Source: Bryobacterales bacterium (GTDB lineage: Bacteria > Acidobacteriota > Terriglobia > Bryobacterales > UBA6623). From it: 64,000 nucleotides of DNA. Position 1 is the stretch's first letter; every line of letters starts with the position of its first letter. The stretch is taken from NCBI GenBank assembly GCA_965206655.1, contig CBDBKC010000032.1:192563-256562 (forward strand), read 5' to 3'. Below the pieces are notes generated by a model that saw nothing but the letters and a program-made list of their open reading frames with translations, did not search any database and had not been told where the DNA came from. Below, piece by piece: positions 1 to 64,000 of the stretch. Both the position numbers and the translations under genes were made by a program.

Positions 1-183
1 GTCCTTGAGGACGTAAAACTCGCCTTCCAGGTCTTCGGCGGTCCGGCAAAGGCTGCAAATACGGCCGGTGAGACCATCCGGCGTCGCGTGATCACACGGG
101 CAACTCACGACCGGTGGGACACCGGCCACAATATAGGCGCCTGCCAGCAGGATGCCGACGAGAACCAATCCGCGAATCATCAT
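1..183 (-). CDS. 5' part of an exported/membrane-anchored protein, possibly CDP-diacylglycerol diphosphatase-like; runs off the window
   Basis: Read by hand: MMIRGLVLVGILLAGAYIVAGVPPVVSCPCDHATPDGLTGRICSLCRTAEDLEGEFYVLKD. Hydrophobic N-terminus, CPC and CSLC motifs; open to base 1. The family call is from memory. Confidence 0.5.
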   Translation of the reverse strand, partial: MMIRGLVLVGILLAGAYIVAGVPPVVSCPCDHATPDGLTGRICSLCRTAEDLEGEFYVLKD

Positions 184-219
184 CTCAAGATAAACCGGTT
201 GTGTTTCTGGTAGACGACT

Positions 220-1332
220 TCACCCGATCAGCTCCCCGTGACGCCGCAGCAGAAACTTGTCCGTCATACCGGCGAGGTAGTCACACACAATCTGATGGAC
301 CGGGACCACTTGGGCTTGCTCGCCGTAACCCGCAGGAAGATCCTGCGGGCGTTCCATGAAGAAACGAAATAGCGCGGTCAGCTTCGTTCCCGTTCTGTGG
401 CGCTCGGCGGCGAGGCGGGGTGAATTATAGACCTCCCGCGACAGCAGCGCCCTCAACTCGCGCGACGCGGCCGCCGGCTCGGGCCGGAGACGCGCCAGAC
501 GTTCGGAATGAGCACGCACGGCGTCCATTGATATCACACCGGCCTGCTCGGCCGCATCGCGTGTTCCTTCGATCAGCCCGGAAACGAACGCGCCCAACAA
601 CTCTCTTAGCGCCTCGTTGAACTTGAGCTTCGGAGACGCATCGGGGAACTCCGCCTCCGCTCGTGACAAGAACCGGTCGAACAGCCCTACTTCGTTCCGC
701 ACCCGGGCCGCGTCAAGCAGGCCGGCTTCTACCGCGTCATCAAGGTCAGCGCAGTTGTAGGTCACCTCGTCGGCCAGGTCGATGAGCTGAGCTTCAAGCG
801 GCGGATACTCGCCGAGCAAGTACTCGCTCAGTTGGGGAAACTCGTCGGCCCGGTAGTCGCGAGAGTGCTTCACGATCCCCTCCCGAACCTCGAAAGTAAG
901 GTTCAAGCCCTCGAACGCGGGATAGCGGTGCTCGAAGTGCTCGACGATCCGGAGAGCGTGCAGATTGTGATCGAAGCGGCTGCCATACTTCCGCATCTCG
1001 GTATCAAGAGCGTCCTCGCCCGCATGCCCGAAGGGAGGGTGTCCGACATCATGAGAAAGCGCCAGGGCCTCCACGAGTTCCTCATTCAAGCCAAGAGCCT
1101 TGGCGACGGTACGAGCAATCTGAGAAACCTCGATCGTGTGCGTCAGGCGGTTGCGAAGATGGTCTGAGTCGGGAACCGTAAAAACTTGCGTCTTATGTTC
1201 CAAACGCCGGAAGGCTCGGGAATGGATGATGCGGTCGCGGTCCCGCTGATACTCGCCGCGGTACGGATGGGGCGGCTGCGGACAGCGCCGTCCGCGACTG
1301 CGTTCGTCTCGGAAGCGCAAGCGGGCGAGCAT
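220..1332 (-). CDS. dgt: Deoxyguanosinetriphosphate triphosphohydrolase (HD-domain dGTPase)
   Basis: YQRDRDRIIHSRAFRRLEHKTQVF, RNRLTHTIEV, LSHDVGHPPFGHAGE, C-terminal DYLAGMTD. Start placed at ATG 1332 (MLARLRF). Confidence 0.93.
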   Translation of the reverse strand: MLARLRFRDERSRGRRCPQPPHPYRGEYQRDRDRIIHSRAFRRLEHKTQVFTVPDSDHLRNRLTHTIEVSQIARTVAKALGLNEELVEALALSHDVGHPPFGHAGEDALDTEMRKYGSRFDHNLHALRIVEHFEHRYPAFEGLNLTFEVREGIVKHSRDYRADEFPQLSEYLLGEYPPLEAQLIDLADEVTYNCADLDDAVEAGLLDAARVRNEVGLFDRFLSRAEAEFPDASPKLKFNEALRELLGAFVSGLIEGTRDAAEQAGVISMDAVRAHSERLARLRPEPAAASRELRALLSREVYNSPRLAAERHRTGTKLTALFRFFMERPQDLPAGYGEQAQVVPVHQIVCDYLAGMTDKFLLRRHGELIG

Positions 1333-1345
1333 GCCTAGACGTCCG

Positions 1346-2095
1346 CTAGGACGGGGACGGGGGCGGAGGACTCGGCGGCGTGGTGATCCCAAGGCGTGCT
1401 TCGAGGCTCATGCGAAGACGCATGGCCAACTCTCGACCGGCGCCCCCACGCTCTTCCACTTCCTTGACGAGCTCAAGGGCCTTCTGCTCGTCCGTCGCAG
1501 CCAGCGCATCGTACATCCCGAAGAGTTCGACACGCTCTCTGGGCAGCATGTCACTAGGGTTGTCGATCAGGTACTGGTAGTACTTAATCGCCTCTTCATT
1601 CTTACCTTCACGCTGAAGCTGGTCCGCCAAGGCTTTGCGAGCCATCCCACTGGCTTCATCACTGGTGTCGTCGATCAAAACCTCGAGCATTCTCTTGCCC
1701 TCTTCCGGATCGCCATCCCGCAATTCGTAAAGGGCCAAATGAAGGTGGGCCACCTCGCCCTCGAAACGACCAGCGTACCCCTCCACGACCTTGTTCAGCG
1801 ATTCCTCGATCTTCATCTCCTTCTCGATCGAGGTTGCGAAGGTGATTCGGCCGGGCACTTCGTTCAGCGACACCTCGCCGTAGTAGTTACCTATAGCTTC
1901 CTGGAGGGCCAACCGCGCCTGTTTACCCTGTTCCTGCCGGTAGTGATAGAAGCCAATTCCGCCCAAAATGGCCGCCAGGATCGCCACAGTGGCCCCAATG
2001 AGAGAGTTGCGATGCGTGGTGAAAAATCCAACTGCTTCGCCGACCTCCTCGACGAAACGGTCTTTTCTGAGTTGCTTCCGGGTCAGTTTAGCCAA
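1346..2095 (-). CDS. YfgM-like membrane-anchored tetratricopeptide-repeat protein
   Basis: N-terminal RKQLRKDRFVEEV, one TM helix, then helical TPR-like repeats and a Pro-rich tail. Confidence 0.7.
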   Translation of the reverse strand: MAKLTRKQLRKDRFVEEVGEAVGFFTTHRNSLIGATVAILAAILGGIGFYHYRQEQGKQARLALQEAIGNYYGEVSLNEVPGRITFATSIEKEMKIEESLNKVVEGYAGRFEGEVAHLHLALYELRDGDPEEGKRMLEVLIDDTSDEASGMARKALADQLQREGKNEEAIKYYQYLIDNPSDMLPRERVELFGMYDALAATDEQKALELVKEVEERGGAGRELAMRLRMSLEARLGITTPPSPPPPSPS

Positions 2096-2246
2096 GATTC
2101 AATTCACCGGAGGACGAGATCCGTCCGCGAAGAAAAAGAGAGACGTTTAGGTTAACCAGGCGCCTCGGACGTGAACCGAAACACCACGGACTCTGTAGCT
2201 GATGCTAGCAACGCGGCGAAACCGCTGTCAAACCAGGGAGACATTG

Positions 2247-3733
2247 TGTCGGCGCAATGTGAAAAGATCCCCTACAGAGCAAAGTAGAAAGATCCCCTTC
2301 GGGCGAGAGACGCTAGGGGGTGAACGAAATCGTGGGATTGAGCAAAGTGGAGCGGGACCGGTTGATTGTTCTGAGGCAAGTCAAGGAGGGGAAGCTGACG
2401 CAGGCAACGGCGGCACAGCAGTTGAAGCTGAGCGCCCGTTGGGTCCGTAAGCTGGTGAAGCGACTCCGCAAAGAGGGCGATCGCGGGCTGGCGCATCGGC
2501 TGCGAGGCCGGCCCTCGAACCGCGCGTACGACAACGAGCTGCGGCGGCGAGCGCTGGCTCTGATCCGCGAGCGCTACGACGATTACGGGCCGACGCTGGC
2601 GAGCGAGATGCTGGCGAGCGAGCATCAGATCGTGGTCAACCGCGAGACGCTGCGGCAGTGGATGAGCGGCCAAGGGCTGTGGAAGCCGCGCCGGGCCAAG
2701 TTGAAGAAGGTGCATGTGTGGCGGCGGCGACGGCGTTGCCGGGGCGAACTCGTGCAATGGGATACGTCCGACCACGACTGGTTGGAAGGGCGCGGCCCGC
2801 GGTTGTATCTGGTGGCGATGATGGACGACGCCACGAGCGAGCTGACGGCGCACTTTGCCGTGTCGGACTCGACGGCCGAGAACATGCGGTTGTTGTGGCG
2901 GTATGTGGAGTTACACGGGCGTCCCGTGGAGGTCTACACCGACAAGGCCAGCCTGTTTCAACTCAACCGGCCGTTGCACCACAACAAGCATTTGGACGCG
3001 GCTCCACCGCCGACACAGATCGAGAGGGCGCTGGCCGAGTTGGGAATCGGAAAGATTCCGGCGCACTCGCCGCAGGCGAAGGGACGGATCGAGCGCAGTT
3101 TCCAGACGATGCAAGACCGCATGGTGAAGGGGTTGCGGCGAGCCGCGGCGAGCAGCATTGAGGACGCCAACCGTTATCTGCAGCAGGAGTTTGTGCCGCA
3201 GTGGAACGGACGGTTCAAGCGTCACCCAGCCGGACAGGCCGACGCCCACCGGCGCTTGCGCCGCGACCAGAATCTGGCCTCGATTCTCAGTCGCGTCGAT
3301 CGGCGTGTGGTCGGCAACGACTACACGATTTCGTGGCACGGACGTTTGTATCAGATCCCGGCTGAGAAGGCCAAACCTCGGATGAGGAAGACGGCGGTGC
3401 GGATCGAGCAACGGCTTAACGGGGAATTATGGCTGCGTTGGCAACAGGGAGCGTTGCTGCTTCAAGAATGCCTGGAAGCCGACGGCACTCCAGCCCGGCC
3501 CACCGCCAAGGCGGCCCGCAAGACGCCAACCCATACCAAACAACCAAAGAAACGCCAGGGGCGTTGGATGGACGGCTTCGTCCTAGCCGATCCGGCCAAG
3601 CGCTGCGAGCCATTGCCCGCAACTCCAGTCGCCCTACGGGCTCCTTCCGTCGCGGGCAGCGGCCCATGATTCTAGCGCTAGGGGGATCTTTCTACTTTGC
3701 TCAATCAGGGGATCTTTCTAAATTGCGTTGACA
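2247..3733 (+). mobile_element. IS1202-family (formerly ISNCY) insertion sequence, 1487 bp
   Basis: TGTC...GACA ends; imperfect IRs of about 50 bp, each with two AAAGATCCCC repeats; 15-bp direct repeat ACCAGGGAGACATTG at 2232-2246 and 3734-3748. Confidence 0.88.
2320..3669 (+). CDS. DDE transposase (HTH plus rve core), ISNCY/IS1202 type
   Basis: GELVQWDTSDHDW, MMDDATS, YTDKASLF, SPQAKGRIERSFQTMQDR. Confidence 0.92.
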   Translation: MNEIVGLSKVERDRLIVLRQVKEGKLTQATAAQQLKLSARWVRKLVKRLRKEGDRGLAHRLRGRPSNRAYDNELRRRALALIRERYDDYGPTLASEMLASEHQIVVNRETLRQWMSGQGLWKPRRAKLKKVHVWRRRRRCRGELVQWDTSDHDWLEGRGPRLYLVAMMDDATSELTAHFAVSDSTAENMRLLWRYVELHGRPVEVYTDKASLFQLNRPLHHNKHLDAAPPPTQIERALAELGIGKIPAHSPQAKGRIERSFQTMQDRMVKGLRRAAASSIEDANRYLQQEFVPQWNGRFKRHPAGQADAHRRLRRDQNLASILSRVDRRVVGNDYTISWHGRLYQIPAEKAKPRMRKTAVRIEQRLNGELWLRWQQGALLLQECLEADGTPARPTAKAARKTPTHTKQPKKRQGRWMDGFVLADPAKRCEPLPATPVALRAPSVAGSGP

Positions 3734-4140
3734 ACCAGGGAGACATTGCACCTACCACTAAGGTTCCCCGTCTGCACGGCCGACTCTACCCCATTCCTAA
3801 GGTTTTCGTCGCTAGCGCCGATGTGGGTAATCGAGACCGCTCACCTAAGGTAAACCACTGATTTCTAAGGTGAACCTTGGTGAACTAGCATTAGGCAGGT
3901 ATACTCGGATATTGCGGATGCGAGATTTAGAACTCACGCCGGTCCTCTCGCGGGACGAGGTAGTAATAAGTAAGAAGGTCCAGCGCGACCTGGAGCGACT
4001 TGGCGCTAAGCTAGGGCCTCGGGCGGTTGCGATCGAAAAGCGTTGGCGTCGCAAGCTCAAGTCCGTCTTCGATGCGGATCTCGACACCCCGACTCTGAGG
4101 GCCTTAGCCTCCATCAATCCCGGGAGCTGGTTCAGTTTAC

Positions 4141-4752
4141 TTCCATCACCAGGTCTAAACCCACCGCCTTTCAGGCGGTCAGCTTCAAGCGGGTCTGGAT
4201 GACAATAGGAGGATGGGCGAATATCGGCGAGGGGCGCACGCGGTCTACGACATCAAATATCACCTGGTCTGGATCACGAAATATCGCTACAAGGTGTTGC
4301 GGGGCAGGGTGGCGGAGCGGACACGGGACCTGATCCGACAGAGCTGCCAAGCGCGAGACGTCGTGGTGATTCGGGGTGCGGTGTCGCCGGATCATGTGCA
4401 TGTCTTGGTATCGGCACCGCCGCAGCTTGCACCGTCGAAGCTGGTGCAGTATGTAAAAGGCAGGTCGTCACGACGGCTGCAAGATGAGTTTGGGGAATTG
4501 CGGAAGCGATACTGGGGGCAACACCTGTGGGCGCGCGGATATTTCTGCGCGACGGTGGGCGCGGTGGACGAGGAAACGATCAAGAAGTACATCGAGAGCC
4601 AGCAATGGGACGAGGATGAGGAGGGATTCAAGATCACAGCGCCCACCAAGCCTTGAGCCGGCTCTGAGCCGGGGCTTCTTCAGGCGGCTTCAGCCGCAAG
4701 CCGACTTTCAGTCGTAAATGAACCCACCGCCTTTCAGGCGGTGGTTGTTTAG
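4141..4752 (+). mobile_element. IS200/IS605-family tnpA-only element, copy 1 (612 bp)
   Basis: Ends defined by alignment with the copy at 19341-19952; subterminal CCGCC-TTTCA-GGCGG hairpins at both ends; no TSD; inserted 3' of TTTAC. Confidence 0.93.
4213..4656 (+). CDS. tnpA: IS200-family Y1 (HUH) transposase
   Basis: YHLVWITKYR, HUH motif DHVH, LWARGYF and catalytic Tyr in IKKYIESQ. Confidence 0.95.
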   Translation: MGEYRRGAHAVYDIKYHLVWITKYRYKVLRGRVAERTRDLIRQSCQARDVVVIRGAVSPDHVHVLVSAPPQLAPSKLVQYVKGRSSRRLQDEFGELRKRYWGQHLWARGYFCATVGAVDEETIKKYIESQQWDEDEEGFKITAPTKP

Positions 4753-6185
4753 TGGCCGAGGGTCGCTTGAACGCCGTCCTGGAGCAAGTCGACTATCACA
4801 GCCGACGTCTGGCCAAGCTCGATGTTCCACCCAACAGCGTGGTCGCTTCGCTCAAGGAGTACGAGGAAGCCCTCGCACCTGACCTTAAGAAGCTCTTCCC
4901 TAAGGACTACCGGTCCCAGCTCTCCTCTCTAGATCACCTCTATTTCTGCATCAAGCTTACCTTGAACAGCGCTTATTACCGAGTCCGTGACCTGGAAGCA
5001 CAGGCCTTCTACGACGTTTTCCAGGATCAACTTGAGTCGCTCAGCGTACAGGAACTCATGGGGCGAGTGCTGGAGACGTTAATGCGAACGTTTCGCGCTC
5101 AGGCCGGGGTGATTCTCCTACGCGAGGGCCGGTCCAGAAAGCTCGTAGCACAGTCATGGAAAGGTCTGGACGCAACTCTCGCCGCATGCTTCAACACCTC
5201 CGTTGGAAGGGGTTGGGCTGGGCGAATTGCGAAGATCGGGAAACCTCTCGCGGTCGTCGACATCGAGAACGAGCCACTGATTCGAAATGCCGCGATCCGT
5301 AAGGCCTTCCGTAGCCTCTGGGGCGTGCCTCTTGTAGTGCGAGGTGAGGTCCGCGGTGTTCTCCAACTGGGGTTTTCTCAGGAGTACCACTGCCTGCCGC
5401 GCGAGATGACGCTGCTCGAGGCCGTCGCCGAACGTTGCGCCATGGCCATTGATAAAGCGCGCCTGCTCGAAGAGTTGCACGATCGCGAGGAACAGATCCG
5501 GAAGCTCGGCGAACACATGCTCAACGTCGAGGAGGAAGAGCGGCGCCGTATTAGCCGCGAACTCCACGACGAGGTCGGGCAGTCCATGCAGGTCATCCGG
5601 CTTTATCTGGAAATGATCCGGGGCAGCTTGCCCGCAGAGGCTCACGACATCGCCGCACGGCTGACCGAGACCCAGAGCCTGACCGAGCAAACGATCGAGG
5701 AAATGCGGCGTTTGATCGCGGCACTCAGTCCGAATGTACTTGAGGACCTCGGACTGCCCGCCAGCATCCGGCAGTTTGTCGCCAACTTCCGACGTACCTT
5801 CTCCGGACAAGTGAGCCTACAGATGTCCGGGCTCGACCACTTGCCGAAGAGCACCCAGATCATGATCTACCGGCTGGTGCAGGAATGCTTCAGCAACATC
5901 ATCAAGCACTCGCAGGCCAACGATGTCGGTCTGCGTGTGAGCCGCAAGAACGGCCACATCCAAGTGAAGGTGCAAGACGACGGCGTCGGATTCGACCTGA
6001 GCGAAGCGTCGCGGAAGCGCGGTTCTTTCGGCTTGCCCGGCATGCGAGAGCGCGTCGCGCTGCTCGGCGGCGATATCGAGATCGAGTCAGCCATTGGTAA
6101 GGGTACCAGAGTGGAAATTGCCATACCGGCGGGTGTGATCGCACCGGAGCCGGCAACGAATGAGTAATGAGTGAGGTTAAGTGAA

Positions 6186-6851
6186 ATGTCAAAGATACGC
6201 GTCCTGTTAACTGACGACCATACCCTGTTCCGGCAGGGAATTCGCACTTTGTTGTCCGCGGAAACGGACATCGAGGTTGTGGGAGAGGCGAAAGACGGCT
6301 CCGAGTCCGTCGATAAAATCTCGTCCTTGCGTCCCGATGTTGTTCTGATGGACATCGGCATGCCGGGCCTGTCGAGCTTCGAGGCAACCCGCCAGATCAA
6401 GAAAGCACGGCCGGAAACGAAAGTGCTTTTCTTGACCATGTACGACGACGAAGACTATCTCGTCGAGTGCATGGAGGTGGGCGGGAGCGGCTACGTGCTG
6501 AAGGATAGTCCGGCGCCGCAACTGCTGCTTGCCATCCGTGATGTCTATCGCGGCGGCAGCTACCTGAGTCCGAAAATGCTGTCACAACTCGTGGACGACT
6601 TCCGCACGCGGATCAAGTCCACGCACCGGCAGCCACGTTTCGCGACTCTTACGCCGCGCGAGAAAGAGATTTTGAAGTTCTTGGCCGAGGGGCAGTCCGT
6701 AAAGGAAATCGCCCAGCACCTCAACCTGAGCGTGAAGACGGTCGAAGCGCACAAGTTTAACTTGATGCGCAAGCTCGACATCCACAACAAGGCTCAGTTG
6801 GTGCAATACGCCATCCAGAAAAAGATCATCAAGATCCCTATCGGCCCCTGA
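6186..6851 (+). CDS. NarL/FixJ-family response regulator (REC plus LuxR HTH)
   Basis: VLLTDDH, DVVLMDIGMP, LTPREKEIL, LSVKTVEAHKFNLMRKL. Start placed at ATG 6186. Confidence 0.93.
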   Translation: MSKIRVLLTDDHTLFRQGIRTLLSAETDIEVVGEAKDGSESVDKISSLRPDVVLMDIGMPGLSSFEATRQIKKARPETKVLFLTMYDDEDYLVECMEVGGSGYVLKDSPAPQLLLAIRDVYRGGSYLSPKMLSQLVDDFRTRIKSTHRQPRFATLTPREKEILKFLAEGQSVKEIAQHLNLSVKTVEAHKFNLMRKLDIHNKAQLVQYAIQKKIIKIPIGP

Positions 6852-6889
6852 GGTTTCGATTTCTTCGCCTTGTTCTGCTGAAGACCAAC

Positions 6890-6914
6890 GGGGGTGAGCC
6901 ATCCGCTCACCCCC
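6890..6914 (+). terminator. Possible intrinsic terminator after the response regulator
   Basis: GGGGGTGAGC-CATCC-GCTCACCCCC perfect 10-bp stem followed by a short pyrimidine run; the U-tract is weak. Confidence 0.45.
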
Positions 6915-6994
6915 GCTTCTTCGCCTGCCTCCCCCCGGCGGGGCCTCGGGTATGTTCGTCCCAATCCTTACTTCCGCGTGCCTGGAAACCCCGC

Positions 6995-7051
6995 TTGACA
7001 AGCGCTCCAGGCGGACAGCATACTGGGGTTCTATTTGCAACTGAGTTTCAA
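6995..7051 (+). promoter_or_regulatory. Putative sigma70 promoter of feoAB with a downstream palindromic (Fur-like) operator
   Basis: TTGACA (6995-7000), 18 nt, CATACT (7019-7024); imperfect palindrome TTGCAACTGAGTTTCAA at 7035-7051. Confidence 0.45.
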
Positions 7052-7192
7052 CTAGTGAAATAGTTTCAGCGATCGCAGTTCAGCATGAAAGTCGTGCCGC
7101 ACTCATCGCAAACCTGTATTCCAATGCGCGGAGCACCCGCGGTTATGAAATGCCTCTTTACGGGGGCGCGCCGCTGAATACCGGCTGTACCT

Positions 7193-7453
7193 GTGCCTCA
7201 GAGACAACACGCTACGCTGGTCGACCTCGCGGAGGGAGAAGAATGCCGCCTCGACCGCATCGATCTACCTGAACCCGACGCGCGCCGCTTGATGGAACTC
7301 GGCTTTCTGCCCGGGACCCTCATCAAACCGGCCCGCTCGGCGCCTTTTGGTGACCCACGCGTATATCAAGTCGATGGCTCCGAGGTGGCGCTACGCCGCG
7401 AAACGGCCGCCAGGATGTTCGTCCGGCCGGCGCGGGAGAACCGCCAGGAATGA
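7193..7453 (+). CDS. feoA: Ferrous iron transport protein A
   Basis: RRLMELGFLPG, APFGDP, VALRR motifs; overlaps the feoB start. Confidence 0.92.
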   Translation: MPQRQHATLVDLAEGEECRLDRIDLPEPDARRLMELGFLPGTLIKPARSAPFGDPRVYQVDGSEVALRRETAARMFVRPARENRQE

Positions 7454-9321
7454 GCGCCTCCGCCGCCGGCACATCGGCTCTCGCGTCCGCGCCCCTTCCC
7501 CGCCCAGGACGCACAGTTGCCCTTGTAGGCCCGCCCAACTCGGGCAAATCCACGCTCTTCAATCGCCTGACCGGCCTGCGCCAGAAGGTCGCCAACTACC
7601 CAGGGGTTACGGTCGAGAAGCGCCTCGGCCGCGCCAAACTCCGCAACCAAGACGTGCTGCTTGTCGACCTCCCCGGCGTCTACAGCCTGCACCCGCGCAC
7701 CGAGGATGAACAGGTCACCCACGACGTTCTCAAGGGCCAAATGGCCGACGTCCCAAAACCCGACGCTGTGATTCTCATCGTCGACGTCACCAACCTCGGG
7801 CGCCAACTCACGCTCGCCGCGCCGATCCTCAGCCTCGGGCTACCCACACTCATCGCTCTCAACATGGCCGACGATCTGAAGAGCCGGGGCGGAACTGTGA
7901 ATACCGATACGCTCGCCGAGCAAATCGGCGCCCCTGTCGCGCTGATGAGCGCCCGAACCGGCGACGGCTTGGCGGCCGTCGAAGAGTTTCTCGAAGGCGC
8001 GCTCGGCGTGCCACGCCCCGTCCAACTCCCAATCATTTCCAACATCCCTCAGTGCCGCGAATGGTCGGCCGAATTGGGTAAGCGGGCCGGCTACCGCGCT
8101 CCCCTGCCCTCTCAATGGACGCGGCGTCTTGACGGCATCTTCCTCCATCCCCTGTGGGGGCCGCTGATCTTTCTGCTGGTCGTCGTGGCCGTGTTTCAAA
8201 CCATCTTCAAGGCCGCGGTACCCCTGATGAATGGAGTCGAAATCCTGATCGCGACCACGGGCGGCTGGGTCGAAGCCTTCCTGCCGGATTCCTGGTTTCG
8301 CTCGCTGCTGATCGAGGGAGTTTGGGGCGGCGTCGGCTCGGTCATCATCTTTCTGCCGCAGATTCTTTTGTTGTTCGTCTTCATCGGAATCCTTGAGGAC
8401 TCCGGCTACATGGCGCGGGCCGCCCTCATCGCCGACCGCACCATGGCCAAAGCGGGCTTGCAAGGCAAGTCCTTCATCCCCCTCATTTCCGCCTACGCGT
8501 GCGCGATCCCCGCCATCCTCTCGACTCGCACCATCGAGAACAAACGAGACCGCATGGCAACCATCTTGATCGCACCGTTTATGACCTGTTCGGCGCGCCT
8601 GCCGGTCTATACGCTGCTGATTGCCGCCTTCATCCCCGAGCAGGAACTGCTGGGTCCACTGCTCGGCACACAGGCTGCGATGATGATCGGCCTTTACGCA
8701 CTGGGCTTTCTGGCGGCGGTCGCGACGGCGCGCGTCCTGAAATCCTCGGTCCTCAAGAGTGCCCGGACACCCTTCATGCTCGAGATGCCGCCCTACCGCA
8801 TGCCGACCGTCCGCTCCATCGGACTCCGCCTGCTCGACCGCGCCAAGATCTTCCTGCGGCGAGCAGGGACAGTAATCCTGCTCACCACCATCGTCCTGTG
8901 GTTTCTGGCCAGCCTTCCCATGGAGAACGGCGAGCCACCCGCCATCGCCGATAGCATCGCAGGAACCATCGGACGTACGATCGAGCCGGTCATTGAGCCG
9001 CTGGGCTTCAACTGGCGGATCGGGATCGGCCTGCTGACGTCGCTCGCGGCACGCGAAGTTATCGTCGGTACCCTAGGGACAATCTATGGCATGGAGGCCG
9101 ACGAAGGTTCTGTCCAGCTCCAGAGCGCCTTGCAGTCCGACCTGACGCTGGCCGGGGCCGTGGCCCTACTCATCTACTTCACCTTCGCGATGCAGTGCAT
9201 GTCGACGGTCGCCGTCGTCCGCCGTGAGACCGGCGGCTGGAAGTGGGCCATCATCCAGTTCGTCTACATGACGGCAATGGGCTATGTCTGTGCATTTGGG
9301 GCCTACCAGTTGCTGTCCTGA
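7450..9321 (+). CDS. feoB: Ferrous iron transporter B
   Basis: GPPNSGKST, VANYPGVTVE, DLPG, PFMTCSAR and gate domains. Confidence 0.96.
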   Translation: MSASAAGTSALASAPLPRPGRTVALVGPPNSGKSTLFNRLTGLRQKVANYPGVTVEKRLGRAKLRNQDVLLVDLPGVYSLHPRTEDEQVTHDVLKGQMADVPKPDAVILIVDVTNLGRQLTLAAPILSLGLPTLIALNMADDLKSRGGTVNTDTLAEQIGAPVALMSARTGDGLAAVEEFLEGALGVPRPVQLPIISNIPQCREWSAELGKRAGYRAPLPSQWTRRLDGIFLHPLWGPLIFLLVVVAVFQTIFKAAVPLMNGVEILIATTGGWVEAFLPDSWFRSLLIEGVWGGVGSVIIFLPQILLLFVFIGILEDSGYMARAALIADRTMAKAGLQGKSFIPLISAYACAIPAILSTRTIENKRDRMATILIAPFMTCSARLPVYTLLIAAFIPEQELLGPLLGTQAAMMIGLYALGFLAAVATARVLKSSVLKSARTPFMLEMPPYRMPTVRSIGLRLLDRAKIFLRRAGTVILLTTIVLWFLASLPMENGEPPAIADSIAGTIGRTIEPVIEPLGFNWRIGIGLLTSLAAREVIVGTLGTIYGMEADEGSVQLQSALQSDLTLAGAVALLIYFTFAMQCMSTVAVVRRETGGWKWAIIQFVYMTAMGYVCAFGAYQLLS

Positions 9322-9412
9322 ACCTGCCAAGCCCCGGGACACAACCTTCAGTCCCTCATCGGCAAGGCTGAACACACGAGCGTTTCGTGTACACGCGTCA
9401 CTGTAAATCTCC

Positions 9413-10639
9413 TCAACCTTCGGGAAACAGCCCCGGCATCCACCGAGAGGCAAGAGCCGCCGGGAAGGTAAGACGCAACGGGGCTCGGGAGCTTTCGGAG
9501 GTGAGCACACCTGCGTCAACGAGCGCTGAAACAACGCGCCTTGCGCTCCGTTCGCTACCGCCTGTGATTGCGGCCGCGTCGCCGCGCGGCAACTCACCGC
9601 GGTAAAGGACCGCTTCGAGGATGGAGCCCGATTTCGAAAGCAGGTTGCCGAGCCGAATTTCTTCTTCCACCCAAAGCTGGATGCGTGTGCGAAGGCGTTC
9701 GGGCTGCATCAGACCTTCCATGAAATCTACCTGATCAATGCAAGTCTTCAGGAAGAATTGAGTGAATCCAGCGAGGGCTTCCTCGCTGAGATGCCCCCGC
9801 CCGTCGAGATCATTGCGGCCCGTCTGGTCACAGTTGGCCAGATGCTGTTTGTATTCCTCGACATTGCGCGCGAGGCCCCGCGTGACCGACCAGACCGCGC
9901 CGGTATCAAGCAGCTCGAGAAGTAGGGAGTGTGACATCAGACGCGCGACGCGTCCGTTGCCATCCGAAAACGGGTGAATCCAGAGCAGCCGGTGATGGGA
10001 GGCGGCAGCCGACAGGATAGCGTCCGTCTTGCCGAGATTGCCGTACACTTCCTCCAAACGCGCCAGAAACCGCGGTACAGCGCCAGGGCTGACCGCGAGG
10101 TGCCGTCCCACCTCGACATCGCGCCGGCGTAGCTCGCCGGGTGTGATGCCCACGCGCTCCCCTGTGTGTGGGTCTTCCAGGAAAAGCAGGTCTTCGGGCA
10201 AAAGCTCTCCGAAACGCCTATGAATCTCGCATACGTTTCCCGCGCTCACCAAGCGGCCCAAAAGTCCACCTTTATCAATCCATTCTTGGACGGCGATGTG
10301 GGCCTTAGCTTCGATCTGCAGGTCGCGCTTCCGAGCGTCCTGGCTGTAGTCGTTCCTGAGCGCCCGCTCAATATCGACGGGGTGAGTATCATGGCCCTCG
10401 ATCAGGTTGGAGTAGTAGCAGTTCATCGACCGTACGAGCCCCGCTAGTGACGAAAGCAGGCTGGGCGGCAGGCTGCGGCGGAAACCGGCCGCCTTCTGTG
10501 CGAGATCGAGGGCGAGATCGGTCAGTCCGCCACGATGGCGGGATCCCTCCCCCATCAGCAGAGGCTCCAAGAGCGAGACAGGCTCATGTCGATCCTGTAT
10601 CCTACTGGCCGGTTCCATGGCCGGTCGAGTAACATCCAT
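9413..10639 (-). CDS. Fic-domain protein (class II type) with C-terminal HTH
   Basis: Fic motif HPFSDGNGRVAR; N-terminal inhibitory (S/T)xxxE(G/N) motif SNLIEG. Start may be 10639 or the next ATG (MEPASR). Confidence 0.9.
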   Translation of the reverse strand: MDVTRPAMEPASRIQDRHEPVSLLEPLLMGEGSRHRGGLTDLALDLAQKAAGFRRSLPPSLLSSLAGLVRSMNCYYSNLIEGHDTHPVDIERALRNDYSQDARKRDLQIEAKAHIAVQEWIDKGGLLGRLVSAGNVCEIHRRFGELLPEDLLFLEDPHTGERVGITPGELRRRDVEVGRHLAVSPGAVPRFLARLEEVYGNLGKTDAILSAAASHHRLLWIHPFSDGNGRVARLMSHSLLLELLDTGAVWSVTRGLARNVEEYKQHLANCDQTGRNDLDGRGHLSEEALAGFTQFFLKTCIDQVDFMEGLMQPERLRTRIQLWVEEEIRLGNLLSKSGSILEAVLYRGELPRGDAAAITGGSERSARRVVSALVDAGVLTSESSRAPLRLTFPAALASRWMPGLFPEG

Positions 10640-10646
10640 ACATACA

Positions 10647-10674
10647 TTTATATCAGTAATTTACAACAAGTCAA
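10647..10674 (-). promoter_or_regulatory. Putative sigma70 promoter of the Fic gene
   Basis: On the minus strand TTGACT, 16 nt, TATAAA, a few bases upstream of ATG 10639, in an AT-rich patch. Confidence 0.45.
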
Positions 10675-10840
10675 CCCTGTATACTGACCGCTATTATGTC
10701 CGGTTTATTGGCCACTTTGGATGCGACCTGTATGGACGGGTCGACGCTCTCGCCCCTCAGGGCTCTACTCGGACCGCCCTGCCCATCTGCTTCCCGCAGC
10801 CTGGAGCACGGCGAGCAAGCGCAACGAAGCAATGCCGGGC

Positions 10841-12067
10841 CTATGGCGTGCTTCGACCGTAGGTGGTCAGAAATGCGGACTCGAGTCCGCCCAGCGCCTC
10901 GACACCCGGCAATCGCTCACCCGCCAGAAACTCCAACGACGCCCCGCCGCCCGTTGAAATATGGGTGATACCCTCGGCCATCCCCGCAATCTGGATCGCC
11001 TTCTCCGAGTCCCCGCCCCCCACGATCGACATCGCATCCGACCCAGCAACCGCCTTCGCGACCTCAACCGTTCCCTGTGCAAACGGTTCCACCTCAAAAA
11101 CACCCATCGGCCCGTTCCAGACAATCATTTTCGCCTTTGAGATCTCGCCCTGATAAGCAGCGATCGTCGCCGGCCCAACGTCCAACGCTTTCCAGCCCTG
11201 GGGAATCCCCTCCTCCGATCCGTCAACAATCCTAGTCTCCGCATCCACCGCGAGTTCCCGCGCAATCACATGATCGACAGGCAACACCAGCCCCGAATCC
11301 GCCACCGCGAGCAACTCGGACGCGACATCCAGCTTCTCGTCCTCAACCAATGAATCGCCCACTCCTACGCCCCGCGATTTGAGGAACGTGTAGGTCATCG
11401 CCCCGCCGATCAGTACCCGGTCGGCAATCTCAAGCAGATTGCGAATCACGTCGATCTTCCCTGAGATCTTCGCACCGCCGATGATCGCGATATAAGGGTG
11501 AGCGGGCTCGCTAACCGCCATCGACAGGTACTTCAACTCCTTCTCCATCAGCAAGCCGGCGGCGGATTCGGCGACATGCTCAACGATCCCCACAGTCGAG
11601 GCATGCGCCCGGTGAGCTGCACCGAAAGCATCGTTCACATACACGTCGCAGAGCGACGCCAAAGCCCGTGCAAATGCGGGATCGTTCGCCTCCTCGCCCG
11701 GATGGAAGCGTAGATTTTCGAGCAGTGCGACATCTCCCGACACAAGCACTGTCTGACCCGAGATCACTTCGTCACCCGCGCCCGAGGGCAGCATTCGAAC
11801 CGGCCGGCCGAGCAGTTCCGACAACCGCCTGGCTACTGGTTTGAGGCTCATCTTGGGATTCGGCTTGCCTTTAGGTCGGCCGAGATGGGACGCCAGGATC
11901 AACGACGCGCCATTGTCGAGGATGTGACGAACCGTCGGCAACGCCGCCCGAATGCGAGTATCGCTTGTGATCTCTTCCCCTTCCGAATCCAGGGGGACAT
12001 TGAAATCGACGCGCAGGAAGACGCGCTTGCCCGCGAGATCGAGATCGCGGATGGTTCGGTACGCCAT
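10841..12067 (-). CDS. pgk: Phosphoglycerate kinase
   Basis: KRVFLRVDFNVP, LASHLGRP, LLENLRF, NDAFGAAHRAH, HISTGGGASLEFL. Start placed at ATG 12067 (MAYRTIRDL). Confidence 0.97.
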   Translation of the reverse strand: MAYRTIRDLDLAGKRVFLRVDFNVPLDSEGEEITSDTRIRAALPTVRHILDNGASLILASHLGRPKGKPNPKMSLKPVARRLSELLGRPVRMLPSGAGDEVISGQTVLVSGDVALLENLRFHPGEEANDPAFARALASLCDVYVNDAFGAAHRAHASTVGIVEHVAESAAGLLMEKELKYLSMAVSEPAHPYIAIIGGAKISGKIDVIRNLLEIADRVLIGGAMTYTFLKSRGVGVGDSLVEDEKLDVASELLAVADSGLVLPVDHVIARELAVDAETRIVDGSEEGIPQGWKALDVGPATIAAYQGEISKAKMIVWNGPMGVFEVEPFAQGTVEVAKAVAGSDAMSIVGGGDSEKAIQIAGMAEGITHISTGGGASLEFLAGERLPGVEALGGLESAFLTTYGRSTP

Positions 12068-12075
12068 GCCCGCGG

Positions 12076-13074
12076 CTAGCTGCCGAGCTTGCGGACTAGG
12101 TCGACAACGCGACTGGAGTAGCCCCACTCGTTGTCGTACCAGGCGAGGACTTTGACGAGGTTTCCGTCGACCACGCGCGTCATGGCGGCGTCGACAATCG
12201 AGGAACGCGGGTCCTGCTTGAAGTCGCTGGAGACCAGCGGCTCTTCGGTATACCCGAGAATGCCTTTCAGCTCGCCGTCGGCCGCTTCCTTGAACCTTGT
12301 GTTTACTTCGTCTTTAGTCGTAGCCTTGTCCGTCACGGCGACAAGGTCAACCACCGACACGTTCGGCGTGGGAACCCGAATCGCAAATCCGTCACAGCGG
12401 CCCTTCAAATCGGGCATGACGAGACCAATGGCGGCCGCCGCGCCGGTGTTGGTCGGAATCATGTTGATCGCGGCGGCACGGGCGCGGCGCAGATCTGAGT
12501 GCGGCAGGTCGAGCGTGCGCTGGTCGTTTGTGTAGCTGTGAATGGTGGTCATGGTCGCCTTGCTGATGCCGAAGTTCTCATGCAGAACCTTGGCAACCGG
12601 CGCCAGACAGTTGGTTGTGCAGGACGCGTTCGAAATGACGTGGTGCTGGGTGGCGTCGTACCTGTCGTCGTTCACACCGAGAACAAGCGTCATGTCTTCG
12701 CCATTGGCGGGAGCGGAAATCACGACCTTCCGCACACCATCCCGCAGATGCTTGGCGGCGTCTTCGCGGTTCGTAAAAAGGCCGGTCGACTCAACCACCA
12801 CCTCGGCGCCCACCGATCCCCAGGGAATTTGCGCGGGGTCTCTTTCCGAGAAGACTTTCAAAAAACGGTCGCCGACTTGGATGCCGGCTTCGGTGGCCTT
12901 GACGTCTTCGGGAAGCGTCCCCAAAACGGAGTCATGCTTAAGCAGATGCGCGAGCGTATTATTGTCGGTGATGTCGTTCACCGCGACGATCGCAACGTCG
13001 GACTGCCTGAGCGCGGCGCGAAATACATTCCGGCCAATTCTTCCAAAACCATTGATGCCGACTTTTACAGCCAT
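12076..13074 (-). CDS. gap: Type I glyceraldehyde-3-phosphate dehydrogenase
   Basis: GINGFGRIGR, SNASCTTNCLAP, WYDNEWGYS. Confidence 0.98.
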   Translation of the reverse strand: MAVKVGINGFGRIGRNVFRAALRQSDVAIVAVNDITDNNTLAHLLKHDSVLGTLPEDVKATEAGIQVGDRFLKVFSERDPAQIPWGSVGAEVVVESTGLFTNREDAAKHLRDGVRKVVISAPANGEDMTLVLGVNDDRYDATQHHVISNASCTTNCLAPVAKVLHENFGISKATMTTIHSYTNDQRTLDLPHSDLRRARAAAINMIPTNTGAAAAIGLVMPDLKGRCDGFAIRVPTPNVSVVDLVAVTDKATTKDEVNTRFKEAADGELKGILGYTEEPLVSSDFKQDPRSSIVDAAMTRVVDGNLVKVLAWYDNEWGYSSRVVDLVRKLGS

Positions 13075-13096
13075 AAAGACATTCTTGCCTCGATCC

Positions 13097-13939
13097 TTAT
13101 TGGGGCTGGCTCGGTTCCTCGTTCTGCTTCACTTGCCCGCCGACGTTGGCGTACGACTCCTTGATGCGAATCACCTCGCCGTCCTCGAACGTCACGAAGA
13201 TTACTTCCCCTGGCGGGACACCGTAAATCCAGTCCTCCGTCACAACCCCGTCCTTAAAGTCGCGCACCTTGTTGTCGGGCCTCCCCTTGGAGAGCAGGAC
13301 CATGTCGCGGTCCATGCCCTCGAGAACCGTCTTGTCTTTAATCGCGATTTGAAACTCTTCGGGGAGTTTCTCGATGTACAACTCGGTCGCCGACCGCTGC
13401 TCGAAATCGAGAACGGGCTTAAGCAATTCTCGTAGCTCGTCCGCCTCCAAGGAGGGGACCTCTTTATCGTACACGAGAGCGATCTTCGTGCCTCCGGGAG
13501 CATGGACCTCGGCCGTGCGCCCTAGCGTCGTTCCCCGGTTGCTCGTACCCGCGACCTGGATGCGGTGCCACCACTTTCGTCCGCCCTTCAACCCATGGTT
13601 CAGTTCAATGATGAGCTTGGAGCCCTTGAACTCAACCTTTGTGATTTCCACCATGTCGCCGACGCGGGCAGCGGGGCCAAATTTGTCAAGGGCGTCGTCC
13701 CACTGGTCTTCGTCGTGTACGCCATTCGGTCGAAAGGCAAGAGGTTTCTTGGAGCGTGGAATCACGATCCTGGCGGTGCCATGCTCGGCCATCATTTCAC
13801 GAATGAGAAGGGCGCGCTCGGTCTCATCGATCTTGGCAAGACCATTCGAGGGCAGCGCCGCAAACAATGCCGCCAAGGCGGAAAGCAGAATCGCGCGCTC
13901 GGCAAACGTCCGTTCTTGTCCCTTGCACATCAGTCCCAT
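13097..13939 (-). CDS. Exported hypothetical protein with a C-terminal SmpA/BamE-like motif
   Basis: Signal-like segment (ILLSALAALFAALP); C-terminal GMDRDMVLLSKGRP..EDWIYG. Start uncertain. Confidence 0.65.
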   Translation of the reverse strand: MGLMCKGQERTFAERAILLSALAALFAALPSNGLAKIDETERALLIREMMAEHGTARIVIPRSKKPLAFRPNGVHDEDQWDDALDKFGPAARVGDMVEITKVEFKGSKLIIELNHGLKGGRKWWHRIQVAGTSNRGTTLGRTAEVHAPGGTKIALVYDKEVPSLEADELRELLKPVLDFEQRSATELYIEKLPEEFQIAIKDKTVLEGMDRDMVLLSKGRPDNKVRDFKDGVVTEDWIYGVPPGEVIFVTFEDGEVIRIKESYANVGGQVKQNEEPSQPQ

Positions 13940-14832
13940 AATCTTGGCCCCGAATCGAGTTTGGGGGAACAGTAGAGAACCATGCCAATCACCACCGGAA
14001 CCGCCAAGCTCGTAATCAGGCTCGCCTCAGGTCCGTAAGCGCCTCCACTCCACAGAGCGGGCCCGGAAGAAGCGAGCGTTGTATCAACTAGCTTGATTCT
14101 AATGCCACTGACGTTGACCCCGGAAGCGACAAGCGTGAAATTCCATCCAAAATGGACACCAATCGCTATCGCCAGGGAGCGCGTCCCTACCAGCAAAAAC
14201 CCGAAGAGGCACCCGAAGAGGGCGGTATTCACCAGTCCGACATTCGACGCGCCGGGATTTCCCGCATGCAGCAGCCCAAAAAGAGCAGAGGTTCCGACGA
14301 TGGCGATCCAGGGGTTCGTGGCGTGTATGAGTTGCTGCAATCCGTAGCCTCGAAAAAGAAGTTCCTCCGCCGCGGCCCCAAGAAACAGGATGAGAATCGC
14401 GTAGCTCCACGGAGGTTCCCAAGTCCCGCGCAAAGCTGAGCCGCCGAAGCTCGTCACCGGCTCAGCGACCGTAATCCAGCCGAACAGCCACAGCGTTCCA
14501 ACCACGCTCAAAGCGATAGCCGCGCCCCCGAGGGCGCCCACAGCCAACTCCCGCAACCCCTCGAGGGTTGCGGACAGGCCGAGATCCTCCCAGGAATACC
14601 GCCGGCCGACGAACAAGAAGAACGCCGTGGCGATCAAGACGGCCGGTGTGAGCGAAAGAACCGAGACGATGAGCTCGTTCTCGGCCCAGGGCTGATCGTG
14701 GATCAACCACGCGCAGAGCCACCATAGGACCACCGTCAAAACTCCGAATGCGGTAGCCTGTCCGACACCGGACACGAACCGGCGAAGGGGCGGGCTCCTC
14801 TCGGGCTGGGTCGTTATTGGTTCCGGAAGCAT
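13930..14832 (-). CDS. CPBP (CAAX/Abi) intramembrane metalloprotease
   Basis: AAAEELLFRGY, FGLLH, IGVHFGWN motifs; multiple TM segments. Confidence 0.9.
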   Translation of the reverse strand: MLPEPITTQPERSPPLRRFVSGVGQATAFGVLTVVLWWLCAWLIHDQPWAENELIVSVLSLTPAVLIATAFFLFVGRRYSWEDLGLSATLEGLRELAVGALGGAAIALSVVGTLWLFGWITVAEPVTSFGGSALRGTWEPPWSYAILILFLGAAAEELLFRGYGLQQLIHATNPWIAIVGTSALFGLLHAGNPGASNVGLVNTALFGCLFGFLLVGTRSLAIAIGVHFGWNFTLVASGVNVSGIRIKLVDTTLASSGPALWSGGAYGPEASLITSLAVPVVIGMVLYCSPKLDSGPRLWD

Positions 14833-14868
14833 CGATTCGAGGGTGACACGGCTTGCGAGGGTTGCAGT

Positions 14869-15396
14869 CTAGTTCTTGGACGCGCAACCGAGCCTGTTCT
14901 CGTCGACATGCTCGCTCTTGTCGAAAAGCGTGACGTTGGAAACTCCGGCGGCGGCGGCGAACGTCCGCGCCATGTTCTCGAACTCCGCCCGATCCCAGCC
15001 AACGGAGACTTGAGCGATGCGGTTGCCGGAGTCGATGAGGAATGTGGTGGGCACGTACACAAGGCCGTAGGCGTCGGAGACGGGAAACCCCGCATCCTCT
15101 GAGTCAAAGAGCTGAGGAAGCTCGATGTCAAACTCCTCGTTGAACATTCGAGTGTGATCGGGCAGGTCTTGAGAAATCGTCCAGACCCGCGCGTTCGTGG
15201 CGGCCAGCCTCCGATTCAACCGATCGATGAAGTGCAAGCTCGACTGGCAGGTGGGGCAAGAGATCTTGAAGAAGGTGAGCCAGACGAGACCGCCGGGATT
15301 GAGCTCGCCAAGCGAGTGGACGCGGCCCTGCGAGTCGGGTAACGAGAAATCAGGTGCAAGGGCGTCCGGCTGAAGTGAAGATGCAACGAGGCTCAC
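14869..15396 (-). CDS. TlpA/AhpC-TSA family redoxin
   Basis: APDFSLPD, CPTC, YGLVYVPTTFLID; C-terminal GCASKN. Confidence 0.85.
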   Translation of the reverse strand: MSLVASSLQPDALAPDFSLPDSQGRVHSLGELNPGGLVWLTFFKISCPTCQSSLHFIDRLNRRLAATNARVWTISQDLPDHTRMFNEEFDIELPQLFDSEDAGFPVSDAYGLVYVPTTFLIDSGNRIAQVSVGWDRAEFENMARTFAAAAGVSNVTLFDKSEHVDENRLGCASKN

Positions 15397-15482
15397 ACAG
15401 CCAGTTTAGCGTCACAACCGGACAGCCTTCTGACCCTGAGGCGCACGAAGGCCAAATGAAACATCCGGGCTAAGATAGGTCC

Positions 15483-15785
15483 ATGGCCCAAATGACGAAA
15501 CTTACCGATAGCGAGATAGAAGCAGCCCTTGCCGACCTGCCCGGCTGGAGCGTCACCGGCGGAAAGCTACACCGGGAATACCGATTCACGGATTTTATCC
15601 ACGCGTTCGGATTCATGGCGACCGCCGCCGTCGCGATCGAGGCGATCGGACATCATCCCGAGTGGTTCAACGTGTATCACACCGTGAAGATCGATCTAAC
15701 CACGCACGACGCGGGCGGCATCACCTCCAACGACATCGATCTCGCGACCAAGCTCGAAGCCATCGCCAGGAAACTGCTGTCTTAG
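15483..15785 (+). CDS. phhB: Pterin-4-alpha-carbinolamine dehydratase
   Basis: HHPEWFNVY..V.IDLTTHDAGGIT..D..LA. Confidence 0.93.
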   Translation: MAQMTKLTDSEIEAALADLPGWSVTGGKLHREYRFTDFIHAFGFMATAAVAIEAIGHHPEWFNVYHTVKIDLTTHDAGGITSNDIDLATKLEAIARKLLS

Positions 15786-15810
15786 CCCCGGTGAACGCGT
15801 TGGGTCGTCC

Positions 15811-17235
15811 ATGAGAAAGACGAAGATCGTAGCCACCCTCGGCCCCGCATCCAACGAGCCGGAAACGATCGGACATCTACTAGACGCCGGTGTGAACGTC
15901 GTTCGGATGAACTTCTCCCACGGCGCCCATCACGATCACGCCGAGAGTATGCGGCGCGTTCGAACCGCAGCGGCCGAACGAGACTTGAACATCGCGATCA
16001 TCGCCGATCTCCAGGGCCCGAAGATCCGAACAGGCCGGCTCGCGGGGGGATCACCCGTCAATGTAGAAGGCGGGACAGAGTTTCGCCTGACGACAAGGGA
16101 CATGAAAGGGGATGCGAGTGGTGTCTCGGTCGACTACGAAGGCCTGCCGGATGAGGTGAATCCGGGAGACAAGATCCTACTGGCTGACGGCGCGATCGAA
16201 CTCCAAGTCAAGCACGCCGAGGAACAAGACGTCGTGTGCGAGGTCGTTTCCGGAGGCACACTCGGTGAGCGAAAGGGTGTCAATTTACCGGGTGCTGAGA
16301 TCAAGCTCCCGTCGATGACGGAGAAGGACGAAGTGGATCTCGCATTCGCGCTGAATCAGGGAGTCGACTATATCGCCCTATCGTTCGTCCGAAAACCGGA
16401 AGACGTTCACGAAGCCAAGCGGCGCATCAGGGAGGCCGGATCCGACGTCAAGCTCATCGCCAAGATCGAGAAGCCGCAAGCCCTCGATCAACTGAGCAAG
16501 ATCCTCGCGGCGGCCGATGGAGTGATGGTGGCCCGCGGCGACCTCGGTGTTGAACTTTCACCCTGGATTGTTCCCATGGAGCAGAAGCGTATTATTCGGG
16601 AAGCAGCGTCCATGCGCAAACCAGTGATTACAGCGACTCAGATGCTGGAATCGATGATGCACAGCCCTCGGCCGACACGGGCGGAGGCGAGCGATGTCGC
16701 GAACGCGGTGATCGACGGCTCGGACGCCGTCATGCTGTCCGGCGAGACGGCCGTCGGCAAGTATCCGGTGGAAGCCGTGCGCATGATGAGCAACATCATC
16801 GAGGCGGCGGAGTCGTCACTCGCTCACACCGACCTGCCGGCTCCTGTCGCTAGAGATGCCGACCTGCTCCTGTCGGATGCCGTCGCCAACAGCGCCGTCG
16901 AGATCACCGAGCGAGTCAACGCCCGCTGCCTCGTCATCTATTCCGAGAGCGGATTCTCGGCCCGCTTACTTTCGAAACACCGCCCACGCCGCGCGATAAT
17001 GGCCCTATCGGTCAGGCCCGAGACTGCGCGTCGCATGGCTCTCTACTGGGGTGTCGAGAAACGCTCGGTCGAGCCCTATGAACATGTCGACGATTTGGTG
17101 CCTGCGGTTGACCCGATGCTGATCGAGATGGGCTGGGCGGAACCCGGCGACCTGATCTGTTTCGTGGCAGGCACGCCGTTGCGCGTGAAGGGCAAGACGG
17201 ATCTCATCAAAGTGCATCGGGTGGGCGAAGGCTAG
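15811..17235 (+). CDS. pyk: Pyruvate kinase
   Basis: RKTKIVATLGPAS, RMNFSHG, DLQGPKIRTG, IAKIE, MVARGDLGVE, ATQMLESM. Confidence 0.98.
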   Translation: MRKTKIVATLGPASNEPETIGHLLDAGVNVVRMNFSHGAHHDHAESMRRVRTAAAERDLNIAIIADLQGPKIRTGRLAGGSPVNVEGGTEFRLTTRDMKGDASGVSVDYEGLPDEVNPGDKILLADGAIELQVKHAEEQDVVCEVVSGGTLGERKGVNLPGAEIKLPSMTEKDEVDLAFALNQGVDYIALSFVRKPEDVHEAKRRIREAGSDVKLIAKIEKPQALDQLSKILAAADGVMVARGDLGVELSPWIVPMEQKRIIREAASMRKPVITATQMLESMMHSPRPTRAEASDVANAVIDGSDAVMLSGETAVGKYPVEAVRMMSNIIEAAESSLAHTDLPAPVARDADLLLSDAVANSAVEITERVNARCLVIYSESGFSARLLSKHRPRRAIMALSVRPETARRMALYWGVEKRSVEPYEHVDDLVPAVDPMLIEMGWAEPGDLICFVAGTPLRVKGKTDLIKVHRVGEG

Positions 17236-19340
17236 CGGCGCCGGACCTGCGCTGAACCCACAAGTACGCGGCTGCCACGAGACACAGCACGAAGCCGAAG
17301 CCGCTCAGCCAAGCTCCCCAGTAAACCGAGGCCGGCCGGTAGGCGAAGCGAACGTCATGTTCGCCCGCGGGAACCTGAACGGCCCGAAGGGCCCCGTAGG
17401 CACGGTAAAGGGGGACCCCCTGCCCATCAATCTCCGCTTCCCAACCCGCGAAGTAGGGGTCCGCGAAGACCACGTAACCGGAGCAGGGGCCGGAGACACG
17501 GGCCTCAACGGATTCTCTCAGCAGGGCGTAAGACTCGATCTCCGTTTCGCCATCACAATCCACCGACTCCGGCAGGGTCGCGCCAGGATTCTCCGGGTCG
17601 TCGAGAACAGACAAGTCTCTGAGCCGCCAAGCGCGCGGCCCCGCCCCGTGGTTCCGGAATACCTTCCAGCCGCTGGGATCGTGATAGATCTCTGTCTGCG
17701 CGTCCTGAGTTTTCTCCTTCGCAACCGTGTAGACCATATTGAGCATCAAGCGGCGTGAGCGCCAATCCTCGCTGACGAAATCGAACATGCCGCGGTTGAC
17801 AGAGGCGAGAAAACCATCGACCATCTCCAGGCCTTCCCAACTGCCTAGGTTGGCCTTGTTTCCGTCGGTTTGAATCTCGAAGCGGAAGGGCCGGGGTTGT
17901 TGCTTGAGGAAATCGCTGACGCCTCGCAGTTCGGTCAGTTTGTCGAGGAAGCCGGGACGGGCCGGGTCCGTCCGATGCATCAGCACAATGGCATGGGCGA
18001 CGCCCATCTCGAAGACCATCAAAAGGACAACGAGTCCACGTATCGCGGTTCGCGGGATAGCGCCGCGGCGGTGTGCCGTAAGCAGGCCGGCGAGCGCCAA
18101 GGCGATGAGGGACGCCAACATGACGCGGTCACCGGGATTGTCACTGAGCGTGCCACTGAGGTGCTGATTCAGCAGTAGCAGCCAGGCAGCAGCGGCGAAG
18201 CCCGTGAGGGTCTTGCTGACCCTCCGCGTCCAAGGGTCCTCTCCCTCACCCGATTCAAAAAGACGGTCGAGTCCAAAGGCCGCAACAACCAATAGCGCGA
18301 ACTGGAAAACGAAGACGGCGTGCGAAGGCGATCGGGCCTTATCGGCAAACGGAACAAACGTGTACGTCCAGCCGTGCAGGAGTGAAAACGGGCCCACGCT
18401 GTAGGCGAGCGCGGCGACAGCGAGCGCGAAATATCCCCGGACCGCCGTCTGACGCCAGCAGGTCGCTACGGCGTAGACAAACATCGAAAGACATAGAAAC
18501 CCGACAAAGGTGCTCACCGTGAGGTAGGCGTGGGGAACAAACAGGCCAAGCAACGAGATCGCCACCAGGCGCAGACTCGCGTGAGCGTAGAAGGGGACGT
18601 CCTCGCCCATGGTCACGGGATCGGGAGTATTCACCCAGCGGTATGCCTCGCTTCCATATTCAAATGCCGGTATAAGCTGGAGCGCTGCTATCAAAAACGC
18701 CGCAACGCCGATGACCGCATAGAGCGCGGCGAGACGGCCCGCGGACGGCTTCGATTCCGTCCACTGCGACGAGAACGATACAAAGAAGAAACCCGTAAGC
18801 GCCATCAGCGTGTACATCGGGGTTTGATGGTGCCCGCTCAGCAGCGAGAGCCCAACGGCCCCGCCACACATCACGGCATAGGCGAGACCCGCGAGGGCCG
18901 ATCTCGTATCGACCAGGCGGTGGAAAAACAGGAAGATCAGCGGAATCCATATCGCGCCGTGAATCATCTGCGGCCAGCCGGTGCTGCCGACGTACCCCGA
19001 GCAGCCGAACGCGACGCCGACGAGCAGCGAAGCATAGCGGCTGCGCCCGAGTTGCCGCGCCAGAGCGTACATGAAGAGCGCCGCCAGCAGATGCATCAAC
19101 ACGAAGTGCAGATGCACCCAATCGAGGTCGATGTAACCTTCGTCGAGAGGAGCGAGGAAGAGTGGCCAGTTGAGCGGGAACGCCGCGCCGGGTTGCATCT
19201 GCCCCAGAAGAGACTGCCCCGTCCATTGATAGGGGTCCCAAAGCGGAAACTCGCCGGCGTTCCAGGCCGCGGCCTGCACTTGATACCAGGGCAGCACCTG
19301 GAACGCGAGATCAGGGGAGTCCAGGAAAGTAAACTGGCTG

Positions 19341-19952
19341 CTAAACAACCACCGCCTGAAAGGCGGTGGGTTCATTTACGACTGAAAGTCGGCTTGCGGC
19401 TGAAGCCGCCTGAAGAAGCCCCGGCTCAGAGCCGGCTCAAGGCTTGGTGGGCGTTGTGATCTTGAAGCCCTGGTCGTCTTCGTCCCATTGCTGCCTCTCA
19501 ATGTAATTCTTAATCGTTTCCTCGTCCACTGCGCCCACCGTCGCGCAGAAATATCCCCGCGCCCACAGGTATTGCCCCCAGTATCGCTTCCGCAATTCCC
19601 CAAACTCATCTTGCAGCCGTCGCGACGACCTGCCTTTCACATACTGCACCAGCTTCGACGGCGCCAACTGTGGCGGTGCCGATACCAATACATGCACATG
19701 ATCCGGCGACACAGCGCCCCGAATCACCACCACTTCTCGCGCTTGACAGCTCTGCCGGATCAGATCCCGTGTCCGCTCCGCCACCCTGCCCCGCAAGACT
19801 TTGTAGCGATATTTCGTGATCCAGACCAAGTGATACTTGATGTCGTAGACTGCATGCGCCCCTCGCCGATATTCGCCCATCTCCCTATTGTCATCCAGAC
19901 CCGCTCGAAGCTGACCGCCTGAAAGGCGGTGGGTTTAGACCTGGTGATGGAA
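19341..19952 (-). mobile_element. IS200/IS605-family tnpA-only element, copy 2 (612 bp)
   Basis: Same length and ends as 4141-4752; inserted 3' of TTTAG; no TSD. Confidence 0.93.
19437..19880 (-). CDS. tnpA: IS200-family Y1 transposase
   Basis: About 33 nucleotide differences from copy 1 over 444 nt (hand count), mostly synonymous. Confidence 0.95.
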   Translation of the reverse strand: MGEYRRGAHAVYDIKYHLVWITKYRYKVLRGRVAERTRDLIRQSCQAREVVVIRGAVSPDHVHVLVSAPPQLAPSKLVQYVKGRSSRRLQDEFGELRKRYWGQYLWARGYFCATVGAVDEETIKNYIERQQWDEDDQGFKITTPTKP

Positions 19953-20332
19953 CTAAAGACCAGCTTCCAGAAAAAGAGGAGAACGAGTGCAACGAGCAAC
20001 AGCAGCGGACGCCGCTCGAATAAGTCCGGCTTCATGGGCGTCCCGGCTTCATACGCGTCAACGGGAAGGCCCATTGTAGCCCAGGTCGTGGAACATGAAC
20101 TCGGAAGGTTGTAGCCTTCGAGGCCCACTATGCTAAGTCCGAAGACACGGACCTCGGTCTGACGCTGCAACTCGGCTAAACAGTAGCCCCCCGCGGGGAC
20201 CTCCATAGAAACGCGGTGCCACGGCGCGTGATTGGTCTATGAGCCGCTGCTCTCGATGTGTTCAGAAAGCCGAACTCCAACACCAGGGGAGGTGACAAAT
20301 TCGCTTGGAAACTCGAGCGGTCTCTTGGCGAT

Positions 20333-20644
20333 TCAATCCTCTTTGTAGTCGCGGTCGTTTCTACTGTACGGCGCGCGCAAGAGCTCGACTCCGACCAGAT
20401 AGCGATCGTTGACCTGCCTGGAGTAGCGGGTGATCCCCTGGCATTCAATATTCCTGCCCGACAAGCGCACGACCGTCGCATCCGGTACTGCCGTGGCGGC
20501 TTCAAACTGAAGTCCTTCGCCCGTCACATTACGGATCGTCACGCTCATCGACTTGCCGGCCCAGTGCACCATACCGATCCCGCTGACGAGTTCTCGAGCG
20601 ACCCGCCGACGCTCTCCAGTCGCAACAGTCATCTCTCTCTCCAC
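20333..20644 (-). CDS. PilZ-domain protein
   Basis: RxxxR (ERRRVAR) and (D/N)xSxxG-like (NVTGEG) motifs; C-terminal YLVGVE. Confidence 0.75.
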   Translation of the reverse strand: MEREMTVATGERRRVARELVSGIGMVHWAGKSMSVTIRNVTGEGLQFEAATAVPDATVVRLSGRNIECQGITRYSRQVNDRYLVGVELLRAPYSRNDRDYKED

Positions 20645-21108
20645 CTCGACCCAACCAGCGGAGCCAGGCGTAACAGAACACCCCTCGACATACCGCCTCC
20701 CGCGATGTGGTTACCGGCTCTAGCTCCCTGTAGCGCGGTTACGTACTGAGAAACCAGGGACTGGGGAAGGCAAACTGTCGCCTCCCCGATCGGCGCCACG
20801 TTTTCCCGGTGCGACGGGTTATGGCGACCGGTCCAAGCTCCCATTTCTGCCCGCATCGTCAAAGTAATGCCAGCGTACACCGCATACTCTTGTGCTACCA
20901 ATGGACAATCAGGTTCACTCCTGCCACGGTTCGCACCCTAGACGCGCCAAGGCCTTCTGGTTCGCAACTCAACCGAAGGTCCCCCGTCGAGGCTCGAACA
21001 CGAACCGCCAACCCACCCGGCTGAGGGGCTTCGCGCGACACCCGGCGGACGATTAGCGCGTTTGGCTGTTCTCACTATCTATGCGTCGAGAGGTAGAATT
21101 GAACCGAC

Positions 21109-24100
21109 GTGATCGGCCAAACCATCTCTCATTACCGCATCACCGAGAAGCTCGGGGAAGGCGGGATGGGTGTCGTCTATAAGGCTGAGGACATCAAGCT
21201 CGAACGGAGCGTGGCCTTAAAGTTCCTTGCTTCGCACCTGCTCCAGGATGAAGAAGGCCATGAGCGTTTTCTGCGGGAAGCGAAAGCGGCAGCGGCCCTC
21301 GACCACCCCAACATCTGCACGGTTCATGAGATAGACGAAGCGGGTGGACAGACCTTCCTCGCGATGGCCTTCGTGGAGGGCCAAAGCCTCAAGGAGAAAA
21401 TCGAGGCACGTCCGCTGAAGCTGGACGGAGCGCTGGACTTGGCGACTCAAACAGCTCGGGGCCTTGAAGCAGCACACAAGAAGGGCATCGTTCATCGCGA
21501 TATCAAGCCCGCCAACTTGATGCTGACCGGGGACGGCGTGGTCAAGATCATGGACTTCGGCTTAGCCCAATTGGCCGGCCGCACCAAGCTCACCAAGACC
21601 GGCTCCAGCCTAGGCACACCGGCGTACATGTCTCCGGAGCAGGCACTCGGCGAAAAGGTGGACCATCGCAGCGATATCTGGTCGTTTGGAGTCGTGTTGT
21701 ACGAGATGGTCACGGGGCAGCTCCCCTTCAAAGGTGAAGTCGAGGCGGCAGTTGCGTACGCAATCGTCAACGAAGAAGCCGAGCCACCTACTGCACTTCG
21801 GAGCGGTGTGCCGGTCGAGTTGGACCGGGTGGTGAGCAAGGCTCTGGCCAAGAGCCGGGAAGAACGGTACCAGCACATCGATGAGCTGCTCGTCGACCTT
21901 CGTGCGCTGCGCGGGAAAGTCGAATCCAGCCGCGCCAAGCGGGGGCCGGCAACGCCCTCTGAGGTCCCGCGAGTGGCAGTGTTGCCGCTCAAGACCCGCG
22001 CCGGCGATGCCGAGATCGAGTCCTTCGCAGAGGGGCTGACGGAAGAGATCACCGGTGGTCTGTCTCAGTTCCGCCACCTGGTAGTCGTCTCGGCCGCCGC
22101 CGCCGCCGACTTCCAACGACAGGCTGACGTGCGAGAAGTCAGCAAGGGGCTGGGCGCGCGATTCGTGCTCGAAGGAAGCATTCGAAAAGCCGGATCGAGC
22201 ATCCGGGTAAGCGTGCAGTTGCTCGATGCGGCGACCGGTGCCCACCTGTGGGCTGAGCGCTTTGACCGCGACCTCGGCGTCACCGATATCTTCGCCGCGC
22301 AGGACGAGCTGACCGACCGCATCGTGGCCACGGTCGCCGACTCCTTCGGCGTGCTGACGCGATCCTTGTGCGCACTGGCGAAGGCGAAGCCGATCGACAC
22401 CCTCACGGCCCACGATTGTGTTCTGCGGACGTTCGCCTATTGGCAGCAGGAGCGTCCGGATGAGCACGCCGAAGTGCGAACGGCCATCGAGCAAGCACTA
22501 CAGCGGGAACCCGACCACGCCGAGGCGTTGGCGTGTCTTTCCAGGCTGTATCTTGACGAGTTTCGGTTCGATTTCAATGCGCGTCCCGATTCGCTGGACC
22601 GAGCCCTTAGTGCGGCGCAGCGAGCGGTCAAGCTCGACGCGACAAGCCAGCTCGCCTACCGGTCGCTGGCGGAAGCCCACTACTTCCGGCGAGAGTTCGG
22701 TGCGTTCCGTCCGGCGGCCGATCGAGTCTTGTCGCTCAATCCGCGAGACACGAGCAACGTCGCCATCATCGGCCATCTGATCGCCTTCGGCGGCGATTGG
22801 TCTAGCGGATGCGCGGTGGTTCAGAAGGTCATGCAACTGAATCCGCACCACGCCGGTTGGCTGCACTTCGTCTTCGTGTGGGATCACTATCGGAAGCAGG
22901 AGTACCAACAAGCGCTTGAAGCCGCCGAGAAGGTCAACATGCCGGGCCATCCTTTGGAGAGCGCCGCCTTAGCCTCGATCAATACTCAGCTTGGGCGGTT
23001 CGAGGTGGCGCGGCAACATCTAAAAACGTTTATGGATCTCGCCCCGGACGTTGCGCGCAACACGCGGGCGGAGTTCTCGAAATGGTTGGTCTGCGAGGAT
23101 CTCGTGGAGCATGTCGTCGACGGGTTGCGGAAGGCGGGGCTCGACGTCGATGGCCAGACGCCGGAGGTACAGGTCACCCCAACCGTGGCGGTGCCGGCAG
23201 CGCCGTCTGAGGTTCCCCGCTTGGCGGTGTTGCCGCTCAAGACACGCGCCGGGGACGCTGAGATAGAGTCCTTCGCAGAGGGGCTGACGGAAGAGATCAC
23301 CGCCGGTCTGTCGCAGTTCTGCCACCTGGTTGTCGTATCGGCGAGCGCTGCAGCCGGTTTCCAAGGACAGGGCGACGTGCGAGAAGTCAGCGAGGAGCTG
23401 GGCGCGCGATTCGTTCTTGATGGAAGCATCCGAAAGGCCGGATCGAGCATCCGGGTAAACATGCAGTTGCTCGATGCCGCGACCGGCGCCCACTTGTGGG
23501 CCGAGCGCTTTGACCGCAATCTCGACACTAGTGACATCTTCGAGGCGCAGGACGAGCTAACGGACCGCATCGTGGCCACGATCGCCGACCCCTTCGGCGT
23601 CTTGACGCGATCCTTGGCTGCTCTTATGAAGGCCAAGCCAATCGACAAGCTGACGGCCCACGAATGCGTACTCCGAACGTTTGGTTACTGGCAGCAGGTG
23701 CGCCCGGATGAACACGCTGAGGTGCGGGCGGGCCTTGAACACGCTGTGAAGCGCGAACCCAACCACACCGCCGCGTTGGCGTGTCTTTCCATGCTGTACC
23801 TCGACGAGTTTCGGCATGACTTCAATGCGCGACCCGACGCGCTCGATCGAGCGCTGCACACGGCGCATCAAGCGGTCGAGCTGGACGCGACGAGCCAACT
23901 CGCCTACCGGGCGTTGGCGGAAGCCCACTACTACCGCAGGGACCTGAGCGCGTTCCGTCCGGCCGCCGATCGAGCGTTGTCGCTCAATCCGCGAGACACA
24001 AGCAATGTCGGCACGATCGGCATTCTGATCGCCTTTGCCGGCGATTGGACTACCGGACGCTCGGTCGTCGAGAAGATCATGCGACTGAACCCGCACCACG

Positions 24101-25647
24101 CGGGTTGGCTGTACTTCTTCTTCGTGATGGATCACTACCGGAAGGGGGAGTACAAACAAGCGCTCGAAGCCGCCGAGAAGATCAACATGCCCGGTCATCC
24201 GTGGGTGAGCGCCCACCTAGCCGCGATTCATGCTCAGCTTGGGGGGACCGAGGCGGCGCGGAAACACCTGAAGACGTTTGTCGAGCTCGCTCCAGATGTC
24301 GCAAAGAACGTACGTTCGGAGATTTCGAAATGGCACTCCAGGGAACTCGTGGAGGATTTCGTCGACGGATTGCGCAAGGCGGGGCTCGACGTCGATGGAG
24401 AAACGCCGGCGTCATCGCCGACAGAAGCCCACGAACAGACCCCAGCAGTATCCTCCGAGATTCCGCGCGTCGCCGTCCTCCCTCTTCGGATGCGCGCCGG
24501 CGACGCCGAAATCGAGTCCTTCGCGGAAGGCCTGACCGAAGAGATCACGAGCGGTCTGTCGCAGTTCCGTCACCTGGTTGTCGTATCCGCGAGCGCTGCG
24601 GCGGGTCTCCAAGGACAGGCTGATGTGCGAGAAGTCAGCAAGGGACTGGGCGCGCGATTCGTTGTCGTAGGGAGCGTCCGAAAAACCGGGTCGAAAATCC
24701 GTGTCAGCGTGCAACTGGTCGACGCCGCAAACGGCGCGCACCTTTGGGCGGAACGGTTCGACCGGGACTTCGATACAAGCGACATATTCGAAGCCCAAGA
24801 CGAGCTGACCGACAGCATCGTGGCCACGATTGCTGATCCCTTCGGTGTGCTGACGCGGTCGCTCGGCGCCCTGGTGAAGGGGAATCCGGCCGGCGAGCTG
24901 ACGGCCCACGAGTGCGTCCTGTGGACGTTCTCCTACTGGCAGCGAGTGGTTCCAGATGAACACGCCGAAGTGCGAGCGGCCCTCGAACAAGCGCTCGAGC
25001 GGGAGCCCAACCACGCCGAGGCGTGGGCCTGTCTTTCCAGGGTTTACCTCGACGAATTTCGGTTCGATTTCAATGTGCTGCCCGACGCGCTAATTCGAGC
25101 TCTGCAATCGGCGCAGAAAGCCGTTGAGTTGGACGCAACGAGCCAGCTCGCCTATCTTTCACTGGCGGAAGCTCATTTTTTCCGCAAGGAGCGCGGTGCC
25201 TTCCTTTTGGCCGCCGATCGAGTATTGGCGCTCAATCCACGAGATACGAGCAATGTGGGCATGATCGGCAACCTGATCGCCTATGCAGGCGAATGGGAAC
25301 GAGGATGCGCGGTGGTTCGGAAGGTCATGCAACTCAACCCGCACCACGCCGGTTGGTTGAACTTCGTTTTCGTCGACGATCACTACCGTAAAAGGGAGTA
25401 CGAACAGGCGCTCGAAGCTGCCGAGAAGGTCAACATGCCCGGGCATTTTGTGCTGCATGCCGACCTAGCGGCCATCAAGGCCCAACTGGGACGAACCGAG
25501 GAGGCGCAGAAACATCTGAAAACGTTCCTCGATCTCGCGCCGGACTATGCGCGGAATTTTCGCGCCGAGTTGTCGAAGTGGTTCTACGCCGACGAGAACG
25601 TGGAGCGCAAGTTGGAGGGTCTCCGTAAGGCGGGACTCGATGTTTGA
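21109..25647 (+). CDS. Hanks-type Ser/Thr kinase with three tandem TolB-like/TPR modules
   Basis: GEGGMGVVY, VALK, HRDIKPAN, DFGLA, GTPAYMSPE; three repeats starting (E)(V/I)PR(V/L)AVLPL..GLTEEIT..LSQF and ending GLRKAGLDV. Confidence 0.93.
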   Translation: MIGQTISHYRITEKLGEGGMGVVYKAEDIKLERSVALKFLASHLLQDEEGHERFLREAKAAAALDHPNICTVHEIDEAGGQTFLAMAFVEGQSLKEKIEARPLKLDGALDLATQTARGLEAAHKKGIVHRDIKPANLMLTGDGVVKIMDFGLAQLAGRTKLTKTGSSLGTPAYMSPEQALGEKVDHRSDIWSFGVVLYEMVTGQLPFKGEVEAAVAYAIVNEEAEPPTALRSGVPVELDRVVSKALAKSREERYQHIDELLVDLRALRGKVESSRAKRGPATPSEVPRVAVLPLKTRAGDAEIESFAEGLTEEITGGLSQFRHLVVVSAAAAADFQRQADVREVSKGLGARFVLEGSIRKAGSSIRVSVQLLDAATGAHLWAERFDRDLGVTDIFAAQDELTDRIVATVADSFGVLTRSLCALAKAKPIDTLTAHDCVLRTFAYWQQERPDEHAEVRTAIEQALQREPDHAEALACLSRLYLDEFRFDFNARPDSLDRALSAAQRAVKLDATSQLAYRSLAEAHYFRREFGAFRPAADRVLSLNPRDTSNVAIIGHLIAFGGDWSSGCAVVQKVMQLNPHHAGWLHFVFVWDHYRKQEYQQALEAAEKVNMPGHPLESAALASINTQLGRFEVARQHLKTFMDLAPDVARNTRAEFSKWLVCEDLVEHVVDGLRKAGLDVDGQTPEVQVTPTVAVPAAPSEVPRLAVLPLKTRAGDAEIESFAEGLTEEITAGLSQFCHLVVVSASAAAGFQGQGDVREVSEELGARFVLDGSIRKAGSSIRVNMQLLDAATGAHLWAERFDRNLDTSDIFEAQDELTDRIVATIADPFGVLTRSLAALMKAKPIDKLTAHECVLRTFGYWQQVRPDEHAEVRAGLEHAVKREPNHTAALACLSMLYLDEFRHDFNARPDALDRALHTAHQAVELDATSQLAYRALAEAHYYRRDLSAFRPAADRALSLNPRDTSNVGTIGILIAFAGDWTTGRSVVEKIMRLNPHHAGWLYFFFVMDHYRKGEYKQALEAAEKINMPGHPWVSAHLAAIHAQLGGTEAARKHLKTFVELAPDVAKNVRSEISKWHSRELVEDFVDGLRKAGLDVDGETPASSPTEAHEQTPAVSSEIPRVAVLPLRMRAGDAEIESFAEGLTEEITSGLSQFRHLVVVSASAAAGLQGQADVREVSKGLGARFVVVGSVRKTGSKIRVSVQLVDAANGAHLWAERFDRDFDTSDIFEAQDELTDSIVATIADPFGVLTRSLGALVKGNPAGELTAHECVLWTFSYWQRVVPDEHAEVRAALEQALEREPNHAEAWACLSRVYLDEFRFDFNVLPDALIRALQSAQKAVELDATSQLAYLSLAEAHFFRKERGAFLLAADRVLALNPRDTSNVGMIGNLIAYAGEWERGCAVVRKVMQLNPHHAGWLNFVFVDDHYRKREYEQALEAAEKVNMPGHFVLHADLAAIKAQLGRTEEAQKHLKTFLDLAPDYARNFRAELSKWFYADENVERKLEGLRKAGLDV
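21961..25644 (+). repeat. Three intragenic tandem modules with a 1248-bp period
   Basis: Module starts at 21961, 23209 and 24457; clear DNA and protein similarity. Confidence 0.9.
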
Positions 25648-25755
25648 TGGAGACGAAGGGGGACAGGCCAGCTCGGAGAGCGTCTGGGGAGATCGTCACC
25701 GGGACCCGTGCGGCGCACCCCTGATCACCGGGCTCCGTCCTGGAGAAGAAGAGTC

Positions 25756-26484
25756 ATGAACATGTTGACCAACAATCCCCGATTTTCCCCTCGCTTGTTT
25801 TGCCTGAGTCTTCTGTTCACTTGTTTCTGCGCGACGGCCCAGGATGACGCCGGCTTTGTGCCAATCTTTGACGGCAAGACGCTCCAAGGCTGGCGCGCCG
25901 CTCCAGAGGACACTATCGCGGAGTGGTCAGTGAAGGACGGCCTAATCCAAGGGGAAGGCAACGAGGATCGTCTCGCCTATCTGATCTATTCCGGCGACGA
26001 AAAGCTGACAGACTTCGAACTCAAGCTTAGCTACCGCATGCGGACCGAAGGGAATACCGGTATCGAGTTGCGGGCTCGCGTCGACAACACAGGCAAGCGA
26101 CCGTTCGAGGGGTACCATGCCGATCTCGGACATGTAGGAATCGGGCCCCAGATTTTGGGAGCATGGGATTTCCACTTCGCCGTCCGCAAGGAGTTTGCCT
26201 GCGAACGGGGAACACGGCTTGTCATCGATAAGACTGGCAACGCGAGTCGCCACACCATTGAAAACCATGTGACACCCGACGACATCAAGAAACGCGATTG
26301 GAACGAATGTCACATCATCGCTCGAGGGAACCGTTTCAAGTTCTTCATCAACGGCAGGCTGTCTTCCGAGTTTACCGACGGCATCAACAACGGACACCTC
26401 GAAAACGGTTTTATCGGTCTCCAGCTCCACGACGAGGGGATGATCGTCCAGTTCAAAGACATCCGGCTCAAGCGCCTGACATGA
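25756..26484 (+). CDS. DUF1080 (3-keto-disaccharide hydrolase-like) exported protein
   Basis: Signal peptide; IFDGKTLQGW, DFELKLSY, NTGI, WNECHI..GN, GFIGLQLH. Confidence 0.88.
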   Translation: MNMLTNNPRFSPRLFCLSLLFTCFCATAQDDAGFVPIFDGKTLQGWRAAPEDTIAEWSVKDGLIQGEGNEDRLAYLIYSGDEKLTDFELKLSYRMRTEGNTGIELRARVDNTGKRPFEGYHADLGHVGIGPQILGAWDFHFAVRKEFACERGTRLVIDKTGNASRHTIENHVTPDDIKKRDWNECHIIARGNRFKFFINGRLSSEFTDGINNGHLENGFIGLQLHDEGMIVQFKDIRLKRLT

Positions 26485-26580
26485 CATTCGGAGGGTCGCG
26501 ATGTTAGTGCCATCAGCTTCAGGAGGCCGGCGCCGGTTTTCAATTGCCTCGAAGAAGGCCTCAGCACGCCAGGAGGAACA

Positions 26581-27171
26581 ATGTCAAAGGTCTTGATCAC
26601 CATCGGCGACGCCGCCGAAGCAATGGACACTCTCTACCCTGTCTACCGCGTACAAGAAGATGGTTTCAAAGCCGTTGTCGCTGGGCCGGACGCACGCGTC
26701 TACCCGCTCGTTATGCACGAGATTCCTCCGGGCTGGGACATTACCCGGGAAGGCCCAAGCTACCATCTGGAAGCCACCATCGCGTTCCGCGACGTCAACC
26801 CGGAGGAATACACCGGCATCTTCTTGACCGGCGGTCGTGCCCCTGAATACTTGCGCTACGACGAGGATCTCCTGCGTATCGTCCATCACTTCTTCGATGC
26901 CGGCAAGCCGGTCTGCTCGGTTTGCCACGGCGCGGAAATCCTTGCGGCGGCTGACGTCATCCGTGGTAGACGCATGGCGACGATTCCCAAATGCAAGCTG
27001 GATGTCGAGCTCCGAGGCGCCACCTTCGTCGACGAGGGTTGCGTCCGTGACGGCAACATGGTTACTGGCCGCGGCTGGTTCGATCAGCATCTCTACATGC
27101 CCGAATTCATGAAGATGCTGAAGGAGCAGGCGGCGAAGGAATCCGAACCGGAACTCTCAGCCGGCGCATAG
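26581..27171 (+). CDS. DJ-1/PfpI family protein
   Basis: GGRAPEYLR, SVCHG nucleophile elbow, DGNMVTGRGW. Confidence 0.92.
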   Translation: MSKVLITIGDAAEAMDTLYPVYRVQEDGFKAVVAGPDARVYPLVMHEIPPGWDITREGPSYHLEATIAFRDVNPEEYTGIFLTGGRAPEYLRYDEDLLRIVHHFFDAGKPVCSVCHGAEILAAADVIRGRRMATIPKCKLDVELRGATFVDEGCVRDGNMVTGRGWFDQHLYMPEFMKMLKEQAAKESEPELSAGA

Positions 27172-27224
27172 GCTCGCAACCGCGTTCGAACACCACCGGC
27201 CAAGGTTAAGCGGTCGAAGAGAGC

Positions 27225-28193
27225 TCATCGTTGCTGAAGTGGAGTGACCACGATGTTGCGAAACTCCACCGGGCCGTGGTCGCCTTGCAGTAAAATCGGC
27301 CCCGGCTCGCTCTCGCGCGAATCAATCGCCATCGCTGTCAGCCCGTCGACGCGGCCCTTGTCGATCAGGGTCTTGCCGTTCAGCACTACAGTCAGATCGC
27401 GGCCGATCAGCGTTATATCAAATGCCTGCCATTCGCCGGGTGCTTTCGTCGCGTTGAGAGTCGGCTTGATGCGGCTGTAAAGCGCACCGTTGCCGTGAAT
27501 GCCGGCTGGTTCTCCGTGGTCGTCATAGAGCTGGATCTCGTAACGCCCGCGCAGCCCGATGCCGCTGTTCCCGTCTTCTTGCAGACGATACTCGATGTGC
27601 AACCGGAAGTTCCAGAACATTTCGCGGGACGAAAGCGTATTGGCGGATCCGACGTTGTGAAGAACGCCGTCTTTCGCACCCCAACTCCCGTCCTTCTCTT
27701 CGTTCAGCTCATGCCAAAGGGAAAGGTCCTCGTCACTCGCAAACAAGACGACCGGCTCGCCCTCGCGCCGGCTTCCGTCATCGCGATCTTCGATGACCTC
27801 AGGGCGGCGCCCGATCCAGTCCCACGTGGCGCCGTCACGGGTTGTTGACCCGTGCAACCCGTCGCCGACGATACGGGCCGTCGTCTCCGCCCGAGCCTTG
27901 CGCCCACCGTCGAACGCGCGCTCCACGATGAATCGCAGCTCACCATCAACGATCTCCGACTCGATGAACGGCTGGGTGCGCCCGCCGGCAGCCCCAATCA
28001 AGGAACCGTAAAGTTCAGCCGTGCCCGCCCCGCCCACATGGAGCGCCATCGGCCCATGCTGTCCTTCTATTGCATCGAGCACCCACGCACCATTGAAGCG
28101 CGCAAGATCCGATCGAAGGTCTACCGATCCCTCGTCATACGAGCAACCGGCGATAAGCATGCACGCAAGGAGAAGAACGTTTATTTTCATCAT
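27225..28193 (-). CDS. DUF1080-domain lipoprotein
   Basis: Lipobox IAGC; NFRLHIEY, GNSGIGLRGRYEIQ, GEWQAFDITL, PILLQGDHGPVEFRNI. Confidence 0.88.
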   Translation of the reverse strand: MMKINVLLLACMLIAGCSYDEGSVDLRSDLARFNGAWVLDAIEGQHGPMALHVGGAGTAELYGSLIGAAGGRTQPFIESEIVDGELRFIVERAFDGGRKARAETTARIVGDGLHGSTTRDGATWDWIGRRPEVIEDRDDGSRREGEPVVLFASDEDLSLWHELNEEKDGSWGAKDGVLHNVGSANTLSSREMFWNFRLHIEYRLQEDGNSGIGLRGRYEIQLYDDHGEPAGIHGNGALYSRIKPTLNATKAPGEWQAFDITLIGRDLTVVLNGKTLIDKGRVDGLTAMAIDSRESEPGPILLQGDHGPVEFRNIVVTPLQQR

Positions 28194-28352
28194 GGGGAGT
28201 TCCCCACCAGGTAGGGATGGAAACGTGACCATCGTGATAGCATACCCTCACGCCTCGTCGGGCGCCGGCACTGTGCCGCTGACCGAGCACGAAAGCTGAT
28301 GTGAAAAATCGCGTAGAGAGAGAACTTAAAACAGACCAGACAAGGATCAGGC

Positions 28353-29321
28353 ATGGAAATCTCGAAAGACCAACTACTGAAGGCCTACCGCGACATGAAG
28401 ACGATCCGGGAGTTCGAGGAGCGTCTCCATGTGGAGTTTGCGACCGGTGACATTCCGGGGTTTGTTCACCTTTATGCAGGCGAGGAGGCCGTCGCCGTGG
28501 GTGTCTGTATGCACCTCAACGAGGACGACAAGATCGCCAGCACACATCGAGGTCATGGACATTGCATCGCGAAAGGGTGCGACGTGCGCGGCATGATGGC
28601 CGAGATCTTCGGCAAGAAAGACGGGCTCTGTGGAGGCAAGGGCGGCTCGATGCACATCGCCGATCTGGAGCTGGGCATGATGGGCGCCAATGGCATCGTT
28701 GGCGGCGGCCCACCCCTTGCTTGCGGTGCCGCATTGGCGGCCAAGCAGAAGGGCACAAGAGGCGTTGCCGCCGTCTTCGTCGGTGACGGAGGATCGAACC
28801 AAGGTACCACCCTCGAGAGCCTCAACCTGGCATCGATCTGGCAACTCCCCTGTATCTTCGTCATCGAGAACAATGGCTACGCCGAGGCCACATCAAGCAA
28901 ATACTCCGTCGCGGGCGCGGATGTGGCTGCAAGAGCCAAGGGCTTCAACATGCCTGGCGTAACCGTCGATGGACACAACTTCTGCGCTGTCTACGACGCA
29001 GCGGAAGAAGCGGTCAACCGCGCTCGCGACGGAGGAGGTCCCACGCTAATCGAATGCAAGGTCAACCGCTACTACGGCCACTTCGAAGGCGATGCCCAGA
29101 CGTATCGGGGACCCGACGAGGTTAAGAATCTTCGGGAAACGCGAGACTGCATCGCCAACTTTGCCCGTTCGCTGACCTCTTCGTCGCTCATCACGGCCGA
29201 CGACTTGGTGAAGATCGACGACGAAGTCAAGGTCTTAATCGATGATGCAGTCTCTAAAGCGAGGCAAGCGGCGGATCCGGATGCGGCGGACCTGCTGACC
29301 GACGTCTACGCGGCGTACTGA
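28353..29321 (+). CDS. acoA: Acetoin:DCPIP oxidoreductase E1 alpha subunit
   Basis: GFVHLYAGEEA, STHRGHGH, GKGGSMH, TPP motif GDGGSNQG, RYYGHFEGDAQTYR. Confidence 0.92.
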   Translation: MEISKDQLLKAYRDMKTIREFEERLHVEFATGDIPGFVHLYAGEEAVAVGVCMHLNEDDKIASTHRGHGHCIAKGCDVRGMMAEIFGKKDGLCGGKGGSMHIADLELGMMGANGIVGGGPPLACGAALAAKQKGTRGVAAVFVGDGGSNQGTTLESLNLASIWQLPCIFVIENNGYAEATSSKYSVAGADVAARAKGFNMPGVTVDGHNFCAVYDAAEEAVNRARDGGGPTLIECKVNRYYGHFEGDAQTYRGPDEVKNLRETRDCIANFARSLTSSSLITADDLVKIDDEVKVLIDDAVSKARQAADPDAADLLTDVYAAY

Positions 29322-29336
29322 TCAAGAGAGGCAGCT

Positions 29337-30350
29337 ATGGCGAGAACAATCACTTACCAGCAAGCGATCGGCGAGGCTCTTGGCCAGGAGATGGAGCGCG
29401 ACGAGTCAGTCATTGTGATGGGCGAAGACGTCGCCGGCGGCTGTGGAGCCGATGGAGAAATGGACGCCTGGGGTGGTGTACTCGGTGTCACCAAAGGACT
29501 GTGGGCCCGGTTTCCCGACCGTGTCCTCGATACCCCGATTAGCGAATCGGCGTTCATCGGAGCCGCCATCGGCGCGGCGACCGCCGGGCTACGTCCGGTG
29601 ACGGAGCTGATGTTCGTTGATTTCATGGGCGTCTGCTTCGACCAGATCTTCAATCAGGCCGCGAAGTTCCGTTACATGTTCGGCGGCCGGGCGGCCACAC
29701 CGGTTGTGATTCGCAGCATGATCGGCGCGGGACTTCGTGCCGCCGCACAGCATTCGCAGTGCCTCTATCCGGTCTTCACCCACATTCCGGGGCTCAAATG
29801 CGTCGTCCCTTCAACTCCTTACGACGCCAAGGGGCTGTTGATCGAAGCGATCCGCGACGACGATCCCGTCATGTTCTTCGAGCACAAGCTCCTCTACTCG
29901 CTCGAGGGAGAGGTCCCCGAAGAGTCCTACACGCTGCCGTTTGGCGAAGCCAATTACGTGCGAGAGGGAGACGACGTCACGATCGTCACCCTCGGACGCA
30001 TGGTTCACAAGAGCACGGAAGCGGCGGATGAGTTGACCAACGACGGGATCGGGTGCGAAATCATCGATCTGAGAACGACCTCTCCACTCGATGAGGAAAC
30101 CGTCCTCGAAAGCGTAGAGAAAACCGGGCGGCTCGTCATCGTGGATGAGGCCTCGCCGCGCTGCAATATAGCCACCGATATTTCCGCCATCGTCGCCCAG
30201 AACGCCTTCGGCTCGCTCAAGGCGCCCATCAAGATGGTCTGCCCCCCTCACACGCCGGTGCCCTTCAGTTCCGTCTTGGAAGACCTGTATATTCCCGACG
30301 CGGGCAAAGTGGCGGCCGCGGTCCGCGACGTGATGACATACAAGGCATGA
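29337..30350 (+). CDS. acoB: Acetoin:DCPIP oxidoreductase E1 beta subunit
   Basis: DAWGGVLGVTKGL, DTPISES, DQIFNQAAK, AAQHSQ. Confidence 0.92.
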   Translation: MARTITYQQAIGEALGQEMERDESVIVMGEDVAGGCGADGEMDAWGGVLGVTKGLWARFPDRVLDTPISESAFIGAAIGAATAGLRPVTELMFVDFMGVCFDQIFNQAAKFRYMFGGRAATPVVIRSMIGAGLRAAAQHSQCLYPVFTHIPGLKCVVPSTPYDAKGLLIEAIRDDDPVMFFEHKLLYSLEGEVPEESYTLPFGEANYVREGDDVTIVTLGRMVHKSTEAADELTNDGIGCEIIDLRTTSPLDEETVLESVEKTGRLVIVDEASPRCNIATDISAIVAQNAFGSLKAPIKMVCPPHTPVPFSSVLEDLYIPDAGKVAAAVRDVMTYKA

Positions 30351-31471
30351 GCGCCGGCATCCACAAGCTCACCATGCCGAAGTGGGGCCTCTCGATGACA
30401 GAGGGCAAGGTCGTCGCGTGGCTCGCTGACGAAGGGACAGAGGTCGATGCGGGCGCCGAAGTAGTCGAGATCGAGACGGAGAAAGTATCAAGTGCCCTAG
30501 AGGCCCCGCAATCGGGGGTGTTGTGGCGGGCAGCCGCGGTAGGGCAGTCGGTCCCCGTCGCGGGCCTCGTTGGAGTGATCGCGGAAGCCTCGGTTCCTCG
30601 CTCCGAAGTGGATGTGTTTGTTGCGGCGTTCCAGGAAACCTTCGTTCCCGAAGCGGTTGAAGAGGAAGCCGGCGGTCCCGCGCCCGAGACACTCGAAGCA
30701 AACGGCAAGACGTTACGATACCTGCGGCGCGGCGAAGGCGGCGAGCCCGCCATTCTGATCCACGGCTTTGGCGGCGACCTCAATAACTGGCTATTCAATC
30801 ACGAGGCATTGGCTGCCAACCGTAGCGTCTATGCGATCGACCTGCCCGGACACGGAGCTTCCTCGAAGGCCATCGAGAGCGGGCAGCTCGCCGAGTTCAC
30901 CGAGACGCTTGTCGCATTCATGGACGCGATCCGTGCGCCGAAGGCACACCTGGTGGGCCACTCGATGGGTGGCGCCGTCGCCCTGGACCTGGCCCTTACC
31001 CATCCTCACCGGGCTCTGTCACTCGTCCTATTGGCGCCGGCCGGACTAGGGCCGGAGATCGACAACGGCTACATCGAAGGTTTCATCACCGCAAACCGGC
31101 GCAAGGATATAAAGCCGCACATCGAGAAGCTGTTCGCCGATCCATCGGCGGTCAGCCGGCAACTTATCGACGACATCCTCAAGTACAAGCGTATCGACGG
31201 CGTCCCCTCGGCCCTACGGACCATCGCTGACGCCCTCTTCCCTCAAGGCGGTCAGGCTGTGGAGTTGCGCGACCGCCTGGCTGAGCTCTCTATTCCCACG
31301 ACGATCCTGTGGGGCGACGACGACAGCATTCTCCCCGTCTCCCATGCCCAAGATCTTCCGGAAAATGTCGAGGTACAGATCGTGCAGGGTAAAGGCCACA
31401 TGGTACAGATGGAGGCCCCAGCCGAAGTCAATCGGTCAATCGTCTCGTGCTGGAACCGATCTTCCGCCTAG
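30347..31471 (+). CDS. acoC: Acetoin dehydrogenase E2 component (lipoyl domain plus alpha/beta hydrolase fold)
   Basis: MPKWGLSMTEG, lipoyl-Lys EIETEKV, HGFGGDLNNW, GHSMGG, GHMVQME. Confidence 0.9.
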   Translation: MSAGIHKLTMPKWGLSMTEGKVVAWLADEGTEVDAGAEVVEIETEKVSSALEAPQSGVLWRAAAVGQSVPVAGLVGVIAEASVPRSEVDVFVAAFQETFVPEAVEEEAGGPAPETLEANGKTLRYLRRGEGGEPAILIHGFGGDLNNWLFNHEALAANRSVYAIDLPGHGASSKAIESGQLAEFTETLVAFMDAIRAPKAHLVGHSMGGAVALDLALTHPHRALSLVLLAPAGLGPEIDNGYIEGFITANRRKDIKPHIEKLFADPSAVSRQLIDDILKYKRIDGVPSALRTIADALFPQGGQAVELRDRLAELSIPTTILWGDDDSILPVSHAQDLPENVEVQIVQGKGHMVQMEAPAEVNRSIVSCWNRSSA

Positions 31472-31483
31472 CGAGCCACCCCT

Positions 31484-31958
31484 CCACAAGCCGAGCCGCG
31501 CGCGACAGCAAGCGGTGCAAGCTCCCACCTCACAAAGGAATCCCGCCCCAAAGCCGCCAAAGTCCCACAACCAAACTCAGAGCCGCAGCCGTGAGGCTGC
31601 GTTGACCAACCCTATAGGAACGCCATCCACCCCACCCAACACCGCAGCCATTCCATAGCAGCTGGGCCGGTTCAACGGGCCTTGGTTTCAGCTAGGCCAG
31701 GCGTTCTACGCCTGGTACAAGGCCCCACAAATGAATCAGGCCCCTTCAGGGGCCTTACCTAAACGTCGGCTCGAGCCACAAACCGACAACTCAGTCAGCG
31801 ACCTAAACCCCGTCGACCCGTCCACTCAACCACAAACCGAGCCGCGACCAAAGGAAGCGGTGCAGGCTCCCATCCCAAAAAGGAATCCCCCCCCAAGCCG
31901 CCAAGTCCCACAACCAAACTCAGAGCCGCGGGCGTCAGCCTGCGATGACCAACCCCAC
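31484..31958. repeat. Two diverged direct repeats of about 130 bp containing REP-like GAGCCGC hairpin units
   Basis: 31484-31613 and 31830-31958 align (CCACAA.CCGAGCCGCG..AGCGGTGCA.GCTCCCA..AAAGGAATCCC..GTCCCACAACCAAACTCAGAGCCGC..TGACCAACCC); extra hairpins lie between them. Confidence 0.75.
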
Positions 31959-32013
31959 GGCCGAAGGCGGCTTTTGGCGCGGGGTGGTTGGGACGGGTTT
32001 GGACCGTTCCGTT

Positions 32014-32124
32014 AGGGGCTGTCAAAAAACTGGGGACAGTCCACGGCGCGCCGCTTGTGAGCGCTGCGAGCAAAGGATTTGCGCGGGCGGCGCTTGGTAC
32101 AGTCCCCGTTTTTTCACAGCCCCT
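32014..32124. mobile_element. 111-bp MITE-like element
   Basis: Terminal IR AGGGGCTGTCAAAAAACTGGGGACAGT versus AGGGGCTGTGAAAAAACGGGGACTGT; no coding capacity; no convincing TSD. Confidence 0.55.
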
Positions 32125-32529
32125 CGCGGTCATGGCTCCGAGCTGCATGTGTGCAACCTTTTGCAACGATTTGCAACGTTTACGGGACCTTTTCTTGCCG
32201 CGAAAGCCGATCAGGGTTCTCGGTTCTGTTATAACCCACGAGTGACACGCCGGCGGAGTGGTAAAGATGGAAGTTGTTGATTCTTAGGGGGATTTAGTTC
32301 ACAAGTTGGTGTGGGTCTGAGAGGTCTGAGCGTCTGAGAGGGACAGAGTGGAGTGCGTTCGAGTTTGGTGTCCTCGGCCTTGCGGACCACCACACCTATC
32401 CCGCCCTCGCCGAGGGCTTCGCGGTGATGCGGTAACGCGAAATGGTTTCGCCGATCAATCCGGTCCGATTCTACCGCGATTGAGAAAGCTATTGGTAAGG
32501 CAAGCGACGGCTCAAGCGTCTCTTCCCTT

Positions 32530-34858
32530 TACAGCGCCAACTCCACCACTGTCACCGACGAAGCCGGCAAGAAACGCAAAACCGTCACCGACGCCCTCGG
32601 ACAGCTCATTCAGGTCTTCGAAGATCCCGACACCGCCAACCACCTCACCAGCTACGAATACGACCCCTTAGGCAACCTAACCGAGGTCAACCAGGGTGTC
32701 CAAACGCGCACCTTCACCTACAACTCGCTCAGCCGCCCCCTCACCGCCATCAATCCCGAGCAAGTCGGAGCCACCACCTTCGAGTACGACGACAACGGCA
32801 ACTTGCTCCGCAAGGTCGACCCGCGTGGCGTCGCCACCTGCTTCGCCTCCGGAACATGCTCCGCCGGCGGCGCGCTCGGCGGGTCCTCCTACGACGCTCT
32901 CAACCGCGCCGGCCGCAAAGCTTATTCCGCCGGCTCCTCCGAGGTGAACCTTTGCTACGACGGCAAGCATTGGAATTCCTCGACATCGGTCTGCGAAACG
33001 CCCGCAACCGCCGTCGCCAACCCCATCGGACGTCTCACCTCCACCAGCTCACTGCGCAGCCAACGCGACGTCATTGACTTCGATGCCCAAGGCCGCATCC
33101 TCGAGGACCGCCAAACCACGATCGTCGACGACTCCCCTTGGACCGCCAAGGCCTACGGCATCCAGTACACCTACAACCCCGACGGCAGCCTCAAGACGCA
33201 GACCAACCCCTCCGGTCGCCTGCTCAGCTTTAGCTACGACAAAGCCGCCCGTGTAAGCAGTGCCGACGGCACCTACCAAACCGCGCCCACGAACTACGCA
33301 ACAGGCTTCACCTACGCTCCCCACGGCGCCCTCTCCCAACTCACCCTCGGCAACGGACTCCTCGAATCCACCAACTTCAACAACCGGCTCCAGCCCACGC
33401 AGATCCAGGCCGGCAGCCTCCTCACGCTCGACTTTCAATACAACCCCGCCGGCCAGTCGCAAAAGAACAACGGCAACATCCACGAACAGAAGATCACCGC
33501 CACCGGCCTGCCCGGCGGCTTTCTCACCCAGACCTACACCTACGACGCCCTCAACCGTCTTGGGTCGATCACCGAGGGATCCTGGTCGCGCAACTTCGGC
33601 TTCGACCGCTACGGCAATCGCTGGATCAGCGGCACCACCGGACACGCCTTGCACTCGTCCACCCCTACCGCCTCCACCGACTTTGCCGCCGCCACAAACC
33701 GCCTGCTCAAAAACGCCGCCACCTTTGACAACGCCGGCAACCTGCTCAGCGAGACGTTTCTCGGCGATATGGCCTACGACGCCGACAACCACCAAACCAC
33801 CTTCACCGACCCCGTCACCTCCGCCGTCACCACGTACACCTACGACGGCGCCGCCAACCGTGTCCGCAAGATCACACCCGCCGCAACCACCGTCTACGTC
33901 TACAACGCCTTCGGCAAGCTCGCCGCCGAGTACGCCAGCGCCGCCCCCTCGGGACCCACCGGCACGCAATACCGCACCACCGACCATCTAGGCTCGACCC
34001 GTCTCGTCACCAATGCGACCCAGGGCGTCATCTCGCGCCGCGACTTCTTCCCGTTCGGCGAAGAGATCCCCGGTAGCTCCACCTTCGAGCGCGACCAAGT
34101 CGCCGGCTACAACCAGCCCAGCGGCTACCGCCAGCAGTTCACCGGCCAAGAGCGGGATGGCGAGAGCGAGTTCGACTATTTCCTGGCGCGCTACTACTCG
34201 GGGCCGCTGTGTAGGTTCACTAGTGTGGATTCCTTCAACGTGGTTGACATTGCGGGTGGGGACCGGCAGGAGTTCGACACTTACATCTCCGATGCTCAGC
34301 ATTGGAATCGCTACGCCTACGTGCTGAACAACCCGCTACGGTATATCGATCCGCTTGGCCTGTTAGAATATGAGACTAAACTTCTCGGACGTGCGATTAA
34401 TGTTCACGTTGACGACAATTTGTCACAACAAAGACAGAGCCAACTTAAAGGTCGCCTGGACGCATCGATCACGAATATTAATAACAACCAGGGCAAGTTG
34501 AGCAACCAGGAGAACAAGGTTCTGGGTAACCTGAACAGCATCGATGTAGATGCATCTGCGAAGCGGGCCTATGTGATCGAAGAAACAGGAGGATTCACTC
34601 TAACGCCGGATTTTGTGGATCAATCGAGCGATGAATATCTGGGTTCCGCTATAGGACACGACGCATTCCACGTAGAACTTTTTCAAGGAGGGCGGGACTG
34701 CAAAGAGCCGTGGTGTTGATGCCGAGAAGAAATCATTTCAGTTTCAACTTGATTTTGGCCTTAAGATCGGCCTAGCCCCGTACGAAGCTGATTACCTACA
34801 GGAGTTACTTAAAGACCCCGAAAAGCTGAAGGAGTACTACGAGTCACCGATAGAATAG
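32530..34858 (+). pseudogene. Orphan RHS/YD-repeat core with C-terminal toxin domain; 5'-truncated, with a probable +1 frameshift in the toxin tip
   Basis: YD repeats in frame from about 32530 (VTDEAGK..TDALG..YDPLGNL); RHS end FTGQERDGESEFDYFLARYY..NNPLRYIDPLGL; no N-terminal RHS region or start/RBS; removing one G at 34690-34692 extends the frame to TAG 34856-34858. Confidence 0.85.
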
Positions 34859-35048
34859 ATTCGACTGGAGCAAGTCATGAGTCAACGAGGAACAGAGCGA
34901 GCAGCTAGACTAATTCCATGGGCTCTATGGGTCTTATTTAGTGTCTGCGCGCTAGCCCAGGGAAGTACAGATGGACACAGACGAGACGAAGCTACGCTGC
35001 AGTTGTCGGTGTCGTGTACCAAAACCTCGTTCACCGAAAATGAGCCGG

Positions 35049-36083
35049 GGTGGGGTATCCACTTGACTCAGGTGACCCCAACATCTTGTGTTTGGGGTTC
35101 AGAACGGCTCGGCGTCCCAGTGGGCGATGATCGAGCGATACGGCGTCGGCTCCACAGCGACCGCTTGCTGAACCAGCCTGTAGAACAGCTTGCCCCGGCT
35201 ACGTGAGCTGCGCCGGTTGAACCGGAAGACGAATTCGTCCAGATAGTAGTCCAAATGCTCGTGGCTGACCGCCCCTTGATGCGTACCCAGCAACCAGCGC
35301 TTGAGCAGCGAGATCGCTTTGTGCACCAGCGGAAGCAATTCCGACGCCTGCTCGCGGCGACCCTTGAGGAAGACGATGTGGTGCCGATAGCCCTTCTTCT
35401 CGAGTGGCTCGTAGCCCAGCCAGCCATCGGTGCGAACCACGCTGCCTGGCTCGATCGACTCCTCCACGAAGGGCATCAAGCTGGCCGCCGAGGCGTTGCG
35501 CAGGCGCTGCATACGGATCCGCCCCAGCCCGCTGCCTCTCTCCTCCGCGGCTACTGCAATCAATCCTTTACGCTCGATCTGGCGGCCGCGAACGCCCTCC
35601 TCCTCCGCGCCCCAGTAGGTCTCATCCACCTCGACGACGCCCGTCAAACGCTCGCGCCCCGGCCGCACCATCGCCCGCCGCAGCTTGTGCATCCAAGCCC
35701 AGGCGGTTTGGTAGCTGCCCAGTCCCAGAACGCGTTGCAAACCCAAGGCGCTGACTCCGTTCTTCTGCGAGACGACGTGCCACATTGCTCGGAACCAAAG
35801 CCGCAACGGCTTGCGTGTGTCCTGAAAGATCGTACCGGCCGTGACGGACGTTTGGCGACCGCAGGCAGCACATTCGAACCATACTTTGCGCACCGGCCAA
35901 GCTCGCTCAAGCCCACAGTTGGGGCAACGGAACCCGTCCCGCCAGCGCAGCGCGACCAGATAGTCCGCGACAGGCCTCTTCGGTGGCGAAGCGCGCCTCG
36001 AACTCGAGCAGATCGCGCGGGTAATCCTCCACGAGGCCGCATACTACATCTTGGGGTCACCTGAGTCAAGTGGATACCCCACC
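35049..36083 (-). mobile_element. IS1595-family insertion sequence (1035 bp)
   Basis: Perfect 33-bp terminal IR GGTGGGGTATCCACTTGACTCAGGTGACCCCAA; 8-bp TSD TGAGCCGG at 35041-35048 and 36084-36091. Confidence 0.95.
35099..36032 (-). pseudogene. IS1595 (ISXO2-like DDE) transposase with a +1 frameshift near 35968
   Basis: N-terminal EDYPRDLLEFEARFATEEAC, zinc ribbon CPNC..CAAC, VVEVDETY, VRTDGW, YLDEFVFRFNRR; the N-terminal part is one base out of frame. Confidence 0.85.
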
Positions 36084-36437
36084 TGAGCCGGTAGTGCTTG
36101 ACGTGAAGTTGATAAACAACAGCGCTCAAAACTTGTCCATCTTCGGTCAGCTCCTTTGGGGGCATGCGGGTGGTCTTACGCTCCATGTGATAAACGGAAA
36201 TGGCGAGACGGTGTCTTCCAAACAACTCGATCACGATATACTAGTCCCCTCCTTACTTGGGAAACCATCTGCCTATGTCATTCTGTACCCAGGCCATTTT
36301 CTCGGTGTCAGGCGGGAGGACACAGTAGAGAATTTGTTCCGACGACCTGGCGAGTATTCAGTTGTGGCGAAGTATCAAAGCCCTGTCCCCACGACCTTGT
36401 TGCATGGATCATCCCGAAGGATGTCTTATCATTGGTT

Positions 36438-37046
36438 CACTACTGTCCGGTTAGAAGTCGAATAGAATCAGCTGGTTGGGGTGATCGAGTAAGTTTTCAT
36501 GGGAGTCTGATGGCTGCAAGGCCTGTAAAATGGGCGTTTTCTCAAATAGGGTAACGCTGAGAATCTGTAGGATTTGGTAGAGACTCGCCTCCAGGCCCAA
36601 CCTCTTCCGCACGATCGCCACCAGCACGTACACCGAGACGGCGATCCAAATCTGGGTCTTCACGGCATTCTCGCTGGCGCCGTAGAACTTCTTGATCCGC
36701 AAGTGCTGCTTGACCCACTTGAAGAACAGCTCCACCTGCCAGCGCGAACGGTAGATCTCGGCGATGGTCAGTGCCGGGAGCGCGAAGTTGTTGGTCAGGA
36801 ACTTCAGCCGCTTGTTCGTCGCGGCGTCGACGTAGCTGACGCGCCTCAACGGGTCCGGATAGACTTTGGCCGATTCGATGGCAGTCAGTATGACGGTCTG
36901 ATCCGAGCGCACGCCCGTAGATTTGTCGACGGGATGCGAGTAGCGCCGTTGGAGCAAGATGTTCTTCTTGGTTCGCACGACGAAGAACGACGAGCAGAGG
37001 GTGAACACGAAGAGGCGTTCGAAATCCACGTAGGCCCGATCCATAA
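36438..37046 (-). mobile_element. Truncated IS4-family element (3' half only)
   Basis: Nearly identical to 59801-60409; ends abruptly at the IS21 left end. Confidence 0.92.
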
Positions 37047-37171
37047 TGAGAACGGCGGAGCCAAAATAGACCACAGAGCGGCGATTCTAAGCCGCGTGAG
37101 GGCGGCGCAAAATTAGACCGCCCAGGTGGTCCGCGTAGCATCCCCGAGGTGTTTTGTGGAACACCGGAGGG

Positions 37172-38671
37172 ATGTATCAAGTGGAGCTATACGCTCAAGT
37201 ACGGCGGAGTGTCATCGTTGAGGGGCTGAGTGAACGCGAGGCCGTCAAACGGTTCGGTTTGGCGCGGGAGACGGTGCGCAAGATGCTGCGCTACAAGGCG
37301 CCGCCGGGCTATCGGCGGCGTCAACCGGTGAAGCGGCCGAAGCTGGATTCGTTCACAGGAATCATTGATCAGATACTGCTTGACGATCAGCAGCAGCCGA
37401 GGAAACAGCGTCACACGGCACAGCGCATCTTCGACCGCTTGCGCGACGAGTACGACTTCACGGGCGGTTACACAATCATCAAGGACTACGTTCGCGAGAA
37501 GAAGCTGGGCGGTCAAGAGATGTTTGTGCCGCTGGCACATCCTCCTGGCGATGCGCAAGCTGACTTCGGTGAAGCACTGGTTGTCATTGACGGAGTGCAG
37601 CGTAAGGCCCACTTCTTGGTGGTCGATCTACCGCACAGCGATGACGCCTTTGTAAAAGCCTTTCCCGCCGAGACGACGGAAGCCTTTTGCGAAGGACACA
37701 ACGCCGCGTTTCGCTACTTTGGCGGTGTGCCGCGCAGCATTGTCTACGACAACACGAAGTTGGCGGTAGCAAGGATTCTCGGCGACGGTACGCGCAAACG
37801 CACACGAGCGTTCAGTGAGTTGCAGTCGCACTACTTGTTCGCTGATCGTTTCGGCCGGCCAGGCAAGGGTAACGACAAAGGCAAGGTGGAAGGCTTGGTG
37901 GGCTATGGGCGGCGCAACTTCATGGTGCCGATCCCCCGGTTCTCAAGTTGGGAAGCCTTCAACGAACACCTCGAAGCCAAGTGCCGCAAGAACCGTGAGC
38001 GGCGCTTGCGGCGACACACCGAAACGATCGGAGAACGCTTTGAGCGCGACGCGAAAGCGTTGCTGCCATTGCCGTCCGCGCCCTACGATGCCTGCGACAA
38101 ACGTACGACCCGGGTGACGTCGTTGTCGCTGGTGCGCTATCGGACCAACGACTACTCGGTGCCGACGCGCTACGGCCATCGCCAGGTGTTGCTCAAAGCC
38201 TATGTGGACGAAGTAGTGATCTGTTGCGGCAGCGAAGAGATCGCACGCCACCGGCGCAGTTACGAACGCGAAGAGTTGATCTTCGATCCCGTCCATTATC
38301 TGGCGTTGCTGGAGCGCAAGACGAATGCGCTCGATCAAGCCGCGCCGTTGGTGGGTTGGGATCTACCGCCCGAGTTTCCGCGATTACGACGCCTGCTCGA
38401 AGTCCGCTTGGGCAAAGCGGGCAAGCGCGAGTACGTGCAGGTGTTGCGTCTGCTGGAGGACTTTCGGCTGGAGCATGTTGCGGCGGCGGTGCGCCAAGCC
38501 TGCGAACTGGGAACGATCGGCTTCGACGCCGTCAAGCATCTGTTGCTGTGCGCGATCGAACAACGTCCGCCACGGCTGGACTTAACGAAGTATCCTCACC
38601 TGCCGACGGCTCAAGTCGAGCAGACTTCGGCAGCGTCCTATCTCGCGCTCTTGGGGCAAGGAGCGGGCTGA
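37172..38671 (+). CDS. istA: IS21 transposase
   Basis: PGDAQADFGE, VYDNTK, GNDKGKVEGLVG. Confidence 0.95.
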   Translation: MYQVELYAQVRRSVIVEGLSEREAVKRFGLARETVRKMLRYKAPPGYRRRQPVKRPKLDSFTGIIDQILLDDQQQPRKQRHTAQRIFDRLRDEYDFTGGYTIIKDYVREKKLGGQEMFVPLAHPPGDAQADFGEALVVIDGVQRKAHFLVVDLPHSDDAFVKAFPAETTEAFCEGHNAAFRYFGGVPRSIVYDNTKLAVARILGDGTRKRTRAFSELQSHYLFADRFGRPGKGNDKGKVEGLVGYGRRNFMVPIPRFSSWEAFNEHLEAKCRKNRERRLRRHTETIGERFERDAKALLPLPSAPYDACDKRTTRVTSLSLVRYRTNDYSVPTRYGHRQVLLKAYVDEVVICCGSEEIARHRRSYEREELIFDPVHYLALLERKTNALDQAAPLVGWDLPPEFPRLRRLLEVRLGKAGKREYVQVLRLLEDFRLEHVAAAVRQACELGTIGFDAVKHLLLCAIEQRPPRLDLTKYPHLPTAQVEQTSAASYLALLGQGAG

Positions 38672-39432
38672 TGGCGAAGTCGAATCTCTTACTGGAAGCC
38701 CATCTGAAAGCGTTGCGGCTGCCGACTTTCCTGCGCGAGTACGACAAAGTGGCGCGGCAATGCGCCGCCGAGGGCTTGGACTGTAGGAGCTTCCTGAAGC
38801 AACTCTGCGAGTTGGAACTGCTCGACCGAGATCAGCGGGCGACTGAACGTCGCATCAAAGCAGCCAAGTTTCCCGTGACGAAAAGTCTCGACACATTCGA
38901 CTTCCTAGCGTTGCCTTCGTTAAACAAGAAGCTCGTGCTGGAGCTGGCGCGCTGTGAGTTCATCGACCGTCGCGAGAACGTCTTGGCTCTGGGCAACTCC
39001 GGCACCGGCAAGACGCATCTCGCCCTGGCGCTAGGCCTGGCCGCTTGTCAGAGCGGTTATCGAACACGCTTCACCACGGCTGCGGCACTGGTCAATGAAC
39101 TGCTCGAAGCCCGCGACGAGCGACGGCTGCTGCGCTTCCAAAAACAACTTGCCAAGCAGGATCTGCTGATCGTCGATGAACTGGGCTATGTGCCGCTGTC
39201 GAAGACCGGCGCTGAGCTGCTGTTCGAGATCTTCTCGCAACGCTATGAACAAGGCTCCACGATGCTGACCTCAAACTTGCCGTTCACCGAGTGGACAGAG
39301 GTGCTCGGGTCCGAGCGCATGACCGGCGCTCTGCTCGATCGCCTCACCCACCACGTTCACATCCTGGAGATGAACGGCGAAAGCTTCCGCCTCAAACAGA
39401 GTCAAAAGAAACGGTCTCGCTCTTCCGACTGA
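38671..39432 (+). CDS. istB: IS21 helper ATPase
   Basis: TGATG overlap with istA; GNSGTGKT, LLIVDELGY, ALLDRLTHH. Confidence 0.95.
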   Translation: MAKSNLLLEAHLKALRLPTFLREYDKVARQCAAEGLDCRSFLKQLCELELLDRDQRATERRIKAAKFPVTKSLDTFDFLALPSLNKKLVLELARCEFIDRRENVLALGNSGTGKTHLALALGLAACQSGYRTRFTTAAALVNELLEARDERRLLRFQKQLAKQDLLIVDELGYVPLSKTGAELLFEIFSQRYEQGSTMLTSNLPFTEWTEVLGSERMTGALLDRLTHHVHILEMNGESFRLKQSQKKRSRSSD

Positions 39433-39602
39433 CCCGCCCGCCGCTCGCGCCGGTTTTCGTGGGCCGCCTTCCACTACGCCTGGGTCGCCCTAAAGGGCGC
39501 CCTCAGGCTCCGTTCCAGCCGTCCCACGAAAACCGCTACCACTCCCCCAACTGGTCTAGTTTTACTCCGCCGAAGTGGTCTAATTTCTCTCCGCCCTTGA
39601 CA

Positions 39603-40305
39603 CACGCGTAAGGGGCGGGTGCAGAACGACCAGGCGGGAAGCGGGCCTTCCGACGACACGCGGTACAAATATCTGGGTCAACTCGCTACAGAACTGCTTA
39701 ATCTCCACCGCGAGAACCTCGATACCGGGCATCTGCCCGTTGAGGAACTCCACAACCCGCTCCAGAGGATCAGGTATATCGTCCGCTACAAACAGCAGAC
39801 GGAGACGCCTCGCGGCAAGGTTCGTGGACACGTCCCGCCAGAAGCGATCCGCATCCGCTTCTCCGTCTGCCTGTAGCAGGGTTGCCAGCTCGTGGCTGGG
39901 ATCGAGTCCCCTTTCGTTGGTTGACTTCTCGAACGTCCGGCGTAGCTCGTCCGCCGTCCAGGTCTGGGCGGCGTGCGCCGCATACTCCAACATCTGCCCA
40001 ACAATGGTGCGGCGGATCTCGGGGTTCGAGCCTCGCTTTACTTCAGTCAGCGTCGGCACCGCGTCCTGGTCAATAATCAGATGGTCAATCGCCCAACGAG
40101 CGGCCGCGTCAGAAGTTTCGGCGATTCCCTTCTCGCGGCTGATGAGGATCCAGCGCCGCGGGTCGCCCGGTCGGATCTGCTCGCCGTCCAGCAACTCCGG
40201 GTGCTCGGCAATCAGTGCCTGGAGTTCGTCCTCGGTCGAGAATGGCTTTTCCTCCAGCGGCTCAAGCCTTCCCCGTTCCGCTCTGGTGTATATGCGCTCG
40301 GCCAT
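39603..40305 (-). pseudogene. PD-(D/E)XK nuclease-like (NucS/DUF91-like) protein, 3'-truncated by IS21
   Basis: EDELQALIAEHPELL, IDHLIIDQDAVPTLTEVKR, GQMLEYAA; the frame runs into the IS21 right end. Confidence 0.6.
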
Positions 40306-40319
40306 AGCACGCCTCTTAC

Positions 40320-40523
40320 TTAGTATCCGGTTGGCATTATCAAGTTAACAACGTGAAGGCGGTAGCCGATGAGGCACCCCTGGGGACGGCGTCGAGAGGT
40401 TCTCAGGGGCGGTTTCCCGGTTTCTCGATGCTCCTGGATTGGCGTGAAAGGCTTGTGTTCGGGCTTGATGATGGCCGAAAGGATCTCGACTATCGGCTGT
40501 AGGCCTTTCTCATCCTTCGCCAT
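40320..40523 (-). pseudogene. Possible N-terminal remnant of a plasmid RepA
   Basis: Strong RBS (GGGAGGG); lies directly downstream of the par pair; MAKDEKGLQPIVEILSAIIKPEHKPFTPIQE then loses protein-like character. The identity is inferred from position. Confidence 0.3.
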
Positions 40524-40563
40524 GAACCCTCCCCTGTTACGCTAATTCGCTAACATTAGCGAA

Positions 40564-40821
40564 TTAGCGGTTTTGTTCCCTGCCCTGCTCCCGCTCATAG
40601 GCTTCTACTGCACGGTTGAGGAGCTGGATGTTCTTGAGTTGCGCGTCGAGCGCGAGCCGCTTGAAGCGCAGCCGAAATTCGGCGGGCACCTTGAAGTTCA
40701 GATCGACGAGCGCCTTGGTGGCAGTCTGCCCACGCTGGAGCGACCCCGAAACGGCAGCAGGAGCTTTATCCTTGGTAGCAAGAATGGTGCTGGCGTCGAT
40801 GGCTAGTGTCTTTTTAGGCAT
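40564..40821 (-). CDS. Small ParA partner (ParG/ribbon-helix-helix-like)
   Basis: 85 aa, overlaps the parA stop; VDLNFKVPAEFRLRFKRLA beta-alpha-alpha pattern. Confidence 0.75.
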   Translation of the reverse strand: MPKKTLAIDASTILATKDKAPAAVSGSLQRGQTATKALVDLNFKVPAEFRLRFKRLALDAQLKNIQLLNRAVEAYEREQGREQNR

Positions 40822-41488
40822 GGACTTTCACTTTCCTATCGTTATTCGCTATTTCGCTAATATTCGCTAATTCGCCCAGGCGGCCCCTGGTAAGTCCCCA
40901 AAGCGCGGCGGCTTCCGTAGCGGCGGGACCGCTGGGGCTGATCTCAAGGGCTGTGCGGCCGTCCGTCATCGAAGCCGCGTAATCGACGCGGTCATGAATG
41001 ACGGACCGGAAAATCTGACCGTGTTCGGAAAGCGCGGCGATGGTCTGCACGGTGATCCTGGCATTGCCCTTGGCCTGGGTCAGGACAAAAACGAAAGGTA
41101 TACCGGCTTGCTTGACGAGGTCAAGCGTCGCGCCCAGCGACCAGAGGTCATTGGGACTCGGGCGAGCCGGTATTAGAACTAGGTCGGCGAGCTTCAGGAT
41201 CTTCCGGTTTTGTTCGGTCAGGGCCGGAGGCGTGTCGATGAAGCAGTAGGCGAAGCCCATTTGCGCGAGGGCTTCGAGCTTGTCGGGCAGCTCGCGCAAG
41301 CTGACGGGCGCGAGCTTGGGGGCTTCCGCCTCCCGCGCCTTCCACCATGTGGCGAGGGTTTGCTGGGGGTCGGTGTCGATCACAACGGCGGGGCCGTGGC
41401 CAGCCTGCTCTACAGCGACGGCGAGGTGCGCGACGACTGTCGTCTTGCCGCTACCCCCCTTCTGGGAAGCGATCACGATTGTTTTCAT
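40814..41488 (-). CDS. parA: Plasmid-type ParA partition ATPase
   Basis: Deviant Walker A SQKGGSGKTT, IDTDPQ, IDTPP, LIPARPSPND; short type Ib length (224 aa). Confidence 0.92.
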   Translation of the reverse strand: MKTIVIASQKGGSGKTTVVAHLAVAVEQAGHGPAVVIDTDPQQTLATWWKAREAEAPKLAPVSLRELPDKLEALAQMGFAYCFIDTPPALTEQNRKILKLADLVLIPARPSPNDLWSLGATLDLVKQAGIPFVFVLTQAKGNARITVQTIAALSEHGQIFRSVIHDRVDYAASMTDGRTALEISPSGPAATEAAALWGLTRGRLGELANISEIANNDRKVKVHA

Positions 41489-41640
41489 TGGCCTCCCTCT
41501 GGGCTAAGATACGCGAACATTCGCTAATTCGCCTTTTCGCTAAGAATAGCGGAAAAGCGAACGGAAGGGAAGTGGGCTCATGAGGAAGTGGGTTACGTGC
41601 AGCAGCGACTGCAAAATCGTCCGATACGTTCAACAAGGTT

Positions 41641-41716
41641 CTTGGTGAGTTGTTTTTGTAAGCGTCGGAGACGTTTGTCGTCACGCGCCTCGATCAACTC
41701 GTGGGCCAGCGCCGCG
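41641..41716 (-). pseudogene. Short remnant of a second, different istB
   Basis: AAALAHELIEARDDKRLRRLQKQLTK aligns with AAALVNELLEARDERRLLRFQKQLAK of the intact IstB. Confidence 0.65.
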
Positions 41717-42318
41717 GACGGCGGTGGCGTAGGCCTTGCGGGTGTGAGGGTTCCTGATGTTGGCGGTGAAGGGGTCACCTCACGAAACGAAAATAATCGT
41801 ACGCTAAGCGACTCTCGCCGCCTTGGGAAGCGTCGGGTTGGAGTAAACCCTAGCCTGTCGTCAGGGAAGGCAGCGCAGTGGCGTCAGAATAGAGTCCTCC
41901 TTGGAATTGATTGACACATTCCGTCAAGGGTTATAGATTTCTTCCTGACAGATTGGATGCAGGAGGACACCTTGCACGGTCCATCTGCTACGTCCGGGTG
42001 AGCAGCTTCGAGAACCGACGCTACCGCGCCAGCGGCTTCAACCTGCTGGGCTGGGAGCATATCAACCTGACTGGCGATTACATCTGGCCCAAGAACAAGC
42101 GAGTCGATCAGGGCAGCTTCTGGCCCCTACCACCTCTCAACGGGCCTTAGCGTACGATTCTTTCCGTTTCGTGAGGTGACCCCGTGAAGAACTCGAGGAC
42201 GCGCTGGGCGGTGGCCGAGTCGGGAGAGAACAGGGCGGGGGAGCTGGATACCGCCGCCCGGGGGAGTTTCCGGCGTGGGGGTTGAGGTCTTGGGAATCAG
42301 TGTCGGGTAGTTGGGCAT
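41717..42318 (-). pseudogene. N-terminal remnant of a plasmid-type tyrosine recombinase, split by the mini-Tn3
   Basis: Removing the element and one TSD (and one C in a C-run near 42237-42241) gives MPNYPTLIPK..IQLPALFSPDSATAQRVLEFFTANIRNPHTRKAYATAV. Confidence 0.75.
41771..42183 (+). mobile_element. 413-bp Tn3-family (Tn21/Tn501-like) miniature element with res site
   Basis: 38-bp IRs GGGGTCACCTCACGAAACG..AATCGTACGCTAAG at 41771-41808 and 42146-42183; 5-bp TSD GTGAA; res I-III-like sites 41831-41950; tnpR 5' scrap (YVRVSSFE) fused to tnpA 3' scrap (LGWEHINLTGDYIW). Confidence 0.93.
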
Positions 42319-42334
42319 GAGGACCTGCTGATAC

Positions 42335-42362
42335 ATGAATGATAATATCCTTTATCATGCGC
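42335..42362. promoter_or_regulatory. Candidate tyrosine-recombinase crossover site
   Basis: ATGATAA-TATCCT-TTATCAT (7-bp arms, 6-bp spacer) about 20 bp upstream of the recombinase ATG. Confidence 0.45.
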
Positions 42363-42674
42363 GATCAACTCCCCCTCCCGCCGCTCCCCGGCAGGCCATA
42401 ATGCCGGATCGCTCCCTAACGTGTAGTAGAGCAGGAGCTCCCCCCGTGCCCGCCCAACCCGCCTGGTTTCATCGACTTGACGAAATCCTCGCACGGCTGC
42501 GGCCCCGTTTTACATTTAGCCAACGCTTTGGCAAGACCTTAAAGCCCTTTTGGTTCGAGGTCCGCTTGGCCGCCAGCGATTTCTCAGGCCCAACCGACGA
42601 TGGGCTGTCATTACATGATAACCTAAATTAGGTATTTGAAATAGCATAGCATCCCTGTTAGACTCTGACTTGTA

Positions 42675-44369
42675 ATGATCGATCGTGATCTCACGCCGAA
42701 CCTGTTGAGGGCGGCGTCCCAATCACCGGCCCTTACGCTCACCGGGCCTCGGCAAAGCGGCAAGACCACGTTATGCCGAGCCGTGTTTCCGCGGCATCCA
42801 TACGTGGCGCTTGAGGCTCCAGATGTACGCGCGTTCGCGACGGAAGATCCGCGGGCATTCCTGGCTCAATTCCCCAAAGGTGCCGTCATCGACGAGGTGC
42901 AACGCGTTCCCGACCTGCTCTCGTATCTGCAAGGCATCATCGACGACGACCCGTCGCCCGGGCGCTGGGTTCTGACCGGCTCGCAAAACTTGTCCTTGTT
43001 GGAGTCGGTCAGCCAATCGTTAGCCGGACGGACAGCGATGCATCACTTGCTTCCGCTGACCCATGGCGAGGTCACTCGCTTCGCCCGACATCCCAAGAAC
43101 CTCGAAGAGACTCTTTTCGCCGGCGGGTACCCCCGCATCTTCGATCGCAACCTCGATCCGGTGGATTGGCTCCGCTCATATGTTGCCACCTATCTCGAGC
43201 GGGATGTGCGAACGATCAGCAATGTCGGCGACCTCACGATATTCCAACGGTTCGTCGAGTTTTGCGCCGGCCGTACCGCGCAGTTGCTTAACTACTCGTC
43301 ACTGGCCAACGACTGCGCCATTTCACAGCCGAGCGCAAAGGCCTGGATGAGCATTCTGGAGGCCAGCTTTATCGTCTTCCGCCTGCCGGCGTTTCACGCA
43401 AACCTGCGCAAGCGGCTCGTGAAGATGCCGAAACTGTTCTTTTACGACACCGGCCTGGTCTGTTGGCTTCTGGGTATCCGTACGCCGGAGCAGCTTCGAT
43501 CGCATCCACTTCGCGGCTCGATCTTTGAAACCTGGGTCGTCTCGGAGATCGTGAAACACCGAACCAACCGGGGCGAGACGGGCGGTCTGTCATTCTATCG
43601 TGATAGCAACGGTGCCGAAATCGACCTCGTCATCGAGCAACCGGCGCGCATCACGCTGGTCGAAGCGAAGTCCGCCGCGACCGCATCGTCGAGCTTTTTC
43701 GATGGCGCAAAGCGTGTTCGGCGGCATTTTAGTGAGCTGCCCCGTCCCTGTGACGTTGCAGTCGCCTACGGCGGCGATCAATTTCAACAGCGTGCGGACG
43801 GGCGGCTGATACCCTGGCGCATGCTGCGAGCGGCCAGTTTGCCGGACTCCGACCACATCATATCCGTCTTCGCCGCCGGTCGGCCAATTGCCGGCACCAG
43901 CGTCCTTGCACTATTTCCGAACAAGACCTGGAAGCTTGTGACCACGGACGAACACGGTGAGGCTGCCATCGATTTGCACTCAACCCATCTTCCCATGACG
44001 GTGTTCACCGCCGCCGCCGGATACACCGCACACCTAGAACGGGAGTGGACGCCAAGCCAGCGAGCGCTTGTGGTAGAACCCAAACTTCTACCGGAAGGGG
44101 GCTCGGTTATTTTCCCCGAGGGAACCGGTCATGTGCCAGGGTTGACCGGGAGACTGAATCCCATTCGCGATACCCTGGACCGGACCTACCTCTACGCTTC
44201 CAACATTGCCATTAACGAGGGTAGGCAACAGCCGGTTCATTTCGTCCCCGGCGAGGATGTGCGTCTCACGGATGCGGACGGACGGAAAATGCGAGTGCGC
44301 ATCGTCGAGGTTTTGGGTCGGTCGGCGCTTGTGGAGTATCGCCGTCATCCCGAAGCAGCCGGTGAGTGA
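42675..44369 (+). CDS. AAA_14/DUF4143 ATPase with an extra C-terminal domain of about 175 aa
   Basis: GPRQSGKTT, VIDEVQRVP, LTGSQN, GGYP, KRLVKMPKLFFYDTGL, GSIFETWV, EIDLVIE..VEAKS, then an unrelated beta-rich extension. Confidence 0.9.
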   Translation: MIDRDLTPNLLRAASQSPALTLTGPRQSGKTTLCRAVFPRHPYVALEAPDVRAFATEDPRAFLAQFPKGAVIDEVQRVPDLLSYLQGIIDDDPSPGRWVLTGSQNLSLLESVSQSLAGRTAMHHLLPLTHGEVTRFARHPKNLEETLFAGGYPRIFDRNLDPVDWLRSYVATYLERDVRTISNVGDLTIFQRFVEFCAGRTAQLLNYSSLANDCAISQPSAKAWMSILEASFIVFRLPAFHANLRKRLVKMPKLFFYDTGLVCWLLGIRTPEQLRSHPLRGSIFETWVVSEIVKHRTNRGETGGLSFYRDSNGAEIDLVIEQPARITLVEAKSAATASSSFFDGAKRVRRHFSELPRPCDVAVAYGGDQFQQRADGRLIPWRMLRAASLPDSDHIISVFAAGRPIAGTSVLALFPNKTWKLVTTDEHGEAAIDLHSTHLPMTVFTAAAGYTAHLEREWTPSQRALVVEPKLLPEGGSVIFPEGTGHVPGLTGRLNPIRDTLDRTYLYASNIAINEGRQQPVHFVPGEDVRLTDADGRKMRVRIVEVLGRSALVEYRRHPEAAGE

Positions 44370-44449
44370 CCGTAGCGGATTGGATAAGTACCGAAAGTTT
44401 GACATTCGAGGACTGGTCGGCATGAGTCTTGTTCAGGGGGTGTATCAAC

Positions 44450-44857
44450 TTGTCTAACCCATTCTTCGACCACCCCATCCTGAACTCGCCCTACGAGTAC
44501 CCACAGCGGCACTGGGAGCTGGACTCCCAGGGGCAGCCGACTCAGCAGGTCTTGGACCGACGGCGGCGGGCCGAGTTCATCACGCCGATTCCAAAGCCGA
44601 AGAAGCGGAAGAAGAAACAGGCTTGGCAGCAGGCCGAGATGGTGTTCGACGAGGGGAAGAGCCTCTCCACCAAGGAACAGCAATACGATCCGACCTCCAT
44701 CATCAATGAAGTGCGCCAGAACGTGAATATGTGGCGGGCCTGGCCCAACCCCGCCCAGTGGCAGGTCAGCCCTGAAACAGTGCGCCTGCTCCAGCACTGG
44801 CGACACTACCCATTCGGCAGCAACCGCCCGTTTTTTTGTCAGGTGGAAGCCAGGTAA
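44450..44857 (+). pseudogene. N-terminal fragment of a type III-like restriction (Res; BPTD_3080-like) helicase-nuclease
   Basis: SNPFFDHPILNSPYEYPQRHWELD..FITPIPKPKK..LLQHWR..RPFFCQVEA then stop, before any helicase motif. Confidence 0.75.
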
Positions 44858-44959
44858 TGGAGCGCCCATGCCAAATGCTCCGAACCTGTACTTTCACCTC
44901 GGCATAGAAGCAGTTCCATCATGCCACGCTACAATCGAGTTCTCCTTTAGTTGAATCGA

Positions 44960-46096
44960 ATGCGCATCATCCATACTGCGGATTGGCAGATCGGCAAGTC
45001 GTTTCGGCGATTTGGTGAACAAGAAGAGCTTTTTCGAACGGCACGCCTCGCGGCGATCAAATCAATTGGCAAGCTGGCCGAGTCCGAGGGCGTCGAGCAT
45101 GTGCTTGTCGCCGGCGACATCTACGACAACGACACCCCTTCACCAAAAACTCTCCGCGAGCCGTTTGAGCGCATGCGCGGCTTCCCGAAGGTGCGTTGGC
45201 ATCTACTGCCGGGCAATCATGATCCGCACCGCCCCAAAGGTGTCTGGGACCGGGTTCGCGATGTGCCGCCACCGCTGAACGTGCATCTTCACCTGACGCC
45301 GCAACCGTTTGATCTCGAGTCAAACGCGGTCCTTCTTCCCGCGCCGCTGACGCGCAAGAGTGAAGGACGCGACCTAACCGAATGGATGGACGAGGCCACG
45401 ACGCCGCACGCCTCGATCCGGATTGGGCTCGCCCACGGTTCCGTAACCGGGTTTGGGACCGACGGCGAGGCGCTGAACCCCATTGCCCCGACCCGTCCCC
45501 AAAGAGCGCGACTCAGCTATTTGGCCCTTGGAGACTGGCACCGGACCGTCGAGGTCGGACCGTTGATCTGGTATGCCGGCACGCCAGAGCCCGACCGCGC
45601 CGGCAGCCAAGAGACAGGACAGGTCCTGCTGATTGAGTTGAAAGGATCCGGAGCGCCTCCGTGCGTCACGCCGCACACGGTGGGCTCCTACCGTTGGCTC
45701 ACCCGCGAAGAGCACCTAGAGCACACGACCCATCTCGAAGATTTCGAAACGCGCTTGCGCGCCTTGCCGGATCTCTCCGCCACGGTGTTGCGCCTGATTC
45801 TGAAAGGAGCGCTTCCACTGAGCGCACTCGCCGATTTGCGCCAAAGATGCGAGGGGTTGGAGGCAGCGCTCTTACATCTGGAGGTGGATGACAACGAGTT
45901 GGCGTCCCGTCCCACCGAAGCCGACCTAGAGATGATCGACTTCAGCGGCGTGCTGCGGCAAGCCGCCGAGCGGCTCCGAGCACTAGCTGCGGACGCCTCG
46001 AAGGGTGCTGCCGAGCGCCACCGTGCGGAAGACGCGTTGGTCGAATTGTATCTCCGGGTTACCGCGGACGGAAGACCGCACGGAGCGGCGGCATGA
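44960..46096 (+). CDS. SbcD/Mre11-like (YhaO-type) metallophosphoesterase nuclease
   Basis: HTADWQIG, VAGDIYD, LPGNHD, GLAHGS, YLALGDWH, YAGTPEPD. Confidence 0.92.
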   Translation: MRIIHTADWQIGKSFRRFGEQEELFRTARLAAIKSIGKLAESEGVEHVLVAGDIYDNDTPSPKTLREPFERMRGFPKVRWHLLPGNHDPHRPKGVWDRVRDVPPPLNVHLHLTPQPFDLESNAVLLPAPLTRKSEGRDLTEWMDEATTPHASIRIGLAHGSVTGFGTDGEALNPIAPTRPQRARLSYLALGDWHRTVEVGPLIWYAGTPEPDRAGSQETGQVLLIELKGSGAPPCVTPHTVGSYRWLTREEHLEHTTHLEDFETRLRALPDLSATVLRLILKGALPLSALADLRQRCEGLEAALLHLEVDDNELASRPTEADLEMIDFSGVLRQAAERLRALAADASKGAAERHRAEDALVELYLRVTADGRPHGAAA

Positions 46097-48780
46097 AAAT
46101 CCGGGGGATAGAGATCGAGGGGGTCGGGATGTTCGCCGCCCCGACACGAATTGAAGGATTGGGGCCGGGGGTCAACATCCTCTCGGCCGAAAACGAGGCC
46201 GGCAAGTCGACGATATTCAAGGCTATCCGGGCCTGTCTGTTCGAGCGACACAGCACGAAAACCCGGGACATCCTTGCGCTCGCAACCGCGGGCCGGTCCT
46301 TGCCTGTTACCGTCTCCCTGGACTTCGAGCATGACGATGCGCGGTACGAACTGACGAAGTCCTTTCTCAAGAGTCCCAAGGCGGAACTGCGACGAGAGGG
46401 CGAAACCATCGCTCGTGACCGAGAGGCCGACGATCAGACATGGCGCTTGCTCGGTATCGCTCCTGGGAGCGGGCGCTCTGTCGATGAAGCGGCGTTCGGA
46501 CTGCTTTGGGTAGCACAAGGCAAGTCATTAGCGGTGCCGCAACCCACGGAGGCGGCGACCACGGCTCTCAACGAGGCGATCCAGCGGGAGGTTGGCGAGT
46601 TGGTCGGTGGGGAACGGGCCCGCACCGTTCTTCAGTCTTTGCAATCTGATCTGGACAACCTCGTCACAAAAGGAGGTCGTCCGAAGACGGGCGGCCCGTA
46701 TCACGACGCCCAAAGCTGGCTTGACGAGTTAGACGACGAACTCCACGATGCAGAACGTCGATTGACGAATCTTGATGGCCAGATCGCAGAGCTTGCGTCC
46801 AAGCGTAGCGATCACAAGAGACTCGTCGATCCCCGCGAAGCCGAGCGGATCAACGGCGAGTTGGAATCGGGTCTACAGGCCCTGCAGCACGACGAGAACG
46901 CTCTGAAACTCCTGCAAGAGGCCGCAACGGATGAGAAGCTTGCTGCCGCCAAGCGCAAGGAAGTTGAGACCAACCTTAACAATTTACAAGAACGCGCCGA
47001 GCGGATCGACAGCGACCGCAAAGAGATGCATGAGATCGAGGAGGAATTGCGTCCTCTGGCGGAGCAGGAGAGAGAAGCACGCGAAAAGATCAAAAACGCC
47101 GAACAAGCCGTTGCCGAGATTGACGCGGAGGAAGTAAAGCGTCAGCAACGCCTGAGAGAATTGAAACACATCGCCTCGGCCGTCCAGAACGCTGAACAAA
47201 AACCCCAGTTGCAGAAGCGCGCCGGAGAACTCCGCAATCTCCAGGAGGAGCTTATGCGGAACCGGCTGGATCTCAGCGAAAACCGGGCCACGGCGGAAGT
47301 TGTCGAGAAAATGGATTGGCTCGAGCGCGACCTCAATCGCTTGACAGACAGAATGGAAGCGGCAGCGCCTCAGGTCGAGATCGCGCTGGGATCCTCTGCG
47401 ACTGGACAGGTGTGGATCGGGCAGGAGAAACTGGCCGAAAACACGTCGTTGCGCGCGATGAAACCACTCGAAATCCGGGTCGGAGAGTTGGCGACCATCA
47501 CAGTGTCACCTCCGCCGGGCACCGACGAAAACGACCAGAAAAATCAAAAGCGTTTGCAGGGCGCGCTGGAACGGTTGCTCGCCGATCTCGGGGCCGTGAC
47601 CTCCGCGGATGTCCGCCTCACACGCGTTCACCGCCAAGACTTTGAGCGTGACCGACAGGGTATTGAAGCCCGAATGGAGGCCCTTGGTGTCGTTGAGGGG
47701 GAGCTTGCCGCAGAGGCGGAAGCGATCCGTGAGAAATTGCAGCAGGTCGACCGCTCCGTCCACAAAATTCTCGATGACTACTCTCTTGGCGCCCTGCCAG
47801 CACTAGAGGAGATCAATTCCGAGCAACAGTCCGTAAGCGAGAGTCAGGGCGAGGCTTCGCGGAAGCGGAAGGCCCTCGAAGGGACGGTCGCGGCCCACAA
47901 TGAAAAACTGAGCGAGACCGTCAAAAAGCTCGGCGCCGCTCGAGGGAAGCAGTGGACGATTCAACGACGCCTCGGAGGCGAGCTCGCCGCGCTCCCGGAT
48001 GCGGACCGCGAACGGCTGACCTCCAGGGTGCAGGGAGCCTTTGAGAAAGCGAGTCAAGAGTATGGGGGAAAGGCCGCAGCGCTGGAAGAACGCCAACGCC
48101 AAGCCCCCAAGGACGAAGAAGTGGAGAGGCGTCGCCTCCAAATCGGACGGCTTAAGCAAGCTCTGACGAACCGGCATAAGCAGGTTGAAGAGCTCGAAAA
48201 GGCCATCGCCAAGCTCGAAGGCGGCATTGAGAACGCGGGCGGGGACGGGCTCGGCGAGAAAGAACAAACGCTTCGCGAGCAGCACGGCCTGGTAAGTCGC
48301 GAGGTCAAGCGCCACAAGCAGCGCATTGCGACGCTGGAGCTTCTGGCAGCGACGATTGAGGATTGCTATAAGGGGCAGCGGGAGCGGCTGCATACTCCCT
48401 TGTTACGGCATCTTCGGCCTTTTCTGCACGACGTATTCCCTTTAGCGGAGTTGAAGCTTGGGGACGGTTTCGCGGTGGAAGGCCTCAAGCGAGACGGTCC
48501 GGACCCTGAAAACTTCGAACAACTCTCGGACGGGACGAAAGAGCAGGTCGCCGTGCTCGTCCGGCTCGCCATGGGCGCGATGCTTTGTGACCGCGGCCAG
48601 GAAGCACCAATCATTCTCGATGACGCCCTGGTCTTTTCCGACGACACGCGCATCGAGCAGATGTTCAATGCGCTGACCCGAGCCGGGGGAAACCAGCAGG
48701 TGATCATCTTCACCTGCCGAAGCCGCACATTCGAAACCCTCGGCGGCCGGCGGCTCTCGATCAGGCAGGACGGCGGGTAA
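46093..48780 (+). CDS. SbcC/Rad50-like (YhaN-type) coiled-coil ATPase
   Basis: Walker A AENEAGKST, long coiled coil, signature LSDGTKEQ, Walker B/D-loop ILDDALVFSD, H-loop FTCR; 4-bp overlap with the nuclease gene. Confidence 0.92.
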   Translation: MKIRGIEIEGVGMFAAPTRIEGLGPGVNILSAENEAGKSTIFKAIRACLFERHSTKTRDILALATAGRSLPVTVSLDFEHDDARYELTKSFLKSPKAELRREGETIARDREADDQTWRLLGIAPGSGRSVDEAAFGLLWVAQGKSLAVPQPTEAATTALNEAIQREVGELVGGERARTVLQSLQSDLDNLVTKGGRPKTGGPYHDAQSWLDELDDELHDAERRLTNLDGQIAELASKRSDHKRLVDPREAERINGELESGLQALQHDENALKLLQEAATDEKLAAAKRKEVETNLNNLQERAERIDSDRKEMHEIEEELRPLAEQEREAREKIKNAEQAVAEIDAEEVKRQQRLRELKHIASAVQNAEQKPQLQKRAGELRNLQEELMRNRLDLSENRATAEVVEKMDWLERDLNRLTDRMEAAAPQVEIALGSSATGQVWIGQEKLAENTSLRAMKPLEIRVGELATITVSPPPGTDENDQKNQKRLQGALERLLADLGAVTSADVRLTRVHRQDFERDRQGIEARMEALGVVEGELAAEAEAIREKLQQVDRSVHKILDDYSLGALPALEEINSEQQSVSESQGEASRKRKALEGTVAAHNEKLSETVKKLGAARGKQWTIQRRLGGELAALPDADRERLTSRVQGAFEKASQEYGGKAAALEERQRQAPKDEEVERRRLQIGRLKQALTNRHKQVEELEKAIAKLEGGIENAGGDGLGEKEQTLREQHGLVSREVKRHKQRIATLELLAATIEDCYKGQRERLHTPLLRHLRPFLHDVFPLAELKLGDGFAVEGLKRDGPDPENFEQLSDGTKEQVAVLVRLAMGAMLCDRGQEAPIILDDALVFSDDTRIEQMFNALTRAGGNQQVIIFTCRSRTFETLGGRRLSIRQDGG

Positions 48781-49010
48781 GGTCGCCGCAGCGCTGAAGC
48801 TCTCCCAGCGCGTCCTCTCGCGCACGAAGTGTCGTGAGATCAAGCACGGGCCGTGTCGCAATGATGGCCCGCTCGATCCAAGCCACTTCCTCGGCGAGCC
48901 CCAAGGCCGCGGCATGCGCCGCGGCAAGGAGATGCTCCGTCTACGCGAGCAGCCTGTCGCGGATCTCGGTTTGGCCGATTAGTTCGATACGACAGGCGAG
49001 GAGCCAGCCG
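48770..49010 (-). pseudogene. Degenerate C-terminal fragment of a second YhaO-type exonuclease
   Basis: Hand translation WLLACRIELIGQTEIRDRLLA*TEHLLAAAHAAALGLAEEVAWIERAIIATRPVLDLTTLRAREDALGELQR, with an internal stop. The family is recognised from memory. Confidence 0.45.
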
Positions 49011-49121
49011 AGGCGCGCAGGTGGGGATACGCTGCGCCGAATCCGGCAATCGCGACACACGGAGGCCCGAGGCCCTTCGCCGACTTGAGAGTGATGGCCT
49101 TGATCTAAACCGAACCGCTAC

Positions 49122-51893
49122 TCAAAACCGGGGGGCGTCGGGGCTGCTAGACACCTCTGGCTCGACATAAGTTGGCCGGCCAGGCAATCGGCTGAGATCA
49201 GCAACACCAGGGTCCGCCAACCATCCAACGAAATCACTCGCTACGAGCCGCCCGGTCAGCACTCGCATCAGTCCCTCCATGAATACGCTGTGTCGAGCGA
49301 GAGTAATTGACCGTGACGCAGCCGCCTTCTTCTTTGAATGCTCGTCGAAATCCGGTTTGCCAAGCGTCACTCGTTTCATTCTTATCTCAAAGTCCGCTGC
49401 CTTCTGCAACACGTCAAATGCTTCGCCCTTCGTAATCAGCGGCGGCTTCTTCGTCACAGTCTTGCATTCAATCAACAGAGCCGTACCACCAATTTCGAGC
49501 AAGATATCAGGTACATTCTGTTGCTTCCTATCGTCCAGCTTGCTGACTGTCCAATTCAATTCTTCGTGGAGGAGATCAATGATCGCGTCCTCGTAGTCGG
49601 TCCCGAGGCTGTTGTTGCACCTGGCGATCTTCTCTTCAATACCGATTTCCCGTCCAAGCCGAAGGTGCAGGCGCTCGAAGCTTATGGAAGCACCATCAAA
49701 GCTATCGGACAAGGCAGCCACGAGCCCAGCGGCCCTTTGGGCCGAGCCCAGCAGCTTCACAAGTCGTTCTTTTCCGGCGCCTATCACGTCCATGACCGTT
49801 GCCAGCCCGTTCACAATCAAAGCCATCGCGCGCTGCCGCCCGAAGCCAGGGACTCCTCGTCGATTCGCAATTCGGAGTACATCGAGCGCTTCCACAGGAG
49901 CGCCCCAGCGAACCCGTCGGGCGAGCATGCCGATGTGGTTTGTCAGCACTTGCGCGTGACCAAGGTCAGAAGTGCCTGACACACGGCGTAGGCCATCGAA
50001 AATCCAGCTGAGATCGATCGAAAGACGATGCAGCTGACCGGCAGATACTCCCGTGAAGAATCGTATTTTCCGTTCGGCTTCGCCTTGGATGAACAATCCC
50101 ATCGCATGAACGCACCGCGTCACTTGGTCATTGGTCCTATCCCACGCCGTCAGGTGAGCTCCCTCTTGCATAAACACAGACGATTCTGGCTTCATTCGAC
50201 CCGCTGCGTAAGGCAGGAACCTGCTAGACGGGTCATCTGTAAACTCCGGACACGTCAATGCCCAATGGATCAGCCCCACCTCATGGACGGCGAAATTATC
50301 CTGTATCTGATTGGAATGTTCGGCGAGAAGATCAACACACTTCTTAGCAGTTTCCGGCATGAGGCCAGACAGTGAGGTGGATTTACCAAGCGGCGTCGCC
50401 TGAATGGTCGCGTGGCTCTCTTCGACGAACTGATGCTTCAGGAGCCAGTCAACAGAGGTGATTGCTTTGGCAACGATCTCCTCGAGGAGCTTGGGTTTGC
50501 TCTCAGGCACCTGATGCCAGTAAAACGTGTTCTTGAAGAATGCGTCGAGTTCGTCTTTCGACAATACAGCGCCCGCAGCCACGAGCGCGAGGACTGTCCG
50601 ACGCATACTCAAAGTTACGAGTTGCGAAACCACGCAGTCATTCTCGGGTGACACGAGCTGGTTCGCGTGCTGAAACTCTGCGTGGTTCCTTGGCAGGAGA
50701 ATCACACGGCCGTCCTCATGGTAGTTGAGTCGTCCCGCCCGTCCAGACATATTGCGGTAATCAGACCTGACAAACAGACGCCCTTCTCGGTTGCCGAATT
50801 CGTATGTCAACTTCGGGATGATCACCGTTCGAAACGGGAAATTCACACCAGCTGCGAGCGTCGATGTGGCGAAACAGACATCAAACGTCGATTTCATGAA
50901 ACCTGATTCGATGACAGATCTTTCATCCAGTGTGAGGTCGGCAGTGTGGAAGGTGACCCGTCGTTCGGCGTACGACATGAGATCCTGTGACGACTCTGTT
51001 GGCTCCGAGTAGAGTTCGAGCTGTTTCGAGATGGCGAGCCCAGCGGATCCTCGTTCGCACTGTCCACTGTACTCACGTGCCAGTTTCGACGCCTCTCGTC
51101 GCGTCTCTGTAAAAACAAGAACGGGGCCAAAACCATCGTTGATGACTTTTCGAACGGCTCCGCAGACATCGGTATGTCCGAGTGTATCCGCCGTGGTCTT
51201 GCCATCAGTCTGGCCGAACCGAACCGTGTATTGCAGGCCGTCATAGCGGATGGTCTGGATGAGCTCGACATCGCGCTTGGCACTTCGAACCGATTGACAA
51301 TTCATCCATGCGGCGAGATCCTCGGCATTCTCGACTGTTGCCGTCAACCCGACGAACTGGTGCGGTTGCCGCTGACGGAGAAGCGCACAGAGAGTTTCGA
51401 CCGATGCGCCACGCCCTTCTTCGCCGAGTAGTTGTAGCTCGTCGGCAATGATGACCGACTTCTCCACTTTGATACGCCCGGCGAGAATTAGCCCCAGCGC
51501 CTTTTCGTATGTCGAAATAAGGACCCGGCAGCTGACATCTCCCTCTTCACGATCTCCTGTGCTGATGCCGACAGTCACAGCTGACTTCCATCTTGGTTTC
51601 GAGAAGCGATCGGCAAAGTCGGAGAATTTCTGCTCGGCAAGTGCTTTGTGCGAGACGAGGTACAGCGCGTCGAATTCATCGCTTAGCGCGTTCGCCAAAG
51701 CGAGTTCGCCGATCAATGTCTTGCCGGATGACGTCGGGGCGCAGACGATCGCACTTGAACCCAACGGTACACCTGCTACGATTGCGAGTTTTTGAATATC
51801 AGTGAGCGATTTGATGCCCCATTCTTCCAGACATAATGTGAGCAATTCAGTTAGCTTCGCGGCAGACGTCCCGGTTGTCTGTTCGTTGGGCAT
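49122..51893 (-). CDS. Ski2/Hel308-like SF2 helicase with a C-terminal PD-(D/E)XK nuclease domain
   Basis: APTSSGKT, SHKALAEQK, ADELQ, TAT, FHTADL, ATSTLAAGVNFP, NMSGRAGR, HhH-like VPGFGRQRA, then E..I..L / VPDILL / IECK. Confidence 0.88.
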   Translation of the reverse strand: MPNEQTTGTSAAKLTELLTLCLEEWGIKSLTDIQKLAIVAGVPLGSSAIVCAPTSSGKTLIGELALANALSDEFDALYLVSHKALAEQKFSDFADRFSKPRWKSAVTVGISTGDREEGDVSCRVLISTYEKALGLILAGRIKVEKSVIIADELQLLGEEGRGASVETLCALLRQRQPHQFVGLTATVENAEDLAAWMNCQSVRSAKRDVELIQTIRYDGLQYTVRFGQTDGKTTADTLGHTDVCGAVRKVINDGFGPVLVFTETRREASKLAREYSGQCERGSAGLAISKQLELYSEPTESSQDLMSYAERRVTFHTADLTLDERSVIESGFMKSTFDVCFATSTLAAGVNFPFRTVIIPKLTYEFGNREGRLFVRSDYRNMSGRAGRLNYHEDGRVILLPRNHAEFQHANQLVSPENDCVVSQLVTLSMRRTVLALVAAGAVLSKDELDAFFKNTFYWHQVPESKPKLLEEIVAKAITSVDWLLKHQFVEESHATIQATPLGKSTSLSGLMPETAKKCVDLLAEHSNQIQDNFAVHEVGLIHWALTCPEFTDDPSSRFLPYAAGRMKPESSVFMQEGAHLTAWDRTNDQVTRCVHAMGLFIQGEAERKIRFFTGVSAGQLHRLSIDLSWIFDGLRRVSGTSDLGHAQVLTNHIGMLARRVRWGAPVEALDVLRIANRRGVPGFGRQRAMALIVNGLATVMDVIGAGKERLVKLLGSAQRAAGLVAALSDSFDGASISFERLHLRLGREIGIEEKIARCNNSLGTDYEDAIIDLLHEELNWTVSKLDDRKQQNVPDILLEIGGTALLIECKTVTKKPPLITKGEAFDVLQKAADFEIRMKRVTLGKPDFDEHSKKKAAASRSITLARHSVFMEGLMRVLTGRLVASDFVGWLADPGVADLSRLPGRPTYVEPEVSSSPDAPRF

Positions 51894-51905
51894 GGAGTCT
51901 ATCCT

Positions 51906-52010
51906 GTGGCGGACGTATCAGTGACCGAAGGCGATCCGGTGCCAGTGATTCGCGGCTTGGCGAGTCGCGGTGTCGGAAGCAAGACAATCGCGCGGATGGT
52001 CGGGGTCAGT
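51906..52010 (+). pseudogene. Possible HTH scrap of an IS21-like transposase N-terminus
   Basis: IRGLASRGVGSKTIARMVGV; only about 30 codons. Confidence 0.3.
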
Positions 52011-52366
52011 TATTCCTGTTGCTTGACAAGGGTTTCGAGCAGTAGGCCGAACCCGAACCCCTTGCGCCGGTCCGATTCCTTTCCGGTACGCCTCGCCTAA
52101 GCGCTCCCGGTCTGTAGCCAGCAAGACCGTGGGTGACACGCCTACCGAAGCATTCAAGCTAAGCGAGTGCGGCTTGCTCGGCGGTGGCATCGGTGAAGGT
52201 GACCATGTCACCCTATTGCAGCTCCCACCGTTGCCGCAATTCAAGACACTGATTAGCTCAACGCTCATGCTTTCCTTCAATCAGTCGGCTCATTCTCCCA
52301 CGTCGCCTCTGACAAGAATCACAGAGAAACAAGCCCGGCCACAAAGGGAAGAGCTGATGCCCCCTG

Positions 52367-52544
52367 GAGGGTGTCCCAAACTCCGTTGAAGGTTGGGGCG
52401 ACGGGTTGAGTTCATCTTACGCCACTTTCTCCTTCTGAGAGGCGGTAGCTATACTCGTGCGGCCGAGGATTCCGGCCAAAGTCCACAGATCTTGGTAACC
52501 GATGATCTTGCGAAAGTTCTTCTCGGTCAGCGCCCAAGCCTAGG
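52367..52544 (-). mobile_element. 3' end remnant of an IS256-like element
   Basis: WALTEKNFRKIIGYQDLWTLAGILGR..EKVA* followed by an end-like sequence ..TTCAACGGAGTTTGGGACACCCTC. Confidence 0.6.
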
Positions 52545-52583
52545 AATGCGCTCCTCTTGACGCTCGGTGTTATATTTGACACC

Positions 52584-52811
52584 ATGCTATATGAGAAGCA
52601 GAGATACCCGGCCGATTCCGGCGTATTCGAGGTGGCGCTCAAGTACCGCACTGATGCGTGTCGGACGGTCTACACTCTGCAGTTCGGGGAGCGGCTTTGG
52701 GTTTTGCACGCCTTCCAGAAGAAGGCGAAGCAGTGCATCAAGACCCCGAAGAAGGATATCGATCTGATCCGCGAGCGTCTTAAACAATTGAAGAAGGAGT
52801 TACAGCAATGA
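52584..52811 (+). pseudogene. higB: HigB/RelE (Gp49-like) toxin, 5'-truncated
   Basis: SGVFEVALKY..RTVY..LWVLHAFQKK..IKTPKKDIDLIRERLK; the N-terminal third of the family appears to be missing. Confidence 0.75.
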
Positions 52812-53140
52812 GCAAGACAGACGACGATTTTAAGCTGGTGCACGGCAGCGGCAATGTCTTCCGTGACTTCGGGCGCGCTGACGCCGACGTGCAGCAGACC
52901 AAGGCGCTTCTAGCCGCCCGCATCATCGGCATTCTTGACGATGAAGGGCTTTCGACGCGCAAGGCCGAGGGTCGCACCGGTGTCAGCCATGCGGACTTTA
53001 CCCGCATTCGCAACGTGCAGCTTGACCGCTTCACCATTGACCGACTGATGACCGTGCTCAACAAGCTCGGCCAGCATGTAGACGTGCAGATCGACATTCA
53101 CCCGCACCTGACCGCTGAAGAAGCGCCGGCGCATCCGTGA
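52808..53140 (+). CDS. higA: HigA-like XRE antitoxin
   Basis: GSGNVFRDFG, HTH, RFTIDRLMTVL; overlaps the toxin stop. Confidence 0.85.
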   Translation: MSKTDDDFKLVHGSGNVFRDFGRADADVQQTKALLAARIIGILDDEGLSTRKAEGRTGVSHADFTRIRNVQLDRFTIDRLMTVLNKLGQHVDVQIDIHPHLTAEEAPAHP

Positions 53141-53372
53141 GTGTCTGTGCTATTTGAACAGCCGATCTCGCGGGATTTCTTGCAGACCAAGGCTACGAAC
53201 GTCTTTTTGCGCGGGGGCGTTGCTAGACGCGCAAAGACCATCAACCGCGATGGACTGATCGTGGCGCACTACCAGTCGGGCTGCTTCGCTTGCTGCTGAG
53301 AGGGGGCAAGCCTGCCCCCAAGAGGAGTCTTTCCTAAAGAAGAACCTCCTTTGGTGTAATCACGTTGGAGAC

Positions 53373-56039
53373 TTGAGCTTCCCCTATATGACCCTCATCA
53401 CAGCAACCACGCGCCTGTCCCGCGAGCTCCAGCGCGAATACGCCCGGGAGCAGGTGGCGGCCGGTCTTTCGACGTGGCCGACAGCGCACATCCTTCCGTT
53501 TCAGGCGTGGCTTGCCGAACTCTGGGATACGTCAGTGTATTCCGGGGAAGTTGGCGGGACCCTACGGTTGCTTCGGCCGTCTGAAGAGCGGGCGATCTGG
53601 GAGGACATCATCCGTGCCGATGGGGAGAGCCCCTTACTGGAAGTTCCGGCAACGGCCGCAGCCGCACTGAGAGCGTGGGGGCTGCTCTGCGAATGGGGCC
53701 TTCCATGGGATGCACCGGAATGGAACGACTCCACCGACTCGAAGGTGTTTTACCGGTGGGCGCGGGAGTTCCGGCGGCGGTCGAGGGAGAACGGGTGGTT
53801 GTCGAACGCGGAGTTGCCGGTCTTTATCGCGGACCGTATTGGAGAGGGGGCGATTCCGGTTCTCGAGCAGGTTGAGATCGTCGGGTTCCTGGAACTGACG
53901 CCGGTCCAGAAGCGACTGTTCGATACGCTGACCTCTCGGGGAACAGAAATCAAACAACGGGTGGTCTCGCAGGCTCCGGGGAATGCTGTCCGCATCGGTC
54001 TGGTCGACACTGACCGGGAAATCCGTGCCGCGGCCGAATGGGCGCGGCGGATTCTGGAGACCGACACGGAGGCAAGCTCGCCGGAGTTTCGAATAGGGAT
54101 TGCGGTAGCCAATCTCGAACAGTGCCGAGGCCGCGTGGAGCGTATCTTTTCTGAAGTATTTCATCCCACAAGCCATCTTCGGCCGGATCGGGATACTCAC
54201 CGCCTGTTCAATATTTCCCTGGGGCTGCCGCTCGGTGAGTACCCGATCATCGCCGCGGCATTTTTGGTCCTCGCAAGCCGGCCTCATGGCATTCCGGTGG
54301 AAACGCTGGGCCGGCTTCTCCGATCTCCGTTCCTTCGGGGTGCGGCGTCTGAGTGGACCAGCCGCACTCTCCTGGACGCCGCGCTGCGTTCGTTGAGAGA
54401 GCCGGAAGTTTCACTGCAGGACGTACTTGCTTTGGCCGGGCGAGCCGACGTCCCGTACCACTGTCCGGAGCTTCAGTCGCAACTGATTGCCTGGCGCAAA
54501 TTCCGGCAGGAGTTAACGCCTCACCAGATGCCCAGCGACTGGGCGGCATCGTTCTCAGGTCTTCTCGAAGCCATGGGATGGCCGGGTGCCGGGCCCCTCG
54601 ACAGTGTTCAGTTCCAGACGATCAAAAAGTGGCATGAATTCCTTTCGGACTTTGCCGGACTGGACAGTGTCCTCGGCAGCATAGGGCTGGAGGCGGCCGT
54701 CGGGAGGTTGTATCGCCTGACCTCAACCGGGCAGTTTCAGCCCGAGTCCGACCCGGCACCGGTTCAAATCCTCGGCCTGTTCGAGACTTCCGGTCTGGTT
54801 TTTGACCGCCTCTGGATCATGGGGATGCACGATGCGGCGTGGCCGCCGCCGCCCAGCCCCGATGCATTCCTGCCGTTTCGGCTGCAGCGCAAGTTCGATC
54901 TGCCGCGGTCTTCGCCGGAGAGGGAACTGGAATTTGCACACACGCTGACCGCGCGGCTCGTGGCCAGCGCACCTAGTGTCGTTGTCAGCTATCCCCAACG
55001 TGCAGATGATTCCGATCTGAGAGTCAGTCCGCTCTTCCAGACGCTGCCGGAGGTGGAGGCGGAAGAGCTGGGGCTCCTGGGTTCCGATCGTTACGTCCAT
55101 GCTCTCCGGGAGTCTCGCCGGTGTGAGGTTGTGGAGGATCACAACGGGCCCGGGTTGGCGGAGGCGTCTGCCGGCGGCGGGACGTCGCTGTTCAAGCTTC
55201 AGGCGATGTGCCCGTTCAAAGCGTTTGCCGAACTGCGCCTGGGGGCGACGGAGTTGGATGAGGCCGAAACCGGATTGAGCGCGCTGGACCGCGGGCTTCT
55301 GATTCACCGGGTGCTTCAGAGGATCTGGGATGTGCTGGGTTCGCATGCCGGTCTGCTTTCGACGGGCGACGAGCAACTGGCCGATATCGTGCGGAGGACG
55401 GTGGCTGCCGAGCTGTATGCTTTTGGCCGGCGTCGGCGGGCGCTACGGCGGGAGCGGTTCACGGAGATCGAACAGAAGCGGGTCGAGCGCGTAATTGCGG
55501 AGTGGTTGCAGCTTGAGCGGGAGCGTCAGCCGTTTACCGTGATCCAGCAGGAAGCCCGCCGGCGGGTAACGGTGGGCGGGATTGATCTCAGCATCCGGGC
55601 CGATCGTATGGACCGTCTCGAAAACGGGGACTTTGTCGTTCTTGACTACAAGACCGGCGAATGCAGTGCTTCGGACTGGTTCGGATCCCGGCCCAATGAT
55701 CCTCAGCTTCCCATCTATGCCGTCACGGCCGAAGCTCCCGTCGCCGGCGTGTTCTACGGACAGCTCAAGACCGGGAAGGTGGCATTCCGCGGGATGATGG
55801 ATTCTGAAGGCTTGGTTCCGGGCGTCAAACCTTCCCGGGACGCGGTTTCCATCGACCAGAAGATTGACGGCTGGCAGGACGTGCTCGATCAGTTGGGGGA
55901 GGATTTCCGGGAAGGTCGGGCCGCAGTGGACCCGAAGGACCGTCGCAAGAGCTGCCAGTACTGCGCGCTGCCGACGCTTTGCCGGATCAACGAGGCTCAG
56001 CGTGCCTGGGATGCTGGCGGGGAGTACACGGATGCCTGA
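53373..56039 (+). CDS. AddB-like PD-(D/E)XK nuclease / probable DNA repair protein
   Basis: Degenerate helicase fold; Fe-S staple Cys (MCPF..CQYCALPTLC); RADRMD..VLDYKTG. Confidence 0.85.
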   Translation: MSFPYMTLITATTRLSRELQREYAREQVAAGLSTWPTAHILPFQAWLAELWDTSVYSGEVGGTLRLLRPSEERAIWEDIIRADGESPLLEVPATAAAALRAWGLLCEWGLPWDAPEWNDSTDSKVFYRWAREFRRRSRENGWLSNAELPVFIADRIGEGAIPVLEQVEIVGFLELTPVQKRLFDTLTSRGTEIKQRVVSQAPGNAVRIGLVDTDREIRAAAEWARRILETDTEASSPEFRIGIAVANLEQCRGRVERIFSEVFHPTSHLRPDRDTHRLFNISLGLPLGEYPIIAAAFLVLASRPHGIPVETLGRLLRSPFLRGAASEWTSRTLLDAALRSLREPEVSLQDVLALAGRADVPYHCPELQSQLIAWRKFRQELTPHQMPSDWAASFSGLLEAMGWPGAGPLDSVQFQTIKKWHEFLSDFAGLDSVLGSIGLEAAVGRLYRLTSTGQFQPESDPAPVQILGLFETSGLVFDRLWIMGMHDAAWPPPPSPDAFLPFRLQRKFDLPRSSPERELEFAHTLTARLVASAPSVVVSYPQRADDSDLRVSPLFQTLPEVEAEELGLLGSDRYVHALRESRRCEVVEDHNGPGLAEASAGGGTSLFKLQAMCPFKAFAELRLGATELDEAETGLSALDRGLLIHRVLQRIWDVLGSHAGLLSTGDEQLADIVRRTVAAELYAFGRRRRALRRERFTEIEQKRVERVIAEWLQLERERQPFTVIQQEARRRVTVGGIDLSIRADRMDRLENGDFVVLDYKTGECSASDWFGSRPNDPQLPIYAVTAEAPVAGVFYGQLKTGKVAFRGMMDSEGLVPGVKPSRDAVSIDQKIDGWQDVLDQLGEDFREGRAAVDPKDRRKSCQYCALPTLCRINEAQRAWDAGGEYTDA

Positions 56040-59000
56040 CCGCATTCAGGATCAGGAGCAACGGAGGCGGGCGCTCGATCATTCACAGTCGTTTATCGTG
56101 CAGGCGCCGGCGGGTTCGGGAAAGACCGAGCTCCTGATCCAGCGTTTCCTCACGTTGCTGAGTCTATCTGATCAACCCGAGTCGATTGTGGCGATCACGT
56201 TCACGCGGAAGGCGGCAGCCCAGATGCGCCAGCGGGTGATTGGCGCCCTTCAGAACGCTTCCGAGCCTGCGCCCGAAACCGCGCACGAGCATTTCACCTG
56301 GAAGCTGGCGCGGGCCGCGCTGGCGCGGAACGACACGTTCAATTGGCGCCTGATCGAGAACCCGGGTCGCCTTCGCATCCAGACGATCGATTCATTGTGC
56401 GCCACCTTCGTCCGGCAGATGCCCTGGGTCTCGCGCCTGGGTGCGCCCCCGCATCCCGAAGACAATGCCGCCCATCTGTACCGTCAGGCGGCGACCGGAA
56501 CGCTCCAGATGCTGGACTCTCCCCGGACGCCGGATGTGGTTGCCGAGGCGCTCTCAAAACTCCTGTCGCATCTGGACAACAACTTCGGGACCGGCGAAAA
56601 GCTCCTCGCGACGATGCTGGCCAGCCGCGACCAGTGGTTGCGCCACGTCGTGGGGAACCCCGAGGTTGAACGTCTGCGCGACGAGCTCGAGGATTCGCTT
56701 CGGGAAGTCGTCGAAGCCGCGCTCGGAGAGCTGGCAGCCATCTTCCCCGCACGCTTCAAGACCGAAACGGTCGAACTGGCGCAGTTTGCCGCCGGGAACC
56801 TCTCCCGCGATGGCAAGTCCGGTGACGTCCTGGCATGCGTGGGCCTGCAGGGGTTTCCCGCGGCGTCGGTGGATTCGCTCGAGCAATGGCGGGGATTGGC
56901 CGGACTGTTTCTGACGGGGCAGGGCACGCGGCGACAGCGTCTGACCAAGAACGAAGGGTTTCCGGCCGGCGACAGAGGCCGGAACGCTAAAGAGCGTCTC
57001 AATGCCATCGAGCTCGACGACACGGTCGTAGAGCGGTTGCACGCGGTGCGCTCGCTCCCGCTCCCCCGGTTCGAAGCCGCGCAGTGGGACATGATGGGCG
57101 CGCTGCTGGTGCTTCTTCCCGTCGCGGTCTATCAGCTCCGGTCGGTCTTTCAGCAGGAGGGCCGTGTGGACTTCACCGAGATCGCGATCGGCGCACGGAC
57201 CTCGCTGGGCACAGATGCGGAGCCCACGGACTTGGCGTTCGCCATCGACTGCCGGATCCAGCACTTGCTCGTCGATGAGTTTCAAGACACATCCCAGAGC
57301 CAGTACGAGCTTCTGACCCGGCTCGTAGGGGATTGGCAACCCGATGATGGGCGGACGCTGTTTCTCGTCGGCGATCCGATGCAGTCGATTTACGGTTTTC
57401 GTGAGGCGGACGTGGGTCTCTTTCTGCGGGCCCGGACCGAAGGCGTCGGTCCGGTCGCGCTGACCCCGCTCACGCTTTCGGTTAACTTCCGTTCCACTGC
57501 GGGGGTCGTGGACTGGGTCAACCGCACGCTCGGCACAGCGTTTCCATCGGTCGAGGACCGGTTCACAGGCGCGGTGACCTACGAGCCGTCCGTCCCGTTC
57601 AGGACGGAGTCCGATGAGTACGCCGTGCACGTGCATGCGTTCCTTTCGAGCGATCTGGATCTAGAAGCGGAGCGGGTTCTGAAGATCATCGGGGAGACCC
57701 GGACCCAGCATCCGGACGGCACGATTGCCGTGTTGGTCCGATCCCGTTCCCACCTCTTCGGAATTGTGTCGGCCCTGCGGAGAGCCGGGGAGCGGTTTAG
57801 CGCCGTCGAGATCGACACGCTCGTCGAGCGCCCCGTCGTCGGGGATCTCGTCGCGCTCACCCGGGCCCTGTTGCATCCGGCGGACCGGATCGCCTGGCTC
57901 TCGCTCCTGAGAGCGCCGTGGTGCGGCCTGATACTGACGGATCTCCACGCGCTCGTCGACGGCGATTTCAACCGGGCGGTCTGGGATATTTTGAAGTCCG
58001 GGGAGTGGCGGACCCGTTTGTCGCCCGATGGCATCGGACGGCTCGAACGTTTGATTCCCGTTCTCTCTGACGCGATTGACCGGCGGGGCACACTCGCAGT
58101 GCGGCGGTGGGTGGAAGGCGTGTGGATCGCGATGGCGGGACCGGCGTGCCTGGAAACCCGGACCGACCTGGAAGCCGCCGCTGCTTATCTCGATCTGCTC
58201 GAACAATCCATGGTCGGTCTCGACATCCGCGATGAACAGAAGTTTGCCGACGACATCGCGCGTCTGTTCGCTCCGTCCGATGTGGAAGCCGGGGACGGGT
58301 TGCAGTTGCTGACGGTTCACAAGGCCAAGGGCCTGGAGTTCGACACGGTGATCCTCCCCGGACTCGGTCGCCGGACCCGAACGGACGACCAGCGCCTGCT
58401 GATGTGGCTGGAGTACATGAGTAGTGGGGAGCCGCGGCTTCTACTTGCGCCGATCCATAAGGTGGGGGGCGACAAGGATCCCGTCTACGACTACCTGCGC
58501 AAGGTCCATGCCACCAAGAGCGACCAGGAGAGCACGCGCCTCCTGTATGTGGCCGCGACGCGGGCCCGGCGGCGGCTGCATCTTCTGGGGCACACCCGGC
58601 TCGATCAAGACGGGAGGGCGTTCAAGGCGCCGGATCCACGGGTGCTGTTGAGTAAAATTTGGGACGTGGTGAAGGTGGATTTTGTCGAGACGCTCCGGGG
58701 GTCAGGCGGGCAAGACACGCAGCTTCAAAAGGATGCGGAGCTTGCGGGCATTCCCTTGAGGAGGCTGAGCCTCGACTGGACGGCGCCCGCCCCACCCGAA
58801 GATATCGCCTGGAACGCCGCTAGCCGCGCGGATTCCGAGGAGGTTGGAGTCCACCGGCCCGTCTTCGAATGGGCCGGCGAACTCCAGCGGCGGGTCGGCA
58901 TTGTGGTGCATCGCATGTTGCAGCAGATGCACGCGCGGGACGGGTTGGCCGTGCGCGAAGACACTCTCCGTGCCGCCCTCCGGTCGGAAGGCCTGGACGG

Positions 59001-59379
59001 CGAGAAGCTGGACGAAGCTCTCTCCCGCGCCATCGTTGCGCTTGGAAACGCTACGGCCGACGAGCAGGCACGCTGGATTCTTTCCGGGCATGAAGACGAC
59101 CAGCGCGAATATGCCTTGTCGACCGTCGTTGAACAGAAGGTCCGACGTTTCGTCCTGGACCGAACCTTCGTGGATGACGGCGTGCGCTGGATCATCGACT
59201 ACAAGACCAGCACGCATGAGGGCAGCGGCCGCGATGCGTTTCTCGACAACGAGCAGACACGGTACCGCGAGCAGATGGAGGGCTACGCGCGCGCCATGCG
59301 GTCTCTCGACCCGCGGCCGATCCGTCTGGGTTTGTATTTTCCTCTGATCCAGGGATGGAGAGAATGGGCGTTCGAGTAA
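56032..59379 (+). CDS. AddA-like UvrD helicase-nuclease
   Basis: QAPAGSGKT, ITFTRKAA, LVDEFQDTS, VGDPMQSIYGFR, TVHKAKGLEFD, RLLYVAATRA, RecB-type DRTF..IIDYKT. Start placed at ATG 56032. Confidence 0.92.
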   Translation: MPDRIQDQEQRRRALDHSQSFIVQAPAGSGKTELLIQRFLTLLSLSDQPESIVAITFTRKAAAQMRQRVIGALQNASEPAPETAHEHFTWKLARAALARNDTFNWRLIENPGRLRIQTIDSLCATFVRQMPWVSRLGAPPHPEDNAAHLYRQAATGTLQMLDSPRTPDVVAEALSKLLSHLDNNFGTGEKLLATMLASRDQWLRHVVGNPEVERLRDELEDSLREVVEAALGELAAIFPARFKTETVELAQFAAGNLSRDGKSGDVLACVGLQGFPAASVDSLEQWRGLAGLFLTGQGTRRQRLTKNEGFPAGDRGRNAKERLNAIELDDTVVERLHAVRSLPLPRFEAAQWDMMGALLVLLPVAVYQLRSVFQQEGRVDFTEIAIGARTSLGTDAEPTDLAFAIDCRIQHLLVDEFQDTSQSQYELLTRLVGDWQPDDGRTLFLVGDPMQSIYGFREADVGLFLRARTEGVGPVALTPLTLSVNFRSTAGVVDWVNRTLGTAFPSVEDRFTGAVTYEPSVPFRTESDEYAVHVHAFLSSDLDLEAERVLKIIGETRTQHPDGTIAVLVRSRSHLFGIVSALRRAGERFSAVEIDTLVERPVVGDLVALTRALLHPADRIAWLSLLRAPWCGLILTDLHALVDGDFNRAVWDILKSGEWRTRLSPDGIGRLERLIPVLSDAIDRRGTLAVRRWVEGVWIAMAGPACLETRTDLEAAAAYLDLLEQSMVGLDIRDEQKFADDIARLFAPSDVEAGDGLQLLTVHKAKGLEFDTVILPGLGRRTRTDDQRLLMWLEYMSSGEPRLLLAPIHKVGGDKDPVYDYLRKVHATKSDQESTRLLYVAATRARRRLHLLGHTRLDQDGRAFKAPDPRVLLSKIWDVVKVDFVETLRGSGGQDTQLQKDAELAGIPLRRLSLDWTAPAPPEDIAWNAASRADSEEVGVHRPVFEWAGELQRRVGIVVHRMLQQMHARDGLAVREDTLRAALRSEGLDGEKLDEALSRAIVALGNATADEQARWILSGHEDDQREYALSTVVEQKVRRFVLDRTFVDDGVRWIIDYKTSTHEGSGRDAFLDNEQTRYREQMEGYARAMRSLDPRPIRLGLYFPLIQGWREWAFE

Positions 59380-59800
59380 GACGATGACCCCTGTGACGCG
59401 GCAAGGGAGGCAGCGTCTAAGCGGACTGTTGGAGCGTAGAGTGCCTCGACGGTTACGGTTGGGACTACCTCCTGCCTGATGCGTTGAGGTATTAGCGTCA
59501 AGCCGGCGGCCAGATCCTCGTCAGTCGGCGCGCCCAGGATCCTCTTGAATTCGTCCTCATCCATGGCAACCTCCAAGTCGTTTAGCCACCTTCGACCGCT
59601 TCAGGTGGACGAATGTTTGCGCGTGGTCCATCATGGTTGTGCCTGCCAACACGCTGTAGGAGGCATCGAGAGCCTAGCTGACGATTGGCGGCGCCCGGGA
59701 CTCTACCTTCTCGTTCGCTGCCCGAAATCGGCCACCTGAGCCGACGTCCTGCCGTGTGGCTGTTCTTGCGTATTGTTGCGGATGTATTTACATGCGGGAT

Positions 59801-61120
59801 CACTACTGTCCGGTTAGAAGTCGAATAGAATCAGCTGGTTGGGGTGATCGAGTAAGTTTTCATGGGAGTCTGATGGCTGCAAGGCCTGTAAAATGGGCGT
59901 TTTCTCAAATAGGGTAACGCTGAGAATCTGTAGGATTTGGTAGAGACTCGCCTCCAGGCCCAACCTCTTCCGCACGATCGCCACCAGCACGTACACCGAG
60001 ACGGCGATCCAAATCTGGGTCTTCACGGCGTTCTCGCTGGCGGCGTAGAACTTCTTGATCCGCAAGTGCTGCTTGACCCACTTGAAGAACAGCTCCACCT
60101 GCCAGCGCGAACGGTAGATCTCGGCGATGGTCAGTGCCGGGAGCGCGAAGTTGTTGGTCAGGAACTTCAGCCGCTTGTTCGTCGCGGCGTCGACGTAGCT
60201 GACGCGCCTCAACGGGTCCGGATAGACTTTGGCCGATTCGATGGCAGTCAGTATGACGGTCTGATCCGAGCGCACGCCCGTAGATTTGTCGACGGGATGC
60301 GAGTAGCGCCGTTGGAGCAAGATGTTCTTCTTGGTTCGCACGACGAAGAACGACGAGCAGAGGGTGAACACGAAGAGGCGTTCGAAATCCACGTAGGCCC
60401 GATCCATAACGTAGAAGGCGCCGGGCTCGGGTAGGAACTCGTCGAGGATGTTGACGTCGTGCGTTTTGCCGTCGGTAATGCGGATAAACGTGGGGATGTT
60501 ACCGTGCAGGTCCAACAGCGTGTGCATCTTCACGGCGGCCTTGCGCCGGCGGAACTTGGCCCACGGGAACAGCGAGAGGCACAGGTCGATGGTGGTCGAG
60601 TCCAGAGCGTAGAGACTTTGATTGAGATCCACGCCGATCGGATCGCGGGCATACAAGGGCCGCGCGATGCGAATCAAGGCCTGAGCGAAATCGGCATAGA
60701 TCCGCCAGTCGCGCGACTCGTTAGCGTCGGCCAGTGTCGAGCGCGCGACGTTGCCGCGGAATCCCATGTGGTAGAGCTTGCCGCCAAGCGAACGCAGGCA
60801 CGCTTCGATATCGCGGAGGCTTTCGCGGTAGGTCAACTGGGCGAAGGACATCGAGAGGAACTGATCCCAGCAGGAGAAGCTGCGCGAGCCCCGGTCGCCA
60901 TCGTAGCGGGCCACACAGCGCCGGAACTCGCGATCCGGAAGAAAGCTGATCAACTGCGCGAATACGGTGCGGCCCAGATTCATGAGCCATTGTCGGCTCA
61001 GGACGGATGACGCTCAAACGGCGCACCGCCGCTCAAATCGCGGCAAGAAAAAACAACACCTAACCCACTTTTCTACAACCAGTTGCAGGCCGCCCACCGC
61101 TTATCAGCCGGACAGTAGTG
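59801..61120 (-). mobile_element. IS4-family element, complete (1320 bp)
   Basis: IR CACTACTGTCCGG; 9-bp TSD ATGCGGGAT at 59792-59800 and 61121-61129. Confidence 0.95.
59814..60983 (-). CDS. IS4-family transposase (DUF4372 plus DDE)
   Basis: FSCWDQFLSMSFAQLTYRESLRDIE, DSTTIDL, MDRAY, YRSRWQVELFFKWVKQHL. Confidence 0.95.
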   Translation of the reverse strand: MNLGRTVFAQLISFLPDREFRRCVARYDGDRGSRSFSCWDQFLSMSFAQLTYRESLRDIEACLRSLGGKLYHMGFRGNVARSTLADANESRDWRIYADFAQALIRIARPLYARDPIGVDLNQSLYALDSTTIDLCLSLFPWAKFRRRKAAVKMHTLLDLHGNIPTFIRITDGKTHDVNILDEFLPEPGAFYVMDRAYVDFERLFVFTLCSSFFVVRTKKNILLQRRYSHPVDKSTGVRSDQTVILTAIESAKVYPDPLRRVSYVDAATNKRLKFLTNNFALPALTIAEIYRSRWQVELFFKWVKQHLRIKKFYAASENAVKTQIWIAVSVYVLVAIVRKRLGLEASLYQILQILSVTLFEKTPILQALQPSDSHENLLDHPNQLILFDF

Positions 61121-62113
61121 ATGCGGGATAATTCGAGCATCCCAGGAAGCTGCCGTATTGACTGACCTTTGTCTGCAGCCAGCCGTCGCAGTCGGGGCAG
61201 GCCTCAATGGACAGGCCGCAGTCGCGGCAGCGGAAGGCGCCGTCTGCCTTGAGCGGCAATCCCTTTCCGCAAAACGGGCACGGTCGCTGCATGTGCCCGC
61301 AATAGGGCCAGTTCGAGCAGCCGTAGAAGGTCCCGCCGTTCTGTTTGTTCTCGCGTCGCTTGAGCCGTCCCTCGACGCATTCCGGGCAGGCGACGTCGTC
61401 ATCCAACGGCCTGCCGAAGACGGTGACATCGTAACCGTCCCCGATAAGTTCCGTCGCGAACGAAGACAGCGGACCGCCGTCGGCCAGCAGAAAAACCCCG
61501 CGCTTGGCACGGGTGATGGCGACATAAAGAAGACGGCGCTCCTCGGCGTTGGTATGCGCTTCGGGCACTGCGAGGACCAAGTCGAGCTGCGGATCATCGA
61601 CGATCTCAGTGGGAAAACCATGCTTCCCGGAACACAGGCCGAGCACCGCGACGTAGTCAGCCTCTTGTCCCTTCGACCGGTGAACGGTCTTGTAGGAGAT
61701 ATTCAGGCCGGGATATTGCTTTGCCAGATTTGCCATGTTCTGCGGCCGCTTGTGGTTGTATCGGCCCAGCAGCAGCACACTCGACTTTCCTTCAAATCTG
61801 GCAGCATCCTCGGCGATCCTGTCGAGCACCTCCTTCAACAGGGAAAACCGTTGCTCACCAGGAAGGCCGATATGGACACACGGTCCGTCCGCCCGGCGCG
61901 CCGATCGGACCGTCTTGGGGATTTGCGCGGAGTTGCGCAGGACGAAGTCGGTGGCGACGGAGGCGATGCGGTCGGCGCAGCGGAAGGTCGTCTCTAGATA
62001 GAGTTTGGAGCGGTTCAGCGGTTCAATCGAGATAACCGGAATGAAGCAAACACAATTTGGGGGGCTCCCACGCATTGAAGTGCTCTTCTCTAAGAGAGTG
62101 AACTTCGCGTCGG

Positions 62114-63228
62114 GGCGTTGGTGCATGAATCGGTGTAAGCGAGCACGCTAGCGGCGGGGGTGGGGTCCAGTCCATCATAGAGATCGGGGGGGTAACGTCG
62201 TGGTCGCAGCGAAGTCGAGCCGAGTCAACCGCCAGTACAAGAAGAAGTACAGAATCCGGAACTGGAGGGAGTACGAGCGTGGCCTCAGGAGCCGCGGCGA
62301 CGTCACGATCTGGCTGAGCGAGGATGCAATTGCCGCGTGGATACCACCGAAGAACGGTCTTCGCGGAGGCCAGCGGCGGTACTCGAACCTCGCGGTCCGG
62401 ACCGCGTTGACGCTGCGGGTCGTCTTCAGCCTGCCGCTCCGCCAGACCGAGGGGTTCCTGGACTCGCTGCTCCGCTTGATGGGCCTCAACCTCAAGGCCC
62501 CGGACCACACCACACTCTCGCGCCGGAACCAAATCGTTGCGGTGCCGCCCCTGACCCGATCCCACGATGGCCCGATCGACTTGATCGTCGATTCCACAGG
62601 GCTGAAGATTCTGGGTTGCGGCGAATGGAACGCGCACAAGCACAAGGCATCAAAGAAACGCCGGGATTGGCGGAAGCTGCACATCGGGGTGGATGCCGAG
62701 GGGTTCATTGTGGCGGCCGAACTCACAGCGAGCAGCCGGGACGACGCCTCCACACTCCCTGCTCTTCTCGACACAATCGAGGTTCCCATCCGGCGTTTCA
62801 CGGCGGACGGGGCCTACGACCACAGATCGGTCTACGATCAACTCAGCGCGGCCGGTACAGAGAACGTCGTGATTGTGATTCCCCCTCGTCGCTCCGCGGT
62901 GTCGGCGGGGCCAACGGACGGCCCATGGGCGCAGCGTGACACGGCTCTTGAGAGGATTCGCCAGGTCGGGCGACGAGAGTGGCAGAAGGAGTCGGGCTAC
63001 CGACAGCAGGGGCGCGTTGAAAACAGCTTCTTCCGATACAAGTCCGTGCTCGGAGGCGGATTGAAGGCGAGGCACGGCGAGGCACAAAGGAGAGAAGTTG
63101 CGATCGGGTGTCACATCCTCAACCGGATGGCCGAGCTGGGTAGGCCGAAATCCTGCGCTGTGGTGTCCTGAACGAGAAGTTGGAAAAGCGCCCCCACTCG
63201 CGCCGCAGTTGAATCATGCAACAGCGCC
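62114..63228 (+). mobile_element. IS5-family (IS903 group) element
   Basis: 18-bp IRs GGCGTTGGTGCATGAATC and GGCGCTGTTGCATGATTC; flanks (TCGCGTCGG / ACGATCTGA) not duplicated. Confidence 0.88.
62200..63171 (+). CDS. IS5/IS903-group transposase
   Basis: NWREYERGLRSRGDVTIW, VDSTGLK, WRKLH, ADGAYD, ENSFFRYK. Confidence 0.93.
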   Translation: MVAAKSSRVNRQYKKKYRIRNWREYERGLRSRGDVTIWLSEDAIAAWIPPKNGLRGGQRRYSNLAVRTALTLRVVFSLPLRQTEGFLDSLLRLMGLNLKAPDHTTLSRRNQIVAVPPLTRSHDGPIDLIVDSTGLKILGCGEWNAHKHKASKKRRDWRKLHIGVDAEGFIVAAELTASSRDDASTLPALLDTIEVPIRRFTADGAYDHRSVYDQLSAAGTENVVIVIPPRRSAVSAGPTDGPWAQRDTALERIRQVGRREWQKESGYRQQGRVENSFFRYKSVLGGGLKARHGEAQRREVAIGCHILNRMAELGRPKSCAVVS

Positions 63229-63465
63229 ACGATCTGAGCGAACTCTGTCGTTGATCCATGCCGCAGCCGAGCAGAAGCGCAAGGCAGGGGACCAGTGGGA
63301 CCGCGTTGAGAGCTTAATCGAGAGCCGTATCCAAGACAGATTCCGCAGCCGCGGCGATGACCTGAGCCGCTAGTCCTCAGTGCCGAGGCGCCGCCTGACT
63401 CGGCCGCATTTACATACATATAAATAGTGTGTATCATCAAGATATAAAGATAACGTGAGGTCCCA

Positions 63466-63687
63466 ATGAACCGACGGCTCAACATCACCCTGCCGGAACA
63501 GACGGTCAGGATGCTTGATCGTGCTGTGCCTCGAGGCCAGCGCTCGCGGTTGATTGACGAAGCCGTGAGACGCTTCGTCAGAGAACAGGGGAGAGCGAAC
63601 CTTCGAAAGCAGCTCGCGCTTGGTGCGGCAGCTCGATCCGAGCGTGACCGAGAGATGGCTGAGGAATGGTTTGTCCTTCCTGACTAA
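63466..63687 (+). CDS. Ribbon-helix-helix antitoxin (MazE/NdoAI-like)
   Basis: RRLNITLPE..RSRLIDEAV..LALGAAARSERDREMAEEWF; directly upstream of a MazF-like gene. Confidence 0.85.
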   Translation: MNRRLNITLPEQTVRMLDRAVPRGQRSRLIDEAVRRFVREQGRANLRKQLALGAAARSERDREMAEEWFVLPD

Positions 63688-63692
63688 CCCCC

Positions 63693-64000
63693 ATGATTCG
63701 ACCCAAGAGGGGAGACATCTATCTGGTCAACTTCGACCCGACGCTGGGCGCAGAGATTCGGAAAACGCGACCGGCGTTAATTTTGCAAAACGATGTCGCC
63801 AACAAGTTCAGCCCGGTCACCATCGTGGCAGCCATCAGTTCCCAGTTCGAGGACACTCTGTATCCCACGGAGGTCTTGCTATCCGCCAAGGCACGGACAG
63901 GCCTCGCTGTTGATTCGGTCGTGCTTCTCAATCAGATTCGGACGGTCGACAAGAGGAGGCTGGCTAAGCAACTCGGCAGGCTGTCCTCAGCGAAGATGGA
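63693..64000 (+). CDS. mazF: PemK/MazF-family endoribonuclease toxin; runs off the window
   Basis: Hand translation MIRPKRGDIYLVNFDPTLGAEIRKTRPALILQNDVANKFSPVTIVAAIS..QIRTVDKRRL. Confidence 0.93.
   Translation, partial: MIRPKRGDIYLVNFDPTLGAEIRKTRPALILQNDVANKFSPVTIVAAISSQFEDTLYPTEVLLSAKARTGLAVDSVVLLNQIRTVDKRRLAKQLGRLSSAKM

Follow-up and report, generated by a model that had tools for sequence, protein, structure and literature searches.

Hel308 (Hjm) interacts physically with Hjc in archaea (PMC13623763; PMC6061704) and is stated to be absent from bacteria (PMC12278908). Among defence systems, HamB of Hachiman is a Ski2-like sensor helicase that is functionally Hel308-like (PMC12278908), and Hna is a single protein of 845 amino acids carrying a DinG/XPD-like helicase with a reduced Arch domain and a C-terminal PD-(D/E)xK nuclease (PMC13381803). 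Exploring a 64,000-nucleotide stretch of DNA from a Bryobacterales bacterium (the window), we analyzed a gene whose product carries a Hel308-family helicase and a predicted PD-(D/E)xK nuclease, i.e. the two physically interacting activities of the archaeal Hjm-Hjc pair are here one chain. The family of this gene is uncharacterised to date, and no bacterial Hel308-nuclease fusion was described in the literature that was searched.

With Hna the protein shares a single chain that begins with an SF2 ATPase and ends in a PD-(D/E)xK domain; both stand alone and are horizontally transferred. The protein is set apart from Hna, as the latter has been described, by its Ski2/Hel308-type motor, which has winged-helix, ratchet and HhH domains, and no Hna-like, DinG or XPD structure was among its best matches in sequence and fold searches of the PDB. 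Hachiman (HamA and HamB) and AbpAB also couple a Ski2-like DNA helicase to a PD-(D/E)xK-type nuclease, but both are two-gene systems. HamB models cover only part of the RecA core (best 91 bits), and the HamB structure 8vx9 matches at E 2e-5, against E 3e-56 for Hel308; the protein was rejected as Hachiman, given that it has neither an adjacent HamA (DUF1837) nor a full-length HamB profile match. The B component of PDC-M23 was likewise set aside, as its 105.8 bits cover only residues 236-429 (model positions 551-740 of 1060) and no neighbour is conserved. XPB-Bax1, Hef, Druantia DruE, Cas3 and Nhi follow the same general logic, in which a translocase brings a nuclease to DNA structures or licenses it there, and differ from this protein in helicase family, nuclease type or both; for Hef, the match of the model is confined to RecA1 (E 1e-5). 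In PADLOC-DB v2.0.0 no model was matched beyond the generic helicase core, and no named system was matched over the full length.

Architecture of the helicase-nuclease protein

The gene is open throughout its 923 codons from an ATG start (Table 1), as the original prediction had it, and the features that this prediction had read from the letters, i.e. the Ski2-type motif variants DELQ, FHTADL and NMSGRAGR, the Hel308-like HhH segment VPGFGRQRA and the E..PD..ExK pattern of a C-terminal domain that it put at about 150 amino acids, were all recovered. Alignments of 20, 42 and 55 homologues, which underlie the conservation statements made here, revealed K58, D151, E152, Q154, R385, R388, Y767, D796 and K811 to be invariant or nearly so, and V681, P682, G683 and G685-R688 of the HhH segment to be invariant. 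Pairwise dN/dS values of 0.46, 0.23 and 0.19 against relatives at 93, 84 and 79% identity, respectively, indicate that the gene is under purifying selection.

By sequence and predicted fold, residues ~17-720 are a complete five-domain Hel308/Hjm helicase. Four NCBIfam Hel308 equivalogs aligned to residues 17-718 (E 1e-87) and Hel308/Hjm sequences in the PDB matched residues 14-720 (E 3e-56); in these full-length matches the winged-helix region aligned to Hel308 domain 3. The best fold matches of the full-length AF2 model (pLDDT 86.4, pTM 0.82) were archaeal Hel308/Hjm, with TM scores of 0.78-0.86 (0.83-0.86 for 9b15, 2zj8 and 2p6r). The same five domains and SF2 motifs occur, over residues 17-720, in archaeal Hel308/Hjm and in the helicase domains of eukaryotic HELQ and Pol theta. 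The Ski2/Hel308-like helicase that had been proposed therefore stands and can be refined to a complete five-domain Hel308, much closer to Hel308 than to HamB. In contrast to archaeal Hel308, to which identity is only 24-26%, the protein has DELQ as Walker B and an extra nuclease domain of 200 amino acids. Given that its scores lie far under the equivalog cut-offs (294.7 bits against 887 for NF002654, and 207 against 1200 for NF040935, Hel308), we concluded that it represents a divergent paralogous branch and not a Hel308 orthologue.

Identifying the C-terminal domain required a fold comparison, because sequence searches gave only weak or spurious hits. Pfam Hjc (PF01870) aligned to residues 791-836 below its threshold (13.8 bits against a gathering threshold of 21.1, E 0.057), a profile search of the PDB returned Hjc (1ob8) at E 0.74 next to spurious designed-repeat proteins, and nothing was found for the domain in PHROGs. 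The AF2 model of this domain (pLDDT 89.8) matched, by Foldseek against the PDB, AF1548, the FokI cleavage domain, Bax1, Hjc, MspJI, BspD6I and LmuA, with probabilities of 0.96-1.0 for AF1548, FokI, Bax1, Hjc, BspD6I and MspJI; against BFVD it matched Mrr-like restriction endonucleases, HJ resolvases and VRR-NUC, with Mrr-like phage endonucleases at E 2e-5. P795, D796 and K811 are invariant, E809 is present in at least 90% of homologues, and residue 768 is nearly always acidic (E, at times D; E in at least 90% of the 42-sequence alignment). The predicted fold of the C-terminus is thus that of a PD-(D/E)xK nuclease, and its catalytic set is intact. It resembles Hjc in fold, in the E..D..ExK set and in a 13-residue spacing from D to E, which we take to be that of Hjc. 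The domain is larger than Hjc, carries an N-terminal helical bundle and lies just as near to nucleases of the AF1548, FokI, Mrr and Bax1 types, the Bax1 nuclease being among its top fold matches.

Table 1. Features of the helicase-nuclease gene and of its surroundings (window coordinates)
Feature	Residues	Position	Strand	Basis or remark
Helicase-nuclease gene P0001	1-923	49122..51893	-	intact 923-aa ORF; Hel308-family helicase and PD-(D/E)xK nuclease
RecA1	~25-205	51279..51821	-	Pfam DEAD, E 6e-22; K58, D151, E152, Q154 invariant
Walker A APTSSGKT	52-59	51717-51740	-	in RecA1
Walker B variant DELQ	151-154	51432-51443	-	in RecA1
Motif III TAT		51333-51344	-	in RecA1
RecA2	~206-415	50649..51278	-	Pfam Helicase_C; R385, R388 invariant
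FHTADL	315-320	50934-50951	-	in RecA2
Motif VI NMSGRAGR	381-388	50730-50753	-	in RecA2
Winged-helix domain 3	~416-500	50394..50648	-	Pfam HTH_61, E 2e-6
Helical ratchet domain 4	~501-665	49899..50393	-	Hel308 equivalog alignment; all-helical in model
HhH domain 5	~666-720	49734..49898	-	within Hel308 matches
VPGFGRQRA	681-689	49827-49853	-	in HhH domain 5
Nuclease domain	~721-905	49179..49733	-	predicted helical bundle and alpha-beta-beta-beta-alpha-beta PD-(D/E)xK core
DYEDAII, putative catalytic E768	766-772	49578-49598	-	motif conservation
VPDILL, putative catalytic D796	794-799	49497-49514	-	motif conservation
IECK, putative catalytic E809 and K811	808-811	49461-49472	-	motif conservation
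Upstream leader		51894..52307	-	shared with closest relative; last ~170 nt nearly identical
AAA_14/DUF4143 ATPase		42675..44369	+	full-length match to phage-defence candidate PDC-S01, E 1.9e-103
Accessory SbcD-like (Metallophos) and SbcC-like (SMC_N) pair		44951..48780	+	convergent with P0001; not a conserved partner
Gp49 (HigB-like) toxin and HTH_37 antitoxin		52557..53140	+	toxin-antitoxin pair

Borders, surroundings and spread of the gene

Comparison with the closest relative (L071, 93% identity) showed that 95% DNA identity is confined to window positions 49083-52307, i.e. homology stops 39 bp past and 414 bp ahead of the ORF. A 120-codon ORF within the upstream part (51918-52280) differs from that of L071 by ~25 nucleotide changes resulting in ~16 amino-acid changes, mostly non-synonymous, and has no Pfam or PADLOC hit; for these reasons it is probably not a coding gene but non-coding leader. 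Around the gene, no Rfam match to a structured RNA was obtained at E <= 1, and scans for promoters and terminators found no sigma-70 consensus and performed no better than on shuffled sequence. The 3.2-kb unit was also rejected as a transposon, as it has no inverted repeats, the only arms being the known 38-bp mini-Tn3 arms at 41771-42183.

The gene sits between accessory SbcCD-like and AddAB-like end-processing genes, with IS and Tn3 debris and ParA also around it, and the PDC-S01 candidate is the defence-type gene nearest to it. Of the restriction, toxin-antitoxin and mobile-element debris that the original prediction had described here, the toxin-antitoxin pair and the IS/Tn3 debris were confirmed, while no clear restriction-enzyme remnant was found adjoining the gene. 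Its two other statements on the surroundings hold: no HamA/DUF1837 gene lies near the gene in the window, and the gene stands alone, given that ~1000 flanking ORFs, taken from 65 loci and compared all against all by BLAST at two stringencies, yielded no conserved neighbour of the family and that homology to L071 ends near the ORF borders. For a 374-aa gene at 30347-31468, a whole-genome search run without a positive control came back empty.

The family comprises hundreds of proteins of ~910 amino acids scattered over at least seven bacterial phyla, in only ~50 of 185,579 species, and all 65 loci are bacterial. In its tree, phyla are intermixed on strongly supported branches. None of the six same-genus genomes has the gene of the window, and among the 40 relatives searched it is missing almost throughout, the one recognisable copy being frameshifted; its GC content is 0.551, with the genome at 0.605. 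The gene was acquired recently, as cargo of a mobile island, and the family is rare, confined to bacteria and spreading between phyla as a single gene. This patchy, accessory and horizontally mobile family differs from Hel308, a vertically inherited core repair gene of archaea and metazoa, and is not a housekeeping Hel308/Lhr orthologue in core synteny. Five copies are split or frameshifted; such sporadic decay is usual for defence genes. Plasmid (PLSDB) and phage collections held no full-length member, only distant Hel308-like helicases of 24-32% identity without the nuclease. Metagenome contigs from several samples contain the gene and its linkage to the SbcC-like gene; in a search over sequencing runs of any kind, none carried an RNA label.

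In nine of ten annotated contexts, family copies lie in integrative or mobilisable elements or in defence islands, with integrases, relaxases, Tn3/IS, type I/II/IIG restriction-modification, toxin-antitoxin pairs and OLD/PARIS/Gabija-like AAA_15 ATPases around them; the same families lead a tally of 136 immediate neighbours, which is qualitative and not a controlled enrichment test. Some copies (two loci) have housekeeping genes around them.

Proposed function and its alternatives

The mobile-element and defence-island context, together with patchy transfer between phyla, makes the family a credible single-gene defence candidate; this context fits repair-enzyme and establishment roles equally well. 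Our preferred reading, for which the odds appear about even, is that of a single-polypeptide helicase-nuclease which acts against phages or mobile elements by sensing DNA structure. A more far-reaching reading, to which we assign a probability of roughly 0.45, is that the family is an unrecognised single-gene immune system that arose by fusion of a Hel308-lineage helicase with an Hjc/Mrr-like nuclease and that moves between phyla on integrative elements and defence islands. By analogy with Hel308, the motor would move 3'->5' after loading on branched DNA or on a single-stranded 3' tail, at forks, D-loops, or nicked or resected ends. The nuclease comes immediately after the HhH 'brake' domain, at the motor's exit for the tracked strand, and would cut the DNA being processed, possibly as a dimer as Hjc and FokI do. 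Because no methyltransferase or other partner is conserved, discrimination of self from non-self would rest on DNA structure or ends, and those recognised would be ones that replicating phage DNA or an incoming plasmid typically presents. Such structure-based discrimination would set the protein beside Hachiman, Hna, Nhi, Gabija and Druantia DruE, and on that footing we read the gene as a one-gene defence or anti-mobile-element system.

Counted against defence were the lack of a PADLOC match beyond the helicase core, the lack of family members in the phage and PLSDB plasmid collections, the copies amid housekeeping genes and the copies beside ArdA/ArdC on conjugative or mobilisable elements, which also fit an element-serving function. 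Canonical Hel308 and Hjc are, moreover, repair and recombination enzymes. An element-borne repair or recombination enzyme, as a fused bacterial counterpart to Hef or to the Hjm(Hel308)-Hjc pair of archaea, appears unlikely to us although several observations point to it. Such an enzyme would remodel and cleave stalled forks or Holliday junctions, giving host or element extra damage tolerance, and plasmid- or ICE-borne umuDC/rumAB and Ku/LigD cassettes offer a parallel. Both halves have repair proteins as their nearest characterised relatives (Hel308/Hjm and Hjc/Bax1-type nucleases), residues 22-699 match PHROG 6819 ('Holliday junction branch migration helicase'), and the physical partnership of Hel308 with Hjc in archaea is in line with a fusion for repair. 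SbcCD-like and AddAB-like genes flank the gene, and SbcCD-like pairs are found within 10 kb of it in L071 and L021 as well. These pairs are, however, mutually unrelated beyond the ATPase core, the SbcD-like proteins of the window and L021 sharing only 24% identity and the SbcC-like protein of L071 sharing the ATPase ends only, and the pair was rejected as a conserved partner. No repair gene is linked consistently across the 65 loci, and the extreme patchiness and frequent restriction-modification, toxin-antitoxin and OLD-like neighbours are more typical of conflict systems. The dN/dS range of 0.19-0.46 also looks high for a repair enzyme, by general expectation and not by a computed baseline.

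A function serving conjugative or mobilisable elements, in establishment, anti-defence or inter-element competition, is in our judgement a little less probable again. The protein might act on the single strand as it enters, or turn against rival elements or resident DNA, and its gene would be expected close to anti-restriction genes, within or near the leading region. Consistent with this, ArdA/ArdC genes lie 0-6 genes from a family copy in four independent contexts (L073-75, L078, L079/L080 and L081), with a relaxase annotated within 10 kb in three of them (L078, L079 and L081); in L073-75 the family gene shares a run of same-strand genes with ArdC and an orphan methyltransferase of 707 aa, and in three alphaproteobacterial loci it is paired with an 1130-aa SF1 helicase having an RNase_H_2 domain. 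On the other hand, a similarity search found Ard genes in only ~3 of 65 species-level loci, and they are not among the frequent neighbour families. Many copies, including those of the window, L071 and two further loci (L076 and L082), lie in islands without conjugation genes, and cargo regions of integrative elements are classic sites of defence systems. That the protein is part of a multi-gene system of this island, e.g. with the SbcCD-like pair, the toxin-antitoxin pair or the AddAB-like genes, is very improbable: these genes are physically adjacent in the window and a Metallophos and large-ATPase pair lies 6.5 kb from the gene in the 93% relative, but none of these window genes is common to other family members and homology to that relative ends at the gene's own borders.

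Significance and experimental access

If the preferred reading as a defence gene is right, the family would be a compact one-protein addition to the helicase-nuclease class. Its motor would belong to the best-understood type of Ski2-like DNA helicase, so that the structure sensed and the gating of the nuclease by the HhH brake could be addressed directly. As an immune system it would represent the archaeal Hjm-Hjc repair pair joined in a 'Rosetta-stone' fusion and turned to immunity, and would provide, besides HamB, a second and closer link from Hel308/HELQ to prokaryotic defence. Bacteria would then hold real Hel308-type helicases as mobile genes, which bears on the link between repair and immunity proposed for Hachiman. 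If the protein is a repair enzyme instead, it would be a natural fusion supporting functional coupling of Hjm and Hjc. The family is open to experiment, since cultivable strains carry members, i.e. Caulobacter ginsengisoli DSM 18695, Dyella nitratireducens DHG59, Sphingobium sp. Leaf26, Methylomonas spp. and Aeromonas caviae CECT 838.

A Hel308-type helicase and a nuclease with conserved catalytic residues

The ORF is intact over a single open frame and carries in place every motif quoted in the original prediction (Table). Aligning homologues (sets of 20 and 55 full-length sequences and one of 42 C-terminal domains) showed K58, D151, E152, Q154, R385, R388, Y767, D796 and K811 to be invariant or nearly so; E809 was present in at least 90% of the sequences and residue 768 was acidic (E or D). 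The quoted motifs are not chance strings, and catalytic residues are conserved in the helicase and the nuclease half alike. Pairwise dN/dS was 0.46, 0.23 and 0.19 against relatives at 93, 84 and 79% identity, respectively. In the protein collection this locus is represented only by a 542-aa product starting at M382 (P0039, 100% identical), and a 98% relative, P0041, is recorded as 527 aa; as the frame in the window runs uninterrupted over 923 codons, a choice made in gene calling or a frameshift in a different assembly may account for the shorter record.

Analysis of the helicase half revealed Pfam matches to DEAD, Helicase_C and HTH_61, while four NCBIfam Hel308 equivalog models aligned end to end over residues 17-718 (best E 1.5e-87), scoring far under the orthologue cut-off (295 vs 887 bits). 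The top PDB sequence matches were archaeal Hjm/Hel308 (2zj2, 2p6r and 9b15; E 1e-50 to 3e-56, residues 14-720); HamB of Hachiman matched at E 2e-5 only. The best fold matches of a full-length AlphaFold2 model built from 55 homologues (pLDDT 86.4, pTM 0.82) were all archaeal Hel308/Hjm (target-normalised TM 0.78-0.86, E ~1e-35), with the Pol theta helicase domain and Brr2 ranking next. Together, the model alignments, PDB matches and fold matches indicate that the complete five-domain Hel308 architecture is present (RecA1, RecA2, winged helix, ratchet and HhH), bearing out the Hel308-like reading; the helicase half is a divergent paralogue of Hel308, not an orthologue. The match of residues 22-699 to PHROG 6819 ('Holliday junction branch migration helicase') agrees with this assignment.

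Sequence methods gave only hints for the C-terminal domain: the Pfam Hjc match was weak (E 0.057, residues 791-836) and the 42-sequence profile matched PDB Hjc 1ob8 at E 0.74. The confident model of residues 725-923 (pLDDT 89.8) has a helical bundle and, after it, the PD-(D/E)xK core of alpha-beta-beta-beta-alpha-beta topology, and Foldseek retrieved from the PDB AF1548, the FokI cleavage domain, Bax1, many Hjc, MspJI, BspD6I, HindIII, LmuA and Can2 with probabilities of 0.9-1.0, in support of the nuclease fold first proposed from the motifs. Bax1 is the nuclease partner of XPB. Viral models (BFVD) yielded Mrr-like 'restriction endonucleases' (E 2e-5), Holliday-junction resolvases and VRR-NUC proteins. 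In the model, E768 maps to the first helix of the core, strand 2 bears PD795-796 and strand 3 bears E809-x-K811, the spacing from D796 to E809 being 13 residues; this placement fits the canonical catalytic layout of PD-(D/E)xK enzymes, with E768/D796/E809/K811 as the putative catalytic set. Two giant-virus 'Superfamily II helicases', A0A3G5A8T3 (Hyperionvirus, 976 aa) and A0A1V0SJ58 (Klosneuvirus, 1115 aa), carry a domain structurally resembling the nuclease (probability 0.89-1.0), and analogous fusions may therefore exist in Nucleocytoviricota.

Table. Positions of features in the window and at related loci, and gene content of the annotated contexts.
Sequence	Feature	Position
Window	Helicase-nuclease gene, 923 codons, ATG start	49122-51893 (-)
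Protein	Walker A APTSSGKT	residues 52-59
Protein	DELQ	residues 151-154
Protein	FHTADL	residues 315-320
Protein	NMSGRAGR	residues 381-388
Protein	VPGFGRQRA	residues 681-689
Protein	DYEDAII	residues 766-772
Protein	VPDILL	residues 794-799
Protein	IECK	residues 808-811
Window	Part covered by P0039	49122-50750 (residues 382-923)
Window	DNA similar to closest relative	49083-52307
Window	AAA_14/DUF4143 ATPase	42675-44369
Window	SbcD-like/SbcC-like pair	44951-48780
Window	AddB-like/AddA-like pair	53373-59379
Window	High contig depth	52107-53174
Window	Metagenome contig ends	52241-52272
Window	162-bp stretch	42331-42491
L071	162-bp stretch	18878-19039
G007:C1	127-codon open frame	481587-481841
G023:C1	Split gene	515602-518321
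L079	~1130-aa RNase_H_2/SF1 helicase	12797-16195
L081	~1130-aa RNase_H_2/SF1 helicase	6397-9807
L046	~1130-aa RNase_H_2/SF1 helicase	1765-2093
Window	IS1595, IS4, IS21 elements, ParA, mini-Tn3, PDC-S01 candidate, accessory SbcCD-like pair, Gp49/HTH_37 toxin-antitoxin pair	within ~10 kb
L071	Tn3 fragment, type I HsdM, AAA_13, M78 peptidase, HigBA
L072	Integrase, ParA, toxin-antitoxin pairs, XamI restriction-modification, AAA_21-DUF4435
L073-75	ArdC, large orphan methyltransferase
L076	Integrase, BsuBI/PstI endonuclease, Eco57I, methyltransferases, DUF87
L077	Housekeeping genes for the most part
L078	MobC, relaxase, ArdC, RelE
L079/80	Integrase, SF1 helicase with RNase_H_2 domain, ArdA, HipAB, relaxase
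L081	SF1 helicase with RNase_H_2 domain as in L079/80, ArdA, TraI
L082	MmeI-type restriction-modification, Panacea antitoxin domain

Stand-alone mobility and island context of the family

At E ≤ 1e-3, a word-indexed protein search returned 546 proteins; the 120 best-scoring were for the most part 897-941 aa in length, with 49-93% identity across 96-100% of the query, and where named were called just 'DEAD/DEAH box helicase'. Searching the nuclease-domain profile against 1.84 billion cluster representatives yielded only 155 clusters at E ≤ 1e-3, and those examined were C-termini of 900-970-aa helicases, gene fragments, ~455-aa proteins and a distant ~965-aa subfamily of unchanged layout (28% identity over full length); thus, by profile, the module is all but confined to helicases of this superfamily. 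The recurrent ~455-aa class (P0169, P0186, P0215 and similar) carries the ratchet, HhH and nuclease only and may represent either natural two-gene variants or frameshifted copies. In one relative genome (G023) the gene is split at about residue 465; split or frameshifted copies also occur at L006, L042, L044 and L053.

Scanning one genome per species (185,579 species) identified 65 loci, all bacterial and ~50 of them full-length family members, a minimum estimate, since two peptide patterns served as the search key. Carriers belong to Pseudomonadota, Acidobacteriota, Planctomycetota, Bacteroidota, Verrucomicrobiota, Thermodesulfobacteriota, Poribacteria and Chloroflexota. In the maximum-likelihood tree phyla are intermixed on strongly supported branches; for example, a Sphingobacteriia bin groups with Aeromonas caviae, a Geopsychrobacteraceae bin with Nitrosomonas, and Acidobacteria and Planctomycetes with the window gene. 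The gene was absent from all six genomes of its own genus, and only one of 40 relatives searched had a recognisable copy, frameshifted. Its GC content is 0.551 vs 0.605 for the genome, and DNA similarity to the closest relative (95%) is confined to the ORF and 414 bp upstream. All-against-all clustering of ~1000 flanking ORFs revealed no neighbour shared across the family, as expected of the stand-alone gene originally proposed. Given this distribution, the tree, the absence from the genus, the GC content, the transfer unit and the lack of a partner, we concluded that the gene is not a housekeeping orthologue in conserved core synteny. In a genome of a related genus (G007), an open frame 51% identical to helicase residues 18-102 appears to be left over from another family member.

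Ten independently annotated contexts, each ~10 kb around the gene and the window included, were compared; by a qualitative count, nine are mobile elements or defence islands. The commonest Pfam families among 136 immediate neighbours (qualitative tally) were AAA_15/AAA_21, phage integrase, N6_N4 methylase, AbiEii, ResIII and Mrr_cat, and other neighbours included type I HsdR, a methyltransferase accompanied by a ResIII helicase and, at three loci, AAA_15 ATPases resembling those of OLD, PARIS and Gabija. In three alphaproteobacterial loci a ~1130-aa protein with RNase_H_2 and AAA_11/AAA_12 (SF1 helicase) domains adjoins the helicase-nuclease; two of these, L079 and L081, are ICE-like, with ArdA also present.

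Named systems and proposed function

Matches in PADLOC-DB v2.0.0 were confined to the helicase core (PDC-M23B, HamB, SngC and BrxHI), leaving no full-length match to a named system, and a literature search found no published description of the fusion. Hachiman requires its own HamA/DUF1837 partner, whereas the window gene, as first noted, has none beside it. The one-protein system Hna is analogous in layout but belongs to a different family, because its 845 aa join a DinG/XPD-like helicase to a PD-(D/E)xK domain (PMC13381803). Druantia DruE and the BREX-related helicase-nucleases also belong to other families (10.64898/2026.05.13.724313; PMC12839542), and a Hel308-Hjc interaction is noted in a 2026 review (PMC13623763). 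The family is rare, mobile and bacterial, has an Hjc/Mrr-like nuclease fused to a true Hel308-type helicase, and falls in the known class of helicase-nuclease conflict proteins; it is not a new kind of system.

The structural part of the original prediction, a helicase and a nuclease in one polypeptide, stood; a defence role is plausible, and the gene is a candidate for one. We put the probability of a single-gene defence or anti-mobile-element system at about 50%. The motor, like Hel308, would load on 3' tails or branched DNA and move 3'->5', and the nuclease, placed directly after the HhH domain, would sit at the exit of the tracked strand and cleave the DNA that the motor processes, perhaps in dimeric form like Hjc and FokI. 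As the neighbourhoods show no conserved modification partner, DNA structure or free ends would have to provide the discrimination. That the protein is instead a repair or fork-processing enzyme carried by mobile elements seems rather unlikely. The adjacency of ArdA or ArdC in four contexts prompts a further reading, an establishment or anti-defence function of conjugative elements, which we consider unlikely, and membership in an island-specific multi-gene system is highly improbable.

Accessory genes and possible mobile or transferred elements in the window

Residues 1-354 of the AAA_14/DUF4143 ATPase are a full-length match to the PADLOC single-gene candidate PDC-S01 (E 1.9e-103), its additional C-terminal ~200 aa being without match. 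The SbcD-like and SbcC-like genes form an accessory pair; homologues of the SbcC-like protein in the same genus are only 26-30% identical, and no second copy of that gene was found in its own genome at E ≤ 1e-10. Unrelated Metallophos and large-ATPase pairs lie <10 kb from the helicase in L071 and L021. The AddB-like (PDDEXK_1, 888 aa) and AddA-like (UvrD + PDDEXK, 1171 aa) genes do not belong to the core genome: 6/6 same-genus genomes lack the AddB-like gene, whereas G007, of another genus, has it at 96% identity, and the pair therefore looks recently transferred.

Beside the helicase gene, contig depth in four metagenome runs rises to 10-60 times that of the gene itself, and many metagenome contigs end there, which suggests that a multi-copy or widely shared element adjoins the helicase unit. 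Outside this unit, the window and L071, the island of the 93% relative, share a 162-bp stretch at 91% identity; the window copy adjoins the mini-Tn3, and the stretch may be a shared small mobile element.
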